Below, piece by piece: positions 1-64,000 of a stretch of 64,000 nt of DNA. A program made the position numbers and the translations under genes. Within the stretch, counting starts at the first letter, position 1. Each line of letters begins with the position of its first letter. Under the pieces are notes generated by a model. The model saw only the letters and a program-made list of their open reading frames with translations. It searched no databases and had not been told where the DNA came from. Source of the stretch: Schizochytrium sp. TIO01 (taxonomy: Eukaryota; Protista; Bigyra: Labyrinthulomycetes); contig SMSO01000008.1 in the NCBI GenBank assembly GCA_004764695.1, positions 620,001-684,000 on the forward strand, written 5' to 3'.

Positions 1-1044
1 TTCACAGCTCCACTATATAGCACACGTAACAAATATATGTGTGTTTGTTGGTTTTATCTCTCCAGAGCCTCCTGAGACGCCCTAAGTCTCCCTGAGGACA
101 GTTGGGCGATCAAAAGCAACTCCATCCCTCACGCCTGGCGCATCGAAGTCCACGAGGCCGCCGCTAGCTTATTATCATAATTATATTGACAACAATAACA
201 CTAATAATAGTAACAACGACGAGACACGAACAAAGCGCCTCATCTACACCTCGCAAAATGCGTGTCCATGCCGGCGGGAGGGCAAGTCCAGAAGGGAAAG
301 GGAGGCGTGTTGAGGGTGGATGAAGGTACGTGGGCTTAGAAAAGGCTCGGGTGTGAGCATGGCGGGCATAACCTACGCTTCAAAGGCGTCCTCAAGCGTA
401 CAAGATCTCGCTCTGCGCTCCTCCGCCAATCTCAGCGCCGCCATTGCAGCCGCGGCCGCAACAATTTCCTATTACCAGATCATTCTATATATATTATTTA
501 AATAATTCAGACTACACTTTGTCTTTTGGCAGCTGCACCTCGCAAAATATGTTCTACTAAACCCCCCTGCAGCAGGTCCTTGAAAAGGCAGCCATCAAAC
601 TTGTAGGGGCATTCTAGGAGAGTTAAAGGCACTGAGGTGGGCTCAGCCCCCATAATTAGGTGTTCTGCAATACCCCCTACCCGCTTAACCTGATACCCGA
701 AGATCCTCCACGTAGGGGGGTTTAATTTAAGTCTCTATTGGGTTTCGCAAATGTTTCCCCGAATGCAGTGCAGGTACCCAGATAAGCAGGGCGGGGTGGT
801 CTCGGGGGAACATATGTTTCTCCGCCACCGAACTGTCTATTCTTAGGATACCCGCTCTTGAAGGTTGGGCAGCGAAGGGAGAAGACCTCGAAGGCCCCGC
901 CTGAGGTGGGCAGGGCAGCCGAGGAAGAGGGAATGGGGCCTCTTCGCGAAGCGACCCCACGGCCTCTGACGGCTTTCTTCGCTGCCTGGCCAGACGAGGC
1001 TGGCCGGCGCGGGGTAAAGAGACAGAGAGGTTTAACCCAGTTTA

Positions 1045-1240
1045 GCCCACTTAGACGGCCCAAAGCCCCACTTGCGCGGGCTATAAGCCCCACTTGCGCG
1101 GGCTATAACTCACTTGTTGCTCTCGGTATAACTCACTTGCGAGCCCCTCCCCTCCCCGCTTCTGAAATGGCCCTGTGAGGCGCCGCTATAACCCACTTGC
1201 GCGCCCTATAGCCCACTGTGTGCGACCTTATAGCCCATAG
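1045..1240. repeat. Degenerate 20-22 bp tandem repeat, consensus ~TATAA(G)CCCACTTGCGCGGGC, about 8 copies
   Basis: CCCACTTGCGCGGGCTATA(A)-like units recur between 1045 and 1240, interrupted by a C-rich spacer. Confidence 0.7.
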
Positions 1241-2570
1241 TAGACCGCCGCTATTCTCTAGTTGCCCTTCCCCCCGTGAGACGAGGCGAGAAAGATACAC
1301 GGAACGCCGAGAAAGAACAGCGAAAACAATAGGACAGAACGGCCGTGATTACGAGAAACGGGAAAGAACGCCAGAGAACAGTAGGTGCTACTGGCACATA
1401 ACCAAGTCTTATCCACTCTAGGTCTATGGCTAGCAGTAGCAGTAGCGTGGAGGATAGATAGATAGAAAGGTAGATAGAAAGAAAGGAAGGAACTTGAAAG
1501 AATGGTCCGAGGAAAAAGAAAGAACAGAACGGCGAAAGAAGGAAAGAAAGAAAGAAAGAAAGAACGCAGAAAAGAGAGAACTTGATTGAGAAAGTTATTA
1601 CTTTATTTCGCTCTCATCAGTCTTTACCCTTAATCATAATACCTCTTTCATTTCATTTGGATAGTTGATCAGAATAATGTTTTTTTCATTAAAAAGAAGA
1701 TACTATGATGACATGTATATGATACACGTATAATGTATATTGTATATAGGTGTTTGAAGGAATTGCTCTTTCTTTTAACGCCAAAGTTAAAAGAAAGAAG
1801 AAACAGAATTGTTTTCTTAGGAGTGAACTTTCGAGAGCGACGTTATCCCAGCGCATCAATGCGCAAACCGCCGTAGCCTGCCTGCATGGGCGAGCGTCTA
1901 GAGCCTCGGGCCCAGCAGGATAGTTTGAGAGCGCCGCATGTCTGCGGTCTTTGCATGGATCAGCTTGCGGCGATGCCTCTGATGACAGCAGTGCATTCGA
2001 TGGCTTTGGCGACATGGTTCTGAGAGCCTCTTTTAACCTTAATACCTGTTACAACTGTTCTTTTTATTTGTGAAGAATGATAGCCGTAACTATAGCCATA
2101 AAAAGGTTGACTAAGATATGTAAAACTACAACAACGTTTTGGTGGCACCTTCTGGGATGTATGAAACGAACCCGGGCAAATAATGCAGAATACCGCTCAA
2201 GCATTGCCAAATTGCGTCTCTGGTGCGACACCATCCAATGCCATGGTTCCCTGCAACGCTTATCTCTGTGCACAGCATCTCCGCAAGGTAATGAATGCAC
2301 AGGTAGCAATAACATGATAGTTTAACCTCTTCCTCTGAGAGAGCAGGGTCCTAAGCATCACCTATTGTCAGCAGTAGCACTGTCGCCTTAGGGGCGTTCT
2401 CATTGTTCTGTTCTACTCGTTCTGTTCCGTGTTGGTCCCGTTATTCTTTGAGGTTCGTTGTTTCAGAATTTCGTTCAAAGATTAAAAACATTTTGGTATA
2501 AAATAAACAAAACAACTTTAAGAACAAACAAAGGATTACAAGAAAATACTGAATGAACAAATAAATATAC

Positions 2571-2625
2571 AAAGAAAGAAAGAAAGAAACAAACAAACAA
2601 ACAAACAAACAAACAAACAAACAAA
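2571..2625. repeat. Compound (AAAG)n(AAAC)n microsatellite
   Basis: Direct reading of the sequence. Confidence 0.9.
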
Positions 2626-3551
2626 TAATAATCGATCAATCGATCAACCAACATCCCGTTTCCGCTTCTTCTTCGCTGCTCTTCGCCGACTGCTCCGCAC
2701 GAGGAATCTGCGCCTCTCCCCTCTGCCGCGTCACCGCGGTTGAGACGCAGGGCGGGGCCGTCTTCCGCGCAGACGTAGCTTTCCTTACCGGTACGAGTCG
2801 CGCGAGGTCCTTAAGGATAGATAGTTTGACTCTGATTATTTGGCTCATCCGTCACTCTCTTTTCCCTTCCCTATCTTTCTTCTTCTTAGGTTCTGCCTGT
2901 CTCCATATTGATCTTTCTGAGGATTGGTACGGATCGAGACACCTTGGGGATTTACATTCACTTGAGGGCGATTGGGATTGGGATTGAAGCTGCTGGGTTG
3001 GAGATCAATTAATTTTCTCAGGCAGATTCATTACGGAGGCTGAGTGATTGAAGACACCAATACATCGGGCTCATCTGAAGCACGCGACGCGTGAATTCGA
3101 CAGGTTCCTGGCGCAAAGAGCCTATCTATAAATACATATCGCGAACTGCTTGGATTACGCGAAAGAGGACGTGCTTTGGGTCTCTGAGGTCATCGCTTGT
3201 AGGCTCGTTTTGGTCTTCATTCACCCATTCACACGTCGCCAGCTTTACTAGAGAGTGCAGAAACGCAGCTTGAGATCTAGTCTCTCAAGCAATACCATTG
3301 TGGTGATCAAGTGCGGCCTTAGGGAGCGCTCTTTCGGAGAAGAGTGCACGTGCTCTAGTCTCGACCCAGGTAATCAGCGAAGTTATCAGTGAACACAGAA
3401 AGCATACATAACACTAACGTGCGTACAAACATATATACATTTGCGAGTAGTTTGGATAAGGTCACAATCTCGGGAGTAAAAGGGGCCACTGTACTCAGCT
3501 TAGAATATATTTTGGAAAGGTGTGAATTAATTTACTTGACCTGCGAACAAA

Positions 3552-6500
3552 ATGAAGCTCGACGTGGCAGACATCAACACTCAATGCTCAGACGATGTTC
3601 CTGACAAACAGGGTGAGGCCATCACAAGGCTGTGTAACTGCTCCACGGACTTGGCGTTCGTCGATGCAGTGCGGTCAATTTCGTCCTGGAATGCAATGGG
3701 CGAGCCTGGAGATATTCGTCACTGGGCGCCAGTCCTTAACCGTATGGACGCTCTATTATACAAGTGCATCACGGCGAACGAAAATGCAGTAGGGACACTA
3801 GTCCTCGATGAAAAGTCACTTCCAAAGGATGAAACCCCAGAAAATATTCAGGCACAGGAGGGACTTGGGCGTAGTGAGGAAGAGCGCAAGCGCCGGCCAG
3901 TGGACGACGCAGAGATGATCGTTGCAGCCATCTTCCGCTTCGCAGTTATTCTTCTGGAAAACTGTCACGCCAAGGTTGTCTTTAACCTTGCTGAATACGC
4001 CGAGGCTGTGCTCACTTCGCCTGATACCGAGTTATCTGATCTGGCCCTGCATGTTTTGGCTGCTCTCGTGGGTACCCCTCACCTCGATTGGCATCCTGAA
4101 GCAAATGACGAGGAACCAACTTCCTTGACGGGACGCACCGCTCTGGCTCGTAAGCTCATGTGCCTGGCCCAAGGATGGGGTAGCCAGGCTCAAGGCTTTG
4201 CCCTGAGGTCATGCGTAGTTGATACTGCGCAGGAGTCCGCCACAAACCTCCCTGCGGCTGGAGGAGCCTTGAACTTCGATTACTTCGCAGAGCAGCAGGA
4301 GGAGGATGACGAGAATGAAACTGGGGAGTCCAAAACCGACGAACAGAGTAGAAGTACTGCAGCCAAGGAAACAGAAAAGATATCCTTGACAGAAGCCAAC
4401 TCCACGACGACCATGATGGAGAATGATGTAAAGACCTCGGGAAACGATGATCCCTCTCCTGCAGTGAAGATCGATGGTTCTGAGGCCAACACAAACAAGA
4501 TCAACAACGCCATGGCGAAGCTTGAGGCGCACGTGGTTCGCATTCAACGCACGCCCGAGCAAGTCCAGGCAGCACAGACACCTAATGAATTGTACAATGC
4601 TATTCTCGAGGAGTGCCAAAATTTTCCAAAGCACCTGCGGTTTGCGTTGCTAGAGCGCACACGCCTAGCCCACTCTTTTGGTACTTTAGCAGGTCGGCGA
4701 CGCCGGGTTCTCCGAAGATTGCGAGCGCTGATCGTGCTGCAAAGAACTGCTTCACAAACCCTTGTTAACTACTACAAGCACGAACCTGAGCTCATGCAGG
4801 AAATCGCCATGCTTTTGAAGGACTCGACAACCAGTGTTTCTGAGGCTGGTCAGACTTCTCTGACCTCCAACAATACACTTCAACGATCGGGTTTTAACAA
4901 GGATCCAATGTCTGCGTCCCCAGGCTTGGTCCCGTTGAGTATTAAACTTGCTGCCGTCGGTGTCCTTGATGGCTTGCTTCGTGCTCGAGACCGTGCCGAA
5001 GGTGCTGAGGGTCCTGCAGCAAGGAATTCAAACGTTTTGCACGCTCTTGGCACCGTAAAGTCTGATGCTCAAGGCGTGCTGCTTACGTTGCTTCGATCCA
5101 CAGCAGCAAGTCTTGAGGCACACGCGATGCGGCTTATGAAGTCGTTGTCGTCCTCCAAGCAAGATGGGACATCCACGACTGATGAAAGCATTGGTCTGGC
5201 ATTTGTCTCTGCCATTGGAAACACGTCTCCTGCGACGCCTCCCAACGCGCCAATAGACTCTACAGACCTTGACCTTCCCGAAGACGACTTTGAGTGGATG
5301 AAATCTATCCTCGGATTGACCTGCTCAGTTGCAGAGTTTGATACCGGTGCATCGGCACTTACCGATGCAGGTCTTATTCACTCTGTACATGGAGCCCTAA
5401 TGACGGAACTTGCGTTGCGTCGCGAGCTGCGTACTAATTTAGACATATCTATGCCTCGTCGCACTCGCGTTCTGGCACTTGGAATTTATGTCCTCGTCAG
5501 CGCCATTTCAACAAGCACCGCGGCGGCTGGTTGGGCAAAAGACCTTGAACTCATTGATCTAACAATTGATCTTTTGCAAGAAACTCTGCAGCGCGGTCAG
5601 GCCATAACAGAGGCCAAGTTTCCCGGGTTTAGTAGCGCGTCTTCGACTAACAGAACAGATAGACTCATGGCCGATACCATGGAAACTGATGCAGGAATTG
5701 AGACGAAGACGGAGGTGAAACATACCATCGCACCGCAAGCTCTGGATCTCAGCGAGATGGCCATTGTACATGCGTTCATGTCTCTTTTGACTTTCATACA
5801 CGTTGTCGGAAGTAACGCGAGAAACAGTGCTGGAGGAATGAGCGATCGCTTACGAGATAAAGACTCCAAGCTGTCGAGTTGCCTTCGTCTTTTGTTTGAC
5901 AATTGTGGTGTTCTCGTGGGATCAACCTTTGATCGGGCTGCTACGCTTCTTTCAGAGACTCTCAATGCTGATCCCGTTAGTGCGCGTGTCGTAGCAGAGA
6001 GCGGCCTCGCCCGATCAGCGCTTTTGGTAATTTCAGAAGGTCGCTTGCCCCCCGTGGAGCCCTGTATTCGGGCTGTTCCAGCCATGCTGACTGGCCTTTG
6101 CCTGAGCGAGCAAGCGCTCGAGCTTGTGGATGGAGGTTTGCGTCCGAGTCCACTTGACGTTTTCATGGATGGGTTCTATGATCCGCGTTATGTGCGAGCC
6201 ATGTCGGAGAACACTGGCATGAGCGTTGGAGTAGGCCTCATGGACCTGGCGCAAAGCTTTCCGCGCCTTCGTCCTCGGGTTGTTGATGGCTGCGTGCGGC
6301 TCCTGAAGCGGATTCTTCATCCTCGGCCTAAAGAAATGCAAGCTTTCTCTGCTCTCATTGCAAACAGTATTGCCCCAAAGGTAGACTGTGGTGAGCCCAC
6401 GCTTCGTTCGTCCTTGTCATTCTCATCGAACGCAACAATGAGTTCATCCCAAAGCGAGACTGTCTCTTCCAGGGCTGAAGATGAGCTCCGCCACGCGTGC

Positions 6501-9500
6501 GTGCGGGACTCTGTTCAAATGATTTCATCTGTGCTCGAACATACTGACATGGCTAAGCTTTTCTTAGAGAAGGATGGACTCAAGCTTTTGCTTGATATGT
6601 ATCCGAAAACTCTCCCTCCTTCGCAACGCTTTCTCGTTCGCTCAGGAAGCGAGTATGGGGGCCAATCTTACATTTTCCTCTCAACGAACCTCAGTACAAT
6701 TGTGTATTCTCTTCTTGACAATATGCGGGGTCACATTATGAGTGTGCACCAGCTCATTCAACATATGGACGATGTGCTCGAGCGTGTTGTGAAGGCAAGA
6801 AAAGCTGCTGCAAAAGACCTCCCAGAAGGAAAGGGTCCATATTCTCTTCTTAAGTCAATCCCTGCAGATTTAACTGTAGACCAGGCGAAAAAATTAGCAG
6901 ACCAAGTCCAATCCGATGTGGGATCCACCTCGAAGGACACATTTGATGTTGCGCAACTTCGCCGCGTCTCCTCGAATATCAAAACCTTGACGCATCTTGA
7001 GTGGCTTGTGCTACTCTTGGCAAAATGCGTTTCTTCTGGATTGCCTACTGTTGCCTCGACGCGGATGCATCGGAGCTGGATGAGTGACCTAGTCACCCCC
7101 GAGCGCCTCCAGACGCTCAGAAAACTTTCTGTTACAGCGAGCCACCTGCGTCGCGAGGTTGCGCTCGAGTACGCAAACAATTATGACAAGGAGCGTAAAG
7201 CTGGAGAATCTAAAATGCTTCGAGATGTAGCACTAACGGAAATGGGACGTTTTACATCGACCGTCCAGCGTCTCTTGCATCAACTCTCAAGGCTCTGCTT
7301 TGTCCCACCAGCAAATAGACGTGGAACACGTGCCTCGCTTGCCACTGCCTCAGATCTTGCCAAAACAATGGCAACTGAATTGTCTGCCATTTTCATTGAC
7401 CACATCGAGTTTGCCAAGCTACCAGAGCATGGCCTGCAAGAGTCAAGCGATGCTTATCTTATGTACATGTGCGGTGTACTTAAACTTGTTACTAATTGCC
7501 TTGATGATACACGTAAGGGTAGTGAAGGGGCTAATTTAGTTCTTTTGTACATTTTGGACCCTGGTCCAGAAGGTCCACCAAGCAGAGCTAACAAGAATTC
7601 GTCCGCATCCGAAGTATCAAAAGTGAATACATTGGATTCTTTGCTGAATATCTCATTTAGCCTTCTCGACGAAGTTATGGAACGCGAAAGCACCCCTGCA
7701 TATATCCAGATCCTCCTTGAGGCCGTTTCGGACTTTTTGTGGCAACTTGTACGTGTGAATCGCACAGATTTTGTAACGTTGTCTTCGTCCATTGCCCGGT
7801 TCGGTCTTGAAGATGATTGGCGACCGATTCCTAACTTTCTTCTGGCACTTCACAAAAAATTGATTGTCTACTTACACCCACGTGTCAACAAACTGGAAAA
7901 GCTAGGTCCGGTAGCACTCTGCCATATCCTTCCTGTTCTTGCCAAGCTTGCTACTTTACCCCTTGAGGACCAAGACGTTTTGCCTGAACACTTTGCAACC
8001 AAATTTAGTGACGAGGATACTTCTCGAGGTGGTTTAGGGCGTTTAGGTGGCGGCCGTAATAGAGCTTCAGGTGCTGCAAATGAAGCAGATCAAGCTTTAG
8101 AGTTTGCCGCGAACCGTGCACGCCAGCGTGCACGAGCACAACGTGAGTTTGAGCCTGACATGGCTGTTGTTGCTAGAGTTGCTGAACTCGGATTTATTCC
8201 AGGTCATATCGTACGGGGCATGCGCCAGCTTCGCACCAACGATGCTGAGCACGTAACCGCTTGGGTTCTCGAAAACCCTTCACGAACTGAGGACGCTGAA
8301 TTCCAGATCCCTGCTCCTTCTAGTAGCTCTTCGAATGCTGAAGAAAGTGGGGCAAATGCGTCTGCAAGTGGCTCAGGATTTTCAGGGCATACTGATGCAC
8401 AAGATAATAATGAGGATGAGGAGGATGAGATAGCTCGTGCCATCCGCCTATCTATGGAGGAGTCTGGAGCTGTTGCTGGTGATGAAGATGATGATGAGGA
8501 CGAGGACGAGGACGATAAGGACATTGAGGAAGCTTCAATTGCTGATGAAGCTCAGCAAAAGGCTCTTGAGGAAGCTGCAGCTAAGGAAGAGGAAAACCGA
8601 AATGCACTACAAGTTGAAGACGACGCCTCGTTAAAAATGAGAGGTCTTGTTCGAAAGGCAGACGCTGTACGTGAAGAATTCTTCGCTTTCCGAAGATCAG
8701 TGTGCGAATCTTGTGTGGATATGCTTCGCAGTATTCCTGTGGACTCAAATGGTGCAGAAGCCACCTTGGCCAGCGCTGTAGCTGCTATGTTAATTAAGGT
8801 CGGGCACCAACCTGCACCTGAAGGTCCTCGCTGTCAAGGTCAAACTATGCAAAGGCTTAGTATTCTTGCTTTGGAAGCTCTCAAGCAGAATGACACCCCA
8901 AGAGCTAATGGTTTTATGCGTTGCATGGTGTTGGTTATGAGAGATTTGGTCGCGCAAGACACCCCAGCATCAGATGCACGAGCAGCAGGACAAAACCGCA
9001 ACGCTACGAAAGGTCTTTCTGGACCTGCTCGGAAATATCAACTTGCTTTCGCAAAGGAAGCCTTGCTCCGGGAAATGCTCGAGAGCCAGGCTTACGAAAG
9101 TGCGTTCGTCATTGTTGATCTGGCTTTGCGGCTTAACTGTTGTTCAGAAAACTTTCGGAGACTTTGCTTAGACCGCTGTAGTGAGATTCTCGCACAGTCT
9201 GGTCAAGATCTGACAGCTGATGGCCTGCATGCTGTCTTGCTTCTCTTATTTAGGGTTCTTGGTGATTATAAGTATGTAGAAGTATTCCTGGCTAAAGACA
9301 AGGCTTTGGAGGTCCTCATTTGTGGACTATCCTCCAAGCAGCGTTTTCCGGGCCACCGCACCTTAGTGAGCTTATTGATATCACGTATCCTAGAGCATCC
9401 CAGTACTCTGCGGGTGGCCATGGCATCAGTTCTTACATCAACCCTACGTGGAATTCAAATGAAACGTGCTCGTCGTCACCCAGGAGGTCGCACAAACGCG

Positions 9501-12500
9501 AGTCAGGTGCCAGTTCAACTACGTGAACTTATTAGCTTTGTTGAACCCATGCAACAGCGGAACCCGAAACTGTTCATGGAAGCCGCTGAGGCTGTACTGA
9601 AGGTGCGCAAAGCCGTTCTTTCTGGTCAAACTATGGTTGAACTACGCCCAGATGCTGGCAAAACCCTCTCTGCTCTCAACAAATCTGCATCTGATGAAGG
9701 CCCAGGTAGAGGTCGTGTAATGCAAGCTCTGTTAGATGCAATCTTTCAGGCCTTTTGTCAAGGCAATCAGTCGAAGCATCTCCTCGAGCTTGGCAGTTTG
9801 CTACAGCTTTTGCGCGATGTAATTTCTCTCCAGCCATGGACTGTTCGTGCAATCTTTGAGCGCCGTGTATCTGAGAAATCTCGTGATATTTTGGACTCGA
9901 TCTGGGGTTCAACGCTTCATCTCACACGTAAAATGCCTAAACATTCGGAGGGAAAATTCACGCTGGTAGACGTGTTGCTAGGTGGGGTCCTTTGTAGTGA
10001 GGGCCATGTAGATGGCGAGGAATTATACGAATCTACAAAAGCAGCTGTTTCTTTGTTGGCCTTGGCAGCAAATCGTACGACTGAAGAAGCCCGCCGTCGT
10101 TTAGTCCGAGCTCTCTCTTCTATGTTTGAGTCCACCGTCAAGGTCGAGGTTTCCTCCACTGAGGTTCAAAGGAATGCCCGTATGTTTGCTCTTCAAAACT
10201 GGGCCACTGTGGGACGGTTGATGTTAGATCGTTCTGCGGATGTTCGTACTGTAGGTTTGGAGATGCAGCGTCGCTCAGACATTTGCTGGGAAACAGCACG
10301 TTTGATGGACCATCATAACTACGTCAACACGCTTTTGCGACTACTCCCGCATGTAAACATGGAACACCCATTAGCTCCCTATGTGTCAGCAAACATTATG
10401 GCTCTAGCCTACACACTTTCTCGGAAATCTGTGCTTGGTCAAATTTACGCTCTAAATGCCAAAAAGGCATCCATATCAGGTACCCAAACGGAGAAAAGGA
10501 AAGGTCGAGACCGTGGACATTCGGTCTCCTCTGTTGGATACAACTCTGAAGGCGTTGCAGGTGACCTGCCAGAGACCCGTATGGATGCCGAGGCCATGTG
10601 GAGTGCGTTTGCAGCTCGTGATGGACCTTCTGCCCAACACGGTGGCCAAATGGGATCGATAAATGGTGGGGCTCCTCCCTCAGGCGGGGCAGCAAACGCT
10701 GATGCTAGTTATTTTGCTACTCTTGCCGGCGCGCCAATTCCAATTGAAGAGGAGGGCGAAGAAATTGAAGAGTTGGATGACAACATGCATATCGACCCAG
10801 ATAACATGATGGTTGTGAACCTTGATCCCAACGAAGATGCTGATGACGACGACGATGAGGATGATGATGAAGATGACGACGACGATGAAGAAGACGATGA
10901 GGATGAAGATGAAGATGAGCACCATGATGAGGACGAAGACGAAGAGATGGAAGATGGTCTTATTGCTCAAGTAGAAGAGGTTGACGAAGACGACGAGGAG
11001 GAAGAAGATGATGGAGAAGACGAACTGGATCGAATTGTCAGAGGTCATAATGTTGCAGGGCAGGGCGATGATATGGAGGACGACGAAGATGACGATGACG
11101 ATGACGATGATGAAGTGGATGACGAAGACGTTGATGACGAGACTGTAAACCGCATTTTCGGTCAACTTGCAGCTAATAATGATGTGGATGGTCTTGATGA
11201 TGAAGATGATGACGACGAAGTTGAAGGTGATATGACAGATGCCGTTATCAACGATGACATTGCTGTTGTCATGGGCCGCTTAATGGACCCATGGGCGAAT
11301 GTTTCTGGCGCCGGCGGAGTTCGTTTATCCGCCTCTGCTGTTGGCGAAGGATTCATGAGTGGCTTAGGCGACCGTGATGATGGTTTTCGTTTGCCTCGGG
11401 GAATGCGAAGCGGTCTTCACGATGTGTTGGGTCGCCAGCAAGAGGTGGCCATTAATATTGAAGAAGATATTGCCGGTGATTGGCGCCGCATAAACTTAGC
11501 CGTGCGTGGCCCTGAGAGTGGACTTGGCTCAAGTGTTGACCCTGCAGCGTCATTGAGACCTCGAATGGACTCGTTTGCTCTAGGCGATTTTCAAGGTGTA
11601 TCACGACGCCCATCTCGCCAACGTAATGTTCGTGGCTCTGCCTCGAATAATCATTCTAGTAACACATCCCCTACAAATTCCCAGCCAGGCGAAACAAATC
11701 CACTTTCTGAGACTTGGAACCCATCGAGCCTTGGATTGCCAGGTTTGCCAAACACTTCTGTATCTATTCTGGGTGACTACATGCGTGGTGTGAATCTTGC
11801 TGGTGTGAATGAGCTGCGCCAGTCAAATTCTAGTGACAGCAACGAATCCGCGGAGCCAAGTATGCCTCTACCTGACGTGCTTAGCCACCCTGTCCTTCGC
11901 TGCCATGTATCGCCACGTTTTGGAACAGATGTCCCTGGGAACGAAGCCCTCGTTCGTGGCGCTCCTGGAGGTTCTGCTGCGCGCTCTCAGCGTCGGTTTG
12001 GAGTTTTTGTTTCAGGGTTGGGTCGCATGGTTGAGCGTGCAGGTCGCGAGGCTTCAACAATTGAGATTCCTGGCCTTGCACCTGAGTCTAGGGACCAACT
12101 TGAACGTTGGTCAAATGGCAACTTTGCCTCTGATGCAGGAGCTGTACGTGATATTGTGACTCATCTGGAGGAGCGTGCAGAAGAAGAGAGTGAGGCGGAG
12201 TCGCAGCAACAACGCGAACAAGAGGCTACTGCCTCTGCTGCTGAGTCTAACGAAGGGGCAACAGCAGGCACCATTGAAGTCAGGCCGACGGAAGATTCTC
12301 ACGTAGCTGGAAATGCCGATGACGGGCTAGTATCGGCGAGCCGCTCTACTGGCGAAGTTGCAGCTTCTTCTGCCAATGTGCAGCAAGATTGTGACAATAA
12401 CAATAATAACAGGAACGCTGGGAACGTTGAACAAAGCCAAAGTGAAACAATGGAAGTGTCAGATGAAGGGTCGTCGGGGGCCAATGCTGAGAGCACTGCA

Positions 12501-14972
12501 GTGCTGCCACCTGGCCCGTCAACGATAACTGAAAGTTCCGAGCATGACACAGAGTTGGAAGACGCAGCAACTGGTGTCACAAACAGTGGAGGTTTAGAGG
12601 TTGATGACTTGGAGCGAGCACTTGCATTGAGCTTGCAGGCAGCTCAGAATGAAGGTTCTGGCGATGAAGACGAAGAGATGGCTACAGGAAATGATATTTC
12701 TGAGGACGATGATGGCGCAAATGTTGAAGGAGACAATGGCAATGCGTCAACTGGTGCTGTGGAGAATACCGGTGTATCCGAAGTAGCGCCCACTGAAGAG
12801 TTTCCACTTCCACCTGGTGTGGATGCCGAAGTTTGGGCAAGTCTACCTGATGAGCTTCGACTTGACATTCTCCGAGAACATGGAATGGACCCCTCTACTG
12901 CGAGGGGTGCTACTGGGCAACAGGAAGGCTCTGTTCAAGAATCGGAGCCTGCACTCAATATCGAGAATGCGGAGGAAATGGGTCTTGCCTCCATGATCGC
13001 CTCAATTGTGGATCCCGAACTTCGTCGCGAAATCTTCATGGGCCTATCTGATGAACAGCTTGGGTCGCTTCCTGCTCACCTACGAGCTGAAGCTAACATT
13101 CTTCGCTCCCGACACATTCAACATCATCAATTTGGGTTTAATGGTATGCGGGATCGCGCTGGGCGCAACCAACCTGAGCGTGCAACTGTAGGAACCGAAG
13201 AGGTTACTGAACGAGAACGCTCTAAAGCACAGATTCGCCTTGAATCTGAGGTAAAGGGAGATGTTCTTGTTCAACAGCGCGAAGTGCAAAATGTTATTCG
13301 ATTGTCATTTCTCCTTCAAACACCCCGTATGAGCTATGTCAAGGAAACTCTGGCCAATCTTTGCCATCATCCTAAAAGTCGAGTGCCTGTCATTGAATTA
13401 CTTCTGCGCGCTCTGCGCCCACAAGATGCGGAAGAAGTTGCCAATGCATGGATCCCGGAGCGTATGTTTGGTGCTCCTACAGAAATTGCTTTTGCACTAA
13501 GTGCAATGCTGATTGCTTCAGACACTATCAAGGATGAAGCCACTGGGAAGCTGCAGCGCGTTGTGCCCCCTCTAGTTGCAAAACGCCTTTTGGATACTCT
13601 CAAGTATATTGCCAAAAATAGACGTGTAGCAATGTATCTTCTTGTGAACGGAAGTTCGTGTGCTATGCTTCAAGACTCAACAGACCCGAAAGCGCTGGTC
13701 GACGTAGGTGCATCCTCTGGCAACGTTGGTTGCCTTGAGAGCCTGCTTTCTCTTCTCTCATTGCGGCAATACAAACTAAGTTCGTCACACCTTACTCGCG
13801 TCGTTGATCTACTAGCAAGCATTGTTTCCCCTCTGGGCAAGCTAACTGAAGTAGATCTTGAAGAGGTATCTGACGAAGGGGTAAAGGAGGCAAACAGTGA
13901 AACTGATGACAAGGAAGGTACCATTGAGCGAAGTGAGGAGTCTACACATATCGGCCTGGGTGAGTCTGCGCAGGGTAGTGATACAAAAGAATCGTCTTCT
14001 GCCAGCGCTAGTGCTAATGCGGAAGAGGAAAAGAAAGCAGAGGATGAGAAGCGTAGTGTGACCGTACTAGTCCCGAAACGCGAGGTCGATGCCGCCTATC
14101 TTCGGTTTCTGGCCAATGTTCTTGTTGTAGATACTTGCACTGATACTACTTTTAATAAGGCTACCTCTGTTGTTCAACATTTGGCAAAGGTTCCAGCAAA
14201 CAGACAGCGCCTTCTTGGAGAGCTCTGCCGTGCTGCCGAGGTGCTTGGCCAACGAGCCGTACGCGATCTTTTGCAGGTCAAGCAAATTCTGACTCGACGT
14301 AATACCTCTAGCGCCAAAGAAGACTCCGCTGCTCTTGCCTCCTCTTCTAATGAGCTTAAACTCCTTCGAATTCTCAAGACGGTTCGTGGTTTGACAGATT
14401 CTGCGGAAGATATGGACAAACTGTGTGCCGGTGTGGAACTTGACTCCCTTTGGGAAGCCCTTTCAGATTGCTTGCGAGCTGTTGCAGAGAACGAAGAGAA
14501 GGGTAGCGGTGATGACGACAACTCCAGCTCTGGCGGAGGCGCGACCGGGGCGAGCGCGAAACAGTCCAAATCTCTCGGTCAGGAGAAGGACAAGCTTAAA
14601 GAGAGGCTGAAAACAAAACCGCGCTCACAGTCGGTTGCCTCTTCCACCTCAGCTAGTACGACGTCTTTTTTGCATCAACGCCGCGCTGTCCGCGTTGCTG
14701 ACGACCTTGAAGACGGTGAGGTATTGCATATTGCCCAGGATGAGCATGGCAGTGCAAGCAGTGCTGTCTTGGCATTTGCTCACGCTCGTTTGCCTTTGAT
14801 CAAGGCATTCTTCCTGGTGAATGGAGTGGTTGCTGAGCACGATGCAAAAGCACGTCAAAATGATGAGCAAGAAGAACTTGAGGCTATTCGCCGTCGAGTA
14901 GACCCTTCATACAAAGGTTCGGACGACGAAAGTAACAAGAACATCTCGGCAGGTCAGAATGCTGAGGCCTAA
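3552..14972 (+). CDS. HUWE1: HUWE1/Tom1/UPL1-like E3 ubiquitin ligase, N-terminal scaffold lacking the HECT domain (3806 aa)
   Basis: Single intact ORF. DUF908/DUF913-like N-terminus (HWAPVLNRMDALL), UBA (FEPDMAVVARVAELGF...TAWVLENP), UIM-like motifs (EEDEIARAIRLSMEE; DDLERALALSLQA), long acidic tract, UBM/DUF4414 repeats (PPGVDAEVWASLPDELRLDIL; DPELRREIF...SLPAHLRAEA). Late LWEALSDCL and RLPLIKAFFLVN motifs precede the stop, with no HECT. Confidence 0.85.
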   Translation: MKLDVADINTQCSDDVPDKQGEAITRLCNCSTDLAFVDAVRSISSWNAMGEPGDIRHWAPVLNRMDALLYKCITANENAVGTLVLDEKSLPKDETPENIQAQEGLGRSEEERKRRPVDDAEMIVAAIFRFAVILLENCHAKVVFNLAEYAEAVLTSPDTELSDLALHVLAALVGTPHLDWHPEANDEEPTSLTGRTALARKLMCLAQGWGSQAQGFALRSCVVDTAQESATNLPAAGGALNFDYFAEQQEEDDENETGESKTDEQSRSTAAKETEKISLTEANSTTTMMENDVKTSGNDDPSPAVKIDGSEANTNKINNAMAKLEAHVVRIQRTPEQVQAAQTPNELYNAILEECQNFPKHLRFALLERTRLAHSFGTLAGRRRRVLRRLRALIVLQRTASQTLVNYYKHEPELMQEIAMLLKDSTTSVSEAGQTSLTSNNTLQRSGFNKDPMSASPGLVPLSIKLAAVGVLDGLLRARDRAEGAEGPAARNSNVLHALGTVKSDAQGVLLTLLRSTAASLEAHAMRLMKSLSSSKQDGTSTTDESIGLAFVSAIGNTSPATPPNAPIDSTDLDLPEDDFEWMKSILGLTCSVAEFDTGASALTDAGLIHSVHGALMTELALRRELRTNLDISMPRRTRVLALGIYVLVSAISTSTAAAGWAKDLELIDLTIDLLQETLQRGQAITEAKFPGFSSASSTNRTDRLMADTMETDAGIETKTEVKHTIAPQALDLSEMAIVHAFMSLLTFIHVVGSNARNSAGGMSDRLRDKDSKLSSCLRLLFDNCGVLVGSTFDRAATLLSETLNADPVSARVVAESGLARSALLVISEGRLPPVEPCIRAVPAMLTGLCLSEQALELVDGGLRPSPLDVFMDGFYDPRYVRAMSENTGMSVGVGLMDLAQSFPRLRPRVVDGCVRLLKRILHPRPKEMQAFSALIANSIAPKVDCGEPTLRSSLSFSSNATMSSSQSETVSSRAEDELRHACVRDSVQMISSVLEHTDMAKLFLEKDGLKLLLDMYPKTLPPSQRFLVRSGSEYGGQSYIFLSTNLSTIVYSLLDNMRGHIMSVHQLIQHMDDVLERVVKARKAAAKDLPEGKGPYSLLKSIPADLTVDQAKKLADQVQSDVGSTSKDTFDVAQLRRVSSNIKTLTHLEWLVLLLAKCVSSGLPTVASTRMHRSWMSDLVTPERLQTLRKLSVTASHLRREVALEYANNYDKERKAGESKMLRDVALTEMGRFTSTVQRLLHQLSRLCFVPPANRRGTRASLATASDLAKTMATELSAIFIDHIEFAKLPEHGLQESSDAYLMYMCGVLKLVTNCLDDTRKGSEGANLVLLYILDPGPEGPPSRANKNSSASEVSKVNTLDSLLNISFSLLDEVMERESTPAYIQILLEAVSDFLWQLVRVNRTDFVTLSSSIARFGLEDDWRPIPNFLLALHKKLIVYLHPRVNKLEKLGPVALCHILPVLAKLATLPLEDQDVLPEHFATKFSDEDTSRGGLGRLGGGRNRASGAANEADQALEFAANRARQRARAQREFEPDMAVVARVAELGFIPGHIVRGMRQLRTNDAEHVTAWVLENPSRTEDAEFQIPAPSSSSSNAEESGANASASGSGFSGHTDAQDNNEDEEDEIARAIRLSMEESGAVAGDEDDDEDEDEDDKDIEEASIADEAQQKALEEAAAKEEENRNALQVEDDASLKMRGLVRKADAVREEFFAFRRSVCESCVDMLRSIPVDSNGAEATLASAVAAMLIKVGHQPAPEGPRCQGQTMQRLSILALEALKQNDTPRANGFMRCMVLVMRDLVAQDTPASDARAAGQNRNATKGLSGPARKYQLAFAKEALLREMLESQAYESAFVIVDLALRLNCCSENFRRLCLDRCSEILAQSGQDLTADGLHAVLLLLFRVLGDYKYVEVFLAKDKALEVLICGLSSKQRFPGHRTLVSLLISRILEHPSTLRVAMASVLTSTLRGIQMKRARRHPGGRTNASQVPVQLRELISFVEPMQQRNPKLFMEAAEAVLKVRKAVLSGQTMVELRPDAGKTLSALNKSASDEGPGRGRVMQALLDAIFQAFCQGNQSKHLLELGSLLQLLRDVISLQPWTVRAIFERRVSEKSRDILDSIWGSTLHLTRKMPKHSEGKFTLVDVLLGGVLCSEGHVDGEELYESTKAAVSLLALAANRTTEEARRRLVRALSSMFESTVKVEVSSTEVQRNARMFALQNWATVGRLMLDRSADVRTVGLEMQRRSDICWETARLMDHHNYVNTLLRLLPHVNMEHPLAPYVSANIMALAYTLSRKSVLGQIYALNAKKASISGTQTEKRKGRDRGHSVSSVGYNSEGVAGDLPETRMDAEAMWSAFAARDGPSAQHGGQMGSINGGAPPSGGAANADASYFATLAGAPIPIEEEGEEIEELDDNMHIDPDNMMVVNLDPNEDADDDDDEDDDEDDDDDEEDDEDEDEDEHHDEDEDEEMEDGLIAQVEEVDEDDEEEEDDGEDELDRIVRGHNVAGQGDDMEDDEDDDDDDDDEVDDEDVDDETVNRIFGQLAANNDVDGLDDEDDDDEVEGDMTDAVINDDIAVVMGRLMDPWANVSGAGGVRLSASAVGEGFMSGLGDRDDGFRLPRGMRSGLHDVLGRQQEVAINIEEDIAGDWRRINLAVRGPESGLGSSVDPAASLRPRMDSFALGDFQGVSRRPSRQRNVRGSASNNHSSNTSPTNSQPGETNPLSETWNPSSLGLPGLPNTSVSILGDYMRGVNLAGVNELRQSNSSDSNESAEPSMPLPDVLSHPVLRCHVSPRFGTDVPGNEALVRGAPGGSAARSQRRFGVFVSGLGRMVERAGREASTIEIPGLAPESRDQLERWSNGNFASDAGAVRDIVTHLEERAEEESEAESQQQREQEATASAAESNEGATAGTIEVRPTEDSHVAGNADDGLVSASRSTGEVAASSANVQQDCDNNNNNRNAGNVEQSQSETMEVSDEGSSGANAESTAVLPPGPSTITESSEHDTELEDAATGVTNSGGLEVDDLERALALSLQAAQNEGSGDEDEEMATGNDISEDDDGANVEGDNGNASTGAVENTGVSEVAPTEEFPLPPGVDAEVWASLPDELRLDILREHGMDPSTARGATGQQEGSVQESEPALNIENAEEMGLASMIASIVDPELRREIFMGLSDEQLGSLPAHLRAEANILRSRHIQHHQFGFNGMRDRAGRNQPERATVGTEEVTERERSKAQIRLESEVKGDVLVQQREVQNVIRLSFLLQTPRMSYVKETLANLCHHPKSRVPVIELLLRALRPQDAEEVANAWIPERMFGAPTEIAFALSAMLIASDTIKDEATGKLQRVVPPLVAKRLLDTLKYIAKNRRVAMYLLVNGSSCAMLQDSTDPKALVDVGASSGNVGCLESLLSLLSLRQYKLSSSHLTRVVDLLASIVSPLGKLTEVDLEEVSDEGVKEANSETDDKEGTIERSEESTHIGLGESAQGSDTKESSSASASANAEEEKKAEDEKRSVTVLVPKREVDAAYLRFLANVLVVDTCTDTTFNKATSVVQHLAKVPANRQRLLGELCRAAEVLGQRAVRDLLQVKQILTRRNTSSAKEDSAALASSSNELKLLRILKTVRGLTDSAEDMDKLCAGVELDSLWEALSDCLRAVAENEEKGSGDDDNSSSGGGATGASAKQSKSLGQEKDKLKERLKTKPRSQSVASSTSASTTSFLHQRRAVRVADDLEDGEVLHIAQDEHGSASSAVLAFAHARLPLIKAFFLVNGVVAEHDAKARQNDEQEELEAIRRRVDPSYKGSDDESNKNISAGQNAEA

Positions 14973-15269
14973 ATCCCACGTTGCCGCTTCTGAAACATAG
15001 TGCGAATTACTTAGTTTTGTTGATTTTTGTTAAATCGAAAAAGAGATTTTAATATATAGAAAATATGTTTTATGTAGAATGTCCCTATGTCTCTAAAATA
15101 TTTAGATGTGCTCTGGTCAATCTCACAAGTGCCACCTGGTACTTTTTGCTTCTGACTACCTTTTCATAACGTTTTTCACAGGAGAAAAGACTATCGTATT
15201 TTAGAAAGCGTGTCCAAGTTGAAGCTTGAAGATAATATCTCTCTTTATATAATTTAATTCCCCTCCAAG

Positions 15270-18200
15270 TTAACCGTTCGTGGATGTCAGGATATAATCC
15301 TCCGACTTCACCAAAGTCGCATTTGTTGATGGAGCAACCTGTTGAGTACCAGCTGTTGGCGCCGTTGTATTAATACTAGCGTTAACACGAATGTTATTCA
15401 ACTTGGGAACGAGAATTAATGTAATAGTCATCATACAGGTCACAAGAATACCAATACTTCCAAAGGCATGCATTGAAGCATAACTGAGGTCTAAACTCAG
15501 AATTACTGCGAGAGTAAGCAAACTCATGACTGCGCCGTTGTAAACAGAAATGAAAATCCACTTTGCTTCGCTAAGTTCTGACTCGACGTGGCGAATCTGG
15601 TACGAAACGAAGCAACCATACAAAGTCATGATAGCAAGGAGTAGAATGAGCAAAAGACTCATGGTACCTGCATTGACAGAACATGTAGTGTATGGTACCA
15701 GATGGGCGACTCCGTCACTATCAGTAACAGATAGGTTATCCGTTGTTACATGAGGAGGGTCTACAGCCATCATTACTGCAATCATTATGCCAGTCGCAGC
15801 AACCAATGCAAAGAGACGTCGATAAAGTCTACTATTGGGTAGCTTGATTTTACGCAGTTTGGTATTGCGCACAAGAACACTGACTCGCCAGGTCTTAACA
15901 AACAAAGGTCCAAAAAGAAGAACATAGCCTAGAGCGGCGAGTGAAGGAAGGGTTGCACACTTTGCGTCCGTAAGCTTACCAAGCGCGACAATTGGTCCTG
16001 TAAGACCAACATATGCTCCAAACATCATTAGCAATAAGAATTCGCGCTGAGAAAGCCGAATGATCTTATGATTCCAGAATATAAGCAAAAACACTGTTGC
16101 TACTGTTGTAAAGAGAAATCCAGCTATAGCAAGGGGCAGTCCAACTCCAGAAGCCACAGCATAATCGCAATCAACTTCGAAGGGGTCAACGTCAGGGCAA
16201 TACTCCTTCGACTCATCAGAGTTTTGAACATACGTGACTAGACGGGTTGAACCTTCACAGTCAGACACTGTCTGATTATATTCTGTACTAAGAGTGCAAT
16301 CCATGGTATAATCAACTGGGACCTCGGTAGACAGCCCTGGAAAGTATGTGGTACTCGTGATGTCGAACTGATTGTTCTCATAGCGTCCGATAGAATTGTA
16401 CTGACTCCCATAGATGTTGCCAACCTCATAAACTGCAGAACTTCGATCACCATCACTGTCCATCTGAATAAGACCCGACGTTCCATAGTAGGACACTGCT
16501 CGAATAGCACTTCGGACCAAGGTCGGCTCAAGCCGTTGTGCTGGTGTAAGTGATCCCATTGCGCGTAGAGCTACTTGAATTGCGTCATAGTAAAAACCAT
16601 TCCAACGTGTTTTAGCAATAGTGATTGCTGCATCGCGATCACCATTTGAAGCATTCAGAAGTGTTGCACCGATGTTTGCGTATTTACCTACTACATCGTC
16701 AAAGTGCTCGTCAATACACGCATGCCATTCTGCATAAGTTGTACCATTTGGAGCCATAGCAGGAACAAGCCCAATAAAACCTTCCAAGAGGGTGTCGAGG
16801 TCTTCCTTTTCATCATCGCTCAGACCCCATACATCATCATCAAGCACCATCATTGTTGCTTCAGTGGAGAGCCAACCCCAACCTTCCTCTAACATACCTG
16901 TGCTATTGGCCTCGACAAGAATAGCACGAGGAGACTTCACAGCGAGAAGAACAATTCGAATTCCAGTTGCCCGAATCTTTCGCAAAGCTTCAGAGATTTG
17001 AGATTCGGTATAGCCGTCTTGGAGAGTGTAACTCGTAACTGCAATGCCTAGCTCAGTAGCTCGATCTCCAAACGCTGTGATAATTCCATCAAAGTAAGTA
17101 TTTGGTGAAAGAGAGAGGGTAGCAACATGAGTCCAATTATTGGATAAAGAATAATTGGCTAGGAGAGAACCTTGATACGAGTCTGAGGCAATGACTCGTG
17201 AGAAATAAGAGTATGTCGTAGCATCACTTAGCGATGGAGAGGTGGCTGTAGTACCAATCAAGTTTTGTTGATACGCTGTTCCAATCAAAGCGGCACCACT
17301 TGTGGGTGTACTTCCTGCCGAAGGCGCTACAGCAAGGTGCATTCCAGATTTACGCATGCAATTGCCTGCGCTGATACCACCTGACATCGTTGAACCAGTG
17401 CCTAGCCAAATAAGATTCAAACTTGTAGAATTGGAAATTACTGTTCCATTGTTGACTATATTATCAAGAGCACACATAGCTGACATGTCAATACCCACAC
17501 TACCTTCAAAGTCTCGTAAGATACCTAGGTAAATTGAGTCGGCTGTGGTTTCGTAAATATCTTCATCAATGAGATCCTCAACGCAAATTCTATCCTGAAC
17601 ATAATCCGTACAGTCATCGCATACTGAGTACATGTTGCAGTCCTCCTCTGTTGTAGAAAGTTCTGGGCAGTAGCGTGCAGACACATTTGAGGCGAAAGAA
17701 TAACTAACATTCCGAACAGAATCGACGCAAGTCGTTGCTGTTGTAATATAATCATCATCGACATTACAAGTCATTACGTAATCACTCGGCACAGAAGACA
17801 TATTCCCAGGGAATTTTAATTCTGCCTCGTTATTTAACACAGTCGTTCCGTTGCTTACGAAAAATCTGCCAACATCAACCAAAACTCCATTTTGTACATT
17901 TCGAATAGCAAAAGAAGATCGAGTTCTATGACCATTCTCATCAATGCTAACATCTCCAGTTACTCCTGTGAAAGCTGTATTAAGAATTGCTTGTCGAATA
18001 ACGCTAGGATCTGAGGGATCAGACGAGGCATCTAAAGCTCTTATCACAAGCTGTACAGAGTCGTAGAAGTAACCATTGTATGAATCCAGAGCAAGACTCA
18101 GACCTGCAGAATAGGTTTGTTCAGTCGTGTTGCTTGTTAGGGACGTGCCAATATTTGAAAAATTGCCTGATGTTGCATTGAAATTGCTTTCAACACAAGT

Positions 18201-19145
18201 CTGCCAACGTTCGTATGTAGTGCCCCCAACATCAAGGCTTGGAATGAGAGCAATGAAGCCCTGAAGAAGCGTTTTGTATTGTTGAACTTCCTCTGTAGAC
18301 ATCACGCTTGCCCCGAAGGATGAGAGTGGTTTCTCCAAGGTACGCCCGGTTGCAATCCAGCCCCAGCCCTCAGATAGCATTCCAAGATCACTGGCAACCT
18401 GTAAAAGCTCTGCCAAGTCTGTCAAAAGTGGTAGAATAATTCGATAGCCAGACGCATCGACCGCCTCCAAAACTGATTCAATACTTTGTGTCGAAGCAGA
18501 TGTAGGAAGAGAAAATTGAGATAGTTCAATGCCAAGCTGCATCGATTGTACAGTAAACTCACTAAGCGCAATGTCCATCTCTGGATCGCCGGAAGAAACA
18601 ATAATAGCAACTTTTAACCAGTCCATATTAAAGCAAAATTGTGCAAGCGATGCTATTTCTACTTCCATAGCACCATAAATTTGCGTGACATATTCAGCAC
18701 TGTACTCATGTTCTGACATGGCCACCATATTTTTTTCGTAAATGTTTCCAACAAGGGCTGCTCCAGTCGTTTCTGCAGTAGAGAACAGTCCTAGTGCAGC
18801 TTCGATACCAGCCTTCTCCATGCATAATGCAGCCCTTGTACCGCCTTCAGAGGTGCTCTGGGTGTCTAACCAAACTGGAGAAACTTGAGTAAAACCACTC
18901 AGGAATCCATCCTCAAGTGCATGCTCTAGAGAGCACAATACAGCAAAATCAGGACTCGGGTTCAACGCAAGATTGCGCATAACACCAAAGTACAGGTTTG
19001 TTGCATTTGTTACATATTGATCATCCACGATAGTATCCTCCGCGCAAATGCGGCTGGATACATATGAATTGTAATCTCCACGAACAGCTTGTGAGCTTGC
19101 AGCAAAACACAGAAGAACAATGCCCAGCGCTGTTTGCGAGCGCAT
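15270..19145 (-). CDS. Class C (GABA-B-like) GPCR with two tandem Venus-flytrap domains and a 7TM_3 domain
   Basis: Signal peptide MRSQTALGIVLLCFAASSQA from the ATG at 19145. Internal duplication (RICAEDTIVDD/RICVEDLIDED; GWGWIATG/GWGWLSTE; YNGYFYDSV/WNGFYYDAI). VFT motif ATSPSLSDATTYSYFSRVIASD. 7TM motifs FGPLFVKTWRV, SEAKWIFISVYN, LVPKL. Confidence 0.85.
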   Translation of the reverse strand: MRSQTALGIVLLCFAASSQAVRGDYNSYVSSRICAEDTIVDDQYVTNATNLYFGVMRNLALNPSPDFAVLCSLEHALEDGFLSGFTQVSPVWLDTQSTSEGGTRAALCMEKAGIEAALGLFSTAETTGAALVGNIYEKNMVAMSEHEYSAEYVTQIYGAMEVEIASLAQFCFNMDWLKVAIIVSSGDPEMDIALSEFTVQSMQLGIELSQFSLPTSASTQSIESVLEAVDASGYRIILPLLTDLAELLQVASDLGMLSEGWGWIATGRTLEKPLSSFGASVMSTEEVQQYKTLLQGFIALIPSLDVGGTTYERWQTCVESNFNATSGNFSNIGTSLTSNTTEQTYSAGLSLALDSYNGYFYDSVQLVIRALDASSDPSDPSVIRQAILNTAFTGVTGDVSIDENGHRTRSSFAIRNVQNGVLVDVGRFFVSNGTTVLNNEAELKFPGNMSSVPSDYVMTCNVDDDYITTATTCVDSVRNVSYSFASNVSARYCPELSTTEEDCNMYSVCDDCTDYVQDRICVEDLIDEDIYETTADSIYLGILRDFEGSVGIDMSAMCALDNIVNNGTVISNSTSLNLIWLGTGSTMSGGISAGNCMRKSGMHLAVAPSAGSTPTSGAALIGTAYQQNLIGTTATSPSLSDATTYSYFSRVIASDSYQGSLLANYSLSNNWTHVATLSLSPNTYFDGIITAFGDRATELGIAVTSYTLQDGYTESQISEALRKIRATGIRIVLLAVKSPRAILVEANSTGMLEEGWGWLSTEATMMVLDDDVWGLSDDEKEDLDTLLEGFIGLVPAMAPNGTTYAEWHACIDEHFDDVVGKYANIGATLLNASNGDRDAAITIAKTRWNGFYYDAIQVALRAMGSLTPAQRLEPTLVRSAIRAVSYYGTSGLIQMDSDGDRSSAVYEVGNIYGSQYNSIGRYENNQFDITSTTYFPGLSTEVPVDYTMDCTLSTEYNQTVSDCEGSTRLVTYVQNSDESKEYCPDVDPFEVDCDYAVASGVGLPLAIAGFLFTTVATVFLLIFWNHKIIRLSQREFLLLMMFGAYVGLTGPIVALGKLTDAKCATLPSLAALGYVLLFGPLFVKTWRVSVLVRNTKLRKIKLPNSRLYRRLFALVAATGIMIAVMMAVDPPHVTTDNLSVTDSDGVAHLVPYTTCSVNAGTMSLLLILLLAIMTLYGCFVSYQIRHVESELSEAKWIFISVYNGAVMSLLTLAVILSLDLSYASMHAFGSIGILVTCMMTITLILVPKLNNIRVNASINTTAPTAGTQQVAPSTNATLVKSEDYILTSTNG

Positions 19146-22100
19146 TATATTCAATTTAAAGTGGAATTCAGAGATCACCTCCAGTAGATAGGCCGTCCAC
19201 ACGGGCCTAAACAGAGGTGTTTCTAGTTTGCTTTTTGCCCTGGTTGTTTATTTCATGGAATAACATCCTCGAATGGTATTAAAATATAAAATAAACTCTG
19301 CAAAGAGGACTTTATTATGAGAATAAATTGATATATTAAATTATACAGAGTAAATAATCATGTAAAGTGAAACACGAGCTTTCTGCGATAACATATTTTT
19401 ACCGTACTTTTTAATGCCATAACAAAATCACCAAGACCGTTCACCATCTTTTTGAAGGCAATATGTTTCGCTGCAATGACCTTAAGAATGGAACGGATAG
19501 GGCATCCGCATTTCGTGTTCCTATTTATACATAAACGTAAGATATCCTAGTTTTCACAATAGCTGACTTCAGCTAGACATAAATGCCAAACAGCCTGGAT
19601 AGTAGTGCTTGCTAGTCGAAGAGTTTGCCGACTTGTAGTCAAGACTAAAATTAACCTTGTTGGAAGACCTAATCGCATTCTCTGCCCCTTCACCTTGCCT
19701 CCCTTCAAGCACCCTTTTTATCTAGTCTTCCTTACACTAATCCAATGATCCGGCGTGGTTGTGCCTCCCCTCCCACCATTACGAGATAGCAGCGCTGCGC
19801 ATCTACTTGCACACTTCGGATGAAGAGCACATTTGCATATTCTTGAGAAAAAGCACTTGTGTTTTTCCAAAGTTCGCCACCATGTGTTCTCCCTGGGCTG
19901 AGCCTAAGGGCAGTCCTCTGCCTGGTACCTTCAAAGTGCCACCACCATTCTTTTGCGCAAGACACGGGGCGCTTACCTTGAGCTCAACTCGCAGGCCTTA
20001 GAGTCCTCCGCTCCAAGATTGTATGTAGAGTCTTGAGAACGCCTGAATCGGGTCCGCCAGAAGCTAGCTGTGTGCAAGTTTGACCTACTCTCAGCTTCCA
20101 CACCCATGTACTAGTCTTGCGTGGGCCAACCAAGGATTACAGCGTCCACTTGGTCTGGTCTTCTCTTTGGAGATAGCTCTTGCCTCAATTGTGCTTGCGG
20201 CACAACCATAAACTCCTATGAGCTCTCCGCCCTGCCACCCAAGCTGATCCAGAGTATTATCTCCACCCTGTAGTTCGCCAGCTGCTCAGCATTTCCAGGA
20301 TTCTTCTTTCTCGCTCTCCTACATTCTTCTCTCTTTTCCCCATTTCCCTCCCATAAGCTCCTATAAAGTCGAGAATCTTTCAAATGTATCCGTTACAATG
20401 GTAGAAATTTGCGCACGAAACTGCATTCCTCGTAAGCCAACCCTAAGCGAGTTAAAGGGGCGAAGACCCAGCGTTGGAATCTTTGGCAGTAAACCTGGTT
20501 CAGAGTAGGGAGGTGCGCGATGATCGAAATTCTTAAGTCGGGACTCGTGAGCAAAAAGCATCAGTCAGCCAGTAAACACGGGGGGGCAGCGATGGTCGGG
20601 TTTTGGCCAGTCGCGAAGTGCCGATGGACTTCTTCGCCAGGACCTGTCGTTGCCCTTTCGTCCGCCGGCAGAGAGTCATGGCAGCCTCGCCAAATAAGCA
20701 GCGCTACCTACACCTTCGGTGTTCTTTCGCTGGCGCTTTGGCTTTCGGGCGGAGCAGAAATGCCAATGTTCCGAGAATGTTAGATACCCAAGGCTTCTAA
20801 CGACTCTTTCCCTGTTATCCGTCTGCCGTATGGCATAAAAACAAAAACTTGCGCCAACTCTTGACTGTTATAAACTCCTAAATGGACCTCGCGTGAGGCA
20901 TGAGAGCTTTGCAAATGGGACACAAATCCAGGCTCTCTCAAGAACTTGCTCAACACTCGTTTGCGCTGTTTGTGTGCCTCTTGTAAAGCGCACGCCGTTA
21001 CATTTCGCCATTAGGCGTCTCCATTCTCATTCTTCTCCTATCGTGCTTATCTATCATTCACCCTCCAGATCTTCGAGATCGGATGGAGCGATGCCTGCAA
21101 GTCCAGACTCAATAGCGTGCAACGGCCCATGAAATAAGTAATGTTGCGCGGAGCGCAGTCTTGAGCTGCCAACTATACTAAGACGCAAGTTTATCGAGGA
21201 GAGAGACAGTCTCCTCATCATCATCACTTCTCCTCAGAACTAAATGATTTTATTACTTTATGCTCAGACCTCGACAGCGTGTCACTTGTGTGCAAGTACT
21301 TCATGAACCCTGAACCGTCCGCCTACCGCCACTTTCAAGATTTCCTATAGCTTTTCTCACTTACATTGCTTCATCTTGCCTGCAGCCGGATCATCAACAA
21401 CTGCTTTCAACGGTACCTTGTGACGGGTTCCCTCAGGACCTGCAACCTCCCTCTTTATAGTCTGACTTCATTATTGAATATAAGAGGGTATTAGTGTTTT
21501 TTGTTTATTTTTCATTTTTTTTAATTGAAAAAAAAAAGAAAAAAAAGCAGACCATTTGTGGGAGTTATGATAGGAAGTAGGTACCTACTACTATATTGTA
21601 TTTTTCCTTCTTTACGAATTAAATGAAGAAGACCTACCTAGTTACTCAGCTTTAAATATTGTCAAGAATTGTAAAAGGGAGACACGAAACGATGGTAGTC
21701 ATTCGTTATTTTTAGCTCGAGGTACCAAAAGTAACAGTTGGGGGCGCAAAACTTGTAAGTTGTAGGGCTCGCACTAATTGTACAGTTTTTGAAGCAAGTG
21801 GCAGTGTAAGGAGCTTTATTTGATGAAGATACGGTAAGTTTTCGGGAGCACATTCACAAAGCGTACGCGTAGTTTTCATCACGCCAGGCCCGGTTGAAAT
21901 GTGGACATTGTTGTGGTCTGTATAGACAGTAGCTTTGAGTTGTGAGGTTCTGAGCTAAATGTCTGTTAACAACTAAGTTTGTATGATGAAAACTTCAGAG
22001 GCGTTGAAATATGTACTTGGCGGTCCTGTTCCCAGTTTTCTTTTTGTCCTCGAGCACGTTTTTACGTTCCATTGTTGATGCGTAAACATGGCAATAGAAT

Positions 22101-23247
22101 TGCTTTACAAGGGATATAACAGAAAGTCGTGCTTTCTTTCTGTTTTGCCCTTCTCAACTGCGTTCATTTTGTACTTCAAGAAATCAGCATTTGTTCCCGT
22201 TTGATAACAACCAGAAGTTAGACTTGGAAAAGAAGGACTTGTATTTGCAAATTTGCATTTGGCGGAAAGTTTGAGCGATCGACGACTCCGAATCTACCCC
22301 CAAAGGCAAGGTTTTCCAATCTGAAGGGAACCCTCTAAAACTCAAGTATTATTACCTGCAGAAGGAACACAATCCTGCCCTTTCTTCGTTTTCATTCACT
22401 ATGCAGTTAACCAAATCCCCAACTTGATAAGGATCGCATGTATTTGGTAAAGAGTAACGTTTTCTTTAATTTCCCAAAATGATTACGTCCACACTTGTAT
22501 TGATAGAACTGTTGAGATGATCTCAGCAGGTAGCTGGGCATATGAGCAAGTTAGCCCACCAGTATCTTTTCTAGACAGCAAAGAATTTTCCTGTTTATTT
22601 TACTTCTGCCTAACTACGAAGTAACGATCAACTCGATTTCATACTGTAATCATTATTTCATTGTATTTGATCAATTCTGAAAAAGGCCCCGTCTCGCTCC
22701 ATTACTATGATTATTATTATTATAGAATATTATTATTAACATCTTACCTTTATGTTGTAGTCTTGAGAGTGAATATACCTATGCACCAAGTATGGTAGCA
22801 TGTCAATAATAAAGTATTCATGTTACAGTGCAAAAGGAATAGTGCTCAGAATTCGTTTCAATTTCTGCTAAGTTTGGCATTGACAACCAACTCTATCAAA
22901 CACAGGCTTGCAATGAATGTGACTTTAGAAACTCAATTCAATCTTTTTCTCGAAATTTGGAGGTATCATAAGCCAGCAGGCATCTTCGTTCTCCAACAAG
23001 ATTGAAAATGTACGATTCTTGAGACTCTTGCGCCGTGAGTTCTAAAGCTCTCCACCATCTCAATACTGATGGGACCTGTCATGGATAATAAACATTTTTC
23101 CACTAGTAAGCATGGCATTTGCCCAATTAGCAACAGTCAGTAATTACAGACATCTTGTACTCTGGTACAAAGTACCTGAACTTCATCGGGCAGGGAGGTA
23201 GGTTGTTAAGAGAATTTGAACATTTTTTTTTCTTTTACAAACGGAGA

Positions 23248-24621
23248 CTAGCCGAACCCATAACCTTCAGTACATTCGTGAATAGCATACATCAGCTTTT
23301 CTTTGAGAGCTGCTTCAGTATTGTATGACGGCAAATCAAGTTGATTGAAGCATGAGTGCGATTGAGGAAGAGCATCATCACTTCCATATGCTTTATGGAT
23401 TGTAAAACGTTGTACACCGCGCATGCCGATAAGGTTTTTGAAACCATCGAGTGGAACTTTGGAGGTTCCTGTGACAAACATGAGAAAACGTGCGTGATCT
23501 TCAGATGGCAGAGCCTCGAGAGTTTTCCAGAACCAACGGATTTGCTGGCTTGCTGCGGTATATCCTACATACTCCGTGTTTGCTTTGAGATCGTCGAGAT
23601 CGATTTCAGGTACACCAGCAATGAGTAGCTCGAGTTCATTTTCGTCGAAGATGGAGATCAGTTCAGCTGGAACAAGCTCATGGAAACCCTCAAGAAAGGC
23701 ATCGAGCTGAGCCCGAATACCATTAGTCATGCGATAGTGGGTCACCAAACGAATATAATCGCGCTTGTTTTCTTCTGTCACAGGGACATTAGCTCCTCCT
23801 GGGAAGAGCTCTTTCGTGCGAACAGACCCAAAGACGTCAATGTCAGCAGAAAAGGTAAGATCGAAGCCGATCTCCTCAATGTTCATTTGTGTAAGCTCCA
23901 TAAGATTGCGGTAGTATTCTGGGTCGAGGCTTTGCATATCAGATGGTGTCACCTTGAGACCTAGAATATGCTTATAGAACGACCTCGTAAAGTGCGCGTC
24001 TAGTAAATGTCCATCAGCAACAGCTTTACCTACAATCCTGCCCACGAACTTGAAGTATTCCAAATGTCTGTCCACAGCAATAGACGATCTTGGATCCGGT
24101 TGGAATGCGCTGCTATCTGCCGACGGCTTAAACAGTCCATAATCCGGTTTGAACATCTCTCTCGCCAGGATCTGAAACCATTCACGCGTAGGTCCTCCAG
24201 CGTCGATGCCTTCTTCGCCATCAAATTTCACCGACAGTCTTCCTCGCAGCTCCTGTGCAGTATGATACTGCAAATACAAAAAGGAGTCCTCGAATACGTG
24301 CGAGCGACGCACAGTCAAGTTCACAGTTCCTGTGCGCACCGTTCGTCTCAGCTTGCGCATTTGAGCCACGAAGTATTGACGTTTGTTATCAAAATCAAGT
24401 ACAGAGCGACAATTTGGGTGCTTCAGCAAGCACGAGAATGAGTCGTCCAGGAGGGCTGGCGACTGGCTCACCAGCGAGTTCAACACATTTCCGTGGGCGT
24501 GTACGAATTTAAGCAAGGTTGCCTCACGCTTGTCGTGGGCACTGACCTCACCGCTCTTGGCACCACTGCCCTCGCTGCTCTTGCCGCCGGCATGGAGCTC
24601 GTCTAGAGCATCCAAATCCAT
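23248..24621 (-). CDS. Stand-alone HECT E3 ligase matching the C-terminal ~450 aa of HUWE1/Tom1/UPL1
   Basis: LKFVHAHGNVLNSLV...VLDFDNKRQYF, VRRSHVFEDSF, FDGEEGIDAGGPTREWF, FTRSFYKHILG, FVTGTSKVPLDGF, catalytic LPQSHSCFNQLDLP, C-terminal EGYGFG. The frame is open upstream only to a TAA at 24736-24738, so the 5' end is uncertain. Confidence 0.92.
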   Translation of the reverse strand: MDLDALDELHAGGKSSEGSGAKSGEVSAHDKREATLLKFVHAHGNVLNSLVSQSPALLDDSFSCLLKHPNCRSVLDFDNKRQYFVAQMRKLRRTVRTGTVNLTVRRSHVFEDSFLYLQYHTAQELRGRLSVKFDGEEGIDAGGPTREWFQILAREMFKPDYGLFKPSADSSAFQPDPRSSIAVDRHLEYFKFVGRIVGKAVADGHLLDAHFTRSFYKHILGLKVTPSDMQSLDPEYYRNLMELTQMNIEEIGFDLTFSADIDVFGSVRTKELFPGGANVPVTEENKRDYIRLVTHYRMTNGIRAQLDAFLEGFHELVPAELISIFDENELELLIAGVPEIDLDDLKANTEYVGYTAASQQIRWFWKTLEALPSEDHARFLMFVTGTSKVPLDGFKNLIGMRGVQRFTIHKAYGSDDALPQSHSCFNQLDLPSYNTEAALKEKLMYAIHECTEGYGFG

Positions 24622-26126
24622 ACCTGAGATTGATCCTGGAGTGCAACGCGAACGAGAGTCTGTGCGACTCGAGACGACCGTGTCACCGGTCGTTTGAAAA
24701 GCGTGAACTCGCTGTTGGGTGCAGACTCGCCTGCGTTAACTTTATCGTAGTGCGATGGGAAGTCTGATTCGGGATTGATGAAGATCAAAGATTTCTGTTG
24801 GCTTTGTTCCTTTGTCTTCTCTTCATCTCAGTTATTGTTATTATCTAGAGAGTTACTGTTTCAAGTAGACAATTATAAGTAAAGTATTCATGGTATAAGT
24901 AGGAAATAGAGGAATACATCCCTTGTGGTGGATAGGTTATACAGTGGGAAAGAAACGGGAATTTATTGCTTTCCCGGCTTGAAGACTCTTCAAAGAGTTA
25001 GCTCGAGCTAAATATCGGATCGGTTGCTCGAGGCCAGATGCCTGGTTTATAGGTGTTCTTTTGTTTTTAACAAAGAGGAAAATAGAGCTAAGCCTGGGCA
25101 TTTGTGTCTCAATTGTTTTAATGGTGCCACAGAATCGTATGTAATTAAAGATTACTTGAGAGCGCTTCTTCTGCCAAATATAACTATCCTCCCTCAAAAA
25201 CAGGTTTAAAGAGATGGAGAAGTAAGTCATTGACTTGAAAGCAAGAGCAGCGAAGAAAATCACAGACACGAGAGACGTTTATTCAAGAGACGATTGATTG
25301 GTATGTCAGCGCTCATTTTTGTCCTCGCTCACTTGTTTACAACCAATCTTCCAGTGACTCGCAAAAAAAAATTAAAAAATTAAAGCAGTTTGCTTCCCGT
25401 TTGTGTACAGTTATAATGCGATACATAGTTTTGCTAAGCCTACATGAATTTGGGCGCATTGCAAACCTGTTGTGCGTCTGCAATTTCTTTTTAAGTATGC
25501 AGAATACTTAGTATAGATGGATACTCACCAGCAAAACTTTTCATAGTTGCTCATGATGGTATTGGTGATCTAAAATAAGTGCGGACAGTCACAATATCAT
25601 TTGCAAAGCATTGTGACTTTTTAAAAGGCGTACAAATAATTACAATCACGTGATTGTGCATCTATGCGCCCTCCTAATCTTGAACCCAGCATACCTTAGC
25701 TTAATCTTAGTGCTTTGATTACGTACATCTATCAATCAAGCATAGATTTCACTGTTGAAAGGTTCTTCGAAACCTTAGTCCAACTGTGTAGAACAAACGT
25801 CATGTAAAAACTTGCGGCAACTCCAATCTCGATGGCAATAAAACGAAGAGCATAAAATTGATTTCATTGTTTTCTTCTGACTACATTAAAGCTAGACGAG
25901 CTAATCACAGCGTACTCTCCCGGTTGATTTGGATATGGTTTGTCTAATTAGATAGGGAAAATATATAGGGATAAGATTTTCGCCGAGCTACTCTGAACAA
26001 GCTGATCTTACAAGACAAGTTCTCCAAAAACTAAGGCAATTGTGAAGAAAAAATACTTTTAAGATATATTTGAATACAATAGAAAAATACTTAAAGCTTG
26101 GGCTTATAAGGGAAACTTTTAGGAAG

Positions 26127-27776
26127 CTACTCTAGCTCAAATTCGGTCTTCACAAGTCCTAGAGTTAGTAACGGCTCAAGCTTAGCTCTCAGAACACTTG
26201 GAAGACTTCTGCCTTGTATATTTTCACTCCAGTACATGCGCAGACGCTCCGTACGAATCACTCGCCACGCCTCATGCACCTGCTCTGGAAAGTCAGGATA
26301 ATATAAGTCATCACTAAGTTTTCTGTTGCAGTTTCTTACGTGAGCGTAGCAAGCTTCCTTGTCCTTGGAGCTGTATTCAAGACACCAAGCACAAAATCGA
26401 TGCCTGCAGCTATCATTGCCACAGATCACAGCACAACATCCATCAAATTCGTCAAAGCGAGCATTGCAATTTGGACAGCTCGTAATCAAGAGTTTTTCCT
26501 CTATGTGCTGCAAATGCATCTTTGCTTCTAAGCTCAGCCCACCTTCTTCAAGAACCACTGCCATGCGCTTTTTAATCTCCTCCTCGGCCCGAACTACAGC
26601 TTCGCTTTCCGCTTTCATCTGTGCGATCCGCAAAAGGTGTCTCAGAGCCCTTGGCGCAAGGCGCGCAATATCTTGGCCCATGATTCTTCCATCGCATCTA
26701 GCCTCCACGCATTCCATCGTTCCATCGGCACCCACAGTCACGGAGGCTTCTGCGTCCGTAGCAGCTTCTACTGAGCGTGCGATACAGTCCCGGCAAAGGA
26801 AATGTCCTCTCTCGCAGCACGTGCCCTCGGAAAGCGGGATGTCATCCAAGCATACAGGACATCTTACTAAAGGATTCGCGACAGCCCCGAATGTCTCAAG
26901 CGCTTCAACGGCACATGGACGATGCTCAGGATTTATCGCTTTGAGAGAGCTTATGAGTGTCTGCATTGCAGATGTTCGCTCACAGGGATACAGCTCCTCC
27001 AGGACTACACCCACAGAGTACATGTCCATCGCAGTTTCGAACTTGTCTACTGGTCCTGTCTGCAACTCAGGAGCAAGGTACCGTGGCGTCGCTTGAAGAG
27101 ATGTGTATGTTGCTGTGGAATTTGCTATTTTCATGCCATCGAAATCACCAAGCAGCGGGGTCTCGATATTCGCGAGGAAGATGTTCTCTGGCTTGATGTC
27201 GCAGTGTACGATGTTCAAAGCATGCAGGTCAGCCACCCCAATCAGTAAGCCCGAGGCAAGTCGATTACGCGTAACTTTATCTGCGTTGGGGTGCTTTTTA
27301 ATCCACTCCGCCAAGTTGCCTTGCTCGTAGAAAGGCATCAAAATGCATCCGTGTGGTACCCCATGTAAGATACTAACGAAGGCACCGATAATGCGGATTA
27401 CATGTTGCGAAGCTACCTTGCCTAGATTCGCAACTTGCGTGTAGAAAGCCCTAATTTGGTTCGAATGCTCGAGTTGAAACTGCTTCAGAACGAGGCTTCT
27501 GCCGGTGCTGTCTAATACCTTCTGTACCGTCTTGCCACCCCTTGAAGCCAGAAGCTTTCCAATAGGCTGGAAATCTGAAATTTCCACGTTCGCTAGCCAG
27601 AGATCAGAGCAAGCCACCTCAAGGACACCGTCTGCACTTACATGTACCTTTTCGAGCCATGCTTGGTTTTTTAGTAGTTCTGGGTAATGCTCCTGCGCGT
27701 GTTGCAGAGTTTCGGCAAGTTTATGACGAAATGCTTTGCTCAGTTCGATAGGACTGCCTTTGGAGAGTATAAGCTT
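26127..27776 (-). CDS. Kinase + RING1 + RING2-like (RBR-related) portion downstream of the in-frame stop
   Basis: Uninterrupted 550-codon frame continuing that of the upstream helical exon. The ORF-track start at 27617 is a GTG, not a true ATG. Confidence 0.75.
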   Translation of the reverse strand, partial: KLILSKGSPIELSKAFRHKLAETLQHAQEHYPELLKNQAWLEKVHVSADGVLEVACSDLWLANVEISDFQPIGKLLASRGGKTVQKVLDSTGRSLVLKQFQLEHSNQIRAFYTQVANLGKVASQHVIRIIGAFVSILHGVPHGCILMPFYEQGNLAEWIKKHPNADKVTRNRLASGLLIGVADLHALNIVHCDIKPENIFLANIETPLLGDFDGMKIANSTATYTSLQATPRYLAPELQTGPVDKFETAMDMYSVGVVLEELYPCERTSAMQTLISSLKAINPEHRPCAVEALETFGAVANPLVRCPVCLDDIPLSEGTCCERGHFLCRDCIARSVEAATDAEASVTVGADGTMECVEARCDGRIMGQDIARLAPRALRHLLRIAQMKAESEAVVRAEEEIKKRMAVVLEEGGLSLEAKMHLQHIEEKLLITSCPNCNARFDEFDGCCAVICGNDSCRHRFCAWCLEYSSKDKEACYAHVRNCNRKLSDDLYYPDFPEQVHEAWRVIRTERLRMYWSENIQGRSLPSVLRAKLEPLLTLGLVKTEFELE

Positions 27777-30700
27777 TTATTTTTTGATCTTACGCTCCAA
27801 GTATGCTTTATCATCTTCCTCTAGATCCTCCGCCTCAAGGTCTCTTTTGGCTGTTTTCAACCTTTCCGTCGCTATTCTCGACCTGTCCAGTTTCTTGTAT
27901 AGCGTTTTTACACAAGAGACATTGGTTGCTTTCAAACTCAACAGCATGCTGAAAGGTGATACTGATTAGCGTGAGGTTGACTGTAAAGATGAAGGTAGAA
28001 GGCTTGATGAAGGCTATAAGAAGGTTGCTTTAAGAGTTAGCGAACTGCTGTCCTGAGGAATGAATTCCAGGACAGATGGATTCATGTAGTAATTAGGGAG
28101 ATTAAGACATTCTTGAATGTGGTTAGAGATAATCGATGGGGTTAGGTTATCCAACCTTCTCCACCATCGATCCAAGCTAACCAAGCTTGGGTGTCGGTGA
28201 TGTGTATTCACACTTCTAGTTCTTGGCTTCAGCAGCCACATAAATCTGGCTGCTTATTCTTGTTCTAATGTAAACCTTATTTCTAATGGGTTTTACAAAG
28301 GGACACCAAGAACTCTAGCAATGTCTTGTCCACTAATTCCTTCGATTGGAGATCTCACCACAGCATAAAGTCGTATAACTCCTCAATATCATCCAGTGAA
28401 AGCGGGATAGCTTCATCTACCTTGAAGTCTTGCGTTGAGTTTTCCAAAGCATTTAATGCTGAGACGATATCGCGCAGTGCTTCTATCACTGTGTCACGAA
28501 GCGTATCCCCTTTTAGATCTTCAAGCTCTTCCTGCAGAGCATTTTGAAGTTCGGAAGGCTCGGGCTTCAGCCTTGTGGCCTTTTCAGGCTCCCTCATAGC
28601 TACCCTAAATTCGTCATCAAGTCTCAACTCACTCATTCGCAGGATGAGCCTTTCCATTGCTTCCTCGCTTCGTTGACTGGCGTTCCTCTGACGACTACTT
28701 TGGCTCGCCTTGTACTCTTTAACGCACTTGTCAGCCCGACCAAGCAACGCCTGGCAGTCTTTGAAGTCAGCCGTGCATGCACGCCCAACCAACGTTGCTC
28801 GACTTATGCCGAGTTCCTGCAATAAACTGGAAAGCCTCTCCTTAAAGCCACGAACTTGAACCTTATTGCTTTCGTAGAACCCAGTCCGAACCCAAGGGTA
28901 CACACTTTGCACGAGTAAATGCAGGCGCGTTCTTTCATCGTTCCACTCCGCAATGAGCTGCGATAAGCCAGCCGGAATGCTTTCACGAATCCGGGCTTGG
29001 CAAGATTCTAAACGTTCTTTGGACTTCGTGATGTCAGCAGCCAACATCTCTTGAACAAGGTAGCCTTGAATCACTGGTCCTGCGAACTCCTCAAACAATG
29101 CAATTGCGGTCTGCAGAGAGTCTTCTCTAGCCACACCACAGCCTGCCCGCGTGTGCGAGACTTCCTTGGCGGGCTGCACCACGTCAGCAAAACTCACTCC
29201 AGCCATGTCCGGCACTTCTCTGAGATATGGTTAGCGAAACGCAGTAACAGCAGATGCTCAAGTCAGGATTCTATACGACAGGTGCTTCAACAAACAATCA
29301 AACTTACAATATAGCATTTTTCGAGTTCTTGGGCTTTGCACAAGGTTCGTTCACCTCGTCAATGCAGACACCAGAATCACTGTCTGGGGCTGCAATACCC
29401 TCTCCAAGAGTACACACCTTTGCAAACAATTCTTTTGGGGTTAGGTCGTAACCAAAGTCACACCTGTGTCAAATCAATCAAATGTTCAATACAAAGACTC
29501 GTGAGAACAACAATTCGTGAATTCCAAGACAGCCTTTCAGCTCCAGCATCGACGTTGATGACACGGCAAAGCAAAACGTGACAGCTAGCTGCGGAGCAGA
29601 AGTAGCGACGGCGGAACTTACCAGGTTTTAACATTTGGGCATGTTTTGTGCAGGGATTTAGCAATTGCCTTGGCGCCGTCAATGTCGATGCTATTGAGTT
29701 CGAGACTGTGTGGTTACCAATAAACGATTGTAATGTCACAGCACGTCAGTTCACTGCGTTCAATTCCCGTCGATATTAAGCTACAGCAATATTCTGCTTC
29801 AGTATCGTTTCCTGTCTGCTTTGTGTTCGATCTTGAAATTTGACGAATGGCCGCTTCGGTTGTTGCTCTTTACCATCGGTCTCTCCATTTATTTCCTTTG
29901 TTCCTCGTGCTAATAATTATTCAGGGCTCTCCCATTCCCTCTTTTCTTTCTCGCTCTCTGTTTTCTTCTTTCTTTTCTTTTCTTTGAAGCAGAGTCTCTC
30001 TCCAAATTTTGAATCTCAGCGCGCAGCTTTCTCTGAATTCTACAAACGTACTTTAGTTGAGTAAGGTTTTTGCATCCCTTCAGTACTTCGGCGATTGCCT
30101 TTGCGCCCTCACTGCCAATGTTGTTATCGCGAAGACTGTGTAATAAATAGAAAATTCCATATTCGTTGTGCAATACAATTATCTCGAGTCAGTCACTAGG
30201 GTGTCTTCAATACTACAACTCAGCGCTCCTCTTGCACCACCAAAGGGCCCCAAACAATGCTCTCAACATCATGTTCTATCTGTGCCATATTCCTGAACTT
30301 CTTCTTTCCTCATTCAATGAAACCTTGTGCATTCTATTCCCATGACATCTCATCACTGTTGCTCTCTTTTGCTCTATTCTCGAAAACACTTCTTCAAGTT
30401 TTATCGCTCAATCTTGAAATCCATGTTCTAAAGTTTTACCTGTCTTCACAAGAAGACTTCCCACTTTATCAACCTAACAACTCAGCGCAGCGCAACTTTC
30501 GATTCTGCAAACGTACTTCAAATGTGTCAGATTCTCGCATCCCTCGAGAGCGTTGGCGACAGCCTTTGCGCCCTCAGTGCCAATGTTGTTCTCGCGAAGA
30601 CTGTGTAATCAATAGCAAATTTCATATTCGTTGTGCGATACGATTATTATCAGTGCGTCAGTCAGTCAGTCAGTCAGTTAATTGCTTTCACGGCTGCGTC

Positions 30701-33700
30701 TCAACTTCTTCTGCGAAGCAATACTTCTACAACTTCACAACGCTCATTCTCTGCTTTTGCATTCTCTGCTCTCTCCGTCTTTGCATCCTTCGTTCTCAGC
30801 ATTCAAGTTCTACTCATCGTTCTTTTACTCTTCTTCTTCTTTACTTCCTCTTCTCAGCATTTGTTCAAAGGAACCCTTTTGCAACAAATACTTTCTCTCT
30901 TTGGTTCATCTTCTTTCTTTCCGAGTCGATCATTGTCTTTTACTTTTAGCATTTCGAAGCCTCAAATGGAATGAAATGCCAAAAAGTAGTATTTTTAAAA
31001 CGTACTACAATTCATTGAGGTTTTTACATCCCTTCAGTACTTCGGCGATTGCCTTTGCGCCCTCACTGCCAATGTTGTTCTGGCTAAGACTGTGTAATCA
31101 ATAGAAAATTCCATATTCGTTGTGCAATACAATTATCTCGAGTCAGTCACTAGGGTGTCTTCAATACTACAACTCAGCGCTCCTCTTGCACCACCAAAGG
31201 GCCCCAAACAATGCTCTCAACATCATGTTCTATCTGTGCCATATTCCTGAACTTCTTCTTTCCTCATTCAATGAAACCTTGTGCATTCTATTCCCATGAC
31301 ATCTCATCACTGTTGCTCTCTTTTGCTCTATTCTCGAAAACACTTCTTCAAGTTTTATCGCTCAATCTTGAAATCCATGTTCTAAAGTTTTACCTGTCTT
31401 CACAAGAAGACTTCCCACTTTATCAACCTAACAACTCAGCGCAGCGCAACTTTCGATACTGCAAACGTACTTCAACAGTGTCAGATTCTCGCATCCCTCG
31501 AGAGCGTTGGCGATTGCCTTTGCGCCTTCAGTGCCAATGTTGTTGCCACCAAGATTGTGTAATAAATAGCGAATTTCATATTCGTTGTGCGATACGATTA
31601 TTATCAGTCAGTCAGTCAGTCAGTCAGTCAGTCAGTCAGTCAGTCAGTCAGTCAGTCAGTCAGTCAGTCAGTCAGTCAGTCAGTCAGTCAGTCAGTCAGT
31701 CAGTCAGTCAGTCAACTTCTTTCATGTCTGCGTCTCAACTTCTTCTGCGAAACAATATTTCCACAACTTCACAACACTCATTCTCTGTTTTTGCATCCTT
31801 CGTTCTCAGAATTCAAGTTCTACTCATCGTTCTTTTTCTCTTCTTCTTCTTTATTTCCTCTTCTCAGCATTTGTTCAAAAGAACCCTTTTGCAACAAATA
31901 CTTTCTCTCTTTGGTTCATCTTCTTTGTTTCCGAGTCGATCATTGTCTTTTAGCATTTCGAAACCTCAAATGGAATGAAATGCCAAAAAGTAGTATTTTC
32001 AAAACGTACTACAATTCAGTGAGGTTTTCGCATCCCTTCACTACTTCGGCGATTGCCTTTACGCCCTCAGTGCCAATGTTGTTGTCACCAATACTGTGTT
32101 TGGGTACATCATACGTTTCGCAATCCAATTAGTACGAGTCAGTCAATCCCTATTACTCTCAAGTCCTTCCTTCTTCTCATGTCCTCAGAGAAGTAACAAT
32201 GTCTCTCTCAGCGTCGTTCTTCGTTGTCTCTGCAATATTCATCCGCACTTTCAAAGTCACCACTTTCGTAGAATTGCGATTTCTCACTTTGTTATTGCTT
32301 TTTCCCAAATCATCGCATTTTGCTTATTCTTCTTTAATTTGTGAAAAAAGAGTCTTCTTTAAAGATGATCATAATATCTTCCTTCGCTCTTTCTTCTGTG
32401 CGTCTCTTTTCTTACGTTCTCCCATTCTCTCTTTCCGAACCAAAACGCATCGATAGCAGGTTGGTACCATAACTACTGCGCAATGTAGGTTCTATACGAT
32501 CATAAAACATACCCCAGCCCTGTCAGACTATCACAGTCTTTCAGTGCGTTTGCGACGGCTTTGATGCCCTCTTCGCCAACGTGGTTCTGGTAAAGACTGT
32601 GTCAATATCATTAGTTGTGAGAAGAGAATAGTTTCCAAAGTTAGTAAAATACTGCATTTTACTTCTCAAGTCTTCTTTACCATCAAAAAACTCCAATCGC
32701 AAAACTCTCTCTCTCTCTCTCTCTCTCCCTTTCTCTGTCTCAGGAACAGTTGCTCTCGATAGTATCCCTTATCTCGAAGAGTCCCAACATTAGATTGCTT
32801 CTGTATTTGCTATGCACTTCATCGTTGCTCTGTAACTTCACTCCGATTACACCTTTCTTCTCTTTTTACTTTTCTTTTCTGTTTTGTCCCATAACGTTTT
32901 TAAATTAAAAGAATTCGCTCTTCCTCTTCTTTTCTTTTCCTTCTTAAAACAAGACCCCATCACAACTACCAAACTCTTTCAAAGCACATCCTTCTACATC
33001 AATCAAACGTACTGTAACTCAGTGAGGTTTTCGCATCCCTTCAGTACTTCGGCGATTGCCTTTGCGCCCTCAGTGCCAATGTTGTTCTCACCAAGACTGT
33101 GTAATCAATAGCGAATTTCATATTCGTTGTGCGATACGATTATTATCAGTCAGTCAGTCAGTCAGTCAGTCAGTTAATTGCTTTCACGGCTGCGTTTCGA
33201 CTTCTTCTGCGAAGCAATACTTCTACAACTTCACAACACTCATTCTCTGCTTTTGCATTCTCTGCTGCTCTCTCTGTGTTTTTGCATCCTTCGTTCTCAG
33301 AATTCAAGTTCTTCCTTTTACTCTTCTTCTTCTTTACTTCCTCTTCTCAGCATTTGTTCAAAGGAACCCTTTTGCAACAAATACTTTCTCTCTTTGGTTC
33401 ATCTTCTTTCTTTCCGAGTCGATCATTGTCTTTTAGCATTTCGAAGCCTCAAATGGAATGAAATGCCAAAAAAGTAGTATATCTAAAACGTACTACAATT
33501 CAGTGAGGTCTTCGCATCCCTTCAGTACTTCGGCGATTGCCTTTGCGCCCTCAGTGCCAATGTTGTTCTCACCAATACTGTGTTTGGGTACATCATACGT
33601 TTCGCAATCCAATTAGTACGAGTCAGTCAATCCCTATTACTCTCAAGTCTTTCCTTCTTCTCGTGTCCTCAGAGAAGTAACAATGTCTCTCTCAGCGTCG

Positions 33701-35219
33701 TTCTTCGTTTTCTCTGCAATATTCATCCGAAACTTCAAAGTCACCACTTTCGTAGAATTGCGATTTCTCACTTTGTTATTGTTTTTCCCCAAATCATCGC
33801 ATTTTGCTTATTCTTCTTTAATTTGTGAAAAAAGAGGCTTCTTTAAAGATGATCATAATATCTTCCTTCGCTCTTTCTTCTGTGCGTCTCTTTTCTTACG
33901 TTCTCCCATTTTCTCTTTCCGAACCAAAACGCATCGATAGCAGGTTGGTACCATAACTACTGCGCAATGCAGATTCAATACGACCATAAAACATACCTCA
34001 ATACACTGAGACTATCACAGTCTTTCAGTGCGTTTGCGACGGCTTTGATGCCCTCTTCGCCAACGTGGTTCTGGTAAAGACTGTGTCAATATCATTAGTT
34101 GTGAGAAGAGAATAGTTTCCAAAGTTAGTAAAATACTGCATTTTACTTCTCAAGTCTTCTTTACCATCAAAAAACTCCAATCGCAGAACTCTGTGTGTGT
34201 GTCTCAGGAACAGTTGCTCTCGACAGTATCCCTTATCTCGAAGAGTCCCAACATTAAAGCAATAAGTAGATTGCTTCTGTATTTGCTATGCACTTCATCG
34301 TTGCTCTGTAACTTCACTCCGATTACACCTTTCTTCTCTTTTTACTTTTCTTTTCTTTTTTGTCCCATAACGTTTGTAAATTAAAAGAATTCGCTCTTCC
34401 TTCTTTTTTTCCCTCCTTGAAAGAAGACCCCATCTCAATTACCAAACTCTTTCAAGAATCGAAGCACATCCTTCTACATCAATCAAACGTACTGTAACTC
34501 AGTGAGGTTTTCGCATCCCTTCAGTACTTCGGCGATTGCCTTTACGCCCTCAGTGCCGATGTTGTTGCAATCGAGGCTGTGTTGGTGTCAGTTATTGAGC
34601 AACACAGGAAATACACGTCAGTCGGTCGACTCCTTCCATGTCCGGGTCTCAACTTCTTCTGTGAAGTAAGACATCCACAACTTCACAACACTCATTCTCA
34701 TTCTCTGATTTTGCATTCTCTGCTCTCTCCGTCTTTGCATCCTTCGTTCTCAGCATTCAAGTTCTACTCATCGTTCTTTTTCTCTTCTTCTTCTTTATTT
34801 CCTCTTCTCAGCATTTGTTCAAAAGAACCCTTTTGCAACAAATACTTTCTCTCTTTGGTCCATCTTCTTTCTTTCCGAGTCGATCATTGTCTTTTACTTT
34901 TAGCATTTCAAAGCCTGAAATGAAAGTCCAAATAGTAGACTTTTCACAACGTACTTTAAAACCCGCAGGTTCTCGCAGCGCTCCAGTTCATGCGCAAGGA
35001 CCTGAGCCTGCGCAGCGCATATGTTCTTGCTTTCCAGCCTATGTTTGTTGGAGATCAAAGCATGCAATTCTCAGTTCATCAGTACAAAGTCTTCGTTTTA
35101 AAAGTAAACTGTTCAAAGGCCATGCATGCCTCGATCAGTCTACTCCGCTCTCCAACATGCACTTACCTCACCTCCGTCGTATCATTGGTGATTGCCTTGA
35201 TACTCCGTGCAACCGTCAT
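26127..35219 (-). CDS. Multi-exon LRR (RI/NLRC3-type, 12 x 28 aa)-helical/coiled-coil-Ser/Thr kinase-RING1-RING2(Rcat)-like protein, with one in-frame TAA
   Basis: Exons (minus strand): 35219-35167 (MTVARSIKAITNDTTEV). 84-nt LRR exons: 35038-34955, 34576-34493, 34080-33997, 33577-33494, 33096-33013, 32596-32513, 32093-32010, 31554-31471 (acceptor AA), 31089-31006, 30600-30517, 30135-30052, 29705-29622. Then 29463-29308, 29219-28359, 27948-26127. Introns are phase 2 and GT-AG apart from the one AA acceptor. Kinase motifs LVLK, HCDIKPEN, GDFDG, YLAPE, DMYSVG. RING CPVC...CERGHFLCRDC...CVEARC. RING2-like CPNC...FDGCCAVIC...FCAWC. In-frame TAA at 27779-27777. Confidence 0.8.
27947..28360. mobile_element. 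Solo-LTR-like element (414 bp, TG...CA) with 5-bp TSD CAGCA, functioning as a predicted intron
   Basis: CAGCA at 27942-27946 and 28361-28365. Ends TGCTGA...TCACCA form an imperfect inverted repeat. Removing the element and one TSD restores colinearity with the paralog. A sister copy lies at 37113-37518. Confidence 0.75.
30052..34954 (-). repeat. Tandem array of duplicated intron+LRR-exon units (intron types B-D-C-B-D-C-B-A-B-A in transcription order)
   Basis: 30136-30516 ~ 31090-31470 (period 954). 32094-32512 ~ 33578-33996 and 32597-33012 ~ 34081-34492 (period ~1484). Type B introns at 30601-31005, 31555-32009, 33097-33493, 34577-34954. Confidence 0.9.
31605..31712. repeat. (CAGT)27 microsatellite inside an LRR intron; shorter alleles at ~30652-30678 and ~33147-33174
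   Basis: Direct reading of the sequence. Confidence 0.95.
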
Positions 35220-36399
35220 CGCCTTTGAGCCTTATCTTTGAGCAGACGTATCACGCTTTCCGTCTTATGCGTTTCTTTCTTTTGCACGATCAAGATCAGA
35301 TTGCCTGCTAAAACAGCACCTCGGACTTCAAAGTCTCAAGGAACAGCGGACTCCACGTGAATAAGCGCGAGTGTCTTTGCAGAGCAGAACAAGCCCGTCT
35401 CCGAATCAATGCGACGATGTGGCTCAAGAGAAGTCGCGGGTGAATTGAGGACGCTCGCTGCCTTCTGTTCACGCTTTGCTGGCTTCGGGGAGAATACATA
35501 TCTCCCCCTTTTTCCTACCTTCTTCTGAAGGTCCGTTGGATCAACTTTTTCCTGAGAGCGCAAATGCTAAAAATGGATCCTAGGAGTTGACCCTTAAGGC
35601 AACTAATACGGCACTACGCTTGTACTGGGTGGTAGTAATTGGTTGCGTTGCATAGACGGCTTTGGAAGAGGGCAACTACAACTATTTAGTGAACACATAA
35701 ATGAGGATAAGTCGCTGGTGGTATCCTTTTTGCTTTGAGTAGGTGTCAGTGATAATGAAAGCCTGCCATGTGTGTAAATGTCAGTAAGCAAGGTACTTGT
35801 GGTTTCTCTCAACACACCCTTGAGTTGAGGCCGTCTTTATGAGTTTAGTGAACGACATATTTGTTCAGATTGCCTTTCATGGAGTGATCGTGCGAAGTGT
35901 TAGAGAAAGACTTGCAATATCATCGTTATTACCGTGACTAGAGAAGCACGCTTAAGACCATATAGTCTTCGAGGAGAAGGAGGAACCACCTACGAACAAA
36001 CAACTTTTTGAAACAGAAGAACACAATACATACTCAAGAGACGCCGCAACAGTTCGACTCGCAGTTGTCGACCAGACCTCGATATAATTTGACCATAATA
36101 TACAATCCTAAACCTCGGCGAGAACAACAAATTCTCAATTCTAACGCAGAGCACTTCTTAACCATTTAATAATCTTCTTGATACTCTTTATCTCACTATT
36201 GAATTTGCACAACCACGATCCAGTAATAGTTATGCAACAAACAAGAACGATAGCAGACAGCTGACAGCTTCTAAAATTGAAAAAAAGTAAAAAAATCTAA
36301 GGATCTCAACTTACATATTTATTATCCCTACTGAAGTTTTGAAACGTGTATAGCCTTCTGTGAAAAGATTCCCCTCTTCTTAAAAGCTTCGTTTTTCGA

Positions 36400-39300
36400 T
36401 TAGTACTACCTTGTGAGCAATACTCCAGATACTGAACACAAAAGCAAGACATGCGCAATCTTAGCACATGATAGCACAACATTCATTGATGCGAACAAGT
36501 GCCGCAGTTCGGACAGTATGTATCCAGGATTATCGTAAGTACCACTACGAAACGTGACCCTGTCCATCTGGCTGTAGAATTTTGAAATCGTACTCCGCTC
36601 TAGCTTCCCTGGTGCAGTTTATCAGCGACATCGAATGCTTTGTGTTTTAGCTTTTCTTTAAAACTTTGCCTTGCATAGACAGCCTCTCGGTGCGTCACAC
36701 ACGAGCTGCTTCGTTTGCATTGATGGTTGCTAATCCATCGCGCTACAATCCACATCGCTTATTGAAATGATTGTGCGGCTCTTTGTTAGCCACATCTTCG
36801 AGCTCATATTGCATCCATGGAGAAATATTGCTTAGACTCATAGCCTATTCACAGATAGGTCTAGATTAACAGTAGATTAACAGTACCCGAGCTGAATTTG
36901 TTTGCCAACCCCTACCATGCCAGTATTGACACCCCTGTATCGGCATCGGCGAAAACCTCTATAACAGACTGTAAATACGCAATTCCGATATTCTCCATCA
37001 AAGTATTCATTTAAGCTATTTTTATGACTTCCTTTGCATGACTTCCGGACCAGATTTGCTTTTCCAACGCCTTTATTACATGATCCCACGCCTGTTGCAG
37101 AATTCCTGTAAATGCTGAAAAATAAATCTGATCAGCTAGAGGTTGAGTATTAAGATAAACGCAAGACGCTGGGGAATGCTTGAAGAAAGCTTGGTAAATA
37201 TAAATTTAAGACTTAGCGCTCTGATATCCTTAGAATTGGATTTCAGGACAGACTGATTCAGGTTGTAATGAGGAGACTAAGAAACACTGGGTTTGTGTTA
37301 GAAAACATAATTGATGATGTTAGGCTACCTCTTCTCTTCAACCATCAGTTCAGGTTCAATCATACTTGATTCTAGCAACTTTGTAAGTACAATTTCAGTT
37401 CCTGCCTATCTTCAGTTCACAACCACGTATCTGATTGTTCTGATGCTGCTCTAAATCCTTGACAGTGGAATGTCAAGAACTGTAAGTCCACTACTTCCTT
37501 CAATTGAAGCTCTTAGCAGCAAGGTCGCGAGACGATTGACCGAGCTCGAAACGAGCGCCTCCAAAAAGAATAAGCTATCGGCTATGGTTTTGACATACAC
37601 AATAATCTCGGTCCTTCTCGTTCAAATCCTCAGCCTCGAGGTTCCCTCTGATTCTTTTCATACTTCTCGTCGTTCTTCTCGATCCTACAAATTTCTTGTA
37701 GAGATCTTCAACATCTACAATATTTGGTTTATCTGAACAAGAACTTATATACTTGTGTAGCTCACTGATTATCCCCGGTAAGATACTAGGCGCTACGTTT
37801 AATGCATCACCTTCGGCATAGTCTTCAAATCGACGGATTATTAATCTTATTGCACAAAGTATTGTCAACACTTGGGCACTAAGTATATCCCTTCTGAGGA
37901 CTTCAACTTCTTCATTGAGATCATCTTGAAGTTTGTGTGTTTGCTTTGCAGCTGTTTTGTATCTCCTGAGAGCATTGCAGAATGCATCATCGAGTCCTAG
38001 CTTGCTTTCAAAAGCACCTTCGTTATGTTGTTTAAAACATTGTTGTCGGGTCTCTTTATTTGTCTTATACTCTTCAACGCACTTATTAGCCTGAGTGACG
38101 AGATCCTGGTATTGTGAAAACTCAATTTTGCATGCCCATCTGGCAACTATTGCATCACTTATGTCTTGATCTTCTAACAGACTGGCAAGCTTTTCTTTGA
38201 ATACATTCACTATGGTCTTATTACTTTTCGAGTATTTAGCTAGAGTCCATAAGCTCATATCTTGCTCGATTAGTCCCATGCGCTCTTTTTCGATATTTCA
38301 CTTTTCGATGAGTATGGACGAGCCAGCCAAAGATCTTCTACAAATTTGGCATTTGTTGTCCAGCAAGCGCTCGAGAGAATGTTTGAAATATCTGGAAATT
38401 TGCTGCCGCTTCACTTGGACAAAGTAGTTTTGGATTGTAGGTTTTGTAAACTCCTCAAGCAAGACAATGCCGATCTGCAGAAACTTTTCTCTATTTCCTG
38501 CAAGTCCCGCGCGCGAGGCTAGGACTTCCTCAACAGCATTTGTGCTCGGCTCATTTGGCAGCTTTCTGAGGCAATGAGTAAACGAAGCAGTAACAAATGA
38601 CATGACTAAGTAAGCATCCAAAATATTCCAATCCAAAATACATAAGAAATTACTGAGAACCAATCATCAAACTATCAAGCAATAAACTTACGCAAAATTT
38701 TCGGAACTACAGGGACTCGTAACAGCCTTAACTTCATCTTCCTCTTCCTTCGGCTTTGGAGAGGGCTCGCTTGCCCCGTCCATTGAGACATAGGAAACCG
38801 TATCCGAGGTTTCGAGGTTTTCTCCTGGGATACATACCTTCGCAAACAATTCCCCGTTGGAGTCATTTTGCCACCAAATTCAAACTTGCGCCACATAAAT
38901 AAAGAATTATAACATTCGTGAGAATAACAATGATCTCATCTAAACATGGCCCCGAGATTCTCTCGAAAAGGTGAGAACCAGCAACCTCAAGTCTGCTCTG
39001 AAGCTGCGAGCAGTATTTGACTTACCAAATTTGAACAACACTGCATCTTTTGTGCAGAGCTCTGGCAATATCCTTAGCGCCCTCTTTGCCAATGTTGTTC
39101 TCCTGAAGACTGTGAATATTTAATTCCATGTGAAGACGACCCAGGCCAAGTTAGTATGTGAATGTCAATCTCGAGCGCTTTTGCGCTGCCATTAAATACA
39201 ACTGCCTCACGGTTTGAGGCTAATTCTGTATTATAAGGATATGCTGATGGGTCGCATATAGTTGTTTATGTTGGTAATCTCTGCTGTTATATTCTTGTTG

Positions 39301-42125
39301 TATATGTGTGCCAAGCTAAAGGAAACTTCGCTGCATGATTTTCACATAGATGTAGGAAAACGTACTCTAATACTGTCAAGCTCTTGTAACCCTTTAGAGC
39401 TTCGCAAAAGCCCGCCACGCCCTTCATACGAATGCCATTCTTTGAAAGACTGTGAGTGTTTCATTCGTTGTCCAAAAACTTAGTTAAGTTAGATAAGCGT
39501 TTTCAGACCCGGGCTAGCTTAGAACGCTGTCTCACAAAAACTCCGAAGTCTCCTATATTCGTAGGGTATTGTTATTTCTTAATTATTTCTTGGGTCTATG
39601 CACCGCTTTGAGTCTGACAAATTGTGCTACCCCTTTCTCAGAAAGTATGTTTTTGGTTGCCTCGAGGCTGTGCATCTCCTCTTCTATATATTGAAATGTA
39701 TCTTTCCATTGATGAATGTACCCCAAATATTTTAGGTTATTACATTCCACCAGTGCCTCAGCAATAGAATTGGTACCCTCCACGCCAATGCTGTTCTGAT
39801 CAAGACTGTGCGTATGCCATGCCATTCATTGTCGATAAATCGCAAGTTAGCCTAACGCTACAAGTCCCAAACTCCCATATTTGCACCATATCCCACTACA
39901 CCTAATGTATAGTATTCTTAGCATTTGATGAGTGAATATTTTGGTTCGTGTTTCTTACTTTGGTTTTGTGTTTGCTCTGCGGTCTAAACTGAACATTCTT
40001 GCATGCTGTCTCTATGTTATGGTGTTTTTCTCTCGCTGTTTTTCTGATCTAACAAGTATTTCATTTTTTTTCTTCGGAACATAGCTCTGCTTCAAAAAAA
40101 CGTACTACAGTTTTGTTAGGCTCTTGCATCCCCGTAGTACTTCAGCGATGGCCCTGGCACCTCCTTCGCCAATGTTGTTCTGATTTAGACTACGCCTCAA
40201 TTGTTGTCAATAAAAGTTAGTAGTTGAGTCCAATCAATTTTTTAGAAGCTGTGTTATCGCAGAAGATCACCGAAGCAGTTTTGCTAACCATCCTATATTT
40301 AAGAAAGCACCCATTGACCGCTTTGATTCTTGTTCAAAACTATCATTTGTTCTGCTGCTGAAAACCAATACAGGATTCTGTAGATAGAACGTACTAAAGT
40401 TGCGTCAGCTTTTGACTGTCCTCCAGCGCCTTGGCCAAAGCCTTCGTACCCTCACTTCCAATATTGTTTTGTGAAAGACTGTGTTGATATTGATCGTCAA
40501 GAAATTTCAGTCAGAAGCGGTCTACCTTTAACACGCCCATGCTATTGTGAGTGTTGTCTCACCTCACATCTCTGCTTTTGCTTTTTCAGAATCCATGCAC
40601 AGATCTATTCTGATCGTTTAGATTGTTATTATTTTCTTCACTGCATTTTGCTCTGCTCCATTTGAATAGTTTGTTTTGACTTATCACCCTGGCTAGGTGA
40701 GGTTCTTACTAGCCATGGTTTTTGCGTGCTCTATTCTTGGAACCTCTTTTCAGGTTACTTAACTCTTTGATTCTGTAATCCCTGCTTCACTTTGAAAACC
40801 GGATTTCATTTTTTGTTGTTCATAGGTATTATTCGTTAATTAAAGCGTACTTTAATTCCGATGGATCCTTGCATCCCTTCAGTGCCTTAGCAATTGCCTT
40901 TGCACCCTCGGTACCAATATTGTTATGCGAAAGACTGTGAGCGATTTAATGTATTCAAGCCAAGAATTGCTAAGTTATTACGTGGTTTCGATCTCACAGG
41001 AGCACTGTCTCGCTCCAGCTCACGGCCATTTCGCTTTTCTATATCTGGCTGACTAACTGTGTTGATCCAAGCATTATTCTCACTTCGGTAGTTTGCTTGA
41101 AGACCCTGTTTAAGCTTGTCTTAAGTCGTTGTACACTTTTAACAAAGAATAAGTATATACGTGTTATTGAACATACCTCAAAACTGCTAGGTCTTTGCAT
41201 CCCTCCAGTACCTTGGCAATGGCCATGGCGCCTTCTTCGCCGATGTTATTCTGATCAAAACTGCGAGTATAACATTCATATCAAGGAATTGCAAGTTAGC
41301 TCAATGTTCTGAATATAGACCTTCTGTGCTTCAACAAAACACCATCGCAGTCTTTGTGGCTGCCCGTTTTGTATCGTCAGCATATCATATGCTAAGTGAT
41401 TATACTAGTAAGGTGAGGAAAGCAATCCTGGATTGGCACAGCATGGAAATCTGATCACTTTCTTGTTTTGAAGTTTGCCTTGACTATGTGATGTCTCCTG
41501 ATAAAGAAAGGAAGAAGGTATATGTTCTTATCAAACTTTTTGTCAATATAACGTACTACAAACTTCTCAAATTATTGTATCTCTCTAGTACCCTGGTGAC
41601 AGCAATAGTGCCCTCTGTACCGATGTTATTTTCATCGAGACTGCCGTGACTTTATTTGTAGCTTAGACAATGCATGTCAGTCATTTACCTTCCATCTGAA
41701 CCGCTCATACATTAATATTGAAAACCAAACATATTCGTTATCTTCTCAGCATGAGCTTTTCTGATCACCCTAGTTCTTGGCCTTTTCATTGCTCAGTCCT
41801 TAAAAACTTCTTTCAGGTTGTCTATGGGGAGTATTCTGCATTGTGTCCTTCTACTCCAAATAATTCGATAAAACGTACTCCAATACTGTAAGGTCTTTGC
41901 ATCCCTCTAATGCCAAAACGAGGATATCGGTGCCTACAGCCCCAATGTTATTGTTCTCCAGGCTGCGTTTGTTGAACAGGGGATGTGATAAACAACTAGT
42001 GCTTATGTAAAGCTCATATATAAAACATTAAAGGTGGATGACATGCTCGTCCTATTGACTCTCGTTACATACTATACTTCGGTTGTATCCCCCCTGATTT
42101 CCCAAATGCTTTTTGCCTCATTCAT
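36400..42125 (-). pseudogene. Paralog of the LRR-kinase-RING gene: intact first exon and 9 LRR exons, decayed effector half
   Basis: First exon 42125-42073 (MNEAKSIWEIRGDTTEV, 53 nt like 35219-35167). 84-nt exons: 41962-41879, 41640-41557, 41260-41177, 40934-40851, 40478-40395, 40189-40106, 39805-39722, 39449-39366, 39109-39026. The next exon has an AA acceptor (38887-38886) and a frameshift. TGA at 38300-38298, TAG at 37577-37575, LTR insertion, most of the kinase missing. RING2 relic (CPNCGTC...FCVQYLEYCS) at ~36410-36530. Confidence 0.8.
37113..37518. mobile_element. Diverged second copy of the solo-LTR-like element (406 bp, TG...CA)
   Basis: Colinear blocks shared with 27947-28360: TGCTGAAA...CTGAT(T/C)AGC..GAGGTTGA, TT(C/T)CAGGACAGA..GATTCA, GTTAGG(T/C)TA, GTCCACTA(A/C)TTCCTTC(G/A)ATTG. 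Flanks GTAAA/GCAAG look like a degenerate TSD. Confidence 0.7.
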
Positions 42126-45100
42126 TGTTTTATGGTGTTGATTTCGAGCCAATTTGTAATTCTGTTCGCCTTGTCTTCAGCTTGTCGCTCTTAAGATCAG
42201 TGTCTCTGCTTTAAGTGACGATGACAACTAAGGCAAGGAAAATTCACGCGAAATATTTCACAAATGCATACGCATATCCACGAAGTACTTGCAGCGGTGA
42301 GATATCGAACAAGTTACGGTTTTGTCGAATGCACCCGCTGCTTTAATCTGAGGACTCAAATCTGTGGTTTTGACAAGGCTATATCTTCTTTCGGTGTGTT
42401 GAATCAATTTTTTAAAGAGCGCTGTATGTCAAAATTGAATTCTACAAATTGGTGGTCTTTGTTATAACTAGAACTTTTTGCAGATCAAGGAGAACCAAAG
42501 CCATTTTGAATGAGCCAGCGGAACTCGCATGTGGTTCACTCTAGATCTGGGTTGGACTGTAGGTATGCCAAGGTCTTCACCAAGTAGAAGAATCGGATAT
42601 CCTATTTGTAGTCTAGATAGGGTGAGAAGTAGTAAGCAACACTAAGGCTGCTCTTAGTCATCCTGCAAGTACTTCAAAATTAGGTACCTACAAATTCCCC
42701 TCTCGCTCCTTGGAAACTAGCTACTGCCTCATCGAACTATTTCTTGTTCACAGCTCGTTGGAATTTTGAAGAACCAAAATACTCAGAGAACTCTGAGGAG
42801 TTTGCATGGGTTTTCCCAACATCTGAAGACTGATTTTCTTTTCTTTTTTATTACTTTCCCCTAGTCTTAGCTATAAGGTAGCTAGCTATCTACATCATAA
42901 TGGTACACTCCTATCTTTGATGATGGGCTATCATTATGTGTATAGGCATCATGGTCAAAGCATGTAAAAACAATCACGTGAAGAGGTTTTGTTCGTTGTG
43001 TTAGTTCCTAGCAATCCAATCTGCCAAACTCTAGTTGGAGCCATGCTTAGTTTTACCCGAATTCTTATCCAAGCAGTGAAGGCATTGCGAAAGTAGCCTC
43101 CAACGAATGCGAGAGACTCGAATCTGAAATTGGATTAGCAAATTAATACCTCTGGGTATACCAATAGTAGATGCCTTTGCGCAGTTATAAAACAGCAGAG
43201 ACTGCTGGGGACACCACACGACATCAACTTGAACTTGAGTAGCGCTTGACCTAGCTTCATTAAAACCATCCCTTTTCGAGCAAGACATTGGAATTGCCTG
43301 TATCCAATTTGATTTGATCAGCTTGATCGCCTCAAGCAGTTGGTCCACTTTGCACGCTACTGCAACCGATAAGTCGTGCGTCCATCCTGGTCACATGGTG
43401 CGTCGCTGGAGTGTGTGTGAGTGTGGGTCCTTCAAGTTATACATTGGTCTCTCAGTAACTCCCAAAATCATGATCCAAGCTCGAATCTTGGAAACTGCTT
43501 GCACTTGTCAATTGTCCATAGCTCAAGCCATCCATCCATCCATCCATCCATCCACATTAGCACATCGCGTGATGATGATTCTCTTCCTGGAGACAAGCTC
43601 ACCCGTGACAATGACTGCCTGACCACCAAAAAGGCCCTCGTCTCCAGATTAGTATCCTCTTTCATTGCCGTGATCATGAAACAGCACCATCTTCGTACTG
43701 CCGATGCTGATGGCTGTTTGGCCAAATTCTTTCCGGAGTGCGTGGTGGAAATTCCACATCTAAATTGGTGATTTGCTGTGAGTGAAAACAAACCTCGAGG
43801 GACTTTGTGTTGTTCGCATGATTTGTAAAGCCAAGAGTGCAACTAGGCAATGCTCTGCAAGTCCAAGTATCGATATGAGTTTGGCTCAAAGACCATTTCT
43901 CCAAAGTTAAGGCTCTATTAAAGTGTACGAGGTGAACGACCTTTCGGTTGCCGTTTTAAAGTTGGTTTGATTTGATCTTGAGATTATCGATAGAGCAATT
44001 CATTCATTTTGGCTGTAGGCAATCTAGTTGACGACCAATCTCGTGATAATTGATTCTCGCGAAGCCGATGCTGGTCCCTTTACTGATCGAGATGGGGAAG
44101 AAAAAAGAAAGGAACAGAATAGAATAAAATAGAATAGAATAGAATAGAACGGAACAGAACGGGCGTTCTAGTCTGGGAATTCTAGGAAAGAACTTGAATA
44201 GAAAAAAATACGAAGAGATCGAACAAACCTTGAAAGAGAGTCGCTCGTTCTTCAAGGTCCTCCCACACTATGATAGCAACAAAAGAGTATCAACCTCTTC
44301 AGAACGGGATGAAAGATATGAGAATATGTACTGCTACCTGGCTTTATGGCAATGTGCAAACGTGTGCTGCTACAGATCCGGAATATGTTTCCAGTGAAAA
44401 CGTGTTTTTTTAGTTTGTTTTTTAATGATCGCATATCAGAATTTCTCCCGTTCTAATTGGGATCCACAATTCTTAAGTAGTGTGCTATCATTGTTACCGT
44501 AATGGCGTTATAAAATAATAATAATAATAAATTAGGCTATATATATATATACACGTATGTACATAGCATAAGAAGTTTTCTTTTTTCCTTTCTTATGACA
44601 AGGTTACATTCTTGTCAATGTTTTTGTTCCAATATTAAAACGCTGCTCTAATGAATGATTGATTCGAGTAGCACCTAGACAATTGGTTATAAGCCCCAGA
44701 GCCTCTGCCAGTGAACGTATTGAGCACTTTGTCGATTGTTGATGCAGCTTTCGAATACCCCTATCACTATGCAAAGCTGCCTCTGTTGTGGTGGGACATC
44801 ACATTTCCCTCTACTTAGAATAAAATATTTTAATTTTAGTTTCCAGTACCAATCAATATATGACAAATTAAATTATATAATTATAAAGAGACGAATTCTA
44901 GTTTCTCACGTTCTTTGTTTTGCTTTCCTGCTCTTCACTTCAAGTGCGAGGTTCGCTCATCACGGTACTTGCACATTGAAACTATACAGCTCATAAAGCC
45001 CTCGGCCCCAAGCCTATATTGATGCCGTATCCACGAGACCACGCCTATCTCCAAGTTTCTTGCATGCCTCTGAAGCCGATCTCCTCCACATTGAAGCGAG

Positions 45101-46076
45101 CGTTTCCGCAGGAGCATCAGAGGAAAACCCTCGGTAGATAGCGACTAAGTACTTCTACCGACTGTGTTTTTTAATGGTTAGTATAAATGACGAACGAAGT
45201 AATAAAATGAACTTTCAGGGAATGCGAAAGACAATAAAAGGCAGTGAAGGTAGAAGAACTCTGGCAAGTTTGGCGGCCAAATAGCTCCGGTGGTCGAGCA
45301 GCCAAACGTGTGAAGGTACAGAACCCCGGTGGGACCTTGTCTCGATCGCTGACAGAAACTGCCTCAAGAGCGAGCAGCCGTTTGCAGCTTTATGAACTTG
45401 CCTCGAAACCCAAACTCAGCGAGCGAGTCACTCGGGTATGGTATCTGCTGTCGAGGTATGCATGAAAACACAGGTTCTCTTCGTTCAAGTTCGCGATGAT
45501 GCCGGCGAGAACATCTTTGACTCCAATACGTGCGTAGCTTAAGGTTCGCGTGAGTCGTTCGCTGGCCACGACACAGCGCGAAAACTTGGGACCGAGCTCA
45601 AGTTCTTCGCAGCGACATTGATTCGCTTTGTTCGAGGTCCCTTCGATTCACAGTTCTCAGGCTCAGGCCGAACTCTAAGCTCGGCAGGTGCTTTTGCAAC
45701 AGGAAAGTAAACCCGCTGATCCTGTGGTGCGACGTGGAGGCCAGACTCGAGGTGCACCACGACGGCACTTGTGGCGGCGATGAATGTGATTAGGCAGTCC
45801 GTTTTCTTGGACGGGCTGCCAAAGATGAGGCTTGCTCGGCTGATCTCATGGAGTATCTCAGGCAACGACAGCCAAGTTATGGTTTCCCGAGGGAAGGCAA
45901 GTGCCCAAAGCGCCGAGTGCCGTTACGGTTGGCGAGCGTGAAGCCAGAGTGCAGCGAATGCTGGAGAAGGTCGGGCTCCTCGATGTCTGGCCAGTTCTTG
46001 TTTTCCATGCTGATGGTCCTTTTATCTACTACATACGTACTTTTTTCTTTTCTGTTTCACAAAAAATGGAGAAACA

Positions 46077-46114
46077 GAATGAATGAATGAATGAATGAAT
46101 GAATGAATGAATGA
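46077..46114. repeat. (GAAT)n microsatellite (another at ~47280-47322)
   Basis: Direct reading of the sequence. Confidence 0.9.
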
Positions 46115-47646
46115 ACGAAGGAATGAACGAAGAGCCCGAGCTGCGAGCTGGCGTGGTGCAGCTTCTCCGCGATGCAGTGGTAAGCGCAAGGCTTGAGGAG
46201 GCCACACAGAGAGCAGCGTGGCTTCGCTTTGGACCAAGCTGCCACTCTTATTGCAAGCTTGGCGGCGGAATTCTGGCGCCATTTGTATACTGTGCCTCCA
46301 AATTATTCTGCTCCGCATTTACTTTATTTTTTAATGTGATGTTGTTATCTTTTCAATGTTGGAGTCACAAGTTTTAGTTTCTACAAACTTGAAGATCATC
46401 GTGCAAGCGATAGGGATGGAAATGCGCATTTTTCATCAGCCATCGCCGATGTAATAAACCCAAGCTGCAACCCATCGGCATTATCCATACACGTGCTGGA
46501 AATCGCAAAGGGCTTGCTGTCTTGACATAACACCAGCTTCGATGAACCTTGAGTGAATGAGTTCTAAGCAAACGCCACGAAGTCACGAAGTCTCGCGATG
46601 GTCTGTTTAAGAGAGGGCCTGTGATGAGAAGGGGCCGACACGGTACGCTACGCACTACCTAGTCAATAAGCTAGGACTCCCTTTGTAGTCAATCTTGCCT
46701 GGAGAAACGCAGCAGTAGCAGACGCGGCTGAGAAGCAAAGCAAAGCAAAGCCAATCGGATAAGGGCGTATCATATTGGATCAGACTCGTGCAGATGATGT
46801 GCAATTCGAGACGGAACCTGCGAGGATCTGTGCGTATATCAACAGAGCCGAGTGGACTCGACTGCTTTTAGCAATTCCTTTTATCTGTTCTTCTCATTAA
46901 TTTATTTTAAGTTAAAACTTTTTAAAGAAGTGAAAATAGGCAGACTCTAGCCTAGCCGATAGTAGGTAGGTACTAGGCAAACTGTGAAAACGGTGAAAAC
47001 TGTGAAAAACATAGGTACGTACCCAAACTCTGTAAACACTGTGCATGCAAAATGCTCATCATGAACTCATGTTCTCCATAGACTCATGCACAATATATAC
47101 ATGGAGGTTCGCTTACGCATGGAGAAGCTTAGACCTTGTACAACTATCTAAATTTATGTGTGCGCCTGCCTGTCGCGGCTGTCCTAGCTCGCAGAAGGAC
47201 CACGCATCCGAATAACAGGGTTCTGTCTTGAAGCCATCGCAATTTATTCCATTCACTCATTCGTTCATTCACTCATAGAAATGAATGAATGAATGAATGA
47301 ATGAATGAAAATGAATGAATGAACTGGTCTGTTATTTATTTTAGTTTAACTTAATTAAAAAATTAGTCTAATTAGTTAAAATAACAATAAAACATGTGTG
47401 ATATTCATAATGATTTGCTCTGAAAGCCATATATGTATGTATGTCATGGTTTCGGAAAACCACCCCAAAATTAACTAACTAGCTGCACGTTGAATCTGAG
47501 GAGCTTGAAGTCTCAAAGATGGCCCGAAGGTCCAGATCAGTGCAGAAACCCAGCGAACAAGTGGCAGGTAGGCGTGCCGACACGTGCGTGAGCAGAGGCT
47601 TCGGCAGGGCCCAAGTCGATCTCAGAGATTGGGTGCTTGGTTTCGC

Positions 47647-47718
<72 letters not shown>
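47647..47718. repeat. (AACT)18 microsatellite
   Basis: Direct reading of the sequence. Confidence 0.95.
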
Positions 47719-48090
47719 CCTTCTTTGACTGACTTTGAGGCGCTGTTTTATTGCAGTCAAACTTGAAAGAAAGAAGGAACTTGAAAGAAGAAGAAGAAGG
47801 AGAAGAAGAAGAAGACAGAACATTTAGGTACCTACCTGCTTAGTAAGCGCGTAACCAATGCTAGCAGCCTAGAATGAAAGTTTCTTTCTTTTTCTTTCTT
47901 TTTCTTTCTTTTTCTTTCTGTTTCTTTCTGTTTCTTTTTCTTTTCTTTTTCTTTAAGAGGGAGAAAGAAGGAACACTCAGTCAAGTTGGCAAAGAGAAAG
48001 GAAGAGGAAGGAGAAAGAAATTGACATTGATTGAGAGTCAAAGTCGATTGACATCAAGGCACGCGGCGGAGGGTGGCGCGGGTGTCGAGC

Positions 48091-51000
48091 ATGGGTAAGC
48101 TCGACGGCGGAGCCGGAGCACGGTACCGTAACCTGGCCCGGCAGCGCGTGAGCGAGCGGTGGCTGGAGGCCATCGTGGTGGTGGCTTTCCATGTGGAACA
48201 CGGGCAAGTGATCGAGGACGTCTTTGACGTCGAGGGCCGCGGGCTCTCGGAGCGCGCCAAGCGGAAAATATGCTCCCTGTCGCTGCCGGACTCCAACAGC
48301 GGCCAGAACGGCGATGTACAGTACTTCTTTAGGTACCGTGACAGCGACGACGCCCTCTTGGACACCTCGAAGTCATCGTCGAATTCATCTACATCACTGT
48401 CTTTGTCAATATCAAACTCGGTCTCATCATTGTCAGGCTCACCGACCTTGACAGCTTCATCAAATTTCGTATCAACTCATAATTCCACAACGAGAGCATC
48501 TCCAACGCTACCTGGAGGAGGAAACCATAACCACCACTCCCTACATGGGGCCAATTCCGCATGGACTCCTCATTCTAGTGCGCACACCACAGCACCTTTG
48601 GAGGAAGACTTCGTGTATTGCTCGGCATTCTTCAGGCAGATCAAAGACAAAGCTCTCAAGAGAGGATATTTCCAGAAATCCGTGGTGCTTGTGTCGAAAA
48701 ACCCCTTCACAAGCTTTCTGGCGGATTGCACATTTGTGGTGGGGCCACTTTTCTTCGAGTTTGGCAAGGTGGTCCTTGAAGCTATCACAAAAGATGTCCA
48801 GGCGTGGCCGCAGCCTGAGCCAGGGAGGACCTTCAGGCTGCCCATCGCAGGAAGCTCACTCGTTACAGTGGTGCCGAGACAGTTTGAAGATCTCAGGAAC
48901 TTCCACAGTAACAGACGACGACGCCGAACAAGAAGTCATGATAATGACAACAACGGTAGTAGTATTGATAAGAATGGAAATCGCAGCCCGTATCTTGCCA
49001 ACAGAGGTAAAGTTGGGGCTTCACAGTCGCAATCCAAGAAAATTGGTCTGGGCAGGGGCCAGGCGCATGACCCATCACTTCTGCGAGAATTTCACGCACA
49101 ACAGCAACAACAGCAGCAGCAGCAACAACAACAGCAACAACAACAACAACAACAGGTATCATCGTCGGCTTCTCATGGAGAAGCGATATCACCGAGCTCA
49201 CCAGCGCTTATGTCTCTTTCGAGCCCTAGTACAGGATCTCCAGGAACGGCTGGTATGGCTGGGGAAAGTTTTACATCTTCTGAGAGAGAATATGCTAAAA
49301 ATGGCGACGGTGAAGCTGAGGAGGACATTGAAACCCCAAATGGACATCAGCATGAGTCTATTGCGCTTCTCTCCTCTGAGAGAACCAATCGCTTGAAAGA
49401 TGGAACCTCGATGTCAGCATCATCCAGTGCCTCAGGCGAAGTAAACTATAGTGTAGCGCGTATTTTCCAGCACCCTCCCGAAACAAACCCAGGCCTTTTC
49501 CAGGATATTCCTCTGTTCTCAACCTTTGGTGGCTTATCTGTGGCCTTGTGGCATATTTGGGAGCTTGCCCTGGCCGGTGAGCCAATATTGGTGCTAGCAC
49601 CGACCCCTGACCGGTGCTCACAAGCCGTGTTAGCCATAGCAAGTCTCATTGCTCCAATTGCATATAATGGTGATTATCGCCCTTATTTTACCATCTATGA
49701 CTCAGACTTTATGGAGATCAGTCGTAAACATGATGAGTTGCGTGGCCAAGATATGCCCTCCATCGTTTTAGGCGTCACTAACCCGTACTTCCTGAAAACA
49801 CTCGAATTTTGGCCGAATGTGATCTCAATGGGCGGTCCGCACCCATCTACAACAGCACTTTCTCGGTCAGCTACCCCGCCACCTAAAGCGAGCGATGAGT
49901 CTTCTTCAATGACCGGAAATAGAGCGTCTGCAGGTTCTCATGCCTCAGGCCCCCCTGCTGCAACCATGAGCGGGAACGGGAGCATGGCTACATGCTTCGA
50001 CCTTGATGCACGCTATCAGCAAATCATCGAGTCGTCGCAGCGCCTTCACCGCCAAAATAGCTCCTGCATGTCGCATGCGAGCCATCAGCAACAACACAGC
50101 CTAAGCGTGGATGGCCTCGACATTAAGACGGCTCGGTATCACCCGACAGTGGCGAAGCGAGGTGCATCGTTGCGTGCACTCTTGACGGACCAAAAGTACG
50201 AACGATCTATCATCCTCACGCGTGATGAGCCTGGCGTACCTCCTGACAAGACCGTGCTCCAGCAACTTCTAACCGAGCACGATGCAGAGAACGCCGAACT
50301 TGTTACGTTACAAGGTGAAAAATATGATGTAGAGCCGCCTGCCTTATCTGTGAATAACGCGCTCTTGCGCCAGCACTTTACGCATCTTACTCGGTGTTTT
50401 CTTCGGCCTTTGGAAAATTACTTTAATTTGGAGTCTGTAGGTTCGCGAGCTGCGCGAGAGGGTGGAATTAGCATTACTGCATACAATGAGCCTTCATTAC
50501 TCATTGAGAAATTCAGTGAAGAGTCTTTCCTCCTTGAGTTAGAGGCGCAGCTGCCTGAGAAGGAGTTGCGCCGCACTAACTGGCGGGAACTTTACCGCAA
50601 ATTTATTAATGGCCCCAATTTCATGCCATGGTTCAACCAACAGCGCATTAGGCTCGAGTACCAACTCGAACACATCTATCGCCACTTGCGTCTCAACACT
50701 GACCCTGATGTGCTTTTGCAATCTGCTGGAGCGGCTGAGGAGGTGCGTGAGCGCCTCTTGCGGCGCCAATACCAAGCGCGTCTTGAGCAAAAATCCGACA
50801 CTCTTAGGTCGTCTCAGGGCTCATCAACTTCGTCTATCAGGACAGATGGAAAGGGCTCTTCAATGTATTCGTCGACTCGTAGCGGTTTTGACGAAGAAGG
50901 AGACAGCCATTCTGAAGAGGGAGATAACTTAGTTCTCAATGATTTATCCTCATCAAAGACAAATGGTGATCAAGAGGATGTTGACAATCGTCGTAGTTTC

Positions 51001-51132
51001 CGTCTATATCGTCGTGTTAAGCAAGCTTTGGATCGAGAACTTGCAAGGCCTGAGACAGAACGTGATGATGAACTTTGCTCTAAAATTCAGGAGCACCTTG
51101 AAATCATTCAGTCTTTGATCGCAGGCATGTGA
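48091..51132 (+). CDS. DENND6: DENND6/FAM116-like DENN-domain Rab GEF with a polyQ tract
   Basis: VVAFHVEHGQVIE, ICSLSLPDSNSG..GDVQYFFR, FFRQIKDKALKRGYFQKSVVLVS, LWHIWELALAGEPILVLAPTP, YNGDYRPYFTIYDSDF, LGVTNPYF, LYRKFINGPNFMPWF. First ATG at 48091. Confidence 0.88.
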   Translation: MGKLDGGAGARYRNLARQRVSERWLEAIVVVAFHVEHGQVIEDVFDVEGRGLSERAKRKICSLSLPDSNSGQNGDVQYFFRYRDSDDALLDTSKSSSNSSTSLSLSISNSVSSLSGSPTLTASSNFVSTHNSTTRASPTLPGGGNHNHHSLHGANSAWTPHSSAHTTAPLEEDFVYCSAFFRQIKDKALKRGYFQKSVVLVSKNPFTSFLADCTFVVGPLFFEFGKVVLEAITKDVQAWPQPEPGRTFRLPIAGSSLVTVVPRQFEDLRNFHSNRRRRRTRSHDNDNNGSSIDKNGNRSPYLANRGKVGASQSQSKKIGLGRGQAHDPSLLREFHAQQQQQQQQQQQQQQQQQQQVSSSASHGEAISPSSPALMSLSSPSTGSPGTAGMAGESFTSSEREYAKNGDGEAEEDIETPNGHQHESIALLSSERTNRLKDGTSMSASSSASGEVNYSVARIFQHPPETNPGLFQDIPLFSTFGGLSVALWHIWELALAGEPILVLAPTPDRCSQAVLAIASLIAPIAYNGDYRPYFTIYDSDFMEISRKHDELRGQDMPSIVLGVTNPYFLKTLEFWPNVISMGGPHPSTTALSRSATPPPKASDESSSMTGNRASAGSHASGPPAATMSGNGSMATCFDLDARYQQIIESSQRLHRQNSSCMSHASHQQQHSLSVDGLDIKTARYHPTVAKRGASLRALLTDQKYERSIILTRDEPGVPPDKTVLQQLLTEHDAENAELVTLQGEKYDVEPPALSVNNALLRQHFTHLTRCFLRPLENYFNLESVGSRAAREGGISITAYNEPSLLIEKFSEESFLLELEAQLPEKELRRTNWRELYRKFINGPNFMPWFNQQRIRLEYQLEHIYRHLRLNTDPDVLLQSAGAAEEVRERLLRRQYQARLEQKSDTLRSSQGSSTSSIRTDGKGSSMYSSTRSGFDEEGDSHSEEGDNLVLNDLSSSKTNGDQEDVDNRRSFRLYRRVKQALDRELARPETERDDELCSKIQEHLEIIQSLIAGM

Positions 51133-52754
51133 ATAATCGTCAGTAATCTGATACCTTTGTGAGGGGGTCGCGTTCTCTATCTAGAAACTAGTAAAAAAAT
51201 AACTTCATTATTTGCAAATCTGATTTTATAGCAGAATCATTTTGTTCCTACAACATTCTCAGGCGAAATATTTTCTGACAAGGAAGCATGAAGTAAACTC
51301 AGGTGGCGAGGTAACTGAGTCACTGGTGAAATAAGTCGATCAATGGCGATGCCTTGCATAGTGCCTCTTCGTGTGTTCGTGCTTTCGTTGGTGACTGCTT
51401 TGAATATTCAAATGTATCTTTTTTTGTTTGTTTCCCTGACTGCTAAACTAGAAATAATTTACCAGAACTTCTCTTTCTCTCGTTAAGTTGAGGTTTAACA
51501 TTGCAACGTTTAGCGCAGATGGACCTCCCTTTTTCTTTGTTAAAAAGAAAGGCACACGCACCGCACATAATATACATACAAGCGGATAGCTAATAAACTA
51601 AGAAGGCACTATGATTTAGGATGACAAGAGCATTGCGTCAAACATAAAAAAGACTCAGCACTGGACGCGCTAGAACCTGTTCTGGCAGATATGCCGGTAG
51701 ACAAGTACGGATTTAAGATGTTCTGCGCCACTACGACAGGTTTCTTTAAGGGAGATGCAGATCTCCTCAAGTACCAATTAGGCTATGCTCCTGATCGCCG
51801 CAAGGATAACTCTGAGAACCAGCTGGAATGGACGCGATTCAATGTCAATCACACGGGTTGATATTTCCCTTAGGTAAAACGCAAGACCTTTTGTCCCAGG
51901 CCGCCCATAAACAAGATATAGTCGCCTGGAGGCCAGAGCCAATTCTGCGACGTAGAGCAATGAGAGAATGTGTAGATTGGAGATTCATTGGAGGAATTCC
52001 TTCCTAAGAGTGCTTGTGCGGTATAGGTGGCGATTTACCAATTACGAAGTGCGGAAGTACCTGCGAGTATACGAGAGAACGCAATTCTATTTCACTTGCA
52101 CGCTGCGCAGAGCTCGGGGAGCTTTCTCGCAACCGTTGGCTAGGCAATATTGCTTATCAGGCGCCCGTGATGTACAGCATTTCAAGAATGCAACCAAAGG
52201 CGTGCCGACATGAACTTACATCAATGTGTACCGCACGCTTGATAACCGAGACAACAACATTTGACCCTTATTTCTGTCTAGCAGAACTCAATTTCCCCTC
52301 TTCCACCTCATACCAGGCAAGGCAAGTAGGTCTCTCGGGAACGAGATTTACTTGTACTCTGCTCTCACACGTGCATCTGAGAGCCTCTCTGCTAAGAAGC
52401 TTGGCTCGTGCTGATCAATGATCGCCATCACTACAATCGTCGCCCATGAACCTCTTCCACCTCGACCTCAACCTCAAGTTGGACTTCAGACTTACTTACT
52501 TCACACGTACACACCTTTCTCCAAGTCCTGAGAGAAAGTGGGTTTATCCAAGTTGCACTTGAAGCAACTTCAACATGGAGGCGGTAGCTTCCTCGTGGCA
52601 CGACAAGTACGCACCTAGCGAGATAGGCACATATACAAAAAGCAGCAGAAGCTGCCAAGTCACCGCCACGGGGGCAATTTTAAGGAGTGACTGCTGCTAC
52701 AAATTCCGGTGTTATAGGTACTGCGTCACCGAGCACCGCGAACGGCCACTCAAG

Positions 52755-52767
52755 CAAGCATGCAAGC

Positions 52768-52810
<43 letters not shown>
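52755..52810. repeat. (GCAA)n microsatellite
   Basis: Direct reading of the sequence. Confidence 0.9.
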
Positions 52811-52811
<1 letters not shown>

Positions 52812-53738
52812 TCTTCCACTCAGCAGCAACTATCCACCCTGAGCTTCCTCGTCGTCGATATCCACGAGGTTCTCGTCGAAACCTTCTCGCAAAGCCATCA
52901 TCATTACCAATCCCTGCAGCGCACAGCGATCAATGCTCTCGAGATGAGATCAGAAACTCACCTTTTCCACCTAACTTTAACAGTTGTAATTAGCAGTGCA
53001 AATCTGTGTACCCGAGGTCTTTTATTGGTTGCACGCACACGCCCTTCCTAGCATGAGTATGGTGAATACCCTGGGTCTTGTGGGTGTGCACGACCCTTAC
53101 AAGGGTCGCGTGTATGCGCGATCAGGGCTGCACAAACAATGCGCAAACGAGGGCTCAACTGAAGAGCGCAAGAGTTTTTATTAGCCCAGTGGAGAACTGA
53201 TAAAGAGGCGCGACACATATTGAATTAGTATGGGGCAGGCTCACAAAGAATATAAAAAGGATACTAAAAGACATGTAAAAGGAATTAAGATAGCAGCAAT
53301 GAGTCATTTGAAAGATCTCTAAAAGGAGTGTAAACACATGGTCTTTGTGAGGAGATATAAAGTTTGATACAAAATGACTAGAATCAGAGAAGAAAAAGGT
53401 ACCAGTGGTGTTGTGAGGGGAGGGTAAGATCTGTGGTGGAAAGTCGGATTGAAAATGTTAAAAAGCAGAAGAGTGCAAAGCACACCTCGAAAGAAAGAAA
53501 AGAAAGTAATGCGCGAAGTGAGTGATATGAATAATGAGGGAATAACCGAATGAAATCGATCACTTTTTAGTAGTTTCTTTTAAGAAGCGATGTTAGTTGG
53601 ATAATGAATCATTGGGCCATTGTGAGAAGAGAAGAGAAGTTGAAAGCGATACTGAGTAAGATCAACCAAGTCCTCGTTTCTGCAAATCCACAACAAGCAC
53701 AGCGAAAGCTCAAGTCCGCGACAAGAAGCTCGAAGAAG

Positions 53739-55358
53739 ATGACCGCCGCAGAGAACGGAGCCGTGGCCACCGCCGACGGCGCCAAGAAACGCAAGACGGA
53801 AGATGCCGTCGAAGCCGTGGAGCACAAGGGCTTTGGCAAGCTCATCCTCTTCGGTGAGCACTTTGTGGTCTACAAGAAGCCCGCTCTTGTCGGTGCTGTC
53901 AAGGCCGCCACCGTCGCTGAGGTTGAGCTGAGCCCCGAAGGTGTTTGGTCCCAGGGCCTCATTGTTGAGGACGACCGCCCCGCCGTGCCGGGCTACAAGG
54001 ACAAGAAGGCCGAGGAGATGTTCGAGTCCACTCGCCTTGTGCTCAAGCACTTTGACCTCGACTCCAACAAGCGTGGCGTCAAGGTCATCCTCAAGGGCGA
54101 CCTCGCCCCCGTGTCTGGCATTGGTGCCAGTGCCGGTAAGTTGAAAAGATCTGAGTTCGTATAGAATCGTGATAGATCGCCATGTGAAGTCCAACCAACA
54201 GCAGCGAAATCTTGCTTTTCTGCTTGTCCGTCCATTTTGGAGACACCCTCATACTCTCATAGAAACAGTTCATGAGATCTGATCTCTTGCTGGATGGGGA
54301 AAAGGGATGTAAATGTGACTTTGCAGTGCTCTTGCGGTATCAAATCAAATTAGATGAGATCAAGTTCCAGAGTGCTGGAATTGTCCAAGAAGTGTGCTGG
54401 ACGGAGTCAAGATCATGTTGTATAAACCCACATGTATGAATGTGAGGTTTGCATCGCTTGGCCTGAGATGGCCTGAGATCTGCTTGCAAGCGCTATGTGA
54501 TTATGCCTGAGGGTTTGGTGGAGGAATGAGTAGGAATACTGACTGATCTGAGTTTATTGGCTGATTGCGTTAAATGCTACCTTTTTTCAATTCAATCGGT
54601 TATAGCCAACTGTGTCTCTGTCGCTCGCGCCCTTGCTGCCGCTCTCGGCAAGGAGGTTGATGAGGACGAGATCAACCAGGCCGCCTACGAGGGTGAGATG
54701 GCCTACCACGGTACCCCTTCCGGTAAGTTGTATAGCAAAGAACTGAAATATACCTCTTCAAGACAAATTAAATGCCTTCGTATACTTAAAACATGGACAC
54801 GGACATGCTAACTTTCAAGAGCACTGCTGATATAAATATTCCACAGGTATCGACAACACTGCCTCCACCTTCGGCGGTGTCCTCCGCTTCCAGCGCACTG
54901 ACGACAAGCCCCTCTTCGACAAGAAGAAGCTCCCCGTCGAGATCCCCATTGTGTACGCTAGCTCCGGTATTACTTCTTCCACCACTGAGGTTGTCGGTGA
55001 TGTGCGCGCCAAGCGTGAGGCTGACATGGCCTGGTACGAGGCCCTCGAGAAGGAGTACATGGAGATCTTTGACGAGGCTGAGAAGGCCATCTCCGAGGGT
55101 GGTGATGACCTTGTCAAGACCCTTGCCGCACTTGCTGACCGCAACCACGCTGTCTGCCAGAAGCTCACTGTCAGCTGCAAGGAGCTCGACGACCTCGTCG
55201 ATACTGCTCGCGCCGCTGGTGCCCTTGGCGCCAAGATGAGCGGCACCGGCCGTGGTGGCCTCATGTTCGCCATCTGCGCTGACGAGGCTGCCCAGGAGAA
55301 GGTCGCTGAGGCCCTCTCCAAGACCGCTGCCCATGTGTGGAAGACCTCGTTCCAGTAA
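53739..55358 (+). CDS. MVK: Mevalonate kinase (GHMP family), 3 exons: 53739-54135, 54606-54722, 54847-55358
   Basis: GKLILFGEHFVVY, PVSGIGASAA, HGTPSGIDN, GAKMSGTGRGG. Phase-1 introns GTAAG...AG at 54136-54605 and 54723-54846. Strong C/G-ending codon bias. Confidence 0.9.
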
Positions 55359-56189
55359 GCGTTATGCTGCCGTTGTTCTACTGCTTCACCGCTGCCTTGC
55401 GAAAATCATAAATAACTTTACCAACCTGACAGCAAGGTCGCGAATTTAACCATGAAGAATTTTGCGTGTCAAGTCTGCCTGTTAATCATCAAAGTCCTTT
55501 GTCCTGCAGCAATCCCAAGCCTTTTTTTTATGCTTTATGTTTGTCTTTGCATTTGCAGTCCTTGGTGGTGCGTGGCGTTTTTTTTTATAACTCTTGCACA
55601 GCAATGCCAAAGGCTGATCTCTTCTACGTCGAGCCAGAACACCCCATATTTATCCCACTCTTGCCGTCGAAGTCGACCTGCGCCACTCTCAATTACAATA
55701 TGAGCTGCACTTCCCTCCACTACTCTCAAGATCACAAATTGAAACACAGCAGCGATCCTCTATTTTACATCCATGCAATCCACATAACATCATTGCTAAT
55801 GAGAAGTTCTCAAACTCAAAGCAAGAGCTATGAGATTAGCAATCCCTGGCTTCGTTTCCCGGTTCTGCATGCAAGCCCTGCGATGCAATGCTCGTATCAG
55901 CCTTGGCACCTACTTCCTGCTGCCCTTGAAGATTAGCAACAAGCAAAGATATTAGATTAGCCTCTAATTAGTGTTATGCGATACTAAACAAATGACCTTG
56001 TACTAGTGCTAAGTGGCTTGAGATGAGAATGATGAAAGACTTAAGAAAAGTGGGAGTCGTCGAGACGATTTTGCTTCTGGTGCTCTGCGCTCAGGAGCTT
56101 GGGCAAATCTGTATTGTGAGACGCAAGGGCGTCATCAGCGAAATACATTTGCGCCTCCGTGCAAAGGTTTAGCAGATTGACTCGGCAAG

Positions 56190-57623
56190 ATGCAGTTTCA
56201 AGGGGAGCTGCGACAGCTCATCAAGTCTGTGCCGGGCAACGAGCTGTGCGTGGACTGCCGGGACCCGAACCCGACGTGGGCATCCGTGAACCTCGGGATC
56301 TTCATGTGCTTGGACTGCAGTGGTGTTCACAGAGCGATGGGTGTGCACATCAGCTTTGTAAAATCCATTAGCCTTGACAAATGGACGCCGCAATTCGTAG
56401 CCAATATGCGCAATGGCGGCAACCGAAGGGCCAATGCGTACTTTGAAGCCAAGCTGCCTGCAAATCACCCGAGACCGACCAATATGCGCGAGCGTGAAGA
56501 GTTCATTAGGAACAAATATCAACACCGACGTTGGGTCGCAGATGAAGCTCCGAAGCAGGTCGAGATCGACCAAAATAGCGTAGATCAAGACACATCTGCT
56601 GCGCAAAGCGCAGCTGGAGGTCGCAAGAAACGCATTCCTCCTTCTCAGAGAAGAGCAATGCAACAGCACCAACAGCCTCCTGCATCAAAGGCGGAAATGA
56701 ACTATGTAAATGACGATAATACAGCAGATACCGGTGACGATGTTCTTCTGTTTGGAGATATTAGTCAAGGAAATGATGCCATGTCGCTGCCACCGTCATC
56801 CACAGCAGACTTTTTGTCAACCATGACAAATTCATCACTGTCTTCGACGTCATCGGTATCGTCGGCGTCGTCTGCAGCACCGGCAGCAAGTGTCGCGTCG
56901 ATGTCTGGTGGGTCAGCTTTGTCATTTATTAATGGGAATGCAGCAACTGTTGCTTCGGGAACAACACCCTCGTCTTTACAAGGAGAGAGCACAAACGGTG
57001 GCTCTAGCAGTCTGGGTGGTCTTTTTCAGAACATGAACATCAAGTCTAATGGGAGAGCAACTCCGCCTTCACAACAAGCAGCTGAACCTCGGCAAGCTGA
57101 CCCCATGGACGATCTGCTCAACTTTGGAATGAACAACCCAATGCCTGTCACAAGCGCGCCACCGGCTCAAGCGACCTCGCAAATGATGGCACCGTCAGCC
57201 TCGAGGAGTACCTCTGAGTTTTCGTTTCTTGATCAGCTTGATGGAGGAGCATCAGTAGTTTCTACAAGCGCGGTGGCGGGAACTCCGCCTCTGCCAGCCC
57301 AGCCAGGTCAAAGTGACGCGCAGGCTCAACAGCAGCTTGATCAAATTCAATCGGAGCTTTCCCAGGTTGATGCAGAACTTACACAAGCCCTGGAGCTCCT
57401 GAAGATTTATGAAGCCGCCAAAAATAATCTTCTCCTCGCGAAGTCTCGCATCGAGCAGCTTAGCGGCTTTGTCGATAACCTGCAAATGCAGCGACTTGAC
57501 GCGTTGCATGTGACCAGTCCAAACTTACTAGAAGTTCGCAAACAACTCAACTCCATGGCAACAGAGACAGCAGGTAAAGTCAACAATACGCACTCAGCTG
57601 TTGTCCATGCACTGCAACATTGA
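56190..57623 (+). CDS. ArfGAP-domain protein (SMAP/AGD-like) with a low-complexity middle and a C-terminal helical bundle
   Basis: [50 protein letters not shown]...FIRNKY: CxxC-x16-CxxC plus the catalytic Arg. Confidence 0.9.
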
Positions 57624-57761
57624 AATCACGAATCAAATATTTTCTTTCATACTCTTCTATCACATATATCAAATTCCTCAACCTTGGACCACGCACCCTA
57701 CAAGCAAGTTTGGCATCTGCGGGGGAGATTTAAATCACCCCACCAGTCTATAATTCGCGTG

Positions 57762-60700
57762 TTACCGAGCAAGGTTATTGGCAATAAACACAGTCGCGCC
57801 AGCAAGCCCAAGCATATTGGCGAATGGTACATACTGAAGCATTTCAGGTGTGGACATAACATATGCATAGACTGAAACACAAAGAAGTAGAATACCAATG
57901 TTCTGCCATGGGATTGGCTCAGTGTCAAAACGTTGTGCGTCATCGCGTTCCTTTTGCTCTTTTCTTATCTCCTCGTCACTACGCATGACGAGGCGCAATA
58001 GCTCAGTCGGGTCGGTTTCGTCTGTCAACAAACCCTTCTCCGTTACAATTGTACGAAATTGACTTGCTGCTCTTGCCAGCCGTAGCACGTCGTGATTGAT
58101 ATCCGCTCTCTCAGATTGGAGTTTCAAGAAAGCTTTTGTTTGAGCAAGTGTAGCGAGATTCTTCACAACAAAATGAAGTGCACGGTAGCGAAGGTTTTGA
58201 CAGTTCAGCTCGCAGGCTAAACGTAAAGCTTGCACAGCGTTCGACTCATTCAGTACCAACGCATCCTCGCACATGTGTTTCATAATGTCTAAACCATACG
58301 TAGAAGCAGCTGTAAGATCTTCGAACAAAAGGCCATCGTTTCCAGATAAATCGCTAAGCTTCCCAGTATACAAAAAGCTTATCAATCGTAGCAAAATGCT
58401 CTGAGATTCCGGCATTTTCAAACGCAGCACCTCATAGCTGTCTTCTTCATTCGATTCCTCATCCCCGTCCTCATGAACGCCTCGCTTATCTGAGCTGGTC
58501 AGCTCATGTCGCAGAGCACGTAACCTTTCTGCAAAATACAATGAATTAGCAGTCAAAATGATATTATGTGCATGGATCCTCTTACCGTCTGCGCAAATTA
58601 TCTCAACATCAGCCCAATGCGGTTCATTTACCACGCTAGAGAGGTCGTCTGCAAACCGGGAGGCTAGTGCCTCAGGTTTCTCGATTGCCTTTTCCATGAT
58701 ATCTGATTCTGTAGCTTGGCTTCGAGCACAAATAGCTTCTAGTCGCCCAAGCTCAAAGTCAGAGGCAACTCGACAAACCTCCTCTGCAAGAGTTCCCATG
58801 GGGTCGAGTGTTTCAAACAGATTGTCTCCATAAATGTACTCTAGAACCACTGCCGCAGCGTCAGGGCTAACATCGGTCCACTCAATCTCAATCACCTCTA
58901 CATCACCGCGAAATTCCTCCTCGAGCTCAATCATGCGACGAACAACAGGGCTTCTAGCTGAAAGTATTACACGGTGAGCACGCAAACGCACACCTTCTAC
59001 TATGATCTCCACGTCGCATGGGATGCCTCCGTCGCGTGCTCTTCTAAGGGCCTCTGCACAGCGAGAACCACTTGTTACTACACTGGTATGGTAATGCCCG
59101 CATGCAAAAGACTCAACATACGCATCGCGTACAAGCGGATCGATGGCCAAACGAGGGTGAGCAACACCTTCTGCTGTTTCCACACACGGAGGTTGGCCCC
59201 AAACGAAAATTTCGCCGGTAGTGGTGATTGCAGCAGTATGATGAGTTCCAGCTGAGATTTGACGAACTTTGATATCCGCCAGGTGAGGAACTAGTCTAGG
59301 CCAACGCCAGGGCTGTCCATCTCTAGTACCCTTTGTAGCGCTCGCATTTTCCCAAGATGGGTCTTCACGTTGAACTGGAACGGTCTGCCCGGCAGTGGTA
59401 AATACGTCTCCCTCCCCAGTAACGAAAGAGCCCTTCACACGAACAGACCAATTGGTCAAAGCTTCGCCCATACCAAGAGCAGGAGATCCAAAATCACCCC
59501 AGGTAAAGAGTTGACCAGACCTGGAGATTGCCGCGCCATGATTAGGCCCACAAGTTATGTGACGAATAGCAGGTAGAGGTTCTTCACTATTTTCGTCAGA
59601 AAGAGCATGTTGAACATGAACTGGCTCAAGACTATTCCTCAGGTCACCGATTCCAAGCTGGCCATGAGATCCTCGGCCCCATGCATACACGGCACCATTT
59701 GAGTCCACAGCAAGTGCGTGCGCATCTCCGCAAGCAATCTCCATAATTGTTGCTCCCTCAAGTGCACCTTTGATTTCTTTTGGTTTGACACGAAAACGTT
59801 GAACGCCAGCATCTGACTTCTGTCGTCGTCGCCCAAACGTTCTCGCAGATTCACGTACTTCAGGTTTACCCAGACCGAGTCGACCATGCTGCCAGATACC
59901 CCATGAGAAGACTCGACCGGTGCATCCCAGCGCCAACGTAAATCCGCCGCCACATGCAACTGCATCGATAAGCTCTCCTTGGAAATCAGATTCAGGGATC
60001 TGACTTGGCGAATTCCGCGTTCTAGTATTACCAAGGCCAAGAGCGCTCCCAAGACCCCAAGAAAACACAGTTCCTTCTTTGCTAACGCAGACAGAATGTG
60101 AGCCTGCAAGATCCCCTCCTGCTCCAACATCAACGGCCAAAACAGGGTCTTCGCGCTCGCACAAATTTGATACCATACGCGGATATGGGCAATCTTCGGT
60201 ATCTCCGTGTCCCAAAGCACCATCTGCGCCGCTTCCCCATGTGTAAACAAGACCCATATCAGAAAGTGCCACACAGTGATGCAATGATGCAGATATCTTC
60301 GACATTCGGGAGAGTTCGATTACGCTGTAAAGAGGTACAGACATTGGTGATACGTATGCTCTATTTTCCGAAGAACCGATACCAAGAACCCCGCGTTCAT
60401 TGAGACCCCATGAGTAGATGTCTACTTGACTTGCATATCGTTTCCCTTCGCGAACTGCGAGACGTGGAATACTCTTTCGCATAAACATTTCTGCAACGCC
60501 ATCTTCAGATTCCTGAAGAGATCCACTCTCATGTACCCCCTTTTCTTCCCAAGGTTCAGTTGTCTCAGGCCTAACCTCAGATGTAGAAGATGATAGGGGT
60601 CTAATAGGTTTATTTTCAGCGACTGCGCTAAGAAGAACCACAAAAGGTTGTCCAGCTGCAATCCTTTCTACTGTATTTTCACAAAAGAGACACACTTTGA

Positions 60701-61802
60701 TATTGATGGAACCTCCTGTGCTATCCCGCAATCTTACGAACCCCTGACCTGTGACGGTAATACCCGTACTCCAAACATTGAGATGACGAAATAGCTTCGT
60801 TCGAGCTGTTACTTTGATGTCACCTGCCTTTTGGGCCAACTCCCAGGCCTTAGCTGGACGCTCTTCAGCATCTTCAATGTCCAAAAGGTCACGCGACATT
60901 GATTCAACCACAAACCCATCTGGGAAGTATTCTTCCGTTTCTGACTTGAAGAGGTCTCCAACAAGTAAGATTTGTCGCACTACATTGCGTAGAGCTACTT
61001 CAAGGGTTGATGACTTACAGAATTTCTCACCACCCTCGTATTGGATGTACTCATCGCATGCTAAGAGATCCCCCATAGTTGCATGTGTCAATGTTTTGAT
61101 GTTCACAGCCCGTACAGAGGCACTTTCTCCAACTCTTATATTGTGCGCTCGCCCCATTAAAGTGATGACTCGTTTAGTTGCCAAATCGACGTTGTCCAGA
61201 AGATCTAATGGCTGCGTACCGATTTGAATTTGAGGGATCCATCGAAAACATTGTGCCTTATCCAGCAATGTGGCGACATCATTTACATCTAAACAGGCTT
61301 GAAATGCTTCAGGATGATGCAAAACTGGAGTAGAGATGGAGACACTCTGGTTAATAAGCCCATCCAGGTGAGAACGAAGTGCATGCATCGTCTCTAGAAA
61401 GTCTTTTGATTCTCTTACTGGTACAGGATCATTCATATTGATTCGCTTCTGTGCCAAGGTTGGATCATACCATGACTTCGTGGCCAGATCTTGGAACGCA
61501 AAGTTTTCAGCCACAGATACATTCTCTGAACGAGCATCTTCGTAACGATAAATATCAAAGTCAAAATCGTCATCGTCGTTGCCCTTACCAACCTCACCAG
61601 TCAAGGCCGGCCCATCCAAATCTTCTTTCACCTCAGGATACTCTTCTCGGGGTCTACGCCGATCCGTGTTCTCCGAATTCTCGAGCATATCTGGAACTTT
61701 CGTTGATCTCAAGACCTTTTCTTCAATTGTTTTGACCCTTTGCTTTACACTTGGTGAGTCGAGTGCGTCAATCCTCGCATTCTCCTCGAAGGTATTGCTC
61801 AT
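57762..61802 (-). CDS. RCC1-repeat + tandem BTB/POZ protein with C-terminal hydrophobic helices
   Basis: RCC1 repeats (YSWGLNERGVLG, VYTWGSGADGALGHG, VYAWGRGSHGQLGIG). BTB motifs CDVEIIVEGVRLRAHRVILSARS and ADVEIICADGKRIHAHNIILTANS. Confidence 0.85.
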   Translation of the reverse strand: MSNTFEENARIDALDSPSVKQRVKTIEEKVLRSTKVPDMLENSENTDRRRPREEYPEVKEDLDGPALTGEVGKGNDDDDFDFDIYRYEDARSENVSVAENFAFQDLATKSWYDPTLAQKRINMNDPVPVRESKDFLETMHALRSHLDGLINQSVSISTPVLHHPEAFQACLDVNDVATLLDKAQCFRWIPQIQIGTQPLDLLDNVDLATKRVITLMGRAHNIRVGESASVRAVNIKTLTHATMGDLLACDEYIQYEGGEKFCKSSTLEVALRNVVRQILLVGDLFKSETEEYFPDGFVVESMSRDLLDIEDAEERPAKAWELAQKAGDIKVTARTKLFRHLNVWSTGITVTGQGFVRLRDSTGGSINIKVCLFCENTVERIAAGQPFVVLLSAVAENKPIRPLSSSTSEVRPETTEPWEEKGVHESGSLQESEDGVAEMFMRKSIPRLAVREGKRYASQVDIYSWGLNERGVLGIGSSENRAYVSPMSVPLYSVIELSRMSKISASLHHCVALSDMGLVYTWGSGADGALGHGDTEDCPYPRMVSNLCEREDPVLAVDVGAGGDLAGSHSVCVSKEGTVFSWGLGSALGLGNTRTRNSPSQIPESDFQGELIDAVACGGGFTLALGCTGRVFSWGIWQHGRLGLGKPEVRESARTFGRRRQKSDAGVQRFRVKPKEIKGALEGATIMEIACGDAHALAVDSNGAVYAWGRGSHGQLGIGDLRNSLEPVHVQHALSDENSEEPLPAIRHITCGPNHGAAISRSGQLFTWGDFGSPALGMGEALTNWSVRVKGSFVTGEGDVFTTAGQTVPVQREDPSWENASATKGTRDGQPWRWPRLVPHLADIKVRQISAGTHHTAAITTTGEIFVWGQPPCVETAEGVAHPRLAIDPLVRDAYVESFACGHYHTSVVTSGSRCAEALRRARDGGIPCDVEIIVEGVRLRAHRVILSARSPVVRRMIELEEEFRGDVEVIEIEWTDVSPDAAAVVLEYIYGDNLFETLDPMGTLAEEVCRVASDFELGRLEAICARSQATESDIMEKAIEKPEALASRFADDLSSVVNEPHWADVEIICADGKRIHAHNIILTANSLYFAERLRALRHELTSSDKRGVHEDGDEESNEEDSYEVLRLKMPESQSILLRLISFLYTGKLSDLSGNDGLLFEDLTAASTYGLDIMKHMCEDALVLNESNAVQALRLACELNCQNLRYRALHFVVKNLATLAQTKAFLKLQSERADINHDVLRLARAASQFRTIVTEKGLLTDETDPTELLRLVMRSDEEIRKEQKERDDAQRFDTEPIPWQNIGILLLCVSVYAYVMSTPEMLQYVPFANMLGLAGATVFIANNLAR

Positions 61803-62608
61803 GATTCACAGTAAAATGCTCCTAAGCTTCTCAATCTTTTGCAAGTTCCTACGGAGTTTCCTTCTTTGAGACGCTTGATATGCACAGTTTGTCTGAAGCC
61901 TTTCCACTCAGATCTCACAACGTCAGAATACGTCCTCTAACGAGGAACCTTTGTAAAGTAAACACAAGGCTCCTTCCAAAGCAGACGGGATGGGCCAAAC
62001 CTTCTTCCGCCGTTGACCCCGTCGCTGCAAGCAGGTTCGCCCAACCCAAGGCTCCTGACAATTAATTTCAGCAGGTCCTGCCCAGTTCTCCAGCTTTACC
62101 CGCTGCGTTTGCTCGCCCTGCACCCAGTGGCACGGGTTTGCGAGTAGTCTTGGGCTCGAAGACGAGGCCAGATGACTCGAAACAAATGACTCGATTAAAG
62201 TTTCTCTTTCTTTTTACATATGACAAAAAGCAAAACTTTCAACTTAAAGAGGGATGAAAAGATAAAGAAGAGAGAGAGGTCTTTCATTGATTGACCTATG
62301 TCTCATACTAAGTAGGTAGTAGGTAGCACGTACCTACTGTTATGTATGTATGCCGTTAGGGAGGGTGCCAGGTGCGTTTCGCAACGAAAGATCCCAATAA
62401 TGAGTACCGGTACCATTTGCACGTTGAGTTGGGCCTGTGCAGGAAGAGCACCTAGATGAAAACTCGGTCATGACAAGAGCTACAAATTGAAGACACTCGG
62501 GAGAGGACTGTGACTCCAGGGAGCTTGTCAATTTATTTTGAAGGATTGCAAAGTAGAAGCTTAACTCTGCGGGTTGTGGGGGTGAATACACGATAGAGCT
62601 TAACCGAA

Positions 62609-63388
62609 ATGGCAGACGACGATCACTGGGGAGCCCTCCAAGAGGATGCAGAACGACTTGGAGAACGCGCAGACGAAGTTGAAGCGCCACAAGGAAGACT
62701 TGGGTTTGAGGAGAAGTTTGAAGGCAAACATGGCGACCAGGATGATGGAGACATCGACCCCAGCAGCGAACATGATGGACCTGTAGCAAATCCCCCGGTT
62801 CGGAAAGCAGCAGGATGGGGAGATGAAGCTGCACCTTCTGAAGGCAAAGCTGGTGAAGATGATCAGTCTGAGGCTGCCAAAAAGTCGAAGCGGAAGTCAG
62901 CAGCGCGTGATGGCTTTATGATGGATATCGAAACCACAAGCCCGACCGACGAGAAGGAGGCAAGCAAGAACAAGCACTTTGCTGTGGATGACGATGCCAG
63001 TGGGAGTATCATGGTGATTCCTGACCTTGATGAAGACCAGGAAGAAGATCTTCAGCTCAAGGTTGCTGAAGCCCCAGCAAATGTTCGCACTGTACAAACC
63101 CTGCGTGAGCTTGATCGGCAAATCCATGGACTTCAAATCACTAATGCAAACCTCGATGATAATCAGAGACTTGACTTGAGCATCTTGTCTCGCGTTTTAG
63201 TTCCTCGCGAAAAACTTGAGGAGCCTGATGAGCCTTGGGACTTTGATAAACTGCTCGAGCACGTCTCACAGGAGATGACTCGGCAACGTGAATCGAATGA
63301 AGCCTTTGAGCGATCCCATGCAGAGACAGCTTCTGCTGGCAATACTCAAGTACCAACACCTATTATTGCCACTGGTTCGTCTCCTTGA
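62609..63388 (+). CDS. IFT43: Intraflagellar transport protein 43 homolog
   Basis: IMVIPDLDEDQEEDLQLKVAEAP...VQTLRELD and LDLSILSRVLVP...EPDEPWDFDKLLEHVSQE match the two conserved IFT43 blocks. Confidence 0.8.
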   Translation: MADDDHWGALQEDAERLGERADEVEAPQGRLGFEEKFEGKHGDQDDGDIDPSSEHDGPVANPPVRKAAGWGDEAAPSEGKAGEDDQSEAAKKSKRKSAARDGFMMDIETTSPTDEKEASKNKHFAVDDDASGSIMVIPDLDEDQEEDLQLKVAEAPANVRTVQTLRELDRQIHGLQITNANLDDNQRLDLSILSRVLVPREKLEEPDEPWDFDKLLEHVSQEMTRQRESNEAFERSHAETASAGNTQVPTPIIATGSSP

Positions 63389-64000
63389 ATATTCTATTGT
63401 GTAACTTGACGATCATATATTTCTGTTAACTTCGTTATTTTGAATAACAATCAGGAAACAAACGTTTAGAACTCCTCTCTTGTAAGGTTGCGTAACCTTG
63501 AGATTTTGTTTCTAATGTTGTAGCTTAGGTGGTAGTTTACTGAGAGAAGCAACATGAATACGAAGGAAACATTATCCAATTCAGCACTAGACTCTTTTTG
63601 ATGCCTGCTTCAACACTTTAGATCAATGTTCCTGACTTACACGAAGGATACCTACCCTTTCTGTGGACTATTGGTAATGGTGAGAAAGAAACTCTGTACA
63701 AGTGTTAGGTCGGTTCAACATGATGTGCAGATTGTAAAGCTCATATCTATAATCTAGCTAAGTGTAATTCATGAGATCTACATTAAAATATATGGAACAG
63801 GTTAAGCAATCAGTGTGCGAGAATCAATAGAACTAGCAACTCTTGACATTTCAGAGAACAAAATTGTTAAGAAGCATTGAAGTGAGTGATCATAAGTCGT
63901 GAAGTGATATCGATTTAATTAAATACATAAGTAATCTGCGTAGTAGATACATAAGAAGAGGAGAGAAAAGAGAATGAATACGAACCTATAGAAGATTGAA

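Follow-up and report, generated by a model that had tools for sequence, protein, structure and literature searches.

The LRRs of NOD and NLRC proteins are encoded by frame-preserving exons that each carry one or two RI-type repeats, with the exon border fixed inside the β-strand (PMC6642158). In the LRR-ROCO and LRR-kinase genes of Ectocarpus and other brown algae, each exon encodes one LRR, and exons are duplicated and shuffled (Zambounis et al. 2012; Front Plant Sci 2024; PMC3341825, PMC11378527). Positive selection at concave-face residues and an immune role have been proposed for these brown-algal genes (PMC3341825, PMC11378527). A preliminary description of the present locus had likened its array of one-repeat exons to the 84-nt LRR exons of NOD/NLRC genes and to the exon-shuffled brown-algal LRR genes, and the comparison is apt (PMC6642158, PMC3341825, PMC11378527). 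The locus is a minus-strand gene at 26127-35219 of the window (the whole 64,000-nt stretch of Schizochytrium sp. TIO01 DNA that was analysed) and encodes an LRR array followed by a helical domain, a Ser/Thr kinase and a RING/Rcat-like region (Table 1). Like the vertebrate NOD1/NOD2/NLRC3 class, it places each 28-residue RI-type repeat in a frame-preserving exon of its own whose border falls inside the β-strand; the likeness covers repeat type, exon frame and border position. Unlike these vertebrate genes, it has no NACHT/NTPase, its array is N-terminal and precedes the helical, kinase and RING/Rcat-like parts, and it belongs to a far larger family in which array length is variable. With the brown-algal LRR-ROCO and LRR-kinase genes it shares a stramenopile host, one-LRR exons and exon duplication or shuffling, along with the proposals of selection on the concave face and of a part in immunity. 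In contrast to the LRR-ROCO genes, it lacks a Roc-COR GTPase, its repeats are RI/NLRC-like and 28 residues long, its effector is a kinase plus RING/Rcat-like module, and its introns duplicate with the exons and thereby provide an internal neutral clock.

The LRRs of plant NLR, RLP and RLK proteins have hypervariable solvent-exposed xxLxLxx residues, and their repeat number is changed by unequal crossing-over (see also PMC3341825). Both features recur here. Plant LRRs are usually encoded by long exons and have 24-residue repeats, and plant RLKs are transmembrane proteins with a signal peptide, extracellular LRRs and one membrane-spanning helix ahead of the kinase; unlike plant LRR receptor kinases, the present gene has 28-residue one-exon repeats and no hydrophobic segment or signal-like start. 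The VLR genes of lampreys and hagfish are incomplete in the germline and are somatically assembled from flanking cassettes. As in the VLR genes, the LRR cassette is the unit of receptor diversity here, but the germline gene is complete and the tested patches of variable codons have no donor copies. The LORE-TEARS spacer repeats of Aurantiochytrium limacinum are tandem units of 366-529 bp and have been described as without GenBank similarity (bioRxiv 10.1101/2023.06.15.545109). The tandem exon-plus-intron units described here resemble them in length (430-540 bp), whereas the array does not lie beside rDNA.

Architecture of the gene and its family

The 12-unit LRR array (29622-35038) forms the N-terminus of the gene and is chromosome-internal, some 0.65 Mb into contig C7. 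The LRRs begin after just 17 residues, and the non-hydrophobic start of the putative first coding exon argues against a signal peptide. A Kyte-Doolittle analysis of all gene pieces found no hydrophobic segment or signal peptide; the N-terminal, linker and helical pieces peak at 19-residue means of 0.02 to 1.1, and the kinase fold at 1.7.

The helical domain was modelled with AlphaFold2 from 21 paralogues (pLDDT 76.7). Foldseek of this model against the PDB returned nothing at E<=0.001, and the best VIA-align Z, 7.8 to BAR-like bundles, is within noise for helical proteins. Pfam gave no match to the helical domain of the 21 paralogues. An MLKL/HeLo-like four-helix bundle was considered and discarded, given that these paralogues gave no MLKL_N Pfam match and the fold searches no MLKL; the sole lead was one Atlas cluster, at 0.87, with MLKL_N in 10% of its members. 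Pfam and NCBIfam searches of the helical and kinase pieces found no NACHT, NB-ARC or other NTPase family. Roc/COR likewise had no Pfam match, and the fold search of the helical domain gave nothing beyond generic helical bundles, all at Z below 8. The kinase domain is matched by PDB kinases at ~1e-13. RBR E3 ubiquitin ligases have a RING1-IBR-RING2(Rcat) series with a catalytic Cys; in the Cys-rich region behind the kinase domain, Pfam matches are weak (Sina_RING 0.003, zf-RING_2 0.017, IBR_2 0.087), and the Rcat-like Cys pattern was read by eye. The dN/dS of the kinase/RING region against paralogues is ~0.35.

The gene belongs to a receptor-like family that is very large and evolves fast. A kinase search of the genome identified at least 55 full-length kinase-RING paralogues. 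The genome-wide census of the 84-nt exon that had been suggested as a check recovered ~1400 LRR cores: the LRR core pattern has 1401 matches in the 64-Mb genome and 0 in the reversed control, so the pattern is not a product of chance. Only 3 proteins in public protein sets matched the family. The window also contains an upstream tandem paralogue, whose LRR exons are followed by helical-domain fragments at 37575-38663; a kinase search found no match after it.

Table 1. Positions of features in the window, in the direction of transcription; the upstream paralogue is given first
Feature	Position	Strand	Basis
Upstream tandem paralogue, nine 84-nt LRR exons	39026..41962	-	sequence scan
Putative first coding exon (ATG at 35219, 17 codons + 2 bases, GTAAGT donor)	35167..35219	-	sequence reading
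E1, divergent N-terminal cap LRR exon, starts with G	34955-35038	-	sequence scan
E2 LRR exon, starts with C	34493-34576	-	sequence scan
E3 LRR exon	33997-34080	-	sequence scan
E4 LRR exon	33494-33577	-	sequence scan
E5 LRR exon	33013-33096	-	sequence scan
E6 LRR exon	32513-32596	-	sequence scan
E7 LRR exon	32010-32093	-	sequence scan
E2-E7, two copies of a three-exon super-unit (E2 I2 E3 I3 E4 I4; E5 I5 E6 I6 E7)	32010..34576	-	intron likeness
(TCAG)27 microsatellite within intron I7	31604..31714	.	sequence
E8 LRR unit, acceptor AA not AG	31471-31554	-	sequence scan
E9 LRR exon	31006-31089	-	sequence scan
E10 LRR exon	30517-30600	-	sequence scan
E11 LRR exon	30052-30135	-	sequence scan
E9-E11, with E8 two copies of a two-exon super-unit	30052..31089 (E9-E11)	-	intron likeness
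E12, divergent C-terminal cap LRR exon	29622-29705	-	sequence scan
Linker exon after the array, 156 nt	29308..29463	-	both splice junctions in 345-nt contigs of runs X1 and X2
All-helical domain, ~290 residues	28358..29231	-	fold and family searches
~400-nt insertion, absent from paralogues	27948..28361	-	paralogue comparison
In-frame TAA upstream of the kinase; CAA (Gln) in the two closest paralogues	27777..27779	-	paralogue comparison
Ser/Thr kinase, then Cys-rich RING/Rcat-like region, 549 open codons	26127..27776	-	Pfam Pkinase E 8e-27

One-repeat exons and changes in array length

A Python scan of the window recovered the twelve 84-nt phase-2 units of the preliminary description. Each unit consists of 1 base, 27 codons and 2 bases, is stop-free, ends at a GTA[CTA]G donor and encodes one 28-residue RI/NLRC-type LRR (12/12 units). 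The consensus LxxNNIGxEGAKAIAxxLxGCxNLxxL fits the 10 internal exons, and E1 and E12 diverge from it. Exons E3 to E12 begin with T, and E1 and E2 with the bases given in Table 1. The arrays of paralogues C35 and C32 also open with an E1-type cap exon. By consensus and per-codon entropy, the 28-codon units match the LRR_6 consensus LxxLxLxxN(x)IGxxGaxxLaxxL and its 28-29 residue period. When exons were searched singly, 5 of 8 matched LRR_6 (PF13516) with E-values of 5e-4 to 5e-3 and 17-20 bits, short of the whole-protein cut-off of 23.4 bits since each search scores a single repeat. The intron is predicted to interrupt the LxL β-strand, as had been proposed, since it maps to the x5 codon of the RI-type motif LxxLxLxxN, between the two Leu residues; this position derives from motif mapping rather than from a solved or predicted structure. 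The claim that skipping or reordering leaves the frame open also stands. A stop arises at the junction codon in 3 of 144 ordered exon pairs, each time with E1 placed behind an exon ending in TA, and any skip or reordering among E2-E12 therefore keeps an open frame.

Intron classes recur in register along the array, and the intron identities between super-unit copies reach 96% (I2/I5) and 97% (I3/I6). Shorter (TCAG) copies of the I7 microsatellite are present in the related introns I4 and I9. The two closest paralogues (84-86% amino acid identity) have 26 and 7 LRR exons, compared with 12 here, and share the cap exons and exon types of this array. The 26-exon gene, on contig C35, is intact. The intron classes of the array are unlike those of these paralogues. 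The contrast of 7, 12 and 26 LRR exons among the closest family members indicates that arrays grow and shrink via unequal crossing-over of exon-plus-intron units. Between paralogues, introns are more diverged than exon cores and thus behave as neutral sequence. A conserved intronic RNA was rejected as the reason for the near-identical introns, given this faster intron divergence and the lack of an Rfam match in 25000-43000.

We propose that germline duplication of exon-plus-intron units, with diversifying strand codons and constitutive splicing, best explains the array. Units of one exon and a ~400-nt intron would be gained and lost by unequal crossing-over, and repeat number would shift quickly between paralogues and probably also between strains. 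Once units have duplicated, change in the four or five solvent-exposed β-strand codons that straddle each intron would outpace change in both introns and exon cores. Diversity would arise in the germline and at the level of populations rather than within a cell, which is also the situation of plant R genes and of the brown-algal LRR-ROCO genes. The frame-preserving design would be a by-product of duplication that renders exon gain, loss and skipping harmless, given that duplication of one symmetric exon suffices to yield the in-frame, stop-free property. As part of the same explanation, to which we assign a probability of about 0.7 as a whole, the LRR-helical-kinase-RING/Rcat-like proteins would be a large, lineage-specific family of cytosolic proteins, and the array would be the ligand-binding N-terminal half of one member, with binding predicted. 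The architecture further suggests a sensor and immune role for the gene.

State of the copy and splicing of its array

Does the copy in the window encode a working receptor? The E8 unit has AA where the acceptor AG is expected and is the sole exon without AG among ~100 family exons inspected; strictly counted, 11 exons are canonical and the remaining unit has a defective acceptor. In the sequenced strain, E8 is probably skipped with the frame kept, or the transcript is mis-spliced. The ~400-nt insertion ends the helical frame unless it is spliced out, for which in-frame GT..AG pairs are present. Together with the in-frame TAA, these lesions indicate that the copy may not make the full protein, and it looks like a decaying or truncated gene. 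That it is a pseudogene or a decoy-like truncated form, yielding the LRR and helical part or nothing, is a substantial possibility that we place somewhat below even odds. All three lesions favour it, and the neighbouring paralogue likewise has no kinase. However, all 12 LRR units and the 549 kinase/RING codons are still open, dN/dS is ~0.35 on the branch to this copy, and related strains transcribe and splice an orthologous or near-identical gene. Moreover, strain-specific change or assembly error could account for the two point lesions, and the insertion offers in-frame GT..AG options. The word 'system' used in the preliminary description overstates a locus that is one copy among at least 55 paralogues and carries three likely lesions. 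What stands of its modular recognition reading is that the gene resembles a modular recognition protein and that the predicted binding-face codons are hypervariable.

Transcript evidence comes from RNA-like contigs of related strains, 95-99% alike, in four runs that cover 29300-31603. In runs X1 and X2, the contigs extend over exons but leave most introns uncovered, and their junctions lie at predicted GT..AG borders (E11-like to E12, E12 to the linker exon, and linker to helical exon). In related-strain transcripts, E8-like exons are spliced at the exact predicted borders, and exon adjacencies differ. Two joints that at first suggested exon skipping ('skips 1345' and 'skips 388') are a single junction from an E8-like exon to a neighbour starting with LQQ, placed on E11 in one case and on E9 in the other.

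Alternative splicing, by which symmetric 84-nt exons would be skipped in combinations to yield many LRR solenoids of varied length and surface, had been put forward as a diversifier. It has precedent, in that exon skipping has been proposed as a diversifier for human NLRP3 and brown-algal ROCO genes (PMC6642158, PMC11378527). Every internal exon combination is in frame and stop-free, and the unbroken frame around E8, which lacks AG, means that a one-unit skip keeps the reading frame. However, the four runs contain only adjacent-type junctions and no skip junction over 29300-31603, in contigs that are blind to rare isoforms, and duplication by itself explains the frame symmetry. We therefore regard alternative splicing as unlikely, and splicing of the array is most likely constitutive. 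DNA rearrangement, the other proposed diversifier, holds on an evolutionary scale, to judge from the 7, 12 and 26 exons and the other exon adjacencies in related-strain transcripts, and nothing points to somatic or clonal rearrangement.

Variation of the strand codons and its meaning

Each intron is flanked by a strand patch of 21-22 nt, defined as the last 11-12 bases of one exon and the first 10 of the next. Across 15 independent nearest intron pairs, divergence is 2.3% in introns, 2.6% in exon cores and 12.7% in strand patches. The patches therefore carry 5.5 times more change than the adjacent introns (odds ratio 6.2, P=4e-17 for these 15 pairs). For example, there are 2 differences in 381 bases between I8 and I10 but 5 in the 22 flanking strand-codon bases, and 6 of 22 patch bases differ beside two identical 372-nt introns. 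The patch changes are rich in transversions (15:27 vs 85:54). Some are clustered multi-base replacements, as where E3 and E6 differ at 7 of 11 bases, and the listed changes show neither an adenine nor a cytosine bias. Entropy peaks at the junction codon and at codons 26, 2, 3, 8 and 22. In LxxLxLxxN, codons 26, 2 and 3 are x3, x7 and x8 and the junction codon is x5; codons 8 and 22 lie in adjacent loops. Some patches are conserved between paralogues at dS ~0.2.

Which process changes the strand codons so rapidly? Diversifying selection for new binding surfaces is most likely the cause, and a local mutational or conversion process could contribute. By the Nei-Gojobori method, pN/pS of the patches is ~0.75 and pS is itself raised (0.21-0.26 vs 0.03-0.04 in introns), so that selection on amino acids as the sole cause falls short of formal demonstration; a formal claim of dN>dS was dropped for the same ratio. 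Templated micro-conversion was also set aside for four patch-plus-splice-site haplotypes, each of which occurs only at its own site in the genome, leaving donor-based replacement unsupported for those four. Programmed DNA diversification, whether by somatic or clonal cassette recombination or by targeted hypermutation or micro-conversion at the intron-flanking strand codons, is consistent with the excess of patch over intron change, the raised silent-site divergence, the clustered replacements and the other exon adjacencies in related-strain transcripts, but it is the least probable reading, given that each of the four patch haplotypes tested has a single occurrence in the 64-Mb genome, that the gene is complete, with canonical GT..AG at 11 of 12 LRR units (AA at E8) and unlike the incomplete germline VLR gene, that the changes lack an adenine or cytosine bias, that some patches are conserved between paralogues, and that the assembly holds a single array form. 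It is very unlikely that local hypermutation or very short conversion tracts are targeted to the strand codons or that several exon-skipped isoforms are made. If either were true, one gene would provide an LRR-surface repertoire in a clonal population, a unicellular counterpart of generated immune-receptor diversity. The locus adds no evidence of such generated, adaptive-like diversity. It contributes a partly decayed chromosome-internal family member, splicing at predicted borders and the contrast between arrays of 7, 12 and 26 exons.

One-LRR-per-exon receptor families with hypervariable binding faces occur in animals, plants and brown algae. To our knowledge, no such family has been described from thraustochytrids. 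Thraustochytrids are marine decomposers that carry persistent mirusviruses (PMC12606086). The family is well suited to measuring the rate of change at binding-face codons, since the duplicated introns provide a built-in neutral clock. It couples LRRs of the NLRC type with a kinase and with a ubiquitin-ligase-like module and would thus be a new, independently built candidate innate-recognition repertoire.

Exon architecture and the encoded protein

The leucine-rich repeat (LRR) array of this gene is built from one-repeat exons of fixed length. A scan for AG-(84 nt)-GT with an open reading of 1+27 codons+2 recovered eleven LRR-like exons on the minus strand, and the twelfth, E8, was added by inspection because it is preceded by AA in place of AG and therefore escaped the scan. 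As the preliminary description stated, all twelve exons (E1-E12) are exactly 84 nt long and in phase 2 at both ends, the E8 acceptor being the one departure. Their donors read GTACGT, GTATGT or GTAAGT. Ten internal exons match LxxNNIGxEGAKAIAxxLxGCxNLxxL, and E1 and E12 are divergent caps. With each exon queried singly and the array unjoined, five of the eight exons searched matched Pfam LRR_6 (E 5e-4 to 5e-3). Motif mapping places the intron in the x5 codon of an RI-type LxxLxLxxN, so that each strand would be encoded by two exons, in agreement with the earlier proposal of an intron inside the beta-strand. The first base is G in E1, C in E2 and T in all other LRR exons. A split-codon stop arises in 3 of the 144 ordered exon pairs, always with E1 second; the claim that internal exons starting with T or C can follow one another in any order without a stop thus holds for E2-E12 at the pairwise junctions. 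Strand asymmetry is strong between 30000 and 34000 (plus-strand GC skew -0.27 to -0.30, AT skew -0.18 to -0.22), and the coding strand of the array introns is purine-rich.

What does the array precede? The best solved relatives of the kinase domain are ordinary Ser/Thr kinases (~1e-13). No piece of the gene product contains a transmembrane-like segment, and the protein is therefore predicted to be cytosolic. For the helical domain, modeled by AlphaFold2 with a pLDDT of 76.7, a Pfam search of 21 paralogues gave no matches, Foldseek returned nothing at E<=0.001, and the best VIA-align Z (7.8, BAR-like bundles) is at the noise level for helical proteins. The MLKL_N identity hinted at by the Atlas (0.87) gained no support from the Pfam and fold searches.

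Features of the locus and its surroundings (window positions)
Feature	Position	Description
First exon	ATG at 35219 (-)	53 nt; 17 non-hydrophobic residues; sequence reading
E1-E12	29622-35038 (-)	LRR exons
E8	31471-31554 (-)	Acceptor AA
(TCAG)n, long	31604-31714	27.8 copies
(TCAG)n, short	33146-33174	7.2 copies
Linker exon	29308-29463 (-)	156 nt, after E12
All-helical domain	28358-29231 (-)	~290 residues; assigned to no family or fold
Insertion	27948-28361	~400 nt
Frame closure by insertion	28355-28357	Closes helical-domain frame
In-frame TAA	27777-27779 (-)	Between helical domain and kinase
Kinase and Cys-rich tail	(-)	549-codon open frame; Pfam Pkinase 8e-27; weak RING and IBR matches
Downstream ORF	23248-24621 (-)	457 residues; C-terminal part resembles HECT ubiquitin-ligase domain (translation read by eye)
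Upstream tandem paralogue, LRR exons	39026-41962 (-)	Nine canonical 84-nt exons
Upstream tandem paralogue, LRR exons and broken helical-domain-like ORFs	37575-41962 (-)	

Array growth and hypervariable strand codons

Classes repeating in register can be recognised among the introns (I1-I11, each following the exon of the same number), namely I1/I4/I7/I9, I2/I5, I3/I6 and I8/I10; I11 stands alone. From one cap to the other, the array consists of two copies of a three-exon super-unit followed by two copies of a two-exon super-unit. Its two closest paralogues, with 84-86% amino acid identity in the kinase, carry 26 and 7 LRR exons versus 12 here, and share the caps and exon types with it. E9 is a hybrid: its core is of E11 type, whereas its 3' end and intron class are those of E4/E7, as expected from crossovers within the conserved exon core. 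Thus, the shared caps and types, the exon counts and the hybrid E9 point evidently to unequal crossing-over of exon+intron units as the source of array length change. Diversification by DNA rearrangement, as previously proposed, is upheld on this evolutionary scale and has no support as a somatic process. In the closest paralogue (G000:C35:2425500-2445399; 26 exons), a five-exon super-unit is repeated approximately five times. A (TCAG)n microsatellite occupies the same place in related introns, and its length is a fast marker for dating unit duplications. An Rfam search of 25000-43000 gave no matches.

In comparisons across paralogues, intron divergence goes past the 85% identity level, whereas exon cores are ~90% alike; the introns thus behave as neutral sequence and can be used as a clock. 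Rates were compared in 15 non-overlapping nearest intron pairs from three close paralogues, with the patch defined as the 22 bases flanking an intron (exon nt 73-84 and 1-10). The introns differ by 2.3%, the adjacent exon half-cores by 2.6% and the patches by 12.7% (patches versus introns, odds ratio 6.2, P=4e-17). In the I8/I10 pair, the introns differ at 2/381 positions, the patches at 5/22 and the cores at 0/62; in the C35 paralogue, two adjacent 372-nt introns are identical, yet their flanking patches differ at 6/22. Measured against the intron clock, the excess in the patches is robust. Among 82 internal exons, entropy peaks at codons 26 (x3), 2 (x7) and 3 (x8) and the split codon (x5) of the strand motif, and at codons 8 and 22, which fall in loops beside the strand.

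Patches are also transversion-rich, with transitions:transversions of 15:27 versus 85:54 in introns (P=0.005). Nei-Gojobori counts give a pS (0.21-0.26) that is also high beside pN (0.16-0.19; pN/pS ~0.75), and the excess is therefore no formal proof of selection on amino acids alone. Templated replacement from other family exons is not supported for the four patch-plus-splice-site haplotypes tested, each of which is unique in the genome.

Family, integrity and transcription

The locus is a chromosome-internal member of an LRR-kinase-RING family. In the genome (64.07 Mb, 37 contigs; window at C7:620001-684000), the kinase-RING half has no fewer than 55 full-length paralogues with an identity of at least 60%, mostly as open frames of ~925 codons, and the NNIGxEGAKA core pattern is present 1401 times versus 0 for the reversed control. 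In the upstream tandem paralogue, two broken ORFs like the helical domain follow the LRR exons, and no kinase/RING half was found. An 889-residue paralogue ORF matched only three public relatives (50-55% identity), all from Logan assemblies. No account of LRR genes in Aurantiochytrium or labyrinthulomycetes turned up in our literature search; the genome paper of A. limacinum reports 366-529-bp 'LORE-TEARS' spacer repeats without GenBank similarity and does not mention LRRs (bioRxiv 10.1101/2023.06.15.545109).

The window copy looks damaged, with three likely lesions: the AA acceptor of E8; the insertion, which is missing from the closest paralogue and closes the helical-domain frame unless removed through one of several in-frame GT..AG pairs; and the TAA, which is CAA (Gln) in both closest paralogues and owing to which the kinase half may go untranslated in the sequenced strain. 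Along the branch that leads to the window copy, the kinase half has a dN/dS of ~0.35, and its 549 codons are still open, which argues against long-standing decay and for lesions that are recent, strain-specific or assembly errors.

No run recorded as RNA contains the stretch. In four small contig sets, the word content of the stretch is close to that given by exons alone. Contig placement covered 29300-31603, which takes in E8-E12 and the linker exon, and the aligned runs are 95-99% alike to the window, not identical. In 345-nt contigs of X1 and X2 (RNA-like sets from related strains, as is X4), an E11-like exon is joined to E12 (29705|30054), the E12-linker joint has CT..AC ends (GT..AG when read along the minus strand), and the linker is joined to the helical exon. 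Introns lack coverage here except for a low-depth contig over I8, and E8-like exons of related strains are spliced exactly at the 84-nt borders. Other joints are unlike the window order: in X4, an E3-type exon is joined to an E8-like exon; in both X1 and X2, an E3-type exon is joined to an E11-like exon, and an E11-like exon is followed by an E8-like exon and then by one starting LQQ. These sets also contain exon variants missing from the window (starting TSG, LQQ or IGG), and the joints and variants together suggest array differences in other strains or expressed paralogues. The short unitigs of very high depth in X4 represent cores shared across the family. The contigs over 29300-31603, to which rare isoforms are invisible, contain no exon-skipping junction, and the earlier suggestion of diversification by alternative splicing found no support in them. 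The two long 'skips' were a single junction between neighbouring exons that had been assigned to alternative copies.

Relationship to known repeat-exon systems

Programmed diversification, splicing-based or somatic, is a low-probability possibility. The gene is unlike VLR genes in that it is complete in the germline and its tested patches are without donors. It belongs to neither the NOD/NLRC family, having no NACHT or NB-ARC domain, nor the ROCO family, having no Roc-COR, and its kinase and RING/Rcat-like effector is unlike that of NOD/NLRC and LRR-ROCO proteins. However, the analogy drawn initially to both groups is borne out. In human NOD/NLRC genes, each frame-preserving exon encodes a single 28-residue LRR, and exon borders keep a constant position within the beta-sheet (PMC6642158), the same exon design as here, and the evolutionary behaviour of Ectocarpus LRR-ROCO and LRR-kinase genes (PMC3341825, PMC11378527) is matched by this gene.
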